Assembly (NCBI GenBank): GCA_965645245.1
Contig: OZ287086.1
Location: 248,001-312,000, forward strand
DNA: 64,000 bases
Reading direction: 5' to 3'
Source of the DNA: Massalongia carnosa
Lineage: Eukaryota
Program-made: the position numbers and the translations under genes
In this document: piece by piece, positions 1 to 64,000 of the stretch
How positions within the stretch are numbered: the first letter of the stretch is position 1
Layout of the letters: each line of letters begins with the position of its first letter
The notes under the pieces: generated by a model
The model's database searches: none
The model's input: the letters and a program-made list of their open reading frames with translations, nothing else
Told to the model about the DNA's origin: nothing

Positions 1-758
1 CCGTATCCGAACCCTTTTTTTAAATGCGAATTGAATCTTATTGATGTTTTCGGCAATTTGGTAATTTTTAATTCATTTTTCAATTATTTTCATTGAACTT
101 TTCGAAATAATTAATCTTCACTCGATTTTAATAATCCTGATTTCATTCCATTTGAAAAATTTAATGAATTTTGTTCCTGGAAATTTGCACGGGAATTGAT
201 ACGCCGCGCAACGGGTTAGGTTTTCGCCACCAAATTGCTTTTTCGCTACCGGGTTTTTCTTTCAAAAATCATATGGTTCGCCGCAAACGGGTTGGGTTTT
301 CAGTAGAGAAACCCGACCCATTGTGCGGCATATGAATTGATTGGAATAATATGAAATTCGATAATTTAATTCATTAATATGACAATTCTTGAAACTTTTC
401 CGGCGCATAATAAAATTCCTTGACCAACTTCGTACATTCTAATCCTCCTCACATTACTCGTCGTCCCAACCATTGAAAAACTTCCTCTTTCTGCCCAACC
501 GAAATGCCATCCGCCCGCGCTCGCGACCATGCCGAATCTTCGATAGCCTCCGAATACTTCGATATCAATTCCACCCATGTCCCTATAATCACCTCCGAAT
601 ATTGGCATTCCGCCCCGGGAATCCCTACCCAAAATCCGGCCTCCTTGTCACGATAATATAACATAGCATGCTTTCGTACTCTAACACTTGCTTATCACCG
701 TGATAAGCCCGGCTTAACTCTTTAGTCATTCCATGATAGGAGCAGGTCCAGATTGGGA

Positions 759-3700
759 CTAGTCTAGATTAGCTGTATATAGACGAGCTTGCTCGCATAT
801 CTCAATGGACATCCTTTTACACACTCTTATTATGATGATTACCTTTACACTCCTTCTCCGACTTGATCTCATATCGACGACATATTCCCTGTGGCAATCC
901 ACAATGATAACAACACGAATATCGCTCGTATCGAATCTTCGATGCAATTTGCTTCTCTAATTCTTGCATCGTCGAAACCTCGTCCGAAACGCATTGTGTT
1001 AACGAATGACTCGTCACTCGCATGTCATCCGTCGTCTCGATCGACTCACATGCCGGGCATCGATGCTGCCAAAATTGCAAATGTCGCGTGAATCTTTCAA
1101 TTTCCGTTCTTTCTTGACTACTCTGCATTGTTTGACGCTCTCGTAATCCTCGACGTGCTCGTTGTTGCTCCTCGAATTCTCATGACGATGGTGAATCCTT
1201 CGGGGAACTGCCTGCCATACTTTCATGACCTTCGTCCGCTTCTTCCTCTCGTCTTCGATTCTGCATGTCATGACATCGTTGACATGACTCTTCATTCGTT
1301 TCGCATCCCTTGCGGTCTTGACGTCCATCCATATATTCATCCAATATGACCCGTTGACATTCCTGTTGTTTCGTCGCCATGATAAACCGTTTCATGGTCT
1401 GCCTGGATTCGCTGTCCGGAGACATCTCGCTCGGTGGCTGCGCCTCCGATCGAATCATGATGAAAACTTCGCTGATGTCGCCGTCTCGTCCCGCCCGTCC
1501 GCTTTCTTGCGCATATTCTTCTATACTGCGCGGGACATTCATGTGCACCACCACCCGAATGTCCGATAAATCAATCCCCATCCCAAACGCGCTGGTTGCC
1601 ACCATCACCCAACGGGTCCCCTGCATCAACCCCTGAAATATCTCGTCCTTGTCCGTCGCATGATGATAATATGCGCCGCAATCCAATGCCTGCGCCAACC
1701 GCTGCACTTTCGACACCGTGTTGGCGTACACAATCATCTTTTCGCTCGCTCGGCTCCGCAACATCTCCGTCAAAAAATTCGATTTGTTGCCTGCCGCTGT
1801 TCATCCCCCGCACGATGCGATAACGGATGTTGGCGCGACTCGTGCCGCTGCGAAAAATTCGCACCTCGTCGCGTACGAATCCCATCCGACGACACAATTC
1901 CATCTTCTGCCGGGGCGGCAACGTCGCCGTCAACAATATCATCTGCGTTTCTGCCCCGATTAATCGCCCTAATTGCTGCAATTGCGGTCGGAAATCCCAT
2001 TGTTCGGTCAATGTGACATGACATTCGTCAGTGACAATGCGTTCTAACTGCTGCATGGCTCGTAATCGGTTGATGAATGTCTGAAAATCCCCCGTCACCG
2101 CCGACTCCGGCGTGACCAACACCAACGACGCCGCCTCGGGTGGTCGACGACTGCTCCACTCTGCGCACGTGATGCCCATGGTCTCGCACCGTGGCCGCAT
2201 GTCTTGCCGCAATGCGATCAACGGCACCACCACCACGCTCACCCCTCCGTGCCCGCACGACGCCGGCAACATGAATGCCATGCTTTTGCCGCCCCCGGTG
2301 GGCATCACCGCAATCACCGGGCTTTCGCCCGCCATGATCGCCTCAATCGTGACCCGTTGCACCCCGCGGAACTGACTGCCGGCCCCCATCAATCGCTCCA
2401 ACTGTTGTTGAATGTCTACTTCACGCAATCGTTTCCATCGATACATCCGAATCTCTTGATTCTCTCCTTCCCATACCGTCCGGCGTTTGGTTTCATGTTT
2501 CGACGACTCGTGCGTCGTCATGACCGATGCAAATCCTAAAAACCGATGCCATTCCTGACTGCTTTGACGAAACCGCTGATGCTTGCTGGTCACCTCCTCA
2601 TCGGCCTCCATAATGTCTCGTGCATATATCATGCCCGTCACGTGCGATTCATGCCCCGCTTGCACGTCCGCGATATTGTTTAACTCATCGTCGGTCGTCT
2701 CCTCGTTTTCCGTGTCGGCATGAAATGACAAACCCTCTCGCATGTACTTTCGACTGATGCCAATGACAATCTCCCGATATGCCTGAATGCCCAATGACAC
2801 GCTCATGCCAATTTGACTCTCGCGTTGCAACACTGTCCGCAGTCGCTGCGACGTTCACCGTTTGCCATTCGGGTCGGACGGTCACATGAACGCTGACACC
2901 TGATCTTTCTCTCAAATCGTGACTTTCAATTGTTGCTGAAATGGCAATATCAATCATATGTAATACATCAACAACTCCTCGATCTCGCGGGGAAAATATC
3001 GATGAATCACCTTGACATCTTCTTTCCTCACATATCCTTTATGATATCGGGTCACGTACACCATCAATCCCTGCTCCACGAATATGTTGCGTTGCTCTCC
3101 TCGCGCCGTGTTGCTGTGTCGACAACTCAATATTTCGAGGCCTCGTCCGGGCTTTTCGCCGCTCATGTGCATTAACACCAATAATTTCTCGCGAAATTCC
3201 ATCACCTGCGCCATGTACGTCTCGATTCCCTTGCGATTCCATTGCATTTTGGCTTTGGGCTGAACAAATCGTCGTTTCACCTCCTCATGATTCCATGTTC
3301 GATTGAACAACCACCATTCCCCATCCACCGCGAACTCGTGCCGCTCGTCGTGCATAAAATTCCATCCTGGCGTGTTTTTGCTGGGGTTGTCGCGTAATGC
3401 AGTCCACTCCATGCTGGGCACCGCTCCTAATTGGGGAACAAACAACAAATCCTCCATCATCAATCGTCGAGTTTCCGTAACCAGTCCATGAATCATGCTG
3501 CGAAACTGTCGCATGCTGAATTGAATGTTTTTATACACAATCTGATCTCCAATCCAATCAATATGACCGGCACTAGTGGTGTTGTAATGAATCTTCAACC
3601 CGTACGTGCGTAAATCCAACATCCATTGCATGGGACTGTGACTGCCCCGAATCATAAATCGATTCATCATGTCTCGAACTCGTTCCAAACATCCCGTGCC

Positions 3701-5176
3701 TTCGGTCGCGAACCCCTCGTGTTCCGACTCGTTCTCCTCGTCATGGTCACTGTCGTCGCTCAACCACTCCCTCATCTGTGACGCTGAACCCGACGTGTTC
3801 GCTCGTTCGTCCTCGTCGCTGTTTTCCCATGCATGCTGTACCACTATCATGCGTGCCAATTTAATCATGCGTGACAATATGGGTGGGTATCGATCGGGTC
3901 CTAACCATCGATCCTCGTCCACTCCCAACACCGCCAACGCGTTCACCAATGGACTGTCATATTCGGTGCGTGTGATGCGTTGATCCAACAACGCAATGCA
4001 AAAGTCCAAACACGATTTATCAACCTGATTCAATTCGGCCTCTTCATGAACGGGACGGTCTGTCTCTTCAACATCTGGGATTTCCACCGCTGATGATGTG
4101 GATTCGACTTCCTCACCGAATTCATTGTCTTCCATGGCCCTTTCAATGGCGGCGCAAAATCGTCTCCAAGCTCGTTTCTGGGCTGGGGTGAATCGATATG
4201 ACGGGCTACTCTCGCTACCTTGTGGCCGCGCACGGGCAAAAAACATCAACACCTGCTTCCATGGCCGACTCTGATCCTGAATGGATTGGGTGTTCATATA
4301 TGATTGCAATGGCGTGTATTCCTGACTACTGTTGTCTTTGCGCACTGCTTCCATGCGCACAAAACTCCCTGCCCGGGAAATAATGGTTTGTTGACAATGT
4401 CGGATCATGCGATCAAATGACGTCCACATTTCGCTGATGCTGGGTTCCTCTGCTGGGTCGGGCTGAGCCACTAATGTCATTAATGTCGGTCGTTCGAATC
4501 CTGTCAAATATGATAATCATCCAGTTCGTTCCAACAATGGATTTACTTCCGTCAATTCTCCTTCCTGTATCATCTTGCGCTCTTTCTCCTTCACTGCCGC
4601 CATGGCCTGATTCATGACTTGTCGGGCTTGACCTTGCACATTCATTTCAACTGTCTCATTCATGACTTCTTCGGGATTGTTAACTTGAAAATAATGCGAC
4701 CCGTGTTGATGATTAAAAAATCTTTGACATGCAACTGGTTTTCACGGTTGGTCCGTCGAGCTCGATCTCATCTTGCTGGGTTTGCCTTTTCGTGAGTGCA
4801 TGGACTAATCGTGCTTCTGTTTGCAATGCGTCTTCATTTTCTTTTCACTGCGACAAATATACTGACATCGTTCGGGTTGAAGGTAACATAACAATCCATC
4901 TAAATGCATTGCCAGTCCGTGAATCCTCGTATCTACTTGATTGATAATGTTTAACTCTATGGGTACTGGATCAAATTGGGCCTTGATTGCGCCGTCTCCG
5001 CAATGGGTGCGGCTTCCTTGCCTTTCATGCGATGCTGCGAGCCTTGGAAATAGGACTACACCTGAGACCTGAGAGGGCCAAATGACATGTTGACTTTTGC
5101 GACACACGATCATTCGCCACTCGCTCAAATGCTCAATGAGTAGTGCGCTCATGATGATGATGATGATGATGGTCAA
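759..5176 (-). pseudogene. Telomere-linked-helicase-like (TLH) RecQ/SF2 helicase with N-terminal C2H2/DUF3505-like region; frameshifted into at least 6 ORFs
   Basis: ORF 4805-5176 has Cys/His motifs (IVCRKSQH, CQYIC..MKTHCKQKH). ORF 1571-2833 has Walker A MPTGGGKS, DECH and LTAT. ORF 1180-1773 has VATSAFGMGID, YAQESGRAGRDG and Cys-rich RecQ Zn-type CQR..C..CQRC. C-terminal CCYHCGLP..C. Several frame breaks. Confidence 0.9.
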
Positions 5177-5261
5177 TTCGGGAATGGCATTTTCTTACCA
5201 TTGTGTGATTCGGAATATGGGCTCTCGCTTATTCGCAAAGTGGGCGCAAGCGGGATCTCAT

Positions 5262-5891
5262 TTTTATTTTTTTTATTAATTCATTAAGCGTATGCATCCT
5301 AAGGATATGACGCTGTGACTGCTATTTATGTACATAAACAACAGTCAGGAAGTGGAAACCTGGCCCCCAGGGTAAAACCACTCCCTTGTTCCATGTTGAA
5401 CGCAACGAGACCGTCCTTCTACCACGCGGTGCATACACCCAGATCTTTAAGCGCTAGGAATCCTATAGACTCGATGAACAAGACAGTGTATTTCCACACG
5501 TTCGACGAACGTTCTTTCTCTTTAAACGTTTTGATTCAATGGAGGAAAGACTGGCCGTGATCGAGGGCAGATCTTGGTGTCGTATAAATAAAGGTGTGTA
5601 AGTGTGGCCATTCTAAATGAATGGGCTTTTTCGATGTGGTGAAAGGCTTCCGCCTGAGGGGTGTGGCCATTCCGAATGAATGGGCTTTTTCGATAAGGTG
5701 AAAGGCTTCCGCCTGAGGGGTGTGGCCATTCCGAATGAATGGGCTTCGTATGTGTGCCTTCGAGGTGACGAATAATCAGTAGAGACGTTGATCGTTCAAA
5801 TGGCCACCGAGGTGGACTTCCGCGTTGGCGATGATCAGATATTGGCCACCTCCGAGGCTGCACTACGTAGAGGTTTCTGACCCAGCAGGCC
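5262..5891 (-). mobile_element. Non-LTR retroposed insertion (SINE-like or 5'-truncated LINE)
   Basis: 13-bp direct repeat AGCGGGATCTCAT at 5249-5261 and 5892-5904. T-rich tract at the left end is an A-rich tail on the minus strand. Confidence 0.7.
5602..5746. repeat. 59-bp tandem repeat, about 2.5 copies
   Basis: Unit GTGTGGCCATTC..AATGAATGGGCTTTTTCGAT..GGTGAAAGGCTTCCGCCTGAGGG starts at 5602, 5661 and 5720. Confidence 0.95.
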
Positions 5892-6210
5892 AGCGGGATC
5901 TCATGTTGAATGAAGTTGAATGGTTTTATGAAATTGACAACTACATTTTAATGCGACAACTTTAATTTTTGCATATTCGGAATCGCCGAGTGAAATTGTA
6001 CAGTTTATATATACACTATGTTTCACGGTACTCATCATCTACTGATGTTGAGCGGCGGCGAGTTTCGATGTTCTGACCGACTTTCGCGATCAGGTGACTC
6101 GCGATCTTAAGAAGGGACGGTTCAACTACTATATCCACCCAAGGCCAATCAAAGGAAAGTACGGCATCTGCCGGCGCACTAACCGCTTCCGTTACTCAAC
6201 CCCTTTAGCA

Positions 6211-6501
6211 TGTCACGGAAGTGATGAAGCACGTGTCAAATCGGAACGGGAAGAACTAGCATTCCGAAGGTGCCAGGAACAGTCATGAGGTAATGACATT
6301 GCGGAAGTCCATGCCGAAAGCATGAACATGGTAATCAAGAGGCTACGCCCGAAGGTGGACTAGCTTAGTTATCGGGGTTATAGGCGTGTCTTTTCGATCT
6401 CCTGTTTCTTTTCTCCTTGTCGAACGTCTTGTCCATTTAGCTAGACAATCAAGCCTCACGTTTGCACCACCTGAATTACTACACGCCCTCGCACCGTGAC
6501 A
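6211..6501. mobile_element. Solo LTR (291 bp)
   Basis: Termini TGTCACGG...CCGTGACA form a perfect 8-bp inverted repeat. 5-bp TSD TAGCA on both sides. Confidence 0.9.
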
Positions 6502-7245
6502 TAGCAATCATAGGGGCAATCAACGGAGGTCCAAAAGGACTGAAAGGGACGCATCGGAACGACCTTCTAAAGCAAACACAAATGGATGAAAGGGACAAAG
6601 GGCAGAAAGACTGTTTGACCAAACTGTTCACTTATTGATGAAGACACAAGCAGCTGGATCGGGCCAAGCGATTATCTATATAGACTCCTAGAGAGGGCAC
6701 CTTTTGCTTGTTTCCTTTCTGCATCTTTGATATTTTCTAGTTCATAGCTTCCCAGTAGATAGTCAATTCCACATCCTGGTTGAACCGTCACACTATGCGC
6801 AATCAAATATTCATAAAGTTCCTTGCACTTTAACACGACGTGATTTATCATAATGAGTAGACATGTTGAGGAAAAATGTTGAATTAAGGGGGTGTTTTGA
6901 TAAGGAAACTTTTCGGCCCACGTTTTGACTTCTTTTTTCACTCGCGTGCCCATCCAAACCCTTAACAAATCTCATCGTCATCAACGGCAATGTTGATGAT
7001 ATGAAGAAATTTTCTATGATACGTCGCGAGATAACACAAATATCTAGCCCTCCCATCGAGTTGCTTCTTTCATATACCTTCATTCATCATACGTCTCACA
7101 TATAGAGGAGCTGACGAGAGAAATTGGTTATCTAGAACAAGAATTCACTTATTACAGAGATACTCGTGAGCCACTGCCTCCCACGAATACTATATCCGAG
7201 AATGAAGTACATTAGCCTCTAAAAGTTCCTGGTAATGAGCGTACA

Positions 7246-10060
7246 TCAATGTTCCTTAAGGGGATAGAAATTCTTCATCAACCTCCTATGCGTCTCATCC
7301 ATCTTGTCAAACTTCCCCGCGAACTCAAACAGCTTCCCGGCCAAACACGCTTCGTGCAGTGCCAACGGATTAGCCTTACCAAGAATTCTCTTATATATCT
7401 CCATTAAAGTACAAGTCTCTTCGAAAGTCCGACAATTTATGAACCCATAGTCCACCTGAACGGCAGGGCTAGGAAGAAACTCCGCAGGATCAGCAATCGC
7501 CACAAATTGCTTGAGATCCCAAACAGAAGGCCAGGGTCCGGCAGGCGGGACGGAAAGAAATTCTTCAAGAAATGGAAATTTTATTCTTTGGTCCTTAAGG
7601 CCCTTGGAATCCATAAGTTGAATAAGTTTTCCAGCTTCGAAGGCCTGCCAGAACTCGGGGAAGGTGGCTGTTTGGCCTTTGCGCCGTCCCGGCATTGGGA
7701 ACTTTAAATTGCTCCAGACATCTTCAAAAAGCTCATCGCCTGTTAGCAAAGCTTGGTAGAGCCCCCCGAGTGTTCCCTGTTCCCGTTCCCCATTGCATGT
7801 GCAGAAGCCGAATGCGTGCCAATTCTGCTCCATCGGATGGGGATGGGCCATGTGCAGGGTTGCCGCCAGCATGAGATAGGAACGGGCCTTTGCTTCCGGT
7901 TTCAACTCCTTCCGATCCTTATTCTGGTCCTCCGGATCGAGGTATGGACGGGCTTTGTCAAGGAATTTTGCTAACATTTGTTCCACGGACTCTTCTTTGG
8001 TCATGCATCTGTCAAGGATGTCTGTGTGATTTAAAAACCAGGGGAAATAGCCTCCTCGATGTGTCTCGGGGATCTTATAGTAGAAGTCTTTGATATTGGC
8101 AACAAGAGTGCCTTCAACGCGCCATTTGTGGACTTCTTCAGGACCTATCTTGTCGGAGAGCAATCCTTGGTATAGCCCGAAAAGTTTACACTTATCGGCG
8201 AAAGATGGCAGATGGTTAAAACCAAAATCTTCCAGGACTTCTTCCTCTTCGGATAGCTGGTCTTCGACAAGACTCTTGAATAAATAGTCGGCAGTTGTGA
8301 GTGGACGCCTGCTACATTGGAATATATGGTACAAAGAACTCTGATTTTGGCAGGACTCGCTGCAATAAAAACCCCGGCTACAAAAGCTGCATCTGCGTGA
8401 TGTCATTTTGCAACATACGTCGCATTCCTCCATCTTATCGGAATGTTTTTCGGGAGTCCTGATAGTTGTCAACTGAGAAGCGGGTTGCTCTTCCTTAAGA
8501 GTCTTTCTATTCTCGTGTCAGCAGGAATGTCTTCATAGGGACTCTTTGATTGCGAATCCCGAGGGTTTTGGGGTTATTACCTTTTGAACATTTGAGCAAC
8601 TCGTTCTTGCTCAGCTTTCAATCTCCATATCTTGATGTCAGACTGTCTCTGTAGACCTTCCGCGCGGTGGTCCGTCACAATACTACTCCCACCAATGACA
8701 GAGGTTTTCTGCTGGGGCTTATACTCCTTCATCGGTGCCTTTAATTCCTTCTTCAGACCCTTCTGCAGCTGTGTCAAAGCTTGACTTATTCTTTCGCATT
8801 GTTGTGGTACAAGCCCTGCAATTCGTGGCACTGTCCATTGACTGAAGACGCGCCCATGGCAGCCCCTCGAAGTGAAGCTCCCATGATATTGTAATAGTCG
8901 AGCGCACAGGAAGCAGCTGAGCTTGCTACATCCCAGATAGGGTAGCACACCATGGAGAGATGGATTATTGGTACATAGAAATAGTAGCATTTCGACTTCG
9001 GCATGCACTTGGAGCTTATTCTTCTGGACCTTCGTAAAGTCTCGGTTGACTTGACTGACCGAGCTTTTTCTGATCACGGCCTTAAGTGTCTGAGAGTCAA
9101 CGCATAATCCGAGTAGCTCAAAAGTCTGCTTTAGGTTGAGGGGGTTCTTAGGGGGCTTGACTGGTAAGCAGGTGTGTGGCAGTAGAATAATGGTGACTTC
9201 GTTGAAGCTCCCAAGCTTTAATGTAATTTCTTCAAATTTTTTGAATCCCACGCGAAGCCTGGCGAGCAAACATATCTCGACCCATAATTTTTCCGTGACT
9301 TCCACTGACGAATCCTGTAACAATACCTCGGCGCTCGTGCTTGTTCGGAGTTCGTATGCACAGTTGACCAGCTTGGCGTGCTCCGTTGCTGCGGCGTCAA
9401 AAACCAACTTTCGTAGCATTGAGAGCTTATTGGCAGAGATGGAATGGTTTCCAATCGTGATCTTACTGTGTGTCACGTTGTCTTCGCGCTTGAAAGCCGC
9501 TCTCAAATTGGGGACATAGTCGTGCTGGATCCGATCTTGGTAATACGAGACTATCTCAGCCCACATGGCGTCCATGACTGCTTTCGTTTCCATAGAGTCT
9601 AAACATAAGTGAATATCTCTAATGAGACGATTTTCTGATAGGGATACACACTGTGCCCACACGACAGCCTACTCAATAGTAAACTCAGCTTGTCGAAGAC
9701 TGCCTTGTCTTTCCCGGGAAATCCCTTATTGCGAGCTATCCAGATGGTCACACCATCCTCGGCCTCTTTCATGGCGGTACAAGAGACGGTCTTCCCATCC
9801 TTCTTGTTGGCAGCGAGTTCCGCCAAACAGTCTAGGAACTTCCTCTTCAGCCTCATGTGACCCGAGTCAGATATTTGATGAGCTTTGTTCGTGTCAACGC
9901 TAGCCCCATCCCACTCGTCATCACGATCATCTGCGAGCACATCGTTAGGCAGCGAGGCAGATTCGACCTGCCCGCCATCTCGAAGGTAGAGAAGATTAGC
10001 AAAGGCATTGAAATGTGCTTTGTTAAGCTCTGGGGTACCCCAGTGAAATGTTGCACTCAT
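7246..10060 (-). CDS. OTT_1508-like nucleic-acid deaminase fused to a MYND zinc finger and a fungal C-terminal domain; 3 exons (10060-9652, 9598-8581, 8506-7246), about 895 aa
   Basis: Deaminase motifs VHAEVEML, YLGCSKLSCFLC and RGCHG..W. MYND-like CDVC..CSFC..YCSESCQ..HIFQC. GT-AG introns 9599-9651 and 8507-8580 join the three ORFs in frame. Confidence 0.8.
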
Positions 10061-10136
10061 GGTATTCTAACTCTTGTCGATTCCAGTCTGTCGACCTGCA
10101 AGAAATAGAAGGGAAGTGACATTGTACAACGTATTT

Positions 10137-11670
10137 CCGGGACAAACTAGGCAACGGGACAAAGTAATTCCGAAACCCTTACTTTTGAATCATTCTAGAT
10201 GATGAAGTCTTCATTACATACATTTTACATACAAACTCAGCTTCATATAACGTAACCCACCACTAGTTCGTCACCCACCACTACTTTAAACACCAAAATT
10301 GCTTCATTTACCTTGCTGTCGCCAGCTGCAAAGTCGTCGATAAAAATAACTTCATGAATCTAACTAAAGGCGCCTCTTATTCAGCCATTAATCTAACCCC
10401 AGACCGAAGGAATTGCTTCAATTCGTCGCCCAGAGCCCAAACCAACCACCCTTTTTGATCCGACTTCCCCATGCCTTCCGAGTCTCTCCAGTCGAAAAAT
10501 CTCTTCGTAATAGCTTCATGATCGACAGTATTAATTATAGTGAGATGACGAGTGTGATTTTGAATGAGAGTAGTTCGATTAGCTACAAACAAGATCTAAA
10601 TTAAAGGGTTTGGAATTATCAGAGGCCCAGTAGAAAACATCAGAGGCCCAAATGAACATAAAGCTCTTTTTTCATCGGATATTTCTCCCAATCTTCGTTG
10701 TCTTTTGTATGTAAAATAGTCGTATAATTGTCGAATTCCTGGACAATCTTCCATCTTTTTCCTGCCTCTTCAAAGACCTTTCGACATGGCCAGTTCAATT
10801 GAACAATTCCCATCCGGCGAGCGCCCTTCCATCTCTTCCAATCAGAAGAACGTACAGGTTCCATGCTGTGATCTTGTCGAGGTCTCCGAGACTCCCGATA
10901 CCAGTCATGATCCATTGTTTTATTCTTCCCCTCCCCTCCCGCAACGTTCAATCAATCCGGTGTTTCAGGCCGTCGCCATCCGACGACAGTTCGAAGAGCT
11001 TGTCGAAGAACCTTTTGTAGATGGCATATCTGGAAAGGAGTGGAGAGAGCGAGTGCATCGACAATTGAACACGAAGCTCGAGGCCGCTTTGTGTTAAATA
11101 AACAGTTGACGGCATAATGTTGAAATTACTACGGAGGTGACTGCTTATAGCAGTCATGGCAGCCTGCAGGGCTGAGCTAGATCTAATGGGGCTAAGCGAG
11201 TATTCCAACACTTTGGAGGATAATGATCTCGACAAGAAGCTTGATATACTGCGTCAACTGGCATATTGTCAGGTCTTAGAACGGGAGGGCTATTGGACAG
11301 GTCTCGCACGCGTAACGGACATGACCATGGACTATGTGCACAAAGAAATTCGCGGAGAAGTGAAATAATAGTTGGAGGCTTTTTGTGCATCATCGCCCTC
11401 TCCACCTCGCATGAACTCGGTATGTTCTTCCCTGTCTTCCTCGCCCATGTCATCGCCTTTGGCCAGGCGGGTGATTGCGCCGCTTTCCAGAGGAGATCGT
11501 GTAGGTTTAGCCGTCATAGCTGCAAAGAGCAAAAGAAAAACAGCGAACGAAGTCGCTTTTATTTACGGGGTCAAAAGGGGAACTGTGGCCCGTCGAATTA
11601 AAGGAAGTCGAAATGCCGCGGAGTATGGTCTGACTCGTCGCCTTTTGGATGACAGCGAGGAGCAATTAGC
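10137..11670 (+). mobile_element. Probable 5' part of a pogo/Fot1-like DNA transposon (psq-type HTH), truncated where the Tc1 element begins
   Basis: ORF 11372-11683 reads AFIYGVKRGTVARRIKG..RRLLDDSEEQL, typical of a pogo N-terminus. Repeated CGGGACAAA at about 10137-10165 resembles a Fot1-type terminus. Left boundary uncertain. Confidence 0.5.
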
Positions 11671-11820
11671 GTATGCAAAATGATTTGCAATTTCGCTTAT
11701 GAAAACAACATGACCCCACCATTCAAACTCCAAAATCTTAATTTTCCTAGATATTCCCTACACCAAAATCTTAACATATTTTTATAATTTGGTAGACACA
11801 TATATATATTAATCGTCAAT

Positions 11821-12962
11821 ATGGTCGAATTCCTTCCTCCATCCATGCGATCGCGAATCATTCGATATTTATTCCTTCATTGGCGACCGGATGCCATAGC
11901 CAAAGAGGTTCATTGCAGTGTCCGAACTATCTATCATTTCCAAGAGAATTTATTCATGTATGGTAGCATATCCGCTCCTCGAAGACGTCATCTAGGTTGC
12001 GCATGCAAAATTACTAAAGCCGCCGGCGACTCCTTGATCGAATATCTAAATCGTCAGCCATGGGCCCAACAAAAGGAGATGGTCTGGTTTCTTTGGGAGG
12101 AGTGGGGTATATTCGTGCATCAATCAACCGTTTCTAGGGAAATAAAGAAACGGCGATAGAGTCAAAAGAAAAGTCAAAGACATGGGCGTAGGAACGACGA
12201 ATTGAGGGAAAATTGGCATGCTAGCATGCTTAATGTGACTGCAGAGCAGTTGGTTTTCGTTGATGAAACAGCATTCAATGAGATGACCGGTTGGAGGATG
12301 AGGGCATACGCACCAATTGGCCAACCGGCTCGATACCAGGGGGACATTAGGAGGGGTCATAATTGGACCGTTCTTCCTGCATATACTGTTGATGGCTATC
12401 TGCCATGTACGAGCATTCGGGAGGGGTGGTTAATGCAGATGGTTTCTTTCAATGGATAACCGACGAATTACTTCCATATTGCACCCCTTATCCAGGCCCC
12501 CGAAGCGTTATAGTCATGGATAATGCCGCTATCCATTGCAACCCACGCATTGAGGAGGCCATTCGTGGACACGGTTGCGAAGTACGATATCTGCCCCCCT
12601 ATTCACCGGATTTCAATCCAATCGAGTTGAGTTTTAGTGTATTAAAGGCTTGGTTTAAAACCCATTATACCTCAATTCGCTCTGAATTTGAGGGCACCTT
12701 CGGCGATTTAATTCGATATGCCATCGACAGGAGCCATTGTGACCGTTTCGCTAAAGAGCACTTTCGTCATAGTAGTGGGGGTGGGGGGTATATATTCGAG
12801 GCCGACATCATTGAATTGGAAAGGGAGCTATATGGGGGTGAGGTGCAAATAGATTTTGATATTAGTACTCTGGAAGCCAGGGTAAATTTCTATGTAGACA
12901 CCCAACGCCCTTCTTTACGAGTAGTTCGAGTCCATCATGAGACATCATCAAGGTCAGGCTGA
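11821..12962 (+). mobile_element. IS630/Tc1-like DD34E transposase, with a stop and a frameshift
   Basis: HTH region, FVDETAFN, VMDNAAIH and YLPPYSPDFNPIE, with 34 residues between the second D and E. Stop at 12157-12159 and frameshift near 12425. No TIR pair found. Confidence 0.9.
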
Positions 12963-13285
12963 GATCATTGATTGATCGAAGCAGTGGAGGGTCTGCCTTT
13001 TAGTAGCGAGAAAACCCGTGCAGTGAGCTAGCCTAGCGAGTAAGCTAGATTAGATTAGATTAGTTAGATATCAGATTAGATCAACTGACTCGTTCGCTTA
13101 ATAAGGGCTCGTACTATTGTCTAGGGTCAAATGCCAGAATAAAGTCGTTCCGTTGTTGCAATTATTTGAGCACACTGCCATTCTAATCTGTTAAAGAGAC
13201 TTGAACGTTCGTCAAACAGAGTACTATCCAACCATAAGTAAGCGTTTTCTGTATTCTGTATCTCGCATCACATCGACTAGTCAAG

Positions 13286-14509
13286 ATGCCTAAGTTCCTT
13301 TCGCTTGAATGGGTGGACAAACATATCATGTCCAAACTGAGCGCCGATGGACGAGTTGCCGCCGAAAAAGAGATAGTGGAGATGCTTCAAGAACCAAAAT
13401 CAGTAAGTGACTTGGTCGAGATCTCTTAGACCAACGAATTAATGTCTTATACCATCCGCATTTAGCTCGCCGCCAACTCCCTTACGTTCGAGGAATCGTG
13501 CAAATTGTTTAACCTAAAGTATAACCCCAGCTATGACGCTTGGTCGCTCTCGAAGCACCACCAATATGAAATACCACCATTGCTAAGTATTTATTGTCCT
13601 ATTTGTCTGCCGTCTCTAAGAAGCCACTAACAACTCTAGTTTCGATGATGAAAGAGATGAATTTTGTAACTAATGGCTCCCTATATAACGAAGCCCTTAC
13701 CCGTTCAAGAGTAAATATTATTCTAACAACCTGTATCGCCGAGGAAAAACGGTTGGCCCTTGCAGATCAACAATTCGAGCTCGTTCAGTCCGCTTCCTCC
13801 ATCCGTCCCACGACATCAACTGTCGAGTCAGCCCCCTTGCTCCTTCAATTCGAAACTAAGCTGAGTTTCAAGGTAACCTATAAAAAAGAGCAGCGCCTAC
13901 TACAAGGCATCGCCGACTATTCTCTGTGGTATGACACAGACGAACCCTTGGCTATCAACTTGATAATTGTGGAAGCGAAGAGAGAGGGCTCGATCCGCCA
14001 GGCTGAGAGTCAAGTAACAGCATACATGGGTGAGCAATTTACTATAACCGGAATTATAAAGTTTCTGATGCTGATAATTGTAAGGAATGGTACACCGTCG
14101 AAGAGGGGAACTGCAGAAAACAAACAAGACTATTTACGGTGTCACCACGGATGGGAACGAGTTTCGGTTTTGGCGCATTGATAATTCCAGTCACGTAAGC
14201 AACAAGATACACGTACTGAAGAATAATCGAAGCTAAAAGAATTAGTTAACCCAGAGCCGCTTTTACGGATTTGCAGGCGGCGAGGGTAACTGGATTGTAT
14301 CCTATCTACGTCTGATAGTGCGAGCAGCAATACAATCATCCCCAACAACCAGTCCGGTCAAAGGAGTAGCGGCCAGGGACGTAAGTTTGAAAGGTTTCAG
14401 CGACCCTCATAAGGCCGCATCTTTTGACTTTGAGATTGGGATGGTGGAGTTGATCGACAACGGGCCTGTGCCAGATTACATGGAAATTCTCTATCCGAAA
14501 GACATATGA
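13286..14509 (+). CDS. Fungal PD-(D/E)xK restriction-endonuclease-fold protein, copy A (5 exons, apparently intact)
   Basis: ATG at 13286. Introns at about 13403-13465, 13587-13639, 14030-14085 and 14194-14246. Motifs GIADYSL, IVEAKR, QVTAYM and IYGVTTDGNEFRFWRID. Confidence 0.7.
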
Positions 14510-14789
14510 AATGACAGCATCCTATTTCAGCTCAAGATCCCGATATATTCATCGCATAACGCATAGGTTCAACCTGTATTCTCCTCATCTTCTCTTGCCT
14601 CAGGCTTTATTGTTGATGTTAGCCTGTGTTAGCCTAGCTAGATTGTGGCCAGGCAGTTGGTGACTGCGATTACCCAATTAGGCTAACTTGCATTTTAGGA
14701 GCTCAGGTAAAATCTCTGCAGATAGTAAAGAAATGAACTATCCCTTCTAAATATTCATATCATGCACCAAGGTGATCAAATCACGACCT

Positions 14790-17568
14790 GAATAGTTTGC
14801 CTCGAGAGTCTCTTCTGACATGATCAATAATGATAACAATCAATTGAACGTGTCCTATCAATCTTCCCTCTAGGGCTCTAGAATTGCCAGTTCCGTGGCA
14901 CTCTCCTGCAGAATTATCCTGAACCCATACGTAATATCGTCTCCGGTTTCTACTTCTCATCCAGCTTGGTGCGCAACGTATGATTTCGGACTTGAGCGCC
15001 TCCAGGTCCGATGAATCCTTGCCATCCCGTATCCAGCATTTGATACCTTTATGTAGTTATCGAAATCAAACGTGAGCCCGCCCAAGAAGAATCCGTCTCT
15101 AGTCGATATAAATTAGCATTGGTAGTTCGCACACCCTCCAACTTATATCGGCTTTCTCTGATGAATACTGCCAAGGCGTCGAGGAAACCTTGAAGATGAA
15201 GCACGTCCGCAACACGAAAAGCTTCTCGCCATGTTTTGTAACTTCGTCCGACCGCTTGCAGTTGATCCATTTCTTCCTCATCCCACGACCAGTCTAATGA
15301 CGAAAGATCCTGGGCTCGAGTAAGCGAGGACACTTGCACTGTCATCTCTTTGTCTACTTGATTCCTCTTTCTGCTCTGCCTGTAAAGCTCAATGTCTTTC
15401 ATTGCCAGGGAGTTGAGACGTCGCGTGTTGTGTTGTGCGATTTGATCTAAATAATCGTCTTTCTTGTTGGTCCTATCGAAAAAAGCTTTAACTAGATATC
15501 GATGAGCAGCTTCGCTGTGAGAAGTATCCATCCCATCTGCGCTGCCGAATTGTCTGATATACTTCACATAATGTGTCATGACATGCCACTCAGGAAAATT
15601 AAAGGTTGGTTGACCAGTTTCGTTGTCTTTGGGTCGACTTTTTCCAAACACCCTTTTGAGCTTGTCAATATGATACAACGCATGTTCTAGATAACGGAGG
15701 GTTTCTTCGTCATGCGAACGATACTGTGCCATTGTGGCGAAATCACAGCTGGCTCGAACGCAAAGCATAGCAGCAGGACATTTGCCAATCAGAAATGGAG
15801 CCACAACAGGAGCGAATATTCTTAGTATATCCTTTTGTTCGTTCCCCGACCATTATGTTATCTTACTGAACTTCGAGAAATGTTGAAGATCAGAAAACGA
15901 AGGCACAGCGTCAAATCGATGGTCAAGCTGTGCAGCAATGGGCGCTTCCTCAATCAAAGACTCGTCAAAACTTCGTTTTCTTTGATTGGCCTTATATCAT
16001 CAATAAGGATCTGAGTCCATTCTATCATATTCATTATAATGCCCTTCAGCAGTTGATGAAGTATATCAACCATCATTACACTGTGTATGTTGATCAAATG
16101 ATGTTTCCAAGCAAAACTGATCACTGGGTGTACCCAGGCTTCATTTGCCTTTGGAATTACTTCTCTCTCTTGTTTGGCGATTTGCGATCGAGTTGTTTCA
16201 TGTGTGCGTGGATCCTATGTTTGAGGGAACCTGGCAAATGCTACAATGACGCTGAGATTTTATCCTCGTAATCAAACCCTGCTCCTCGTAGTCTACAGTG
16301 AAGCCGGCGATAATAGGATAACATCGTCGCACATGTCCATCGGCACAAGTCAAAAGGATACCGTTTTTTGAATATTGTTTGATAATTAACACGGCATTCA
16401 AGTCATGATTAATTATCGTTTATAATAAGCAGGGAGGAAACTAACGGCTGAGCATCATTTTCATTGCAAGATGATAGACTTGAGCTTTCAGCTCGTCTCC
16501 GTTCTCCTTCTCCTTGACGATAGGGATAAAACCTAACAAAACGATACCCGTTCTATTCGGCTGGCGTCGAGTCTTTCGATCCAAGTATCCAATCGTAAGA
16601 TAAACTAGCCACGCCGACTGATCTCCATGATGCTGGGTGAATCTTGTTTGCCTGTAGCTCAGAGAAGTGGCACAGCTGTTGCATTTTCAGGACGCTGTTC
16701 TTGAATTGACCACCACCAGTCACCTGTTGCCCTTTCACTGAACATACGTAGATCTGCGCTGTTATACTGACGGATTGGTGTGTAAGTAAGATTGTCGGCA
16801 AATTGGGGATGACCTATCAAGAACTGTAGAGCACCGATAACATTTCTGCATTTAGTAGAATACTGGAGAGGTTTCTGATCAATATATCGGGTTCACCTGA
16901 AAAACATCGGTTCTCCATTCATCGTTCAATATACCATGAGGTATTTTATGTAGTAGAGTAATCCACTCGTCAGCATTCTTGAAATTTGGGTAGGAATGCA
17001 ACAGCCTTAGACGATTATCCTTGAAGTACTTATCTATCTCACCTTTGGTGTTTTCGGCCTCCAGAAACTACATAGCCAGAGCATAGTCCGTCTCGTTTGC
17101 AAAGGTTTGAGAGAGTACATGTGAAATGTCATTATAACCTTCAGCTTTCTTACAAGCAGTTGTCTCCACTGGTTCATCTGCAGTCCTCTTGTTTGATTCT
17201 TGATAAGTTTTTATTTGTATCGACGAAGACGTGGAAAGTATACCGAAGCCATACGGGGAAGGCATGACGAAATTATCATTGAATCCAACGATTAGGGACG
17301 TATCCTGAAACTCATGTTCGCCAGCGTCAGCACTACTCTCAACATTTTTGACATGCATACGTCCTAACTCGGCAAGGACATGCTCGCCCTCGCAAACGAT
17401 AGAAGAAAATGGGAGACTTAGGGGCAAATCCTCCATGATAACTAGATTTTCCTCGCGTAGCCTGGTCCGTCGTTTAGTACCGAAACGCACAGAGCAATGT
17501 TTGATATGCTGCTCGAGTCCTCTGGAAGATTTTGTCTTCTTGCCGCAATAGCCGCAATCTCGATCCAT
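14790..17568 (-). pseudogene. Plavaka transposase, degenerate
   Basis: N-terminal C2H2 CGYC..LEQHIKHC. Plavaka-type motifs LTCADGHVRRCYPIIAGFTVDYEEQ..HCSICQVP and FNFPEWHVMTHYVKYIRQFGSADGMDTSHSEAAH. Multiple stops and frameshifts. Confidence 0.85.
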
Positions 17569-18466
17569 ATTGAAAGCTTGAGGAGTTCCGCGACCCGTCA
17601 GAAAATCCGATAAAACGTAAACAGATCCCCTACATTAGCAAAACATGCTAACTAAATCACGTTAAATCCCGTTAAACTGTTAGCTACTGTGCAAGCTGCC
17701 TTCCAAACCTTCCAAACCTTAAATAATCAGCTATCTGGGGGCGGTTACTCTATAGTTAGCTTAACTATAAGAATGCGGCCCTATGATAACTCTGGTCGGC
17801 TCTGCGATATATTAAATAGTAGTTAGCGAAGAGTAATAATCTGTGAAATTCCCAGAAGAATATGTTCAGGAGCTGGTATAGGAAATTAATACTCTCAAAC
17901 CAATAATCACTGCTGTAAAGTGAAAAGTCTATCAATACTGACTGAAATACGCAATATTGCCCTTCCTATATCTTAATCTTAGGGATATTTAAAAGAACGA
18001 ACATGTTTTTGTAAGAATAAGCAATAGAATATTTTATAAATCCAAAATCTATAGCATGATACTATCGTATGACAATAAGATTATAGGAAATATGTTTAAT
18101 ACTCGATTTCTCGTACCTTTAGAAAGAAACGCATGTAAATGTGTTGACTTTTACTGAAAGATCTAAGCTCTTATTTTCAAAAATCCCACAAACTTTCCTG
18201 ATTCTTCACATTCCTATTTCATGTACCATTACTTCTCGTTAACTTAACCTCAACTGTAGTTGCTTTCTCTATCTTTGTCTGTTGTATCAGAGTTCAAGAG
18301 TTTTGTTAGCTATCGTGAGATCGTGTTAGACTGACGGGTCGAGGTAAGTCTGTGTTAAGAAGCCTGTTAGCTGGCGATCAGTTTCCTTCTTTTCCTGATC
18401 CATGGCTTCTCATCTTTCAAATGGGGTTCGTGCGCTAACAAGGCTTGCTTTAAGTCTCTTATCTCA

Positions 18467-21400
18467 ATGTCCTCGTTTGATTATACCCAGATAAATCCAA
18501 AAAACTGGAAGCTGTCGGATATACGAACAGGTCTGCAGTGCGATGACGCTCAATTCGAAGCGATTAAGCTTGAGTTATGGTTAGGGATTAAGAACAGCGG
18601 TCTTTTGGGGCAAAACTGGCAAACGACGGGCTCTCGAACCTCGCTGGACAGAGTAATACAAAATTTAAAGAGAAGTCCCAAAATTGTCTCCATTTTGGCT
18701 CCTCAACCAGACTCGTGGGTCACCGCAGCTTTAAAAGGCCTTGCTCGATACCTGAAGTTTGATTCGAAGAGGGGGAAATCAAATCCCTCATCAGATATCC
18801 CACCAGCGCCAGAGTCTAATGTCAAGTCTGATCCAGCTTCTTTCGCTCCGGCTCCATCTATTTTTACGCCTTTGTTAACGGATATCTTCTTTTGTGCAAC
18901 CCGGCAAGAAACAAGCTGTACTAGTTTCTGCATGGCTAGTGATCTTATAGAGGGAAATGAGCTTGAGGATACACTGAAAATTGCCGATATACAGTGGACA
19001 AAGTACTTACAGGTACTAATTCAAGATGAGGTTATGCTCATTGATGAGACCCCTGAGATATGGTTTCAAGCTGGAACGCGCCGCGTTGCCGTAAAAAACC
19101 AGAGAGGATTTATAGCCTCTATTCACTATCAGTTGCGCGAGGGAGTGACCCTCAACTACACAAGTATATCTGCACAATCAAGTAAGTAGTCATCAATCGA
19201 TAGAGATGATTGGTTGTAGTCTAATATTCATCAGCCAACGATCCACTTTCTGGAAAAGAGTCGTTGGTTGTTTCTCCTACGAAATATCGTTCAAGTATAA
19301 ATACAGACGAGCAGGCTAATCCTGCAGCATGCATCATCATACCTTCTCAATCTTTACCGAAGTATAAAAACGAGCTTAATCTTGCGCAGCAACACGCGGA
19401 TTCTATACCAGCCTTATTAACTCCATCCTTCAACTCCTTATCTCCTCTCGATTATTGCTTACCCGTATCTAAAAATGCCGAGGATAACACGAGTAGAGAA
19501 GCTAGTCCACAAAAATGTACGTGGTCGTCAAAATGTATCACGAACCGTATGTCGTAGACTAATATATATTCAGCTTGGGGACAAGGCAGAAAACGTAACT
19601 TTGTAGATTCTGAAAGCGATGATGCGGAATCCGATATTGTTATCAAGAAATCAAAACCAGAACTACTGGATCGGAGTACGAAGGATAGCAGTGAAGAGAA
19701 TTCACGGAGGATCATTGGCGACATTGACATCGGCTACAATGATGACAAGCTTTACACAAGGCAGCTTGCTGTTGATGATGCTTTGGTTAATGCTGATAAC
19801 GAGGATCCCGAGGTTGAATCGCTGACAAAAGAGTAGGAGTATTCATGGAATATGGTTTAACAGCTTATTGCTAATCTATCATGTTAGGTTTCGCAAGCTG
19901 AGAGATCTAACAGTTTGTGAACAGCTAACAGAAACTAATTGGAGGGATGCATGTATTTTTTGGAAACGTTTCAGTTCACAAAAAAATGCCAGTGATCGAA
20001 TTGCAGTTCCTGGCATGAAACGTCAGTTATTGCTCGTTCAAGGATTTGCTGTATACTGGATGCTGGCAACGGAGAATTCTGACACAGGAGGAGGTTTTTT
20101 GGCAGATGAAATGGGCCTGGGGAAGGTAGGACTTTCTACGTGGAATATTTATTATGTACGTCAGGATAACATATTGCTTGCAGACAACGATTTTATTGTT
20201 TTTAATCGTCATGTCAAGATGGATTGGTATTGCTCACAGCGAAGTTACAGCAGCGCGAGAAAAGAGTGATTATTCTCGTCATCTCCGTGCAGGAACCAAG
20301 GAGAGTCCTCAGACCGCAGATGTGAGATGTCCTACCGAGCCTTATCCTATGTGCTGTCCTTGCGTGGATCGTTCACCATCTGCCAAACTCGTTACCTTAC
20401 CTGGTCCTTCATTAGTTTTCGCACCAAAGAATCTATTACAGAACTGGAAGAATGAGTGGGAGAAGTCAGTGGACACTCAACGCTCCTCTTTGATGGATCT
20501 TCAGTTGTTTATAGCACATCGAGATGAAAAGAGTCTGCCACTACAATACCACCATCGACTCAGTCTACAAACGAACTCCGACGATCAGCCAATCTCCGGC
20601 CAGGAGCGATATGTGGTGCTAGCTACTACGGGCTCTTACCAGGGTCAAGTACAAACACTGCTCCGGAAGCCAATTCCACGTAAAGGACGAGCCCCTCAAC
20701 TATTCAAGGATGGCGTCCAATGGGGGCGCATCATTGTAGATGAGTTCCGTAAGCAAAAGAGTGTCTCCGCTACTCTTCCCAGCCTATTGCATAGCCTCGC
20801 GGGAAGGTACTTCAAACATCAATGGTTCGCTAGTGGGACACCATTTGACATCTCTCCTATGGATATGGCCGGCTATTTGCGAGCATTGGCTACCGAAAGC
20901 TGGGAAGCAGACTCAGTGCTACAGCATGGAACTAGAGCGGGATTAGAAAGCATTGGAAAAACCTTTCACGTATTGATAAAAAATCAAGGCGGTAACATAG
21001 AAGATAAAAAGAAGGTAACGGGAACTTTCGGAGCGCTGCTACAGCGGATTATGATTCGCCGTACTAGTCAGAGTCGTTGGTTCGACGACCAGCCATTGAT
21101 AGATATCCCCCCACATAGGCATCAAGAGGTGCCATGCCTCTTCAAGAAGAAATACGTCGCCGACATGAATGCGCTCATAACCATAGCGGAGACAAAGCTC
21201 AAGGAAGATTGTGCAGCACGAACTGCAGCATGGATCGATAGAGGTCGGATAGGAGAGGCACCAAGGCGTTCTTTTGCGGCGTTTTTCTTGACGGCGTACA
21301 AGTTACGAGTCGCCGCGACCTTTCCATTCTTGGCCAAGATGTACAAGAATTACAATCTTGAATTAACCTGGGCTGAAATAACAAGAAATGAGTGGCATAT

Positions 21401-22139
21401 CAAGCCAGATCCAGAAGATAATCCATATATCAGGCATCTTGGAGAAATAGTAGAATCGAGCTCCAAGTTAGACAAGTTGAGGAGCATTGTGGATAATTTG
21501 GGAAAAGATCATAAAGGTCTAGACGAGAAACTACTAATTATGTCGTTCTCTCCAGTTGTTTGTTTCATTGTCTCATTGGTAAGTTGCCTTTGATTCTTTT
21601 GAAATTCCCGCTTTGCTGGAATAATCATACTGTCGTACTTTGATTGAAATTTGGCACAAGTACTAACTTTAGAATAGTGGCTACAGCGCCTTCGACCCTC
21701 CAAAACCACTACCTTCATGTATGCCGGGATGAACCATCGAATTAGAGACTCCATCATTGATGGATTTCAAGATGAGATAGATGAAAATGGACAGTATGTA
21801 TCCGAAGTTCGTCCGGATTTTTTGATCGGATCTACGGAGGTACTAGGCACGGGTCATACTTGCACACGGGCGTTCAGGGTGGTTCTTATGGAACCTGATT
21901 ACAAGGTTAGTACGGAAAGGCAGGCTATCTTCCGTATAAGTCGCTTCAGTCAATTAAATCGCGCGACATGGTCCTACCGCCTAATTTGCCAAGGTCTGTC
22001 GGTGGAGACGGCGATCATGAAACGGCAGCAGGCGAGGCTGGAACTATCTGATATGACTTTTGCGTACATACCAGAAGATGTCCAGGATGCGCCTACGATG
22101 GAGGGGAACTCGGTCGAGAGTGCAATGATGATAGTTTAA
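18467..22139 (+). CDS. SNF2-family ATPase/helicase with a long N-terminal extension (about 6 exons)
   Basis: GGFLADEMGLGK/T is split by an intron at 20126-20182. Also IIVDEFR (atypical DExH), ASGTP, MIRRT, SSKL, GHTCTRAFRVVLMEP and QAIFRISRFSQ. Other GT-AG introns near 19182, 19517, 19833 and 21579. Confidence 0.85.
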
Positions 22140-22419
22140 GTTCAAAACATATTTAGCCAGGACTAGCCAATGATAGCTGTTTTGCTAGCTGCAAATGCTT
22201 CTTAATCAGGGGCGGCAGTTTAGAAATGAGAGTAATGCTCGATAGCGTTCATGATTGGCTAAGAAATACTAAGTAAGACCCAATCCAATTACGAGCTGAC
22301 TATCCCTGCCACGCACTCTATCCTTCATGGCGGAGTGAGACCCAATTGTGTCAATCTTCTCCTCTCAGTTTCCATATGTGGCAGACTTTGAGTTTTAAAA
22401 GCTGTGTACGGAGTAAATA

Positions 22420-22635
22420 ATATGTTAAGTGTCATGTTAGATGTGCTAGCGGAGATGTTAGCTGAGATGTTAGATAGCATGTTAGATGCGTAAGCTGAGA
22501 TGTTGGATATCATGTTAGATATGCTAGCTAAGATGTTAGGCGAGATGTTAGACGAGTTAGACAAATAGATGATAAATAAGGTGTTAGGTGAGCCGTTAGT
22601 TATGTTTAACGCTAGATGAAATGTTAGATGAGATA
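22420..22635. repeat. Degenerate ATGTTAG array (roughly 12-bp period), subterminal to the Plavaka element
   Basis: About a dozen copies of (A)TGTTAG/TGCTAG, e.g. atgttagatgtgctagcggagatgttagctgagatgttagatagcatgttag. Confidence 0.85.
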
Positions 22636-22807
22636 TTAAGCAAAGTGGTAGATGTATTTCGTATTATGCTTTGTTGTTGCGAATTTCCTAGGTTGCCGCA
22701 TTTTCTTGAGTTCCCGCATAGCTAACTATTTTTAAGCTAACTAAGCTCAATTGAGTAATCGCAAAAAAAAAAAATTTAAGTGGGTATTCAAGGTAAAGTA
22801 TACTGTA

Positions 22808-23181
22808 ATTCGCGGGCTGAACATATATAACTCTATCTATGTTTGGGCAACTCTCCCCTCGCTGCTGCCCTGCTGGCGCTCAGTTTTGCTGAGGGCCCCT
22901 CCTGTAATGGCTTTTTTTTGGCAGCAGTGAGGGGAAAAACTCCATTTACCTATGCGGCCGACTCAGGGAGTGGGTGGGTGGGCAAAAGACCTTTTGATGC
23001 TGAACTCCGAATCAATGGTGATGATGATGAGAAGAGTGCCAAAAGGCCACCTATTTATGACCTTTCTCTCCCTTCCTTGTCCAACTATTTGGATATCATC
23101 CTCCTTCGGCCTTCGGCCTTCGTTGGCTATCCACGGCCTGCCTCCACTCGGTCCCGGCATTACTTTTCGCCCTAGCCGAAT
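22808..23181. mobile_element. MITE-like insertion of about 375 bp that splits a displaced copia RT fragment
   Basis: TACTGTA occurs on both sides, with short inverted ends (C.GTAATTCG / CGAATTACTG). The flanks rejoin into a near copy of 26557-26626. Confidence 0.5.
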
Positions 23182-23420
23182 TACTGTATCCAGCCTTATT
23201 GATCGCTACAAGGCCCGTCTCGCTGCCATCGGATGTGCGTATCGTCAACATGTCTGGCAATTTCAGTGCACCTACCCCTGACTCCGCTGGAGGGCCAGCG
23301 TCACCGGAAAGTATTCCTGGAGGCCCCAAGTTAGATGGCCTTTATACGAAAGCCATTTAGAAAGGTGAGATAAAAGTAACTCACCTAAATTCGGATAACT
23401 ACCAGAGCTGGGCCGACGGC

Positions 23421-26400
23421 ATGGAACTCCTTCTGGATGCGAAAATGCTATGGTCAATCGGGAATGGTTCTGAACCTCTTCCAGAAGTGAATATCAGGCC
23501 AGTGGATTACAAGGCCTGGAGATTCGACGATGCTCAGGCAAAAGCCTGGATTTATACCAACATGGACGACGCTCAGCATAAGCACGTGAAAGGGCTAGCC
23601 TCGTCGCATGCCATGTGGGGCCCAGGGTCAGGCCCGTTTGAATTTCTCGAAGAGAGAAATTTATGAAATTATAGATTCACTTTGTAGGTATAGTAGCATG
23701 ATTGTCAATGAAGGTGATTATCTATGTGGGCTATTTGTCTGCTTTATATAACAGTCACAAAACAGTCACATCTAGGAGCCTAAACGGTCAGACCTTGTCC
23801 CCCCATATCTGCTTGTTTAGGCACCCTGACGGTCAGACCTTGGCTCCCATATCTGCTTGTTTAGGTAACCTGACGATCAGACCTTGACTCCCATATGTGC
23901 TTGTTTAGGCACTTTGCAAGGCACCTCCCGAGGCTCATGATGGATGCCCATATTGATGGTGGCCTCATCATCTAACATCTAACAAAATTCTTTAACTACA
24001 AGGCAGGGTCAGCGGAGACCATCGATGATATATCGAGTGAATTATCTTGCCTACAGAGTATTATACGAGACATTAAGGAAACGGAAGCCCCCACCGATTT
24101 AGACGTTGCTCTCACGCTTATCAACTCAGTGGACCACGAGGCCTATACTATGGCCAAATACTATCTGGAAGACATGCGGGAGCTGACCTTAGCTCACACG
24201 AAGGAGCGGTTGAAGCTAGTGGAGCAGAAGGTAAAGGACGAGGGCAATCAAGGGGAAATTGCAAATAAGGCCTTTGCAAAAAGGCAATGAGGTTAAGAAA
24301 TGTTTCCACTGCGATAAACCTGGACACTACAAAGTTAAGTGTTTCAAATGGCTTGCGACTGAGGAAGGCAAGGCATATGCGAAAAACAATAAAACTAGAC
24401 CCGACGAAAAAGAAGAAGCCAAAACCAGTCAGGATAGTCAGAAGAGAGGCCGCAGCAAAACCTAAAGAGAAAGTCAGGAAGTGCACGTGCTACACAAGAA
24501 GATGAGGAACGGGACAGCAACTCGGATAGTGCATGGATGGTACGAGAAACCGATGAGGACGACCCCATTTCTTGGATCATTGACTCTGGATCTAGCAGAC
24601 ATATGACCCCGAACGAAGCTATGTTCACCAGCAAGAAGACCGTGAAGACCTCCATTACAGTAGCAAATGGTGAGAAGTTGCATGCACGAAGCATTGGCAA
24701 CGTGAAGTTTGATCTAGATGGTCAGAATATTACTATGAAAGAGGTGTTGCATGTTCCGGATTTGGATGCAAACCTGCTTTCTATTTCAGCCCTCAACCGA
24801 AAAGGATTCGGTGTTCTATTCAAGAAACATGGAGTAGAAATTCGGCGACGAGGTACCTTGGTGGCTCGCGGAATTCTGAAGGGGGAGATGTATCTTTTGC
24901 ATAACTCTCAGGTGGCACTTTTGACCAAGGAGCATTTTTCGGACAATGAGAATTTTACGCTAGAAGAAGGTGAAAAATTCGTTTCGACCCTTGAAGAGTT
25001 CGAAACTGCGGAGCATATCGATGTCAATCAGGGCAAAATTATTGACGAATCCTCGAAGACCTCTGGATCGCTCAACACATCGAAAAATGGGACTATTAAA
25101 TCTTTAACGAATGCTTCAAAGTTAGCCTTATATTCGCTATGGCATGCGCGTATGGGTCATGTAAACCCGAAGAGGCTTGGGGCATTATCCTACCACGTGA
25201 CGGATATAGATCAGATCGACTTACCTTCACTCAGAAATCTGGATTGCACCACTTGCAATTTTTCGAATTTGACTAGGATAATCAATCGAGGCACCCCGAG
25301 GCGTGCAGATAGAAGGCTAGGGAGGGTTCACACGGACATTTGGGGCCCATATCGAGTTAGTAGCATCGAAGGACATGCATACTTTGTGTCCCTTATTGAT
25401 AACCTACCAGGAAGTCCTGGCTTATTTGTTTGAAGTCTCGAAAGGAGATTTACCAGAAAATCAGCGAATGGCAGACGGCAATTGGCCTCTAATCAGGTGA
25501 AAAGGTAGCCATATACCGATGCGACAACGCAAGAGAATATCAGAAGTTTGAGAAACGGATCCACGCCGAGGGCATTCGGATGGAATATGCTACGGCCTAC
25601 ACGCCCGAGGAAAACGGGGTGGCCGAACGCTTCAATAGAACTATTATTCAGATGACCAGAGCAATGCTGGTCTAGTCTGAATTGCCTCAGAACTTTTGGT
25701 CCGAGGTGGCCAAAACAGCCAATTATTTACGAAACCTACTGCCAGCCGGCCACGATGACCTCTCACCTTACGAGTTGTGGGAGGGCAGCAAACCTAGCGT
25801 CAGCCATATTCGAACTTTTGGGTGTGTGGTCCATGTGCACATACCTAGTGAAAATCGGGCCAAGCTGGATCGAGTATCTTTTCAAGGAATTTTCGTTGGC
25901 TATCATTCGAATCCGCAAGCACGAATTTATAATCCCAGCACGCAGAAAATCCAGTGGCATACCTCAGTGGAATTTTTGGAACACGTGCCGGGAGGAAATT
26001 TACTGCGAAATTTAGAAGAAACACCAACAACCATGCTGCCGAGCTACAATAATGATGGCAGTGATGACGATGTCGATAACGAGATTGAAAATTCGGTTAA
26101 TCAGAACCAGGAAACATCTCAAAATGATGAAAGCTCAGAAGGTAACAATGAATCAGTGAGAGATAACGAGTTAAGAATTGAAGAACAACAATTAAACAAT
26201 TCTGATATTATTGCTCAAAACCCTTCGGATGCTTCGAAACCAAAAGGGGGGGAAATGCTAATGTAAATGCAAATAAAAAGGAGTTATCAACCAAGTCAAG
26301 CAAGAACCAACCCACCCGTCGCAGCACTCGTACGACCAAATCATATGATAAATACAGGTACGAGAATGAAACTAGTCGGCATGCTATTGACCTCCTTGAA

Positions 26401-27569
26401 CGAAAAATCGAGCCATCCTCATATAGCGAAGCTATAAAATGCGCGGAAAATATGCTATGGAAAATTGCTATTATGGAACAGCTGAATGCACTCATTGCAA
26501 ACAGCACTTGGGAGCTAGTCAAAAGACCTTCTAAAGATTCGAATATCATCATCTCTAAGTGGGTATTCAAGGTAAAGTATACTGTATCCGGCCTCATTGA
26601 TCGCTACAAGGCCCGTCTCGTTGCCAGAGGATTTACTCAGGTCTATAGGATAGACTTCGAGGAAACCTTTGTTCCTACATTGAGACTGGAATCTCTTCGG
26701 ATGCTGATGGCATTTGCAGTGTATTTTGGTTTCGAAATAGAGCAAATGGATGTGCCAGATGCCTACTTGAAAGCCAACCTCACTGAAACAATTTATATGG
26801 AAATTCCACAGGGCTACGAAATCCCTCATAATCAAAAGCACGAGGATCTCATTTTGCACCTGCTCCGACCCTTGTATGGTCTCAAGCAATCAGGTCGCGA
26901 ATGGAACACAAAAGCGAAAAAACGAATTGGGAGCTTCATGTACGCCATGGTAGGCACACGACCGGATATAGCCTTTGCGGTTTGCAAATTAAGCCAGTAT
27001 TGCCAGGATCCCTCGCTCCGGCATCGAATCGCCTTTGATAGGGTCCTTCGCTATCTGAAAGGAACAATTGACCTAGCTCTTGTGTATGACCACAGCCAAG
27101 CTAGGCACCCAGTTTGTTATGCGCATGCGGCCTATGGGGATGATGTTGTTAATAGAAAATCAACGTACGGGCACACACTATTAATCGGCAATGCGTCAGT
27201 TACATGGGCAAGTAAAAAGCAGAGGACTACTGCTTCCTCTACCACTGAAGTGAATATGTTGCTATATGCCAGGCAAGCAAAAACATTATATGGGCCACGC
27301 GTTGGATTAAAGAATTGAATTTCAGCCACGTATCTGACTTGCCAATTCAGCTTTTTGGGGACAACCAGGGTTCCCTCGATCTCATCAAAAACCCTGAACA
27401 CCATAGTCGGACCAAGCATATTGACATCCAGTACCACTATATTCGCGAAGTAGTCACTGACGGTCTAGTAAAAACCTCGTACGTTCCAACACGCGAGATG
27501 GTTGCTGACATTTTGACCAAACCAACCAAACCGGATATCTCGTGCCGCTTCGGGCTAAACTGGGTCTGA
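23421..27569 (+). mobile_element. Ty1/copia retrotransposon, decayed (gag, PR, IN, RT, RNase H); LTRs not resolved
   Basis: Zinc knuckle CFHCDKPGHYKVKC, protease WIIDSGSSRHM, LWHARMGH, integrase VHTDIWGP and YTPEENGVAER, RT KWVFKVK..RYKARLVARG and LYGLKQSGREW, RNase H RTKHIDIQYH..ADILTK. Stops, frameshifts and an internal RT deletion. Confidence 0.95.
23662..23984. mobile_element. Solo LTR inserted in copia gag, containing a ~44-bp tandem repeat (3 copies, about 23786-23912)
   Basis: TSD AAATT at 23657-23661 and 23985-23989. Ends TA(TG mutated)...CTAACA. Gag-like reading resumes as KFFNYKAGS after it. Confidence 0.7.
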
Positions 27570-28673
27570 AAGAGGTAGATTTTTGAGGCATGAGGGCCTA
27601 ACACATGCCAATCCAGGCGCGTTTCAACACTTGTTAGATATGTAGAATTGATAGGATTTTTTTTGCCTTATTTATGGTATTGTAAAAGGTAAATTTATCA
27701 GAATAACTATGTGGAAGTTCCTACACTCCAAAATCCTGTACGTCCTTTTGATTCTTCGCATTCCACCTCAAGCACCATGACTTCTCATCCACTTATCATG
27801 CTTGCACTCTTTTTTCATCCTTATCTGCTGTATCAGACGTCAAAGGCTTTGTTAGCTATCGAGAGAGTGTGCTATGACGATATTTCAGGTAAGCTCGCGC
27901 ACAACCTCTTCTCCTGCTTCTTAGCGCCTTGCCTCGCAAGACGAGTTCTGGTGCTTATTAGACCCATTTTAGTTATTGTTATTCCTTGTCGAGAAGACAC
28001 AGCTCCATCTGAAGCTCCGATCTAAGCTTGCTTTCTTCGAGTATTTTCGAAACTTGAAGTGCGTAGGCTTAGATCTGTTGATGTTAGCCTGTGTTAGCCT
28101 AACTAGATTGTGGTCAAGGTGATCAAATCTCCCTCCAACAACTTCTGGATGACTGCTGGACGTGCATTAGTATGAGCAGTTTTACCCTACGTAGTCGCAG
28201 AAAAGTCAATCGTTTCTCCCAGTTTCTTGTGCATGTGAAAAGCTCGTTTGTCGAATTAGCTAGAGTATATCAATTGCCCTGTCCCACCATTCTGCCTGTT
28301 GCAGTCACAGTTCCAACACATTCACTTTGAACCTCAATATCACCAGTCAATTGCGAGCTTACCATCATCAAATCCGCATGACATCAAGAAACACATATTC
28401 ACAGAGGAGGCGTTGCTGCAGGAGAGAAGCCGCTCTTTCAGTTGAGTGAAGGACCATTAGATTAGACTATCTCGTTCGCTTAACTGTGATAGAGACCCTA
28501 AGGGCTCGTCCTTGCTCTATCCACCTGTCATGCTATTGTCAATGCCTGGATAGGGTTGGGTAAGCCTGGGCTGCTGGACCATTTTTACCTGCAGCGTACA
28601 GTTCATCCATCATTGTAACAACTCGATCAAATCATCTACTTCAATCTGCATCACATCACATTGACTTGTCAGG

Positions 28674-29896
28674 ATGCGGAAAGTCCTCACTTTTGAATGG
28701 GTGGAGAAACATATTTTGTCCAAACTAAGCGCTGAGGAACGAGTCGCCGCTAGAAAAGAGATCGAGGAGAAGCTTCAAAACCCACAATCGGTAAGTGACT
28801 CTATCGGAATCACATCGTCCACCGTCCACCGTCTTAATTTCTGGTATCGTCTTGTGTTAAGCTCGCTGCCAAGTCCCTTACTTTCAACGAATCGTGCACA
28901 ATGTTTGGCCTGAATTACAATCCCGGTTATGGCGCCTGGTCACTCTCGAGGCACCAGCGATATGATATACCACAGCAGCTGGGTAAGAATTGCCCTGTTT
29001 CTCCGATGTCCAATAGAAGACATTAATATCTCTAGTCTCCATGATGAAGGAGATGGATTTTGTTATCAATGGCTCAATATACAACGAAGCTCTTACTCGT
29101 TCAAGGATAAATGTTATTCTAATCATCTGTATCGCCGAGGAAAAACGGTTGGCCCTTGCAAATCAATCTCTCGAGCTCATCCCGTCCGCTTTCTTCAATC
29201 GTCCCATGACACCAACTGTCGAACCAGCACTCTTGCTCCTTCAGTTCGAAAAGAAGCTAAGTTTTACGGTTACTTATTAAAAAACAGCAGCGCCTATTAC
29301 AAGGCTTCGCCGACTATTCTCTGTGGTATGATACAGAAGAATCCATGGCAACCAATTTGATAATTATAGAGGCGAAGAGAGCGGGTGCAATCGACCTGGC
29401 GGATGGTCAAATAGCAGCATACATGGGTGAGCGACCTAACAGCAATCCAAGTTATGTGACTTCTGATGCTGATGATTGTAAGGGATGGTACACCGTAGAA
29501 GGGAGCAACTGCACAAAACCAATAAGACTATTTATGGTGTCATCACGGATGGGAATGCGTTTCGGTTTTGGCGTATTGATAACTCCAGTAGTGTAAGTAA
29601 TGAGATACACGTATCGATGAATTATTGATGCTGGGAAATAGTTGACCCGCAGTCGCCTCATCGATTTTGCGGGCGGTGATGGTGGTATAATTGTATCCTA
29701 TCTACATTTGATAGTACGGGCAGCAATTCAATCATCTTCAACGACCAGTACGGTCAAAGGAGCAGCGGCTAAGGACGTAATTTTGCAAGGTTTCAGCGAC
29801 TCTCAAAAGGTCGAGTCGTTTGATTTTGAGGTTGGGGTTGAGGAGTTGGATGACAACGAGCCAATGCCAGATGACATAGAGATTTTTGACGTATGA
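28674..29896 (+). pseudogene. PD-(D/E)xK nuclease-fold protein, copy B (paralog of 13286-14509), with an apparent 1-bp insertion near 29278
   Basis: Same exon layout and sequence (MRKVLTFEWVEKHILSKLSA, MMKEMDFVINGSIYNEALTRSR, IIEAKR, QIAAYM). TATTAAAAAACAG versus TATAAAAAAGAG in copy A gives a stop and frameshift. Confidence 0.75.
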
Positions 29897-31426
29897 GCTG
29901 ACAGCATCCTATCCCATCTCAAGCTTCAGTTGTATTCATCCTATAACGCATAAGATCGATCTTTGTTCTCATCGTCTTCTCTTGTTCAAGCTTCATCGCA
30001 ATATTGATGCATTTCTTCATAACAATCAATCCAGCCTTCTAAAGCTTTAAATTTCAATCACCATTCATACACTTTGATCAACACAAACCCGCAGAGAACA
30101 GGAAAAAGAAATCAAACAAAAAAGTTGCATCATTCTCCTTCTCCGCTACTTCTGCGTCAACACTTGCTTTCTCGAATACTTCCTCCGTCAACGCCTGCGA
30201 GCCCCTACTCGCTGCTCTCACCGTCATCCACCCGGCCTTCTACGACCACGAGAAACCCCATGACCAAGAAATCCCTCCGAAAAACATCTATACCGACTGC
30301 ACCACCTCGCTTTTGCAGCTCGAGCAGAGCTTTCAACTCGCCAAAGCTGTGCTCGCAGCGGGCAGATCGTGAAAAGAAGAATACGAGGAACTGGGTCGCG
30401 ATTGGAGGCTGCAGAAGAGAATTGGTGGAATGAATCGGTATCGGAAGGCGGGGAAAAGGCTGAATGAGGAAGTCATCAAACGAACGATCAAGGTTGAACA
30501 CCGCGCATTTTGCATTATGGAGCGAATTCAAGGAGCCACTTTGGAACAAGCCTGAGCTGGATGACAACCATCAGGTTGGCGGTGCAGCTTCGTCGGTATG
30601 TCGGCCTGTTAAGGTCGGTGACTTCGTCGACCGCAGGATCTCTGGCCACCGGTGAGTGCAGGTCATTTTCGCTTGAAGATCACTTTGGTCTGCCTGCACG
30701 ATCAAGCCCAGAAGTCAACACGTCTTTGATCAAATTCTGGGTCGACTTTGTCTCTATCCGACAAGCCATGAAGGCCACTAGCCGAGGTCCAGCACGTAAC
30801 AAGAGATACGTACCTAAAAAAGCCACAGCTCTATTTTTCACCCATCATGACCTTCGCCCCTCGCAACATTATCCTCGATCCTTCAGGCAACCTGTGGTTG
30901 CTGCATTGGGATTACGCCGGCTGGTATTCTAGCTACTTCGAATATGCATCCATGCAAAACTTCTTTATTCCTGAAGGCTGGGGTTTTCTGACGCGAGTGT
31001 GATGGCGTCTATTCACTTTTCTCGCTGTTGGATACTCTGAGAAAGACCGGCGCGTGCTAGAGCGGATAAGAACGAGATTCACCCGTTTTTCTGTTGGCCG
31101 CCGGTTCGAGATCATGAGAAACGCTGCACCATCTAGAATCCTGCATCGTAGTTAAAGTACTTAAAAATAGGAATAGAAGTAAAATATTCACAAAAATAAT
31201 AATCCGAGTTTTTAAACGTTTATCAAGATGTTTCAAACCCGATTTTAATTTCAATGACGAAATCGATTTTAAAATTTTATTCAACCGATATATACACACA
31301 TATACGACTTGTAGGAAAAATAAAAGATTATTATTGAAAAAGACCCGGTTCTGTTTCAAAATACGTTGGATTTGTTTCCTACGGAAAAATCTTTCATATG
31401 ATGTTTTTGAATCCAGAAACAAAACT

Positions 31427-34400
31427 TCACATCGAATTTGATCGATAGATCTCGCGCAGCTTTTCCTTACCGGTACTCGGGAAAAGGCTGGGATTCTTCT
31501 TACACTCGGACGCCAATTTTCCCCCGGCGCGACGAAGTATCCGGGCAACCTGATCATAAATTTCTACTTTCGACTCGAGTTCTGCGATGAAGACGTGTAG
31601 GTCAGATTTTATTTCACGACTCGATTGATCTATAGCAGACGCTTCATTTCTTACCTGCTCTTGTAAATCTTGAGTGCTCTCTTCTGTAAAGAATTCTTAG
31701 ATTAGAATCTCGTCTCTGGAGGGCCGTGTCGAGTGGAGTTTCCGAGCGAAGTCGCTTCGAAGCACTACCCTCAAATGTCCAGCGTTTGTGTATCGCATTG
31801 ATTCGAGCCCCTTCCTTGATGAGAACCTTGACACATTCTGGAACTCCTCCCGAAGCCATCAAATGCAACAGGCTCGTACCCTTCAGATCTGCCCGTTCCA
31901 GCAGATCGGCCTTCTTCAAGTGGTCGCGGATGGGATGTAAATGCTTGCTCAGAAAGCGGGCAAACACCGTGTCAGTGCTAACGTAACCTCGGGCGAGCAA
32001 AGCAAGGACGTGGTATCCAAAATCCATGTTCCTAGGGTTGAGAACCCTCTCAGTAATGTCCGCACCCATGTCAAGAAGAAGGTCGACGATTTCGAGGTCC
32101 AAGATATGGGTAATCGGAGTTTGCCCTAGGTTATCCCGGCAGTATATATCCACACCATAGGAAACAAGAGTCTCGACTGCTTCCAGAGACCTCTTTCTCT
32201 TCCGAGTGCTTGTCATCTGTTGGAGGAAGAAAAGCACGTTTGCTCCGTCTATATTCCGTACATTGACATCGGCACCCGCTTTGAGTAACTCCGCGATTGA
32301 CTCCGGCTGGTTAGCCTGTAATGCTAACATAAGAGGCGTCATTCCGACCGAACTTTTTGACCGGGGTTTTGTGAACTGGTTGATATCTCCTCCAAGCCTG
32401 ATTAAAGCCCGAATGGTATCCCGTAAGTTCTGTTGAACTGTCTCAGGTTCTCCCCAAAACAACCGCTGGGAATATCCAATCTCAGAAAAGGTGTATTTCA
32501 AATGACCGCTCTCTAGTCGATGAAACGCAGAGCAACCTTCCTCGTCGACATCGTTGATCCTATCATATGAGCCCATTTCGATCAGCCGTTGCAGAATATA
32601 AGGCTCTCGTTGCATAACGGCAAGGTCCAAGGGAGAGAGCCCGAGCGTAGTTCCGTCTGCAACAGAATATTTTACCCAGTCAGGGCCTCTGAAATGCATC
32701 GTCGAGCGAAATATTTCGTCATAGATATAAGGGTCATCACCATTGCGAACGGATGGATCGGCGCCAAGCGCTAAGAGGCTCTTGATAGCTGCATTCTGGC
32801 ATGTCGCAACTGCCCAGTGTAGGGGCGTTCCGCACGGAAGTAGAAAGGGGTAGTGAAACAGTGGCAATTCCTGGTATGTGAAAGCCACGACGCTCGCCCC
32901 GGACTTCACTAAAGCCTTTGCGGCATGCTCAACCGATTGCTCATCAAAAGCGAAGATCCAGTGTAGACAGGTAAATCCGCCCGGCAAGTAAGGTATAGAT
33001 GGATCCGCCCCGTGGGCCAGAAGCACTTCAACAACATCCCAGTTTCCACGAAGACATGAAACATACAGCGCAGTTTGACTCCATTGGACTGACGCGTTCA
33101 CATCGATAGGCAAACGTTCCAGCGATTCTTTTATATGATGACTGTTGCCAAAAGCCACCTCATAATAGAGGTTGAACTCTTTTACTCGGTCTCGATAGCC
33201 TTCAGCCCACTGACGGAAAGCCAAGCGGTCGGTTCTCTGACCAGAATGATAATGATGAAACTGATTGTAACCCCCATATTTCCGAAAAGTATTAGCTGCA
33301 GCCCTAAAAGCATCAGAATCGATCTTTTTGAGCTCCAACCCTGCTACCATAGAACCAGTTTCGACTGCTTCTGTGAGCCATTGCGACTCGAAACGCTGCG
33401 CCTTATATGGGAGCTTGCACTGAAGGCTACGACAGACGAGAGGTAGAAGCCCCATCGCAGGTGCGCTACCCAGAAGTGCAGCAGTCACTAGAGGCTCCAG
33501 CAGAACGGTTTGATCCGAGTCCTCAGGCATCTCTGTGTTTTGCCAATACTTCGTGCTGTGAAGAAATACTGTCAAAAGCCGGCTTGGTTCAATGAGGGAC
33601 AAGTCGTCTTTGAATACAGTCTTCAACTGTTCCACCAAGTATCCACCTAAACACGGAGGAATCCACGGACACCATTGATGCTCGGCACTAACGCTGTCGC
33701 TAGAGTCATCGGTTCTAGGTTTAGAAGAACTTTCACAAGAGTATTTGCTTGCCCTTTTGCCAAATCAGCATGAGGCCCGGAACCCTCTTAACAAGAGTCC
33801 AAGACTAACCAATCCTGATATAACGGGGTTCCATCGTCCAAGGAATCGGAGATCATCTCTGGGCGATGTTCTGGATCTGTCTGCAATAGGTTACATATTG
33901 TTTCACTCATCTTGAAGTATGACGAGATGAGATCTTTTTCAACCTCTGTTTTGTAAGTTTTCAATACAGTGCTTTTGTTCTCAAGATCGTGCGCACGCAC
34001 ACAGATTCCTCCAAGAAACATCGAACTCCAAAGAAGCAGCCCAAAGCTATAATTATCGGCTTTCAGTAGATCCGAGGGTTGAAGCGGACTACCCAATTGA
34101 ATCTCTGGCGCTTGCCATCCTGGAGTACCTTTCGGTATCTCTCCAGCGTGCATATCTTCGTACAAAGACATGCCAAAATCAGCCAATTTGGCTGTGAGGC
34201 CATCCTGATTAAAGATAAGAACATTTGCCGGTTTCAGATCTCCATGTACAATGTCGACTTGATGAAGCGCATCCAAGCCAGCCCCAACGTCGAGGCATAA
34301 TACATATCTGGTGGACCAGGCAAGAGCTGGGCCTTCGTTATGCAAAAATTTTGCTAAGTCGCTCAATGCAATCTCTTGGCCCAGAAGTAGGGGCCATTGA

Positions 34401-34861
34401 AACGTTGTGGTGTCGTAAGTCCAAAACAAACTTTTGACAATATTTCGATGTGTCCGGAGGCTTGGATGATGCAATACCAATATCTCGAGGTAAATATCGT
34501 GCAGCTGTCGCTGTGTCATTCGAGTGGCTAGATTGAGGGTTTTGTTGGTTTCTAGGAAGAACCGGGGCTGCTTCACGGCCACGACGTCTGCTAAAAATTC
34601 GTCGTTACTGTGCTCGAAGACACGAGTTCTGAACACTCGATATTGAGCACCCTCGCCAATCAAGACTTCAGTTCCATAAGTTATGTCCGGGCCGCTGAGG
34701 TTGACCTCTATCAGCAAGTCAACAAGGTCCGTCAGCCCTTTGAGGTGTTTAGAAGTTAGGCTGCTGAAGTAAAGCTTATTGTCGAATTTGTCGGCTGCAT
34801 TATTGGAAGTTGTCGCGCCGAAAGGTTTGCTCATATATGACACCGGCTGCAAGGAATCCAT
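31427..34861 (-). CDS. Protein kinase + Sel1-like helical linker + ankyrin-repeat protein; 3 exons (34861-33810, 33753-31655, 31581-31427), about 1101 aa
   Basis: Intact kinase motifs GEGAQY, VAVK, alphaC E, HGDLKPAN, DFG and GTPGWQAPE. Intron 33754-33809 (GTTAGT..GCTGAT..AAG) joins in frame to the ANK ORF (TALYVSC, TPLHWAV, TPLMLAL, SLLHLMA). Intron 31582-31654 adds QVARILRRAGG. Confidence 0.85.
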
Positions 34862-35121
34862 GACAATGACAGAACACTAAGTAAGCACTCTCGGCGATCA
34901 AAATTCGACAATAATATATTGATGATAACCGTAGCTGGGTCAGTAGTCTATATTAAATCCTGTTGATGCCGTGTGCAAGAAGAGGGCTCACAAGTATGTA
35001 AGTGGAATGATTAGCCGGTCATCTACTTCTTGTGGTAGCCTTATGCCCCTCTCTTTAGCTTTCGAATTCTTGTTTTTGGAGTAAAAATCTACCAACTGGC
35101 AGTTAAACCTCGAAACAAAAC

Positions 35122-36699
35122 ATGGAGGCGTCTCTTGGAATAGTCAGTCTTGCAATTTCTGGACCACCCTTGATCGAGGTGTTAATTAGGCTTGGAGACT
35201 ATCTCGTCCACAGAGCAAAACAACATCGTCAGATCGGCGACAACGTAAAGTTATGTGAGCAAATTATCAGCCTCAACAAAACGCAATCGAGGCTACTTCT
35301 CGCCTTTTTCAACAAACTGGAGGAGCAGATTTCTTCGGATTTGCAAGATGAAGTTGATAAGCTGTATCAGAGCTTGCGGAATCTTTATGAAGATCTTATT
35401 AAGGCTTTTTCCAAGAACCAGGATGCGTCGACATCTGCCAACGCCAAACCAGCCAAGTTCTCTTCTCGAGACGTGCTCAAGATCCAAGACGCTGTTGACA
35501 ATCTTGAGACGTGGAACGATCGATTTCTCAAATTTGCAATTATTATCATGATCTCCGACAAAAGCGATTTCAAACCTTCCATGGAAACCCACCAGCGCCA
35601 TCTCCACAGTTGGGCTGCCTTGGAGCGTGTTCAGAAGCTTCGTGAAGCAGTGCAGGCGACCCTTGCACATACATCTCCTCCGACCAAATGTTTACTGGAC
35701 TCGGAGGACAATGCCCCAACTCGAGTTCAGCTTTCTCACTCGACGCTATGGATCATTCAAAACCCTACAAAAGTACTCGCTGGAAATCAAAGGTATTTGA
35801 TCGAGACTCGGTCATATAGTGACGATATCGACACGGTGACCTTGAATGAAACTCGCAGAACCGTCCGGGATATTGCGTTGATTCTGCGTGAAGCCGACCC
35901 GAGCATCATGGGTGTTCTGCAATGTCATGGGTTCCGGCATGAGCGGCGGCAAAATCGATTTGAGCTTCATTTCATGTTCCCCAATGGCGCTCACAACCCT
36001 CGCAGTCTCCGCGACTTACTAAAGGATTCCAAGTATAAAGACGTGGGAGCGGTTCATCCACTTAATCACCGACTTGACCTCGCCAAAAAGCTCGCCTCCG
36101 CGGTCTTCTTCATCCACTCGGGAGGCTTTGTCCACAAGAACATTCGTCCGGAGAACATCATTATATTTGAGCCCGATCTCGCAGAAAGTGCTTGTTCAGC
36201 CGAAACCATTAAGTACAGTCAATTTCCACGTGCCCTCGGAGCCCCCTATCTCGTAGGTTATGACGGTGTTCGCAAGGTGGACGCCAAATCTGATCGCATC
36301 GCCGTCGATAACCCCGAACGGGGCATTTATCTCAGTCCCGAACGTCACCGACTGAAGGTCGGCGACGAGTTCACGATGCAACACGACGTATACAGCCTCG
36401 GGGTTGTCTTGCTTGAACTCGCACTCTGGAAGGATCTCACCAACCATAGGTCTTCGGTGGGAATGGTATTGTGGGATCGCGCAGGCGTTTTAAAGCCGTA
36501 TACGTCGCTGCATGAAAACCTACTCTCTTTGGCAAAGACTCACGTTTCAAGATATCTCGGTCAGAACTACGCCGACGCGGTGACAACTTGTCTTGCCGGA
36601 CTGAAGGATATAGAGACCCACATGGATCAAGACGGCGTGGTCGTAGGACTGGCATATATCACGCAGGTTTTACAGAAGTTGGAAGGGATTGTCTTGTAA
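35122..36699 (+). CDS. HeLo/HeLo-like N-terminal helical domain + pseudokinase (MLKL-like architecture), 525 aa, single exon
   Basis: Hydrophobic N-helix MEASLGIVSLAISG followed by amphipathic helices ending LETWNDRF. Kinase-fold C-lobe has HKNIRPEN in place of HRD, VGYD in place of DFG, YLSPE and DVYSLGVVLLELALW. No GxGxxG or VAIK seen. Confidence 0.8.
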   Translation: MEASLGIVSLAISGPPLIEVLIRLGDYLVHRAKQHRQIGDNVKLCEQIISLNKTQSRLLLAFFNKLEEQISSDLQDEVDKLYQSLRNLYEDLIKAFSKNQDASTSANAKPAKFSSRDVLKIQDAVDNLETWNDRFLKFAIIIMISDKSDFKPSMETHQRHLHSWAALERVQKLREAVQATLAHTSPPTKCLLDSEDNAPTRVQLSHSTLWIIQNPTKVLAGNQRYLIETRSYSDDIDTVTLNETRRTVRDIALILREADPSIMGVLQCHGFRHERRQNRFELHFMFPNGAHNPRSLRDLLKDSKYKDVGAVHPLNHRLDLAKKLASAVFFIHSGGFVHKNIRPENIIIFEPDLAESACSAETIKYSQFPRALGAPYLVGYDGVRKVDAKSDRIAVDNPERGIYLSPERHRLKVGDEFTMQHDVYSLGVVLLELALWKDLTNHRSSVGMVLWDRAGVLKPYTSLHENLLSLAKTHVSRYLGQNYADAVTTCLAGLKDIETHMDQDGVVVGLAYITQVLQKLEGIVL

Positions 36700-37084
36700 A
36701 ACTAGATCAACTCGAACAAGAAGACCAAAAAGAGTGAACGATCTTCAATCATTCAGATATACTAAACCAATGTTTTTATTCACCCCTGAACTCGGGCAGA
36801 GATTACGTAATTCCATGAGGATGACACTAAACCCTTGCCTCAGTACCTCAGACGTGCTGTGGCTCAGCCTTGGCCTTTATTAACCATTTCCGGTTAACTC
36901 GGCACTAAAGTCTAACTTTTTATAGTTAGGCTTTGCTTACTAAGTTCACTGTCTGCCGCCCGAAGCATACGTAGTAAGCTAAACAGAGTCTTAACCCAAA
37001 ACAGTTAAACTATTCACAAAACTAGCTTAGCTTTAGACTGATAATAGAAATTTGAATAGGTTTAGCTGTGGCGAGTGCAAGGCA

Positions 37085-37506
37085 GATTGGAGGAAGATGG
37101 ATTCAGGGCATGGGCCAGGCAAATCAAACATCGTACGCACTTGGAAGGAGGAGCATGGGCTCGAACATTATTTTAACTGCCCTTCATCTCCTGATTTATC
37201 GCCCATTGAAAATTGCTGGCAGCCGGTCAAGCAGGAGCTCTACAAATATCCCCATTGGGACGATGAGACTACAAAAGGGCTGATTTATGAGGGTTGGAGC
37301 CACGTTTCTCAGGGTTTTATCAATGAGAAAGTAGCTAGTATGCCCGATCGACTAGAGGCGGTGATTCGAGGTGAAGGCAAGATGACTGGTTATTGATTAT
37401 TGATTTGCTTGCATGGTAACTGTACGTAGCAAAGTGAAAATAAGGGGTAGATTTTGTTGGGTGAAACTTTTGGTGTCCCGGTTTTTTTGTCAGCCGCGTG
37501 CTGAGG
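37085..37506 (+). mobile_element. 3' fragment of a Tc1/mariner element related to the one at 47099-49089
   Basis: DSGHGPGKSNIVRTWK..SPDLSPIENCW..MTGY, followed by a right-terminus-like GGTAGATTTT..TTGTCAGCCGCGTG..GG/TA. Confidence 0.85.
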
Positions 37507-37637
37507 TACTAACCTAAACCCCGAATAGAAGCAGGCGTGGCTTTGTTGACTCTGCAGAGTAAACAGACCTTGCGATCCTGTCAACCTTCTTGGATTGCAT
37601 TAGGAGTATTCTATCAAGATCAAATCATGATTCCTCC

Positions 37638-39286
37638 ATGGACAACTCCACCATTCGCTCCAAGGATATCCATCCTCATGTGGCCGACGCGCTGGACCGA
37701 CTGCGACGAGAAGGTGCGTCACCGTCAACGCGCATTCTCATGAGTAGGGTCCACGAGTGGCTTCACAAGCTGTCACCTACACCCCACGTTTCCCGATCCC
37801 CTCCTGTCTTCATCGAGAATTCCTCGTCACCACGTCCTGCAGCCAAAGCGACTCGAAAGCGTAAACTTTCGCCTCCAGGTCGAGTCCGCAGATCCGCCAG
37901 ATTACAACAAGTCATGGCATCAGCAGTCCCTACCAAAGCGCCCGTACGAATGATAGCGCAGAACGGCCAAAACCTAACACACGGCGAACAGCAAGAATGT
38001 GGGACAGCAACAGCAGGCCAATCGTGCTGGTGGGGAGATCGCAGGCGTGGCGCGAATACATCCCCGCCTGCCGGACAATATTGTCCTTGCACTGCCGGAT
38101 CAGCTAGAGCAAGACCCTCCGCGTTCGCCATCGCGGCGATCTCCATCGAAGTCAACTGCGTCGGGAAGAGGAGGATCGAATGTGGTCAAGAAAGAACAGC
38201 TCGCGTTTTTCAACCCGCCTATAAGGTTTTTGAAGCACCGAGATCTAAAAGATCAAGGGGGCCTTCCGGAGCGGACGAGCAAACTGTGGTTGGACCATTT
38301 GTCTTCGGTCATGTCCAGCGACGGAAAAATACTTTTAATGTTCAAGGTTGGTGGGCTTTTCATCGCACAAAGCGCTCGGGCTAATCGGATCGCATAGAAT
38401 GAAGTAGCGGCGGCCTTTGATACCCCTCTCAAGTCCAAAGGACCAGCTCCGGATGTCTATGAACCTTCGCCATACTTTCACGCCACAGAGCGCGGGCTGA
38501 TCTGGTCGACCGTTTGCGATGTTGCAAATCAGGCGGAGAAATACAGAGACAGGGTTACGGAATCGCACTGGGTCACAGTCGTGGTGTCACCGTTGCTGCA
38601 ATTCATCCGAAAGTTGTGGCTATTCGATACCCCAGACAACCAATTCTTATTAGAGGCCCTAGACTTGTGAGTGGTTTTGCAAAGACAAAAGCAAGGTTCC
38701 ATGGCTCATGATGGCGAGAATGCAGAACGGCGTTGAAATCTCTCCACGGACGCTCTGTCAATACTCGGGCGAGCTGTTCGAGGACTTCGACAAAAAGATC
38801 GACCACGCCATCGGGCTCGATCTCTCCTCGTCCGAGCGCTTCACCCTCGAGCGGGGGCAATACACGGAAGGCACCACGCCAAGCATCAACCAAACGGCAA
38901 CCATGGCCAACATGACGCCGCTGTTCGTCAACATCGAGGTCAAGCGCCGCAACACGGACAAGGACCCCCTGATCCAGCTCGCCGCCTGGATCGCCGCCGA
39001 GTTTCAGAAGCGCGTGAACGAGGGCTACGGTCTGGAGCAGCCGGTATTGGCGAACCGAATCGACGGTGACCTGTGGCAGCTGTACATGGTCTATGCGGAC
39101 CGGATGGGTTTGGGGGCCGGGTATCGCTGCAATTTCGTCGGCCCCTACGGCATGGGCAGCCCCACGACCTACACCGGCATCTTCAAGATCCTGACGGTCC
39201 TCTGCCGTCTCGCGCAATGGGGCGTCAAGTACCATCGCGAGTGGTTTGAGGCGCAGATGCTGGCGAAATATAGATTGCCGGATTGA
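37638..39286 (+). CDS. PD-(D/E)xK nuclease-like protein (fungal PDDEXK_12-like family) with a disordered N-terminus, about 4 exons
   Basis: ESHWVTVVVSPLL, KKIDHAIGL, SINQT, FVNIEVKR, QLAAWIAAEF and IDGDLW. Introns near 37944, 38347 and 38667; the last acceptor is uncertain. Confidence 0.7.
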
Positions 39287-40738
39287 GTTTATTATAAGTA
39301 ATTAGGAAAAACGTTTATTAAAGCAAGCAAACAGTAAACTACTCTACATGTTAAACGCCCTCCTTGCTGAATCATCTAGTTTTCCTCTCATCCTATCGAA
39401 AAATCTATCTAATCCAATTACTCATCTTTCCACTCCTTCACCCCTTCCTCTGCATCCACGTCTTCACATCCCCAAAACATTTAATCTAAGTCCCCTCCTC
39501 TCCTCATCAGCACCTATCTCCTCACTAGATGTAATTTCTCCTCTCATCCTATCAAGATCTATTAAACCTTTGTTAAATGATTGGTTTTTGTTCAAACGAT
39601 CTGTGCTGTGGAGGGTTGTGGATATGTGTCTGTGTGTGTGTTTGTTTGTTTATTTATTCAGATGTTAGTGACGTTAATTCTTGTTTCAATCTTCTTCTTT
39701 CGTTCTCTTCTTGGTCTCTTTTTTAGTTCTCGGACGCTCATTTTATCACGAAGGTAATGTTTATCCTTTTTTCTCCTTTCCTCTCCCCCTTTCCTTTATC
39801 CACCTATCAATCAATCTTTTCCCCACTTTCCTCCTCTTCCCAGGCCCCTTTTCCACAACCACATCTCTTCTTTCTCCATTCCTCTTCTTACTTCCTGCTT
39901 CCTCTTTTTTCATCTTTTCTTTCTTTCCCTAAACAACACGAAAAATCTCACGTTGTACATACACACATGCAAGAGCCGGATATTCTCTCTATTTATCGTA
40001 CGTATCTATGTAGCACGAGCAAATAGATAAATGAATAATATGATAAAAATGAAACGTGGGCGCGCTAGCCAGGCTTTAATTATTCCGCCTGATAAAGTGA
40101 GGGGAGGTGGATGAAGAAAGTGCACCAAAGACAATCAGACAAGCATCAATTCGACTGTCAGTTTCAGCCGTGTTCTTTGTAGGCCTTTCGTGTCTAGTTC
40201 TGGATAATGCTTTCCTTTCTGCTGTTTCTGTTTGTCTGTCTGTCTGTCTTAGCTTACTTACATAGCTGATATGCATTTCTACCTACTACCACTTCTGAAT
40301 CAATAAAGGGAGGGATGGGTGGATAAGTGGATAGAGAAATGGGTTGATAGATAGATGGATAAGGGATGGATGATTGAAAGCGTGAAAATTCAGGATAAAG
40401 AAGAAGAAGATAGAGACGTGATAGAGATGAGAATGAACGATAGAAGTCGGGGTAGGGCTTGATGGAGGAGTCAGTCGTCGGGATAGGATACTCGATTCTG
40501 TTCTACTTTGAATACGGGTGAAGAACGTGTCTCTTTGCATTCTCAAGAAATTCCGGAATGACTGTTGTATGTTAATATATTTCACAAACGTACAAAAAGA
40601 AATCCAAACCCGTGAACGACGATCTTGAAACATAATTCAGTTTGTGTTGAGAATTGCAATCAACAGGCTTTTTTTTTGTAGTCATAATAAGAGATAGCAG
40701 TTGCAGTTACGCTGAGACAAGGTATAGCAGAATTTAAA

Positions 40739-43700
40739 TTAAGAGAAGACTCTTCTCAACCCGTATATATCCTCAGCATCAGCACCAGCTTTCAGCAATA
40801 AAAGCTCCAACTTCTCCATACCTCTGGATTCAGCTTTTTGCAGCGCTGTTTCTCCTTCCGCATCCATCGCGTTGATATCCGCCCCCTTCTCCAGCAGCAG
40901 CTGCACCACCGCCTCGTGACCTTCCCCCGATGCCGCCTGCAGCGCGTTGCCGTACTCTCCGCCCTGCAAGTTGACGTCCGCCCCCTTCTCCAGCAGCAGC
41001 TGCACCACCGCCTCGTGACCTTCCTCCGATGCCGCCTGCAGCGCGTTGCCGTACACTTCGTCCTGTGCGTTGACGTCCACCCCCTTCTCCAGCAGCAGCT
41101 GCACCACCGCCTCGTGACCTCCCCACGATGCCGCCCACAGCGCGTTGCCGTACTCTCCACCCTGCTCGTTGACGTCCGCCCCCTTCTCCAGCAGCAGCTG
41201 CACCACCGCCTCGGACCTCCCCACGATGCCGCCTGCAGCGCGTTGCCGTACTCTCCGCCCTGCGCGTTGACGTCCGCCCCCTTCTCCAGCAGCAGCTGCA
41301 CCACCGCCTCGTGACCTCCCCACGATGCCGCCTGCAGCGCGTTGCCGTACTCTCCGCCCTGCGCGTTGACGTCCGCCCCCTTCTCCAGCAGCAGCTGCAC
41401 CACCGCCTCGTGACCTCCCCACGATGCCGCCTGCAGCGCGTTGCCGTACTCTCCACCCTGCTCGTTGACGTCCGCCCCCTTCTCCAGCAGCAGCTGCACC
41501 ACCGCCTCGTGACCTCGCAATGATGCCTCCTGCAGCGCGTTGTCGTACTGTCCGCCCTGCTCGTTGATGTCCGCCCCCTTCTCCAGCAGCAGCTGCACCA
41601 CCGCCTCGTGACCTTCCACATATCCGTTTTTCGCGGCGATGTGCAGTGCTGTGTCCCCCCACTTATCTAATATTTCAGTGTCTGCGTCCTTCTCCAACAA
41701 TATCTCTATCACTTTCTCATTTTTCTTTAGAATAGCAAGATGTAATGGTGTTCCGCCCTCTAAATCTCTGCTATTGATGTTTGCACCTCTTTCAATTAAC
41801 AATGTGATCGTTCTGATGTGTCCACTGATGTCAGCAAGGCACAAAGCTGTGTTGCCGTCTTTATCTTTCAGATCGACTTCTGCGCCGTTACTCAACAGGA
41901 TTTTTGCTATGACTTCATGTCCTCCCTTGGCGGCCCAGTGTAACGCTGTCCGACTGCACCCGCCCTTCTTGAAATTAACGTTTGCACCGTATTCTAATAG
42001 CATTTCTGTCGCTTTTTCGTGTCCGGCATAAGCGGCTTCTAATAATGCATACTCTTTTAGTTCGCTTCTTGCGTCAGTTTTTGCATCGTTATCTAATAGT
42101 TTTCTCATAATGCCGAGTTTTCCAAATGAAGCAGCCACAGCCAAAGTCATCTTGCTAGAAGAAAAATTAAGATTCATTCCTTCCCTTAGAAGCTCTTTTG
42201 ACACTTCCTCAACCCTCATCCAATCCGGGTGTAGGTTTTCATCTTCTGCGAACTCGTTGACATCTACAGTTCCTACTTTGCTTAGAAGCAACTTGACTAT
42301 TCTATGATGTGCATGAAATATTGCCAGGTGTAGCGGTGTCACTTCGAACTCTTTAAGATATAAATCTGGTGTCAGCTTGTCTACTTCGCCACTTTCATTA
42401 CACAAATTTATATTTTCATGTTCACTGTTCGTTGACCGAACAGTTGTCCCTGCGTTTAGCAATATCTCCACCGCTCGATAATGGCCACTCATAGCCGCAA
42501 TATGCAGTACTGTCAAACCTGTCTTATCTTGGGCATGGATATCGGCCCCTTTATCTAGCAACAGCTGCATCGTATCAGCATCAAAGGCTAGGGCAGTATA
42601 ATGCAATAGTGTGCGGTTCTTGGACTTATCCACCGAACGTAGATCTGCCCCGTTCTCCACCAGCAGCTTTACCACGTTCCTACGATGAATGGCGCACCAT
42701 GAGGAGGGTTGTCCATCCTCATCCTGGATGTTATCACCTCCCTTTATTTTTGACAGCAAAGCCGCTACACTATGTTCATTCCTCGAGTAGCTCTCCAACT
42801 GCAACAGTTTGGAAATAATTGGTGTTTCTGATTTGTCTGCAGCGTTGCTATCTGCCTCGGCTTTCACAAGTAGCTCAAATACTTTCTTATGTTCATGCTT
42901 AGCTGCAAGCCATAGTGCCGTCATTCCGTGTCGGTCTTTTGCAGAGCAATCAGCCCCGTGAGTCAACAAAGTCTTCACGCTAGCTTGGTGTCCATCGGTA
43001 TCTCCTGTCACAGCTGCACAATGAAGAGCTGTCCTGTTGATCCAATCTCGCGCTTTAAGGGATGCTCCCGCATCTACTAAAAGCTCCACAACCCCTCTTC
43101 TTCCGTTTGCAGCTGCCAAGGAAAGTGCTGTCATCATTTCGTTATTTGCTACTTCCAGATTTATCTTTTTCTTCAATAGCAATCGCACCATCCTTTCATC
43201 ATTCTGCAACACACCAAGATGCAAAGAAGTATGACCATTTTCATTCCGTTGATTCCAATCAATGTTCTTTGAGGCGATCAGGAGCTCGACAATTGAAAAC
43301 AGCCCAAGATAACTTGCAATAAATTGAGCTGTTGGCGGCATGCTCAAGGCTTCGAGTAACATGCGCTTTTTTTTATGGTCAGTCCACGACATTGACTCGT
43401 ATAGTCGCTTTGCAGAGGAGGTCCAGCTAGCGAAGGCAACGCTAACGTCGTTAAATAGAAACTGTGTCAACATTGCTTTCATGGACCCGGAGAGTTGATT
43501 ATGTTCGATGCGCACGTAATGGCTTGGCCAGTGTATGGTTGCATAGGCTGTAAAACAATCCTTATTCTCAGTCCTCGAGGCTGCATCATAAACGAACAGT
43601 GCGAGACATCTCTCCAACGCATGCGAGTGTATGTTAATATCATTATACTCATCACAGCCTTCGACATATTCACGCACGGACAGATGTGCAAACCGAAAGA

Positions 43701-45800
43701 GGTCAAGCTCTGCATCTACGACAACCAAGTTACAACAAATATGTAGTAATTGCGTTTTTGAAAGAGGAATAGCTTGCCCGTTGGAATCTACCGCTACAGC
43801 GGTTATGAAATCCGCAGTATGAAGAGGACGTTGTGCACTCAACAGCCATTTTAAGGCACTGTTCGCTATCAACCAGCTCTGGGACCCGGATTTCTTAACT
43901 CGTGTGAAGATAACATTATATGATTCCTTCAGAGTTGTTGGCAGTCGGCCAAGTTCGTGATGAATGTCCTCTTCATGCTTGATGCGTTCGAAGTCGCAAA
44001 GGTTCTCGAGCTGAAGGCTAACCCATCGAAACCTAATGATGGTCAAAAAAGACATGAACTAACACCGGACGAAATCTTACATTCCCTGAGCGCCTTGAAT
44101 TAGAGTGGAGGTTATCAGATTCTTTAAAGAATCTGATAAGTCACCGCAAAGTAGTCTCCGATCTTTTACAGCTTGAGTAACTTCGGCGTACACAAAGCGC
44201 TGAATGTCTTCTCCATTATCGCTCGCATGAATGAACACATTTGGGGAATTAGATAAGCGGCAGACAATGTCATTGTCATCGCGACTTGAGACAAACACCT
44301 TTACAAGACTAGCCGAAATCTGAATGATGGTATCCAGAGCTTGAAGTAATTCATGTCGCCGAGCTGGGTCACATTCGTCGAGAGCGTCAATAATAATGAT
44401 CGCTGGATCATTCTCTAAAATTGCAAGAATGAGCTTTACACATTCTGTTGCTGTCAACTTCTCTAGTATGCAGCCATTCTCGTCAGCCTCTTCTTTCTCT
44501 TTGGCGTAAGCCTTTACCACTGGCTCCTTGATGGAGCAGTCGAGTTTAGAGCATGATAGTTGCTTCAGTATACTCCGCAAAATCTCATCAGGGTTTGCGC
44601 GTTGCGGCTCGGTCGTATTTCGGGTACAGTAAAAGTAAGAAATGGGTGTATTGCTTTTGCTTGCGGCTCTTTCCTTCTCAAGAAATTCAACGACAGTGAA
44701 GCTTTTAGCGTCAGTATCGACATTCAGTAAAATTCTAGTAAAGATTAGAGGCCTACACTAGTTTACTTTTACCTGATCCAGCTTTACAGGAGAGTAAGTT
44801 AGTAGGACGTCTTCATCGGTATTAGAACTACTTATGGGTCCCATGTAGCCATAATATAGTGTAGGACCGTTCTTATTGATCTGGAAAATGATGTTCTCCT
44901 TGTCTATCTAAACTGGAAATTCTAGCTAGCTATATAGACCATTTCGCCACATTCTTTCATAATCTAGATATCTTCCAGCCACTTCTATTTACTAATAAAT
45001 CATTAGTGATCCGGAACCCATGCGAGGTACAATGCTTTGAAATCATTGAGTATTAGAAATCAGATATATGGCATATAAAGAAATAGTATCTGAAAGATTG
45101 AGGCCTCGGTTATTAGTCCGAAATCACGTGCTTTTCCTTCAACAGGATCTTACTTCGGGAATTGGCTTGAACCACGGTCTATTTATATCGACATATAGAC
45201 GAAGAACTCGATTTTCTCCACTCAAAAAACTCAACCTTATGTAGCAGCCATAACCCTGAGTTAGGGAGCAAAACCCTCCCTATGGTCCTATGATGGGTTT
45301 TATGCGGTATTTGGGAAATCCACTGGAAAATTTCATGACGCTCCGATTCTAAAGTTCAAATCAGAGATCATGGGCTGTTCAACCTGATTTCATGGAAAGA
45401 GCCAGATGAATATTACAAAGTAACGAAGACGCCTGGAATTGGAACAGAAATATAGGTATAAAAAATACGGCCAGACTGCAGGTCTCTTTAACGAAAGACT
45501 CAGAGTCAAATCGCATGCCATATCGATAATGCATTTTATGAGTACTTGGCTTACGTTTTAGAGAATCATGAAGTTCTGAGATCTGGATAGCAGATCTTTT
45601 GATGGGCTCTTTTAGCTCATGCATGATACATTTAAGCTTCTGTAGTTCCTGTTGACCATTCTGGCGCTCTTAATGGAATAAATAAGTCCCTTGCGTATTT
45701 CTGCAGAGTGGAGTTTTCGTGTAAAGCCGAATAAGATGCTCACCTGAATTCATAGTCATAATGCTTGCTTCAACGTCTTTGATAAAACTTTGGTGTGCTA
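40739..45800 (-). pseudogene. NACHT-ankyrin fungal NLR-like gene, disrupted
   Basis: ILWLHG followed by a mutated donor (ATAAGT), then Walker A AGSGKSKL near 44760-44783. Walker B IIIIDALDEC, VFVSSR and GMFRWVSLQL across intron 44033-44079. More than 20 ANK repeats. 1-bp deletion near 41213. Region upstream of about 44860 is broken. Confidence 0.85.
40850..41617 (-). repeat. About 7.5 near-identical 99-bp ankyrin repeat units (high internal conservation)
   Basis: Unit GHEAVVQLLLEKGADVNxQGGEYGNALQAASxx. Markedly more GC-rich than the rest of the gene. Confidence 0.95.
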
Positions 45801-46289
45801 TAAAATAGTAATCAGTCCTGACTTCTGCTTAAGAAAGCGGCAGCTTCAAAGTAAAAGGCCTCAACTTGCCTTCGGCGAGAAATGCAGTCATTGGTTGCAC
45901 GCCATCACCAATAGATGAACAATCTAGTACATCAAATGTCAGCTGTCATCTTTCATAGAATGTTGCCGAGATTGCCTGACCGGTTGGGAGACTTTGAATA
46001 CTTTCTTGCATAGTCTTCATTTCTAGATTCATACGGTGATGTTCTAACAGATATGTACATTAGAATCTTGAACTCCAGAGTAGTAACTCCATCAACATGT
46101 GTTACATACAGTTAGTTAGGCAATCCAAGCTGCGTCGAACTCTTGCACTATATCATAAAACGGCTGACGATCTGCAAATATTGTTAATGGGACGTGGCCA
46201 AGGTAGGCAATTCCATCGAGGACTTACATTCAGTATCCACAAGCCGTGCGCAGTCTTGAAAATGTTTTTCCTCGGCTGATATTCCCTAT

Positions 46290-47010
46290 AAACGATTGGT
46301 TTCTAGCCAATCACGTTACGGGGCTGTAACTGTTTCTAAACTGGATTTCCTATGCTTTATTCAGGTGGCTAGAAAACAGGCCATAACGACTATCAACATC
46401 ATGAGTGCATGGCGGGGAGCAGGCCTTATTCACTTTAGTCCAGGGCATATTTTAGGCAAACTGCCTAGGTCTACTACACCTCCTACCCGTTCAGAAACCC
46501 TCACCGACGCCCCCAAAACGGTCCAGCGGATTCAGGAGGCCAGCGATGCTCTTATATCCCGTATGACTCTATCTTCTCGCGCGCATGTTGAATTGCTGAA
46601 AACAGCTGCGTTGAATACCGTCGCTGATAGGGTTATTCTGAAACACACCAATCAAGAACTGATTGCTAAACAGGCTCAACGACCTCAAAAAGCATCCAGA
46701 AAAGGAGGTGTTAAAGCGAGGGTGTTGACTGTGGGCGAGGGACAGGCGATTGCGGAGGAAAAACAGAGAAAGGAAGAAGTATTGGCCAAACAAAAGGATC
46801 GATACCATGCTTTAAATGGTAAAGTGAAGTTCGCAAAAGCAGTTTGGAAGGAAATGCAGATGGATAGTGATGTTTTTAGTTAGTTTTGGGGTGGTAGAAG
46901 TAATGTGGTGATGATCTTTGGAATTTTTGTTGGTGATGATGTGTAGTCAGAAATTTTTTGGTGGGGTGACCCGATTAGGTGGCTGACCTGAGTGGGTGGC
47001 TAAGAAGTTA
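46290..47010 (+). mobile_element. 3' fragment of a pogo/Fot1-like transposase
   Basis: DFLCFIQVARKQAITTINIMSAWRGAGLIHFSP..TPP..ARVLT, typical of a Fot1 C-terminal region. Confidence 0.7.
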
Positions 47011-47849
47011 GTCAGTAGATGATGATATAGGTGCAGGTGCAGGTGAAAAACTGTTTGATTTCGAAGATATCTTATCTTCTAATGTCGGGCTATGCAGGCA
47101 TGCGGGTGACAAAATAAAATTTACACCAAAATTTCTACCCTGCCAAAATCATCATACTTTTTATCCACAATCATATTAAATAATCATGAATCGATCCACC
47201 ACTCCTCTTCTTGAAATTACAGGGCCTGGAGTCGAAGTTCCTATACCTAATAAGGCAACAATTCAAGAAGCAGTAGAATTTTGCGAAGCAATAGGAATAT
47301 CTTATTATAAGGAAGACGTTTTTCGTGTGTTCAATGTTTCAAGACAACAAGGCTACAAATATCTACGCAGCGAATCTTCACGAAGACATCATAATAATCC
47401 TGATATATCAGAGCAGCGGGGTTGAAAATCTATTATAATACCTCAACAAATACGAGAAATGGAGCGTATTCTTGAGACCGAAGGCATTGAAGCAGGAGCT
47501 CTAACTTGGGAACAATTGGGCTACGAAATGGGCTTGGATTGTAGTGGTCGCACTGTTCAAAGAGCGAAAGGTACGATGGATTAAGTGTGTTTTCTTGTAG
47601 AAAGGGCTGGGTCAATAAGAAAACAGTAGCGCATCGAGTCAGTTGGGCAACTGTAATGCTTGAGAAATATCCTGAGCCGGAGGATTGGCATCATGCACGA
47701 TTCAGCGATGAGGTTTATTTCGGCTGGGGTCCTCAAGGAAAACTACGAATCATACGAAAACCTGGAGAAAGATATTGTCAGAATTGTATTCAAGAAGAGA
47801 ATGAACTAGACGAGAAGGATAAAAAGCGTCATTATTACTGGGCTGCAAT

Positions 47850-48496
47850 AGATAGATAGATAGATAGATATATTCTTACGCCGATATGTCACCGGCCGAA
47901 GGCCGGCCCATGCGGGATGGACTACTATGCTACAGGAAAACCTTTAAGAGAAATAAAAACCTATTGCCAACGCTACGCGTACGAGGTCCCAACGACCTCC
48001 AGCTGCGCTGCTCGTGTAAGGGGTCAAGTCTAACAGCGTGACTACTATATGGATTCGTGATGAATGTACGAATAGAGAGTGGTAAATCAATAAACTGATC
48101 AGTGACCCCTCGAAAGAAGTGGGCGATCAGGTCTTTATCCTATAGTCCAACTTCTTAGGGTTACCAGTCCGTTGATTTAATTACAGTGATTATGATTGGT
48201 ACAATGAAAAGAAGAATACGAACACGAGCCGTGTCCTAGTCGGAGATCGGAGATCGGTTATAACTACCGATTCGCTTATGTCAGGACGTGCGTGACCTGA
48301 CAGCTCCTGTGCTTTTTCGATGAGTCCCTGGAATGAAAAGAAAATTATTGCTTGTATAGCAAGCTTGCCGATAAAGAAAATTGCGCCAGAAGGCCAGCTT
48401 CGATAATCTATCTCGTTACCTGTTTCAATGTTTTGGATGTTTCGAGTATCGTACGATACTCGTTGGTATTTATACGCCGAAACAGCTCTTGTCTTC
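47850..48496 (-). mobile_element. 5'-truncated LINE (Tad1-like) fragment with a (TATC)n tail
   Basis: 13-bp TSD ACTGGGCTGCAAT at 47837-47849 and 48497-48509. (GATA)n run at the left end. Minus strand encodes an ORF2-like C-terminus ..KQVTR*IIEAGLLAQFSLS. Confidence 0.75.
48015..48302. mobile_element. Solo LTR nested in the LINE fragment
   Basis: TGTAAGG...CCTGACA with flanks GCTCG/GCTCC (4/5). Shares an internal motif with the solo LTR at 56926-57224. Confidence 0.65.
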
Positions 48497-50693
48497 ACTG
48501 GGCTGCAATGGGACACAGTTGTGAATCAGCTATCTTTTTTTACAATCTTTCGGGTAACACCAACGGAAAGATAAGTCAAAAGAGCTATATCGAGCAGATT
48601 TTAAATCCGATTGTTCTTCCATAGCTGCAAACAAGTCAGAGGTTCATTTTAAAAGAAGATAGTAATTCAGGTTATAGACTAGGCAAATCGAATATCGTAC
48701 GTACCTGGAAGGAGAAAAATGAGTTGAATCATTATTTTAATTGTGCTTTATCTCCTGATCTGTCTCCGATTGAGAATTGCTGACAGCTTGTCAAACAACA
48801 TCTTCAAAAATATCCTCATTGGGACGATGCTACTAATAAAGAGTTGATTTATAAGGGATGGGGTCATGTTTCTCAGCGACTTGTCAACGAACAGGTAGCC
48901 ACGATGCCTAAACGACTGCAAGCGGTAATTGATAATAATAGTAGAATGACTGGATATTAGTTGTAGCAAAAGAAATTCAAACATCATCCAATGAACTAAA
49001 TAGATGTTCCAATAATGGATAAAAAGTCTGATGATTTTGGTGTGGTAGAAATTTTTGTATAAATTTAATTTTGTCACCCGCGTGGCAGGTAACGTATCTT
49101 ATTACCGGATGAACTTTATCACCGGATGAACTTCATTACCGGATAAACTTTATCATCGGATGAGCTTTATCACCGGATAAACACACCCACCAAAATCAAC
49201 CAATCATATTCCAATTGGTCTAAAATGGTCAACGAAGTAGCTATTCAGGAAGCGATTATTGATTTAAAATCCCAGAAAGCTCATAATTTTGCTGCTACTG
49301 CTAAAAAGCATAGCGTACCTCGTTTGATCTTAACGCGTCGCTTCAAAGGCGAAACCGTCTCGAGCGCCGAAGCCCACTCTAGACATTATAAGTTAATGAC
49401 TAATGCTCAAGAATCGGTCCTCATTGAGCATATTCGAAAGCTTTCGGATCGGGATATTCATCCCACTTCTCAAATACTCGAAAATCTAGTTGTGGAGTTC
49501 GTGGGGAAGCACATATTGAAGTGCTGGGTCTTTCGATTTCTAGTGCGCTACGAAAATGAGTTTACAAGCGTATATCTACGCAATATCGACTAATCTATAC
49601 ATATTACGGATAATTCTATACATTTTGAACATTACTTTGCAATCGTACTAGCCCATTTCCCTTTATCTTCCTATAATCTATGATTATGCCGCTGAACTGA
49701 CCCTAGACCCCATAGCTCCAGGAGAAGATCGAAAAATACCACATCAAGCCCTCGAACATATACAACTTCAATGAAAATAGCTTCCTAATGGATATATGTC
49801 GTACTATAAAGCGTACCGATTGATCACCCTCGAAGCAAAAAGACGCTCGGTTCGAGTCAGGACGGATCTCGCGAGTTCATCTCCCTTTTTTTGGCTACGA
49901 TTTGCGCCGACGGTAGCGCTTTAACACCAGTTTTGATCTATCAGGGCGATTCGTACGATCTACAAGATACCTGGCTCGAAGATTATGACTCCTTATCAAA
50001 TGAAGCTTACTTTGCTGTATCCGAAAAGGGCTAGACCAATGAAGAACTGGGGCTTTCCTGGCTTTCAAAGCTTTTCGAACCGATTACGCGCAAAAAGGCA
50101 GGTAACGCTAGGCGCCTATTGATTATAGATGGTCATTCGAGCCATGTAAACATGAAGTTCATCGAGTTATGCGACAATCATGGGAATTTTGCCCCCGCAT
50201 TCTACATATCGATTACAGCCCTTGGATGTTGGAATCTTCTCACCGCTCTCTACCGCCTATTCGAACCAAATTTACCATTTGGTCCAGTCGAGCCAGGGCT
50301 TCTCTCGATTTACTAAGCGTAGCTTTTGGTCTATGTTCCGTACGGCATGGAAAACAGCCCTAAGCTTCAAAACGCCGGAGAAGGGGGAAACCGATGGATC
50401 TATTTGTCAAAGATGAGCCCGGGCAGGCTATGTTCTTTTCTCCGTGTAAGAGTCAGACCTGGCGATTATCAGACACCAGGCCTAGGGATATGTGACAATG
50501 TGAAGACACTAATGATTTGCTATACTAATATACTAAAAGAAGTATGTAGGTAAAGCGGAAGACTAATCGTTGAAGATTGCATCTCCCTCGAGCAGCCTCC
50601 TTATATACCCGGACCGAAGCCCTTGACCCTCTAGGCCCTTGATACTGTAACTATCTTGACCGCCCATTACTCCTACCGGATAAGCCGGCTAAA

Positions 50694-50785
50694 CACTCTG
50701 CTGACTGCATCGTGGACACTGTGCTGACTGTATCGTAGACACTGTGCTGACTGTATCGTGGACACTGTGCTGACTGTATCGTACG
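50694..50785. repeat. 23-bp tandem repeat, 4 copies, in the long (3') LTR
   Basis: CACTGTGCTGACTGTATCGTrGA units. Confidence 0.9.
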
Positions 50786-53675
50786 AGCATCCTCGTATAT
50801 CTCGATCGCTCGTACTATACTCTCGGCAGTAGATACCAGCCGCGTAACGCAGACCAACTGCTTTCCATATGACTAAGCCTAGCCGTAGAACTAAGCCCCG
50901 CTTAGTTAGCTTAGCCCTTATTCCTTCTATGCCCTGACAATTGCCTCCTCTCCTATAGTGCTGGTCCTCCAGCACGTACAGTACTCGAACGCGGAAGGGA
51001 GTGTGTAGGGACGTGATAGAAGATGTCGCGTAGATAGCAAGTTTGTTGTGTAGAAAGCGCGAATACCTGGCGCTTGACGTAGGTAGATGTAAATATCACT
51101 AGCTTCTCGGTAATGCTGGGTCGCCGATGCCGCTCCAAGCGCTAGAAGTAGCGGAGAAGGGGACGATGGCGATTATCAGCAGAGATCCGAGCTCGGTAAC
51201 GCTAGCGTTGGTGGTTTGTTGATTTAGGTGAAGACGGTGAGGAGTACGAGACTGTTGTCTCCGAAAGCTCCTCCAGCGAGAGTCTCAAGGAAGAAAAGGG
51301 TGATGAGGAGTCGGACGAGGAAGTAGAAGATACTGATGGTGATGATGAGGTGCCGGACGAGAAAGCAGAAGGTTCCGATGGTGATGAGATGGCGAATAAG
51401 AAGGGTTTCGCTGGATTCAGCGAGTAACCTGTAGTTTCTTGATTCGCCTGCGCTTTGCTTTCGGCTTTGCATCGAAATCCTGCTTCAGTTCTAAGGCTCC
51501 ATCCAGATCTTTCTCTGGTACCCACTCATCATATTCTTCAGGGTATCCTACCCATTTTACCTTATAGAATATTTCCCCTTTCTCAGACCTTCTACCTATA
51601 ATTTCTTCCACTTCCCATTCCTGTTCATCGTTAATAATTTCAGGTGGGGGTAGAAACGGTATATGCTCTTGACCATCTCTTCGCTTGTAAGGTTCTAGGT
51701 AAGAGACATGAAAGACCGGGTGAATTCTATAAGTCGTAGGAAGAGCAAGACGATACGCCTGCTTGCCGACTGCTTCTAGAATGCGAAAAGGACCTAAAAA
51801 CTTATGTGAAAGTTTCTTACTAGGCCTTTTTTGTTTTAGATTCTTGGCAGATAACATTACCAAGTCCCCTTCATTGAAATCTTTCTCGAGATGTTTCCTG
51901 TTGTAGTACTTGGCCTGCGCTTCGGATACGCCTTTCCAGCGTGCCTCTAAAGAATATCTGAACTCGTGTAATTGCTTTACTCGTTCTTTCGCAGCGGGCA
52001 CCCTCTCCACAGCGATGTCGTCCCCGACTTCGTAGCGAATCTCCGGGTTATAGCCGTACATACAATAAAAGGGGCTGCACCCAAGCGTACTTTGATAACT
52101 GACTTGGTAGACAAATTGTGCTAGGGGCAATAGTGCCACCCAGTTGGATTGATTGTCAGTGCAGTAAACTCTCAAATAGTGTTCAAGGGTCTGGTTTTGT
52201 CGTTCGGTTTGGCCATCAGTTTGAGGGTGAAAGGCCGTGCTAAGCCGGCGTTTCGTCTTTAAATGAAAACAAATTTCTGACCAGTACTCACTGGTAAAGA
52301 CCCACCCTCTATCCGATACTATGCCCTCAGGAGCGCCGAACTGTAATACTACCGATTCAAACAGAATTTCTGCCAGGTCCACTGCATAGATTTTTTTCGT
52401 AACCGGGATGTATAGCGCCATTTTGGTATATCTATCCACAATTACTAGGCACGAGTCATAAACCCGGCCGAAACGCTTGCTAGGTGGAAACCCAGTTATG
52501 AAATCCATAGTGATTTCTTTCCAAGGACCGGAAGGACGTGGAAGCGATTGCATAACCCCGTAAGGTCGGTGCCTAGGCGCCTTCGTCCTTTGACAAATGT
52601 CGCAGGATTCCGTGTACTTCTTCACAGTCTTGTTAAGTCTTTTCCAATAGTATTTGCGGGTAAGCAACTCAGCTGTTTTCTCCGCACCAAAATGACCCGC
52701 GAGCTCGTCGTCATGATGACGCCGCAACAGCTCCGCACGAATAGATTCTTCATCGGGCACGTAAATTCTGCCACGATGATTGAGAAGATCATTGCTATCT
52801 ATAGTCCAAATTGCTTCGGGGGAGCGACCACCCTTGCGCTTCAAATACTTAGCAACGGTTTCTCGCCTGCTAGACACAAATGCGTCTTTCCCCTGTAGCG
52901 CCTTGATGAGTTCAAGCACTGACTTGGAAGCACTTTCCAAAGGCTTTTCTTCATCTGATAAGGCAACAGCTACAGCCCGGGGAATACATTGCGTCAAGCC
53001 GACTTCAAAAATATCACTCTCTTCGTCAAGAGAAGTAATTGATTTAGAGGTTTCACCCTCTAAATTCTCCAGGGGTTCAATCCCGGACGAAGCTATCTTT
53101 GAGCGAAGATCATACCTAAGTGCGGCAAGCACCGTACGAATTCCCGGCGTATAACCTACGCATAAGGAATCTATTTTGCTCAGCTTCTTTTGAAGAGTAG
53201 GCAACAATCTCGTCACCTCGGTGTTGATGCTCTGATAATCAGGGCGCCTAGACGGTGCATCGGCAGGATTGGTCTTTCCCGAGCGATGCATGATTACGAA
53301 ATCCTAAGCGGCTAACTTCATAGCCCATCGCGCTTGCCGACCACTCAACACCTTAATATTCATAAAACCCCTCAAATTGTTGTGATCTGTCAGGACCTCA
53401 ACGGGGTGCAGGCTACCCTCCAGGTAATGCCTCCAGTGTTTAAAACACATCACAATGGCCAGCAACTCTTGATCATGGGTTTCATAGCTGCGCTCGGCCG
53501 GTATCATCTTCCGCGAGTAGAAAGCGACGGGATGCCATTGCCCATCCTTCTGCAACTGGGAGATAATGCCAGAGATTCCGAAATCCGCTGCATCGGTCTC
53601 TAGGCGAATGAGCAGTTCTGGATCGAAGTGAACCAAGATGGGCGCGCCCTGAAAGGCTTCTTTCAGCTTGCTAAA

Positions 53676-53838
53676 TGTAGAAGTATGAGGTTATATATTT
53701 TTGTTATATTGATGATTCTATGACTCTACTTCTAAGGTCTGAAATCCTCCTAGTCCAGGATGCGTGCCGCATACCGGAATAGGTCTACTGTTACACGTGA
53801 CCATAATAATGTCTAGCGCCATAGGTTGGTATCCAACA
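53676..53838. mobile_element. Short solo LTR (163 bp) inserted in the gypsy RT-RNase H connection region
   Basis: TGTAG...CCAACA with a perfect TSD CTAAA. It splits pol between ORFs 53718-55268 and 53304-53636. Confidence 0.9.
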
Positions 53839-56800
53839 CTAAACGCTTCCGCTCCTTCGGCCGTAAGATAAAAAGTACCCCTTTTTATCCCAGCCTGCAT
53901 GCCTTTCAGCATGTCAGTCAATGGCCTAGTGATTTGAGAATAATGACGTATGAAACGTCGATAGAAATTGGCGAATCCTAGAAAGACCTGAATGTCTCGA
54001 AAGGACTGAAGTGCAGGCCAATCCCGCACGGTTTCAACCCGGCGTGGATCCATGGAGATACCATCGCTGCTAATGATAAACCCTAGATATTCCACGGCCG
54101 GAGCAAAGAACTCGCACTTTTTAAGATTTGCATAGAGATCGTGTTTCCTTAGACGACGTAATACCTCTTTAACATGCTCCACATGGCTGGTTCTATCTTT
54201 GGAAAATACCAATATATCGTCCAGATAGACTACGCAGAAAACATCCACGATCCCAGATAAAGCTTTATTGATGTAAGCTTGAAAAGTTGCAGGGGCGTTG
54301 GCTAATCCAAAAGGCATAACCATATACTCGTAGTGTCCGTAACGGGATCGAAATGCCGTCTTCCACTCGTCGCCCTTGCGGATTCGGAGACGATGATAAG
54401 CATCTCGCAAATCCATTTTGGTAAAATAGGAACACCCGTTTAACTGATCCAGTATCTGCGTGATAAGAGGGAGCGGATGACGATTCTTTTTGGTCACCTT
54501 ATTCAATCCTCGATAGTCAACGCAGAGGCGCAGAGTACCGTCATTCTTAGGCACAAATAGTATTGGTGCACCTGCAGAACTGGTGGAGTGCCGGATCCAA
54601 CCCTTCGCCAGGGCGTCGTCAAGATATTCCCGAAGAGTCTTAAGCTCCGTATTCGATAAGTTGTATAAAGGACCATAAGGTGGATCACCGCCTTCTAAAT
54701 CGATAGCGTGGTCACAGTCCTTGTGCGTAGCTAATTGATTGGCTCTGTCCTTAGAAAAAACATCCTGGAATTCAACAAATTCCACAGGTATCCTCTGCGT
54801 TTCGTTGGTGTTCCGGCTGTTGTTCTCATCAACAGCGCCAACATTAACAGGTTGTCTTTCGGAAGAAGGTGCAATGGGTTGAGCCACTATAGCATAGAGT
54901 GGTGCCCCGGAATCCAGGGTCTTCGCAAACTGTTTAGGCTTGCATAACTCGAACATATCAGACTGAAAGCCATAACGCCAGCGCTTCGCTCCATAATCGA
55001 TTACGATACCCAGCTGTTTGAGACCAGGGAGACCCAACACCAAGTCAGGGCCCTGTTTGTCAATTGCGTAAAACACGCTGGTAAAGGTGCGCTGTCGTTC
55101 CCAAGTATCCTCGAGAGCCATTACTACCTCATAAGCTCCATAGCAGTAAACCCCTTTATCATCCATGAATTGAGGAGCAGGTAGTTCGCTTTCAATAGGT
55201 CTAAGATCTGAAGCGACGGCGAATCCCTGATTAATCACATTAATCTCGGCTGCTCCATCAAGCAACACTGTCGCCGGGTATTTTTGGCCTCCGCTCGTTA
55301 TAGTCCCCTTAGGAATTAGGCTTGGCTCGCTTTCTACTGATCTTTTCCCTCCATCGGCTGGCGAGCTTTCCGTGGAGGTTTGGCTTTTCCCGACTTTGCG
55401 ACGGCGTTCACACCGTGCTTCGGCTCCTTGTCGTCTTTAGGAGGGTTGGGACACTTGTTGGCGTAGTGACCCTGTTCTCCGCAGCGATAACATGTCACCT
55501 CGTCGGTACTTTCCTTTGTCTCAGCATGCTTTCTTTTCTGACCCGTTTTACCGTCTTTCGTAGGTTTTGGTTTGTCAGTGTCCTTTATCTCCTCGTTCCT
55601 CTTATCTCTATGTGATTTAGTGCGAGGGGGGTGAGAACCATTTGGACGCTCATGCTTCGACGTCGTTAAGACATCGTTTTCTCTTTTCTGATTGTTTTCC
55701 AGCCTACTAGCCAGAGTCACCAGAGCTTCTCTAGTCCTTGGAATATTCTGATAGTTGCCTATAGCTGCTCTAATAGACGGCCGCAACTTAGTAAACAGAT
55801 GAGTCGCTCTTTGTTCTTCGGTATAGGAGGGCAACTAGTCCTCGAGGCTACTCAAGTGCGCCTCGAAAGCTCTTACCGTTTGCTTCTCTCCTTGCTTGGC
55901 TTCGGCAAATAATTGAGCCATATGCAGACCTCGATTAACTGGGTCCTCGACAATATTTAACAAGAATTTCAAGTACTCTTCGAAGGTATAATTGTGCATT
56001 TCACCGTCTGCCTCATATCGATGCCAAGCTTTCTTAGGCTCCCCTTCCAGCGATTGCATTGCGAAAGCGATCTTGGATTCATCATCTGGGAAGTCCTCTT
56101 TTGCCACGCGAAACGCCACTCTGCAGTTCCGCTCATAATCCAGATGTTCCTTGACCGTTTTTCCATGATAGGGACTGACTTTCTCGGGTCTAGCAGCGCG
56201 TCTCCTGTAAACAACAACAGGTACTGACTGGCTACTCGTCATCTCTACATCGTCGTCAGAACGAGGGTTAATGGCTCCTCTCATTACCGGTTCCTTGGAT
56301 GATTCGGTAGGGTTTGGAGGTTTCGAAGGCTTTTGAGTTTGTTCTTGCAGTTGCTCAATACTGGCTTTCAAATTCCTCAGACGTACTTCCTTCTTAAGTT
56401 CGCTACGCCTGCGCTCAGCTTGCGCTATCTGTTCGTCCAACGTCAGGGGTTGAATGGGTTCGACTACTTTTTCCATTGGGGTCAGGGCTCCTCTTCCAGG
56501 GCCCTCAGAATCCGAAAGTTCTTCGATCCGCTCCTCCGGCATCATGGTTTCAGAGGCAACTTCTTGCGCGGACATGGCGGGACGATAGTGTATAGAAGGT
56601 GTATAAATGTGTCAACGGATCGTCACTCCTTGAAGGATAGAACGATTAGAATTGTAAGAGTCAGACCTGGCGATTATCAGACACCAGGCCTAGGGATATG
56701 TGACAATGTGAAGACACTAATGATTTGCTATACTAATATACTAAAAGAAGTATGTAGGTAAAGCGGAAGACTAATCGTTGAAGATTGCATCTCCCTCGAG

Positions 56801-56925
56801 CAGCCTCCTTATATACCCGGACCGAAGCCCTTATTCCTTCTATGCCCTGACACTCCGGCTGAAATTGCTTCGGTTCGAACCCGTCAAGAGGTGCTCAAGG
56901 CTCAGAAAGAACAGGAGAAGCTTAA

Positions 56926-57224
56926 TGTGAGGCGAAGTACGAACAGTGTGATTATATGGCTCTACAGTAGTGGTAGGACAATAGAATAGGAGTCGCTATG
57001 GAATAGCAGTAGGTGGAGTGTAATCAATAGATTGATTAGTGGCCCTCCGAAAGAGGTGGGCGAAGGGCTCTTTATCCTATAGCCCCACCTTGATCAGGCC
57101 ACGTTCGTCAAACTAATTACTATTAAATGATTGGACCGGTTGAGACTATCGCATGGGTGTCTTCCCGCGCACCCCCTGCAGAAGGGTGCGACCGCTTCAT
57201 GTCTTGTAGGAAGCTGTCCTGACA
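56926..57224. mobile_element. Solo LTR in the pogo 3' coding region
   Basis: TGTGAGG...CCTGACA with flanks CTTAA/CTTGA (4/5). Confidence 0.75.
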
Positions 57225-57899
57225 CTTGAAAAGGAAGTAGAGCGTCAAAATCGGGCTGCTGAGAGGGAGCGCAAAGCTCAGGAAGCTCAGGAATGGCGCG
57301 AAACTAGGCAGAAGACTCGGGCTGAAAAGCTGTAGCAGAAGCAGCGCGAAAATGAAGCTCGTACGAAGCAGAAGGAGCTTAACAAGCAGCTTAGGCTTGA
57401 AAAGCAGTCAGAAAAGGATCAAAAGAAGCAAGCTACTATAGCTAGAAAGCGAAACTGGAGGATACAACTCCTATAGAGCCGAAACTGCCGGAGACGAGAG
57501 TAGCTCGTAGCGGGCGCACTGTAGTGATTCCTTCCAAGTTTAAGGAGTAGAAAATAGCTGTATTGTATTTATATAATGCTATTTACCCTCTCATATAATT
57601 TTTATAGCTTTATTTTCATTTTTCATAGAGATATTCTAGTTTTAGGCTGTAATTACCATTTCTGGAGGGGTGTTCATCCTGTGATAAAATACGTTATATT
57701 GTCGGACAAGCGATCAGTCCGAATTGACCGATCGGACAAGCGTTATGCCTTAAAACGTCCGATGTGATCGGGTCGGGAGACCGGGCCGGGTTCAAATTCA
57801 ACCCGACGGTCATTTTAGTAGAGAATAATCATTTAAAAAAGAAGACTAATTTATAACAACTCATCATTTTATAAATCAAGATCATATACATTGTTTTTT

Positions 57900-59622
57900 A
57901 TTATATAATCATTTAATCATAATTGTAATAGGGTAGGCATAGTATGCGTTCGTTGAACGTAAGACTGGTCTATATAGCTATTTGGGATACGTACAGCTAA
58001 AACAACTACTAAGACAATAAGGTCCCGCCTAACCCAGTTAGGCATAGTGTGGGGACTAAATTTATTATTGAGGTGTTTTCGTAGTTCACGAAGTATCCCC
58101 TCGCCTCGCCTCACCTCCCATAGCTCGCCTGCCTAGTCTAATCTACCCAAGTATTTCGGTAACGGAAGTATTTCGGAGTCCGAAAATACCAGGTAGTATA
58201 GGCAAGATACGGAAGAAGAGCTTAGGTTGTGGATTGTCCTATTCTATATAGATCAATAATTAAGCACTTCAAAAGGGTAGTATTTCATCTACCCTTTGAC
58301 CCGACCCTACCTATTAATACCTCTTGTGTGACCATTACGTTGTGGAAGGATGAACTGGGTGGTGTGCGTGGTCTACTACTGCTAGGAGTGCAAGAGAATA
58401 AACAAACAAGAGAAGAACAGAACAATAGAATAAGAACAATAGCTAGACTGATCTCTGTAAGCCTCGCGCCTCGTTCCTGATGCCTCGTGCCTGTGAACTG
58501 TATGTGTTGATGTTATGTGTTGTAGCTATTGCTACGAGCATGCTTGCTCTAAAAGGAAAATGTAATACGGATGGCGCTAGAGGGATACGTGATCGCCTAT
58601 GGCGGTTGCGGGATTAACTAGCGTGGACCATGCCGTAGTACGAAGTCGCATAAGCCGTCGAGGCTGACACACTGCCATCTTGCCCCGAAACTTCGGAGTT
58701 ATTGTTATCACGTTCTTGACTACTTACAGATCAAACACCTGTCGAGGCCGTGGTGGTAGATTGCCATGGAGTGTAAGGCGGACTCCTGTGGAGACGCCAA
58801 GGAACTCTATATGGGATCTACTGGCCTACTCGGAGCTACTGGATCTCTTGATGGTTCAAGAGAGGTAGCAGGAGGCACGGCTCGCTGGACGCAGCTTGAG
58901 CTAGGCTCCCCGATGTAAACTTCAGCTTCAACCTTTATTACTACGTTGGTAGTGATGTCGGCTGAATGAACCTACATGACCTCGTTGTCTAGACCTTGTG
59001 TCTAGAGGCAGGTCCGCAGTGTAGCGAGGTATTCAGTCGGAGGTAACCTTCCATCACTAGGTAGTGGTGACGGCGAAATGAAGCTACATAGCCTGAGGCA
59101 TGTAGTGAGGGATCTAGCCGGGGGTAGAATTGTTCTACCTTGCAAGGGAAGATCTAGAAGGCTGCTCGAGGCTGACTAGATGGTCCAGCGAACGCCGAGT
59201 TCGTGGATGGATCCTGAGGGATGGTTGGATGTAATGCGATAAAGTCGGATGTGGATTGCAAGGCTGTAATGCTCGCAAGACTCCCAAGGCTTGCAAGGCT
59301 CCTAAGGTTCCAAGGCTCCCTAGGCTATAGGCTTGGGGTGAGTAGGATAAATATCAGAACGAATCTTGTAGTATTCGTTAGCAATTAGTCTTTATTCTAT
59401 GAACAACCTACGTTTGGGTCTCGGACGAGATCTCTTGGTCTAAGCACTTCCACATCCATTAGTTCTTTGGATCACGTATACTCTCGGAGACTAGCACGTA
59501 GTAGCTATCTTCCTCCTCTCACGCTGAGCATTTCCCCTTTCGAGATCAGTGTCGCTCGTGATAAGCTTACTGGTCTCGTAGCCCATTACAGAAAAGAACT
59601 ATCTATAACTAAACTAAAAGAG
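57900..59622 (-). mobile_element. Heavily decayed LTR-retroelement relics (possible gag remnant and LTR-like segments 58327-58667 and 59367-59622)
   Basis: Stop-rich sequence, TG..CA-bounded segment without a TSD, and a PKFRG-like gag remnant near 58690. Weak support. Confidence 0.3.
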
Positions 59623-59941
59623 TGTCATGGTGTGAGCGCGAGATGCTCTGCTAAGCGATACCTCCCGACACGCTAAATGTTTTAGGTATCGCGTTAGCCT
59701 TAGTGGGGAGCTAACCGCATTCAGGTAAGGAAATGGGTTCCGGGAGTTACATGGAAAATCTCTGCAGCAATTGATGCTTTCTTCCTTGTGTTCGTCTTGT
59801 CTATCTAGTATAGTCATAGCTAGCAATGCCACCACCTTCACCACCTGAATAGGCCCCCCCGTTGCCGCCTCGTCACATTACGAACACCTCACCCGTGTTC
59901 AGGTGGTGCTCCGTTCCTCGTTTCTCATTCACCTCTTTAGT

Positions 59942-61186
59942 ATGGCTTCCAGTTCCTCGTCCAAGATAGCCACGCCCCGTTCCGAATCAAGTCCTGGCCT
60001 TTCCCCCCCAAGCTTCGATGACGAGGATTCTCTCGCCCCTCATGTTGCATCTATTGAGGCCTGGAGTCAATCGGTCCAAAAATTCCCTCATGAATGGTAT
60101 CATCAGGCCATTCAGTCCGCCAACCGATCAGCGACCCTTCAGGGCTTTCTAACGGAAAAATCAAATCAGTATGACTTTCTGGAAGCTGAGCATAATAATA
60201 TCCGTAGCCAGTTGCAGACCTCCAATAACGAGAACATCGCCTCTCGAGCCACCATCGCCAGCCTCCGTCAGCAGATCAGTGACCATCATCATCAACCCAC
60301 CGCCCAGCGCGAGGCGCGCTCAGAGAAATTGCCGGACATCCCGAAGTTCTCGGGCAAGAAGGACGAGTTGCGCGAGTGGGTCACCCAGCTTAACCTGAAG
60401 CTCTTTGTGAATCAAGACCGTTTCACGAATCCCAAAGCCGGCCTTCTGTACGCCATCAGCCGCTTAGAGGGTCGTGCCATGGCGCAAGTGCAACCCTACG
60501 TCAAGTCTCACAACGAAGTGAGTATCCCCGATGTGGCAGGGTTATTGGCTATGTTGGAGAGGGCCTTTGGGGACCCGGACAAAAAGGCCACGGCACAGCG
60601 GGAACTGCGGTCCCTGCGCCAGGCCAATAAGGAATTCCATGTCTACCTCTCGGACTTCCAGCGTATTGCCCCGGATACCAATTTCGACGAGGAGGCAATG
60701 CGCTCAGCTCTGCTGGAAGGCATCAGTGACGAGCTGAAGCAGCTCATGGTTACCCAAATCACTCCCGAGGACCTCGACGAACTGGTGACCCTCCTCCAAC
60801 GGCTAGACACCCGCCAACGGAATGTCAATGCTTCCCTCCGGAAGCCATACCCCCCCCGGTCCGCCCCACCTTCTTCTGGTGTGGGGACCCCCCCTCATAA
60901 CCCCCTGTCGGGAGGAGTCGCCCTCCCCCGATCCGTCTCTTCTTCCGCCGCCTCCCCGTCTCCCCTTCCGGCCGCCGAGCCAATGGACCTCTCCGCCACA
61001 CACAGAGGTAAGTTACCTCAAGCAGAAGTCACCCGTCGGATGAACGAAGGGTTGTGCCGCTACTGTGGGGGGTCAGGACATTTTGCGGCCGTCTGCCCTC
61101 GAAAGGGAGAAACCAAGCCGCGAACCTCTCGGCTGAACGAGTCCTCTCTAGCTGAGGTCTCGGAAAACGCGTCGTCTTCGGGCTAA
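59942..61186 (+). CDS. gag: Gypsy Gag
   Basis: PDIPKFSG, LRQ..YLSDFQRIA, EPMDL and zinc knuckle CRYCGGSGHFAAVC. Confidence 0.92.
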   Translation: MASSSSSKIATPRSESSPGLSPPSFDDEDSLAPHVASIEAWSQSVQKFPHEWYHQAIQSANRSATLQGFLTEKSNQYDFLEAEHNNIRSQLQTSNNENIASRATIASLRQQISDHHHQPTAQREARSEKLPDIPKFSGKKDELREWVTQLNLKLFVNQDRFTNPKAGLLYAISRLEGRAMAQVQPYVKSHNEVSIPDVAGLLAMLERAFGDPDKKATAQRELRSLRQANKEFHVYLSDFQRIAPDTNFDEEAMRSALLEGISDELKQLMVTQITPEDLDELVTLLQRLDTRQRNVNASLRKPYPPRSAPPSSGVGTPPHNPLSGGVALPRSVSSSAASPSPLPAAEPMDLSATHRGKLPQAEVTRRMNEGLCRYCGGSGHFAAVCPRKGETKPRTSRLNESSLAEVSENASSSG

Positions 61187-64000
61187 GTCGCCCCCGAAGA
61201 CGTTCAGAAGGGGTCCCTGTGTCGATTTCAGCCTTTTCTCTCTCAGAAGATTCGTTAGACGGTAGACATTGTGTCATATCTATAGCACTCTCTGTGGAAA
61301 ATCGAGTTATACACACCCATGCTTTGATTGATTGCGGTGCCTCGGGCTACGCATTCATTGATTCATCCTTCGCGCGAAACAATTCCCTACCTTTCACCCC
61401 TCTTATCCGTCCTCGTATCCTCGAAGTAGTCGATGGTCGCCCCGCGGCGGCCGGAAAACTTACTCATCTAATCAAGTCAAGGATGCGAATAAACCGTCAT
61501 TCCGAGCAAGGCTCGTTCTTAGTTACCCAACTGGGTCATTATCCTGTCGTCCTGGGAGTCAAGTGGCTTCAAATTCATGACCCCTCCGTCAGCTGGACTG
61601 AAAATACCCTGACCTTCTCGTCCACGTACTGTTTCCAGGAGTGTTTAGAGAATAAACACGTCCCTCTTGTCATTTCTGGCCTTCCTGATCCATCTGAAGG
61701 GACTCCTGAGTCCGCTTCGTCCCTGTCCTTGAAAACCGTCGAATCACGCAAGAACGAGGTCTCTTGTATGAAAACTCCTGAAACCCTGAAAGTCAGTGAG
61801 AACAAGGTCTCTCGCTCGACTCCTAGAACTCTCGAAGTCAGTGTATTAAACGCTCCTTCAAGTCCTGAATCCCGAACACTTCTTGAGCCACCGATCTCGA
61901 ACGCACGACCAATGACGGTCTGCACGGAATCTCCCGATCCCTCACCTATGAGCATTTACATGGTTGGAGCCGCTCCATTCTCGACCCTGATGAAGGACCG
62001 GAAGAACGAAATCTTCACCGCTTCCATGTATGAAATTGACAAAGCCCTTGAACAACTCAGAAATCCGAGAGAGAAAGTCAATCTCTCCGCCTCGTCCCTC
62101 GAAGATATCGCCAAGTCCTTGAAGCCCAAGAAAATCATCGATCCCGCCAGTATAGTGCCCGTGGAATTTCACGATCTTCTAGACGTCTTCTCCAAGCAAG
62201 AAGCCGATAAACTACCCCCGCACCGCTCCTACGATCATAAAATCGTTCTCAAGGAAGGAGCCATACCCTCGTCAGGCCCGCTGTTCAAGATGTCAGCTCC
62301 TGAACTACTAGTCTTGCAGAAATACTTGAAAGAAAACCTAGCCAAAGGATTTATTCGTGCCAGCTCCTCGCCCTGCTCCTCGCCCGTGTTATTCGCCCGA
62401 AAACCGTCGGGAGGACTGCGTTTCTGTGTAGACTATCGAGCTCTGAACGCGATCACGATCAAGAATCGCTATCCAATACCACTGATTCAAGAAACACTAG
62501 ATCGTCTTGCCAAGGCCATGATTTTCTCTAAGTTTGACATCATCGCGGCTTTCAACAAGCTACGAATGCAGAGCGGGCAAGAATGGATGACCGCTTTCAA
62601 GACCAGGTACGGTCTCTTCGAATATGAAGTATTGCCTTTCGGACTTTCAGGGGGGCCCGGCTCCTTTCAGCACTATATCAACGACGTTCTTCGAGAATAT
62701 TTAGATGCCTTTTGCACCGCCTATATCGACGACATTCTTGTATACAGTAAATCAAAGAAGGAACACAAGATTCACGTAAGAAAAGTTCTTGAAGCTCTGA
62801 GGTCCGCAGGTCTGCAACTGGACATAGAAAAGTGTGAATTCTTCGTCACGGAAACCACTTACCTGGGACTTATCATTTCGGACAAAGGAATCAAGATGGA
62901 CCCACGAAAAGTTCAGACGATCAAGGACTGGATAACACCCAAGAACATTAAGGATATTCAAGCTTTCGTGGGCTTCGCAAATTTCTATAGACGCTTCGTC
63001 AAGGGTTTCTCAGCCATTGCCTCGCCCCTGATCAAACTGACGAAAAAGGGGACCGTGTTCTCTTGGAACTCCGAGTGTGAGGCCGCGTTTCAAAGGCTAA
63101 AAAACGCATTTGTTAGCGATCTCATTCTGATGCATTTCGATCCTGAAAAGAAAATCGTGGTAGAAGTTGACGCTTCCGACTGGGTAGTGGGGGGTGTACT
63201 CTCACAGTACGATGACGAGGGAGTTCTACGCCCTGTAGCCTTCTTCTCGAAAAAACACGCCCCCGCGGAAATCAATTACGAGATCTATGACAAGGAACTC
63301 ATGGCCATCATTCGAGCTTTCGAGGAATGGAGATCCGAGCTCGAAGGAGCCGCCTTTCCTATTCAAGTCATTTCTGATCATAAGAATCTCGAATACTTCA
63401 TGACAACGAAACAGCTCAGTCGTCGTCAAGCACGCTGGTCCGAGTATCTCTCCCGCTTCGATTTCCAGATCATGTACCGCCCAGGGAAAAGCGGTGGAAA
63501 ACCCGACGCCCTGACTAGAAGGTCTCAAGACCTACCGAAGGGGGAGGATGATCCACGGATAAAAATTCAACATCAAGTGGTCTTGAAACCTCGAAATCTT
63601 GAACTTCTAGCGAACGGATTAGCAGATGAACCTCTCGAAGAAAATGTTGAAGCCTCGGAACAAAGTGAACCTCTGGAAATCGCCTCAGATCAGGATGAAA
63701 TCAAGACCTTGGAAGAATTATGGCAAGAAGCATTGGAAAAGGACCTCTTTCCGATGAGAATTCTGGAATTATTACGATCAGGTGCTAGACACTCCAAGGA
63801 AATCTCGCTGGCAGAGTGCACAGAGATGGATGGCCGACTGCACTATCGAGGAAAGATATACGTTCCGGACTCACACGCCCTGAAGATGAGACTTTACAAG
63901 TCCGTTCACGATAGCCCTGTAGCCGGTCATCCCGGTCGAGCCAAGACCTTTGATCTTCTGCAACGTCACTATTACTGGCCACGATTCTATCAGTTCGTAG
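61165..64000 (+). CDS. pol: Gypsy Pol (PR-RT-RNase H-start of IN), in the -1 frame relative to gag, partial
   Basis: ALIDCGASG, LRFCVDYRALN, YIDDILVY, VEVDASD, YEIYDKEL and HDSPVAGHPG. No stop noticed before the window end. Confidence 0.9.

What the first reader, a model, noticed from the sequence alone, without database searches (positions are those of the whole stretch)
31427..36699. Head-to-head kinase-ankyrin + HeLo-pseudokinase pair: candidate fungal RIPK/MLKL-like (necroptosis-like) two-gene cell-death module
Seen: two intact genes transcribed divergently with 260 bp between their ATGs (34861 and 35122), in a window where most TE genes are broken. One has all kinase catalytic motifs (VAVK, HGDLKPAN, DFG, APE) plus C-terminal ankyrin repeats. 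The other has an N-terminal helical HeLo-like region and a kinase fold lacking catalytic residues (HKN for HRD, GYD for DFG). Established: HeLo/HELL domains are membrane-permeabilising death domains related to the MLKL four-helix bundle; MLKL is a 4HB-pseudokinase activated by RIPK3 phosphorylation; kinase+ANK is the RIPK4/ANKK1 architecture; fungal and plant immune sensor/executor genes are often adjacent. Inference: the ANK repeats sense a non-self ligand, the kinase phosphorylates the pseudokinase, and the HeLo domain is released to kill the cell, without NLR or amyloid signalling. I know of no description of this pairing but cannot check the literature here.
Basis: partly seen in the sequence, partly recalled or inferred. 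Interest (0 to 1): 0.9.

Follow-up and report, generated by a model that had tools for sequence, protein, structure and literature searches.

The report
Conserved fungal kinase plus MLKL-like gene pair
Two back-to-back genes of a lichen-associated fungus, an active kinase with ankyrin repeats and an MLKL-like dead kinase with a helical N-terminal bundle, stay together across many fungi and look like a kinase-triggered cell-death switch that has not been tested.

Summary
Gene A (minus strand, 34861..31427, three exons, 1101 aa) is an intact kinase with C-terminal ankyrin repeats. Both of its introns are confirmed by RNA contigs. Gene B (35122..36699, 525 aa) has a predicted four-helix N-terminal bundle, a connecting helix and a kinase fold with HKN for HRD and GYD for DFG. 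Their ATGs are 260 bp apart.

The pairing is not chance. In metagenome loci carrying B relatives, 7 of 7 non-redundant close orthologues with upstream DNA have the same divergent kinase-ankyrin gene. Across the wider family, 19 of 37 groups have a divergent kinase fused to ankyrin, WD40 or no recognised repeats, against 3 kinase ORFs in 392 kb of other flank. Partner divergences correlate (Mantel r 0.88).

A profile of the B family aligns in one collinear stretch with full-length mouse MLKL (E 3.7e-9). However, no Pfam HeLo model matches, and fold scores for the bundle are no better than for unrelated helical bundles. The kinase is TKL-type, nearest LRRK2, and not specifically RIPK-like.

The reading as a kinase-gated MLKL-like module is plausible but untested. 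MLKL-like fungal proteins are already in print. I did not find the pairing in print.

The parts
31427..34861 (-). Gene A, kinase-ankyrin protein, 1101 aa. Exons 34861..33810, 33753..31655 and 31581..31427 (stop TGA included).
   Evidence: ORFs. Splice prediction. RNA-contig joints 33752|33809 and 31581|31655. Final model. Coordinates checked.
33754..33809 (-). Intron 1 of gene A, 56 nt, GTTAGT...CTGAT...AG.
   Evidence: Skipped in an RNA contig of run X10. A loose end in X9 at 33809 is consistent with the same splice.
31582..31654 (-). Intron 2 of gene A, 73 nt, GTAAGA...CTGAC...CAG. It removes the in-frame stop at 31644.
   Evidence: Skipped in an RNA contig of run X9. Sequence and reading frame.
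33842..34684 (-). Active protein kinase domain of A (about aa 60-340). It carries K97, E126, HGDLKPAN 206-213 (a non-RD kinase), DFG 228-230 and APE 251-253.
   Evidence: Pfam Pkinase 7e-20. All catalytic residues are invariant in 33 aligned sequences. Motif coordinates checked. Nearest solved sequences are LRRK2 at 4e-15, then GRK1, CTR1, CERK1 and RAF, with RIPK3 at 2.5e-9.
31720..33160 (-). Ankyrin-repeat region of A (approximate limits).
   Evidence: Pfam Ank 9.5e-35 and Ank_2 7.2e-31 with 4 stretches. Many columns are >=90% conserved among 33 homologues.
34862..35121 (.). Shared 260-bp divergent spacer between the two ATGs.
   Evidence: A related strain carries a 5-nt insertion here, at 35046-35047.
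35122..36699 (+). Gene B, MLKL-like protein, 525 aa, with no intron.
   Evidence: RNA-run contigs show no joint inside it. 119 homologues found. AlphaFold2 model has pLDDT 83.6.
35164..35556 (+). Predicted four-helix bundle of B (helices 15-34, 40-66, 72-97, 115-145). It is preceded by a hydrophobic, Gly/Ala-rich N-terminal segment (aa 1-25).
   Evidence: Models. VIA-align gives Z 10.1 to mouse MLKL residues 2-117, 10.2-11.6 to NRG1.1 CC-R, 9.8-10.8 to Rx CC, 10.0 to MLA13 and 8.7 to AtMLKL3. ESM Atlas nearest clusters are HeLo. Hydropathy.
35581..35667 (+). Connecting 'brace-like' helix of B (aa 154-182).
   Evidence: Model. The N-domain-only model places it at 162-183.
35719..36696 (+). Pseudokinase domain of B (Pfam DUF7580 region in relatives). 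HKN at 36133..36141, GYD at 36256..36264, and a conserved Ser/Thr (S390) at 36289..36291 in the activation segment.
   Evidence: Kinase fold with Z 21.3 to BRAF and 17.9 to rat MLKL pseudokinase. Foldseek top hits are IRAK4. DUF7580 maps onto this region in relatives. Column counts: N340 in 50 of 56, G379 in 55 of 56, S/T390 in 55 of 56.

Best explanation
The two genes form a conserved, co-inherited functional module.

Gene A is a catalytically competent, non-RD, TKL-type kinase. Its C-terminal ankyrin array is the regulatory or sensing part.

Gene B is a fungal MLKL-like protein. It has a hydrophobic N-terminal segment, a four-helix bundle, a connecting helix and a catalytically dead kinase fold.

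The most likely mechanism follows RIPK3-MLKL. A signal received through the repeat domain activates kinase A. A docks on and phosphorylates the activation segment of B's pseudokinase, with the near-invariant Ser/Thr at position 390 as the candidate site. That releases the N-terminal bundle to oligomerise and attack a membrane, giving regulated cell death or another membrane-level immune output.

What is shown: the gene models, the splicing of A, the catalytic integrity of A, the degeneracy of B, conserved synteny, correlated divergence of the partners, the predicted MLKL-like architecture, and the collinear profile match to MLKL.

What is inferred: physical interaction, phosphorylation, the direction of signalling, membrane activity, cell death, and what is sensed.
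For: Synteny:
- Of 80 metagenome loci with B relatives (the best 80 of 320), tblastn with A's parts found a kinase hit in 23 loci and an ankyrin hit in 12.
- All 10 loci whose B copy is >=36% identical over full length and that have >=2 kb upstream carry a minus-strand kinase+ankyrin gene 400-712 bp upstream. These 10 loci make 7 non-redundant groups.
- With an HMM of the kinase, 19 of 37 non-redundant groups with >=1.5 kb upstream have a divergent kinase ORF within 3 kb. That is 18 counted by the script plus L007, which the script misfiled because the stop-to-stop ORFs overlap. The background is 3 kinase ORFs in 392 kb of other flank.
- Pfam on the partner genes finds ankyrin (L004, L011, L013, L057, L071) or WD40 (L020, L041). 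These are the repeat types of fungal NLR sensors.
- Names and contig lengths point to adjacency in Trichophaea hybrida (BDD12DRAFT_882700/882701) and Trichoglossum hirsutum (GP486_001564/001565).
- Divergences of kinase and partner correlate over 16 pairs: Mantel r 0.877, 0 of 5000 permutations reach it.

B is MLKL-like:
- The AlphaFold2 model shows four helices, a connecting helix and a kinase fold.
- The family profile hits full-length mouse MLKL (4btf) at E 3.7e-9 in one alignment covering MLKL residues 26-422. HKNIRPEN aligns with HRNISSSS and LVGFD with LAGFE.
- HKN and G-F/Y-D are conserved in the family. In 141 further representatives the DFG position reads GFE in 36 and GFD in 21.
- 92 of 93 long proteins (>=430 aa) carrying the N-domain also carry this pseudokinase.
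- ESM features of residues 1-215 are nearest to HeLo clusters, scores 0.93 and 0.92.
- A distant relative, P0119, combines Pfam HeLo with the same pseudokinase.

A is an active kinase: all catalytic residues are invariant in 33 sequences.

Maintenance and expression:
- RNA-run contigs about 94% identical to the window carry both spliced introns of A and cover B.
- All coding indels in that allele keep the frame.
- Between loci L024 and L026, dN/dS is 0.24 for the B gene and 0.43 for its partner kinase.
Against: - No Pfam HeLo, HeLo-like, SesA, Goodbye or MLKL N-terminal model matches any of 56 B relatives at E<=1.
- The N-domain profile alone finds nothing significant among solved sequences; MLKL scores E 3.1.
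- Profile-profile comparison with the HeLo-bearing relative is not significant: E 0.066, probability 0.8%.
- Foldseek finds no match at E<=0.001 for the N-domain.
- VIA-align scores to the MLKL 4HB and plant CC domains (8.7-11.6) lie below those to unrelated bundles such as CBL TKBD and IncA (12.5-12.8). They are also within the range the tool calls uninformative for helical bundles.
- The significance of the MLKL profile hit comes mostly from the pseudokinase part.
- By fold, the pseudokinase is a generic TK/TKL kinase. BRAF and IRAK rank top, and MLKL is rank 50.
- Kinase A is not specifically RIPK-like.
- About half of the wider B family (18 of 37 groups) has no detectable divergent kinase, so the coupling is not universal.
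- The ankyrin region is well conserved among homologues. That fits a fixed partner or ligand better than fast-evolving non-self recognition.
- Plant MLKLs can confer immunity without cell death (abstract of 10.1101/681015), so a lethal output is not a given.
- No binding, phosphorylation or toxicity was tested.
Confidence: 0.55

Rival explanations
1. The pair is a conserved kinase/pseudokinase signalling module with a non-lethal output. B would act as a membrane-associated scaffold or allosteric regulator of A, or as a substrate that changes localisation, in stress, developmental or symbiosis signalling rather than as an executioner.
For: Conserved synteny and correlated divergence fit any functional coupling. 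The ankyrin region is well conserved, as expected for a fixed partner. The pair is transcribed in lichen thalli without any known challenge. Plant MLKLs separate immunity from death (abstract). There is no sequence-level HeLo membership.
Against: The N-terminus has the hydrophobic leader plus four-helix layout of death-bundle domains. ESM features point to HeLo. Partner kinases swap ankyrin for WD40, as immune sensors do. The genes sit in a region rich in transposable elements and close to an NLR-like gene.
Confidence: 0.25
2. Guard or decoy arrangement. B's dead kinase domain would mimic a kinase targeted by antagonists, such as toxins or effectors of competing microbes. A would monitor B or be regulated by it, so signalling would run from the pseudokinase to the kinase rather than the reverse.
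For: The pseudokinase keeps a strongly conserved surface, for example 17 invariant columns including HK, Y403, R408 and HDxYSLGV. The kinase partner diverges faster than B in one allele pair: 83.5% against 93% DNA identity, and dN/dS 0.43 against 0.24. Kinase-pseudokinase immune receptors are known in plants; this point is recalled, not checked here.
Against: This does not explain why B carries an MLKL-like N-terminal bundle. The near-invariant Ser/Thr in B's activation segment fits a substrate role.
Confidence: 0.1
3. The genes are merely neighbours sharing a bidirectional promoter, with no functional link.
For: Divergent gene pairs are common in compact fungal genomes. About half of the wider B family lacks such a neighbour.
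Against: 7 of 7 close orthologous groups and 19 of 37 wider groups are paired, against 3 kinase ORFs in 392 kb of other flank. Pairing survives across fungi whose B proteins are only 25-45% identical. Partner divergences correlate at r 0.877.
Confidence: 0.03

Closest known systems
Animal RIPK3-MLKL necroptosis pair
   Same: An active TKL-group kinase is coupled to a protein built from an N-terminal four-helix bundle, a connecting helix and a pseudokinase. The pseudokinase has lost the catalytic Asp and has G-F-D/E in place of DFG. The family profile aligns collinearly with mouse MLKL. A conserved Ser/Thr sits in the activation segment.
   Different: The genes are adjacent and divergently transcribed. 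The kinase carries ankyrin (or WD40) repeats and has no RHIM, and it is nearest LRRK2 rather than RIPK3. The N-domain shows no significant sequence similarity to the MLKL 4HB on its own. No function has been tested.
Plant MLKLs (AtMLKL1-3)
   Same: Same three-part architecture outside animals. The AtMLKL3 N-terminal bundle matches the model at Z 8.7.
   Different: I know of no dedicated neighbouring kinase for the plant proteins (recalled, not checked). Sequence similarity to them was not tested directly here.
Fungal HeLo/HELL executioners (HET-S, HELLP) controlled by NLRs through amyloid motifs
   Same: A fungal N-terminal helical bundle with a hydrophobic leader, encoded in a two-gene cluster next to its putative activator. 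ESM features are nearest to HeLo clusters. One distant relative has Pfam HeLo fused to the same pseudokinase.
   Different: There is no Pfam HeLo or HeLo-like match. There is no C-terminal amyloid motif, because B ends in the kinase fold. The neighbour is a kinase with repeats, not an NLR.
Fungal gasdermin-protease two-gene clusters (for example HET-Q1/HET-Q2)
   Same: The logic is the same: a latent membrane-attacking protein sits next to an enzyme that would activate it, and that enzyme is often fused to ANK, WD40 or TPR repeats (review PMC12881547, passages; partner repeats here).
   Different: The activating chemistry would be phosphorylation rather than proteolysis. The executor would be MLKL-like rather than gasdermin.
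RIPK4/ANKK1 and LRRK2 (kinases with ankyrin repeats)
   Same: A TKL-type kinase is combined with ankyrin repeats. LRRK2 is the best solved-sequence match for A's kinase, at 4e-15.
   Different: Identity is low. There are no ROC/COR or LRR domains. The repeats are C-terminal as in RIPK4 (that architecture is recalled). Orthology is not shown.

Membership tests
MLKL-like proteins (4HB + brace + pseudokinase) | N-terminal four-helix bundle | tested here: inconclusive
   AlphaFold2 models show helices 15-34, 40-66, 72-97 and 115-145. VIA-align gives Z 10.1 (rmsd 2.9, 100 residues aligned) to mouse MLKL 2-117 and 9.5-9.7 to the human MLKL N-domain. Unrelated bundles reach 12.5-12.8. Foldseek finds no match at E<=0.001.
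MLKL-like proteins (4HB + brace + pseudokinase) | Helical connector between the bundle and the kinase fold | tested here: met
   Helix 154-182 in the full-length model. This rests on the predicted model only.
MLKL-like proteins (4HB + brace + pseudokinase) | C-terminal kinase fold lacking catalytic residues | tested here: met
   Kinase fold with Z up to 21.3. HKN replaces HRD (N340 in 50 of 56). G-F/Y-D replaces DFG (G379 in 55 of 56). GFE in 36 and GFD in 21 of 141 further representatives.
MLKL-like proteins (4HB + brace + pseudokinase) | Sequence similarity to MLKL over the whole architecture | tested here: met
   Profile A1 against solved sequences: 4btf_A at E 3.7e-9, second best of 364 hits, in one alignment of profile positions 43-446 to MLKL 26-422. 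Caveat: the N-domain alone scores E 3.1.
MLKL-like proteins (4HB + brace + pseudokinase) | Activation by phosphorylation and membrane permeabilisation | not testable with these tools
This needs bench work.
Pfam HeLo (PF14479) and HeLo-like N-terminal domains | Match to the family HMM | tested here: not met
   [quoted passage not shown] The window protein has no such hit at E<=0.1.
Pfam HeLo (PF14479) and HeLo-like N-terminal domains | Profile-profile similarity to a HeLo domain | tested here: inconclusive
   hhalign of the N-domain profile against the two-sequence alignment of the HeLo-bearing relatives P0119/P0381 gives E 0.066 and probability 0.8%. The best segment is the same 30 columns in helix 4 as. 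The template alignment has only 2 sequences. ESM features are nearest to HeLo clusters, 0.93 and 0.92, which is a lead only.
RIP kinases (RIPK1/RIPK3 type) | Kinase domain closest to RIPKs | tested here: not met
   Best solved sequences are LRRK2 (4e-15), GRK1, CTR1, CERK1 and RAF. RIPK3 appears at 2.5e-9, around rank 54 of 206.
RIP kinases (RIPK1/RIPK3 type) | RHIM amyloid motif | tested here: not met
   The pattern [IV]Q[IVLC]G occurs once in A, as IQLG at 254-257. That lies inside the kinase fold directly after APE. It does not occur in B.
RIPK4/ANKK1-type architecture | N-terminal active kinase plus C-terminal ankyrin repeats | tested here: met
   This is a match of architecture only; orthology was not tested.
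Fungal two-gene regulated-cell-death clusters | Conserved adjacency of a putative executor and a putative activator carrying superstructure-forming repeats | tested here: met
   7 of 7 close groups and 19 of 37 wider groups are paired. Partners carry ankyrin or WD40 repeats.
Fungal two-gene regulated-cell-death clusters | Demonstrated cell-death output | not testable with these tools
   Needs expression experiments.

The most novel reading that the evidence does not exclude
Ascomycete fungi carry a family of self-contained 'kinase sensor plus MLKL-like executor' gene pairs. An active TKL kinase fused to ankyrin or WD40 repeats gates, by phosphorylation, a four-helix-bundle pseudokinase that attacks membranes. 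This would be a necroptosis-type kinase-to-MLKL axis outside animals that works without NLRs, RHIM or amyloid templating. It would be built on the same cluster logic as the fungal gasdermin-protease pairs.
Probability: 0.4. Interest if true: 0.9.

Novelty: new variant of a known kind. Interest (0 to 1): 0.8.

Why it matters
MLKL-type executioners are known in animals and plants, and a review notes the architecture in fungi. A dedicated upstream kinase is established only in animals.

A conserved, genetically linked kinase partner in fungi would make two questions directly testable. The first is whether kinase gating of 4HB/HeLo-type killers is ancient or convergent. The second is what activates MLKL-like proteins outside animals. 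The candidate activator is identified by synteny, and candidate sites (K97, D208 and D228 in A; S390 in B) are ready for mutagenesis.

The exchange of ankyrin for WD40 repeats on the partner kinases suggests a class of non-NLR intracellular sensors in fungi. If instead the module turns out to be non-lethal, it would still define the function of the Pfam family DUF7580.

Tried and rejected
- No whole genome is held for this window, so paralogues and genome-wide pairing could not be counted. Within the window there is no second copy of either gene, only a weak ankyrin similarity to the NLR-like gene.
- HeLo membership by sequence gave nothing significant. This covers Pfam, hhalign against P0119 alone, against the P0119/P0381 alignment (only the pseudokinase aligns, probability 99.8%), and the N-domain profile against solved sequences.
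- A search for more HeLo-bearing relatives of P0119 returned only 2 proteins, so the template profile stayed thin.
- Foldseek on the N-domain found no match at E<=0.001. The HET-s HeLo structure did not appear in any of the fold lists shown. This is not evidence against the fold.
- The representatives search with the N-domain profile listed only the best 150 of 741 hits, and all were of the same family. Weaker hits that might bridge to HeLo were not visible.
I used my own HMM of the pseudokinase instead.
- Earlier findings of this scan gave nothing by words or by sequence.
- Literature: seven full-text searches and passages from five papers gave no description of a kinase-repeat gene paired with an MLKL-like gene in fungi. 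'DUF7580' occurs in no held paper. The 2016 PNAS paper on the HELL domain is not held, and subscription journals are not covered, so the pairing may be in print elsewhere.
- Run X5 covers the stretch only in short pieces and was not used. Parts without cover in any run are not interpreted.

Full report
**1. What is in the sequence**

Gene B is one uninterrupted ORF, 35122..36699 on the plus strand, 525 aa.

Gene A starts at the ATG at 34861 on the minus strand. Reading the frames showed a canonical short fungal intron, 33809..33754 (56 nt, GTTAGT...CTGAT...AG). It joins the kinase ORF to the ankyrin ORF.

Contigs from two lichen metatranscriptome runs, about 94% identical to the window, were laid on 31400..36800. 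One contig skips exactly 33753..33808 (X10). Another skips 31582..31654 (X9), a second intron of 73 nt that removes the apparent stop at 31644. With both introns the CDS ends at 31427 and encodes 1101 aa.

The two ATGs are 260 bp apart. The quoted motifs are all present at the expected codons:
- In A: VAVK, HGDLKPAN, DFG and APE.
- In B: HKN and GYD.

Pfam gives A a Pkinase match at 7e-20 and strong ankyrin matches. B has only a sub-threshold Pkinase match and no HeLo-type match.

The surroundings are rich in transposable elements, with split copia and gypsy ORFs. They also hold an NLR-like NACHT-ankyrin gene at 40.8-44.8 kb.

**2. Are the genes real and maintained?**

In the roughly 94%-identical allele seen in the RNA runs, every indel inside coding sequence keeps the frame. 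There is an 18-nt deletion at 32191 and a 1-nt deletion compensated 2 nt later at 31743/31745. A 5-nt insertion falls in the spacer.

The spliced joints prove that A is transcribed. B has no intron, so its presence in RNA-library contigs is not by itself proof of transcription. However, one 4637-nt contig runs from spliced A across the spacer into B up to 36357. Contigs cannot show expression level, strand or transcript ends.

A DNA run from another lichen metagenome holds the whole stretch with 67 differences in 5.4 kb.

**3. Kinase A**

In an alignment with 32 homologues of about 900-1200 aa, nearly all annotated as kinase plus ankyrin, every catalytic residue is invariant. These are K97, E126, H206-G-D208, K210, N213, D228-F and P252-E. 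The catalytic loop reads HGD, so this is a non-RD kinase.

Many columns of the ankyrin region are conserved at 90% or more.

Among solved sequences the kinase is nearest LRRK2 (4e-15). GRK1, CTR1, CERK1, RAF and Roco4 follow, and RIPK3 appears at 2.5e-9. It is therefore a TKL-type kinase but not a specific RIPK relative. The only [IV]Q[IVLC]G match lies inside the kinase fold, so there is no RHIM.

**4. Protein B**

119 homologues were found, nearly all about 500 aa. They come from fungi that the sources name as lichen-forming and other ascomycetes, plus one agaric.

Many carry Pfam DUF7580. In the relatives I scanned, this maps onto the degenerate kinase region, not the N-terminus.

In 56 aligned relatives the conserved features are:
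- The catalytic loop reads H-K-N (N in 50 of 56).
- The DFG position reads G-F/Y-D (G in 55 of 56).
- A Ser or Thr nine residues further on is present in 55 of 56 (S390 here).

The AlphaFold2 model (pLDDT 83.6, pTM 0.72) has these elements:
- A low-confidence, hydrophobic N-terminal segment.
- Four long helices (15-34, 40-66, 72-97, 115-145).
- A further helix (154-182).
- A kinase fold.

A profile of the family searched against all solved sequences gives full-length mouse MLKL as the second-best hit (E 3.7e-9). It is the only hit shown whose single alignment runs through the N-terminal domain as well (profile 43-446 to MLKL 26-422). HKNIRPEN aligns to HRNISSSS and LVGFD to LAGFE.

A profile of the N-domain alone retrieves 741 representative proteins. 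Of 93 new ones of at least 430 aa, 92 carry the same pseudokinase. In those 141 new representatives the DFG position reads GFE in 36 and GFD in 21. So the N-domain and the dead kinase form one fixed architecture.

**5. Is the N-domain HeLo or 4HB?**

Evidence in favour:
- The layout is a hydrophobic Gly/Ala-rich leader followed by a four-helix bundle at the extreme N-terminus.
- The nearest ESM Atlas clusters are 'Prion-inhibition and propagation' HeLo clusters, with scores 0.93 and 0.92; 7 of 30 hits are of this kind.
- A distant family member, P0119, has a true Pfam HeLo domain (5e-16) in front of the same pseudokinase.
- The 50 best of 48,161 representative structures include NRG1.1 CC-R (Z 10.2), mouse MLKL 2-117 (10.1), MLA13 CC (10.0), Rx CC (9.8), the human MLKL N-domain (9.5) and AtMLKL3 1-132 (8.7). 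Each is aligned from its own N-terminus (similar).

Evidence against or neutral:
- 0 of 56 relatives match any Pfam HeLo-type model.
- The N-domain profile alone is not significant against solved sequences.
- Profile-profile comparison with the HeLo relatives is not significant.
- Foldseek finds nothing at E<=0.001.
- Unrelated bundles (CBL TKBD, IncA) score higher, at 12.5-12.8, and the tool warns that Z below about 13 is uninformative for helical bundles.

My reading is that the domain is MLKL-like in architecture and probably a divergent member of the 4HB/HeLo superfamily (about 0.75), but membership is not demonstrated.

**6. Is the pairing conserved?**

A scan of metagenome contigs with the B alignment gave 320 relatives, and the best 80 loci were kept. 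tblastn with A's kinase exon and ankyrin part found the following:
- In every one of the 10 loci with a close, full-length B copy (>=36% identity) and at least 2 kb upstream, there is a minus-strand kinase followed by ankyrin repeats. It starts 400-712 bp (hit to hit) upstream of B.
- These 10 loci form 7 non-redundant groups.
- The three other close loci (L006, L012, L017) have under 320 bp of upstream DNA.

With an HMM of the kinase and six-frame ORFs, 19 of 37 non-redundant groups with at least 1.5 kb upstream have a divergent kinase ORF within 3 kb. L007 is counted by hand, because its stop-to-stop ORFs overlap. The other 18 have none. Only 3 further kinase ORFs occur in 392 kb of other flank.

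Pfam on partner genes of the more distant pairs gave these results:
- Ankyrin repeats in L013, L057 and L071.
- WD40 propellers in L020 and L041.
- A KA1 domain in L037.
- Nothing beyond the kinase in L016 (convergent arrangement), L024, L050, L059, L061, L067 and L077.

In two named fungi the B-like and A-like proteins have consecutive locus tags and contigs of equal length: Trichophaea hybrida 882701/882700 and Trichoglossum hirsutum 001564/001565. Two further unnamed pairs share contig length. This is inferred from names only.

Over 16 pairs, pairwise divergence of the kinases tracks that of their B partners (Mantel r 0.877; 0 of 5000 permutations reach it). Some of these pairs are paralogous modules from the same study, so modules appear to have duplicated and diverged as units. 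The correlation also contains shared species history, however.

Between loci L024 and L026, dN/dS is 0.24 for the B gene and 0.43 for the kinase.

**7. Mechanism**

The shown facts are:
- An active kinase with a repeat domain.
- A fixed dead-kinase partner with an MLKL-like build.
- A near-invariant hydroxyl residue in the partner's activation segment.
- Tight and ancient genetic linkage.

The simplest account is kinase-gated release of the N-terminal bundle, as in RIPK3-MLKL. The logic resembles the fungal gasdermin-protease clusters, where the activating enzyme is also fused to ANK, WD40 or TPR repeats (review PMC12881547, passages).

Binding, phosphorylation, direction of signalling, membrane attack and the nature of the signal are all inferred.

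The good conservation of the ankyrin region argues against rapidly evolving non-self recognition. However, the only allele differences I could see, the first 40 of 324, all in 31693..32102, were 29 non-synonymous to 11 synonymous. The question therefore stays open.

The rival readings are a non-lethal signalling pair, a decoy arrangement and mere neighbours. They are weighed in their own section of this report.

**8. Novelty**

The review PMC12881547 states two relevant things (passages read). [quoted passage not shown] PMC11476962 mentions fungal MLKL homologues (passages).

None of the passages read, and none of seven full-text searches, describes an MLKL-like gene paired with a kinase-repeat gene. 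The library lacks most subscription papers, and the 2016 HELL-domain paper could not be read.

I therefore rate this a new variant of a known kind, with high interest. The mechanism remains a hypothesis.

Noticed in passing
window 40792..44757 (minus strand): An NLR-like gene with a NACHT-type (NPHP3_N) piece, a winged-helix domain and a long ankyrin array. Its last repeats are near-identical tandem copies, and the same repeat then continues in another reading frame. This is a frameshift inside the array, either a pseudogene or an assembly slip. No N-terminal effector domain was found upstream.
   Followed up: partly
window 36726 onward: Contigs of both RNA runs leave the window sequence 27 nt after B's stop codon with the same unmatched continuation, while a DNA run from another sample continues. 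The downstream flank therefore differs between strains.
   Followed up: no
L024:7255-10963 against L026: In two related loci the B gene is about 93% identical at DNA level, but the adjacent partner kinase is only 83.5% identical, with twice the synonymous divergence (dS 0.31 against 0.15). The two halves of the module may have different histories here.
   Followed up: partly
L016:1255-4590: One B relative has its kinase partner downstream and convergent instead of upstream and divergent.
   Followed up: no
L020:1-1539 and L041:6482-8458: Partner kinases of more distant B relatives carry WD40 propellers instead of ankyrin repeats. In L037 the neighbour has a KA1 domain and may be an unrelated housekeeping kinase.
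   Followed up: partly
window 34091..34102 (A residues 254-257): IQLG, which matches the core pattern of a RHIM, lies directly after the APE motif inside the kinase fold. It is most likely coincidental.
   Followed up: no
window 31693..32102: The last roughly 410 nt of A's exon 2 carry 40 listed differences to the RNA-run allele (about 10%), of which 29 are non-synonymous. This is denser than the gene average of about 6%. Only the first 40 of 324 differences were displayed.
   Followed up: partly
window 7249..9668 (minus strand): ORFs with an OTT_1508-like deaminase domain (8.4e-18) and a weak MYND finger sit next to each other. A DEAD-box helicase ORF lies at 1574..2854 and an SNF2 piece at 20130..21590. 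They were not examined further.
   Followed up: no
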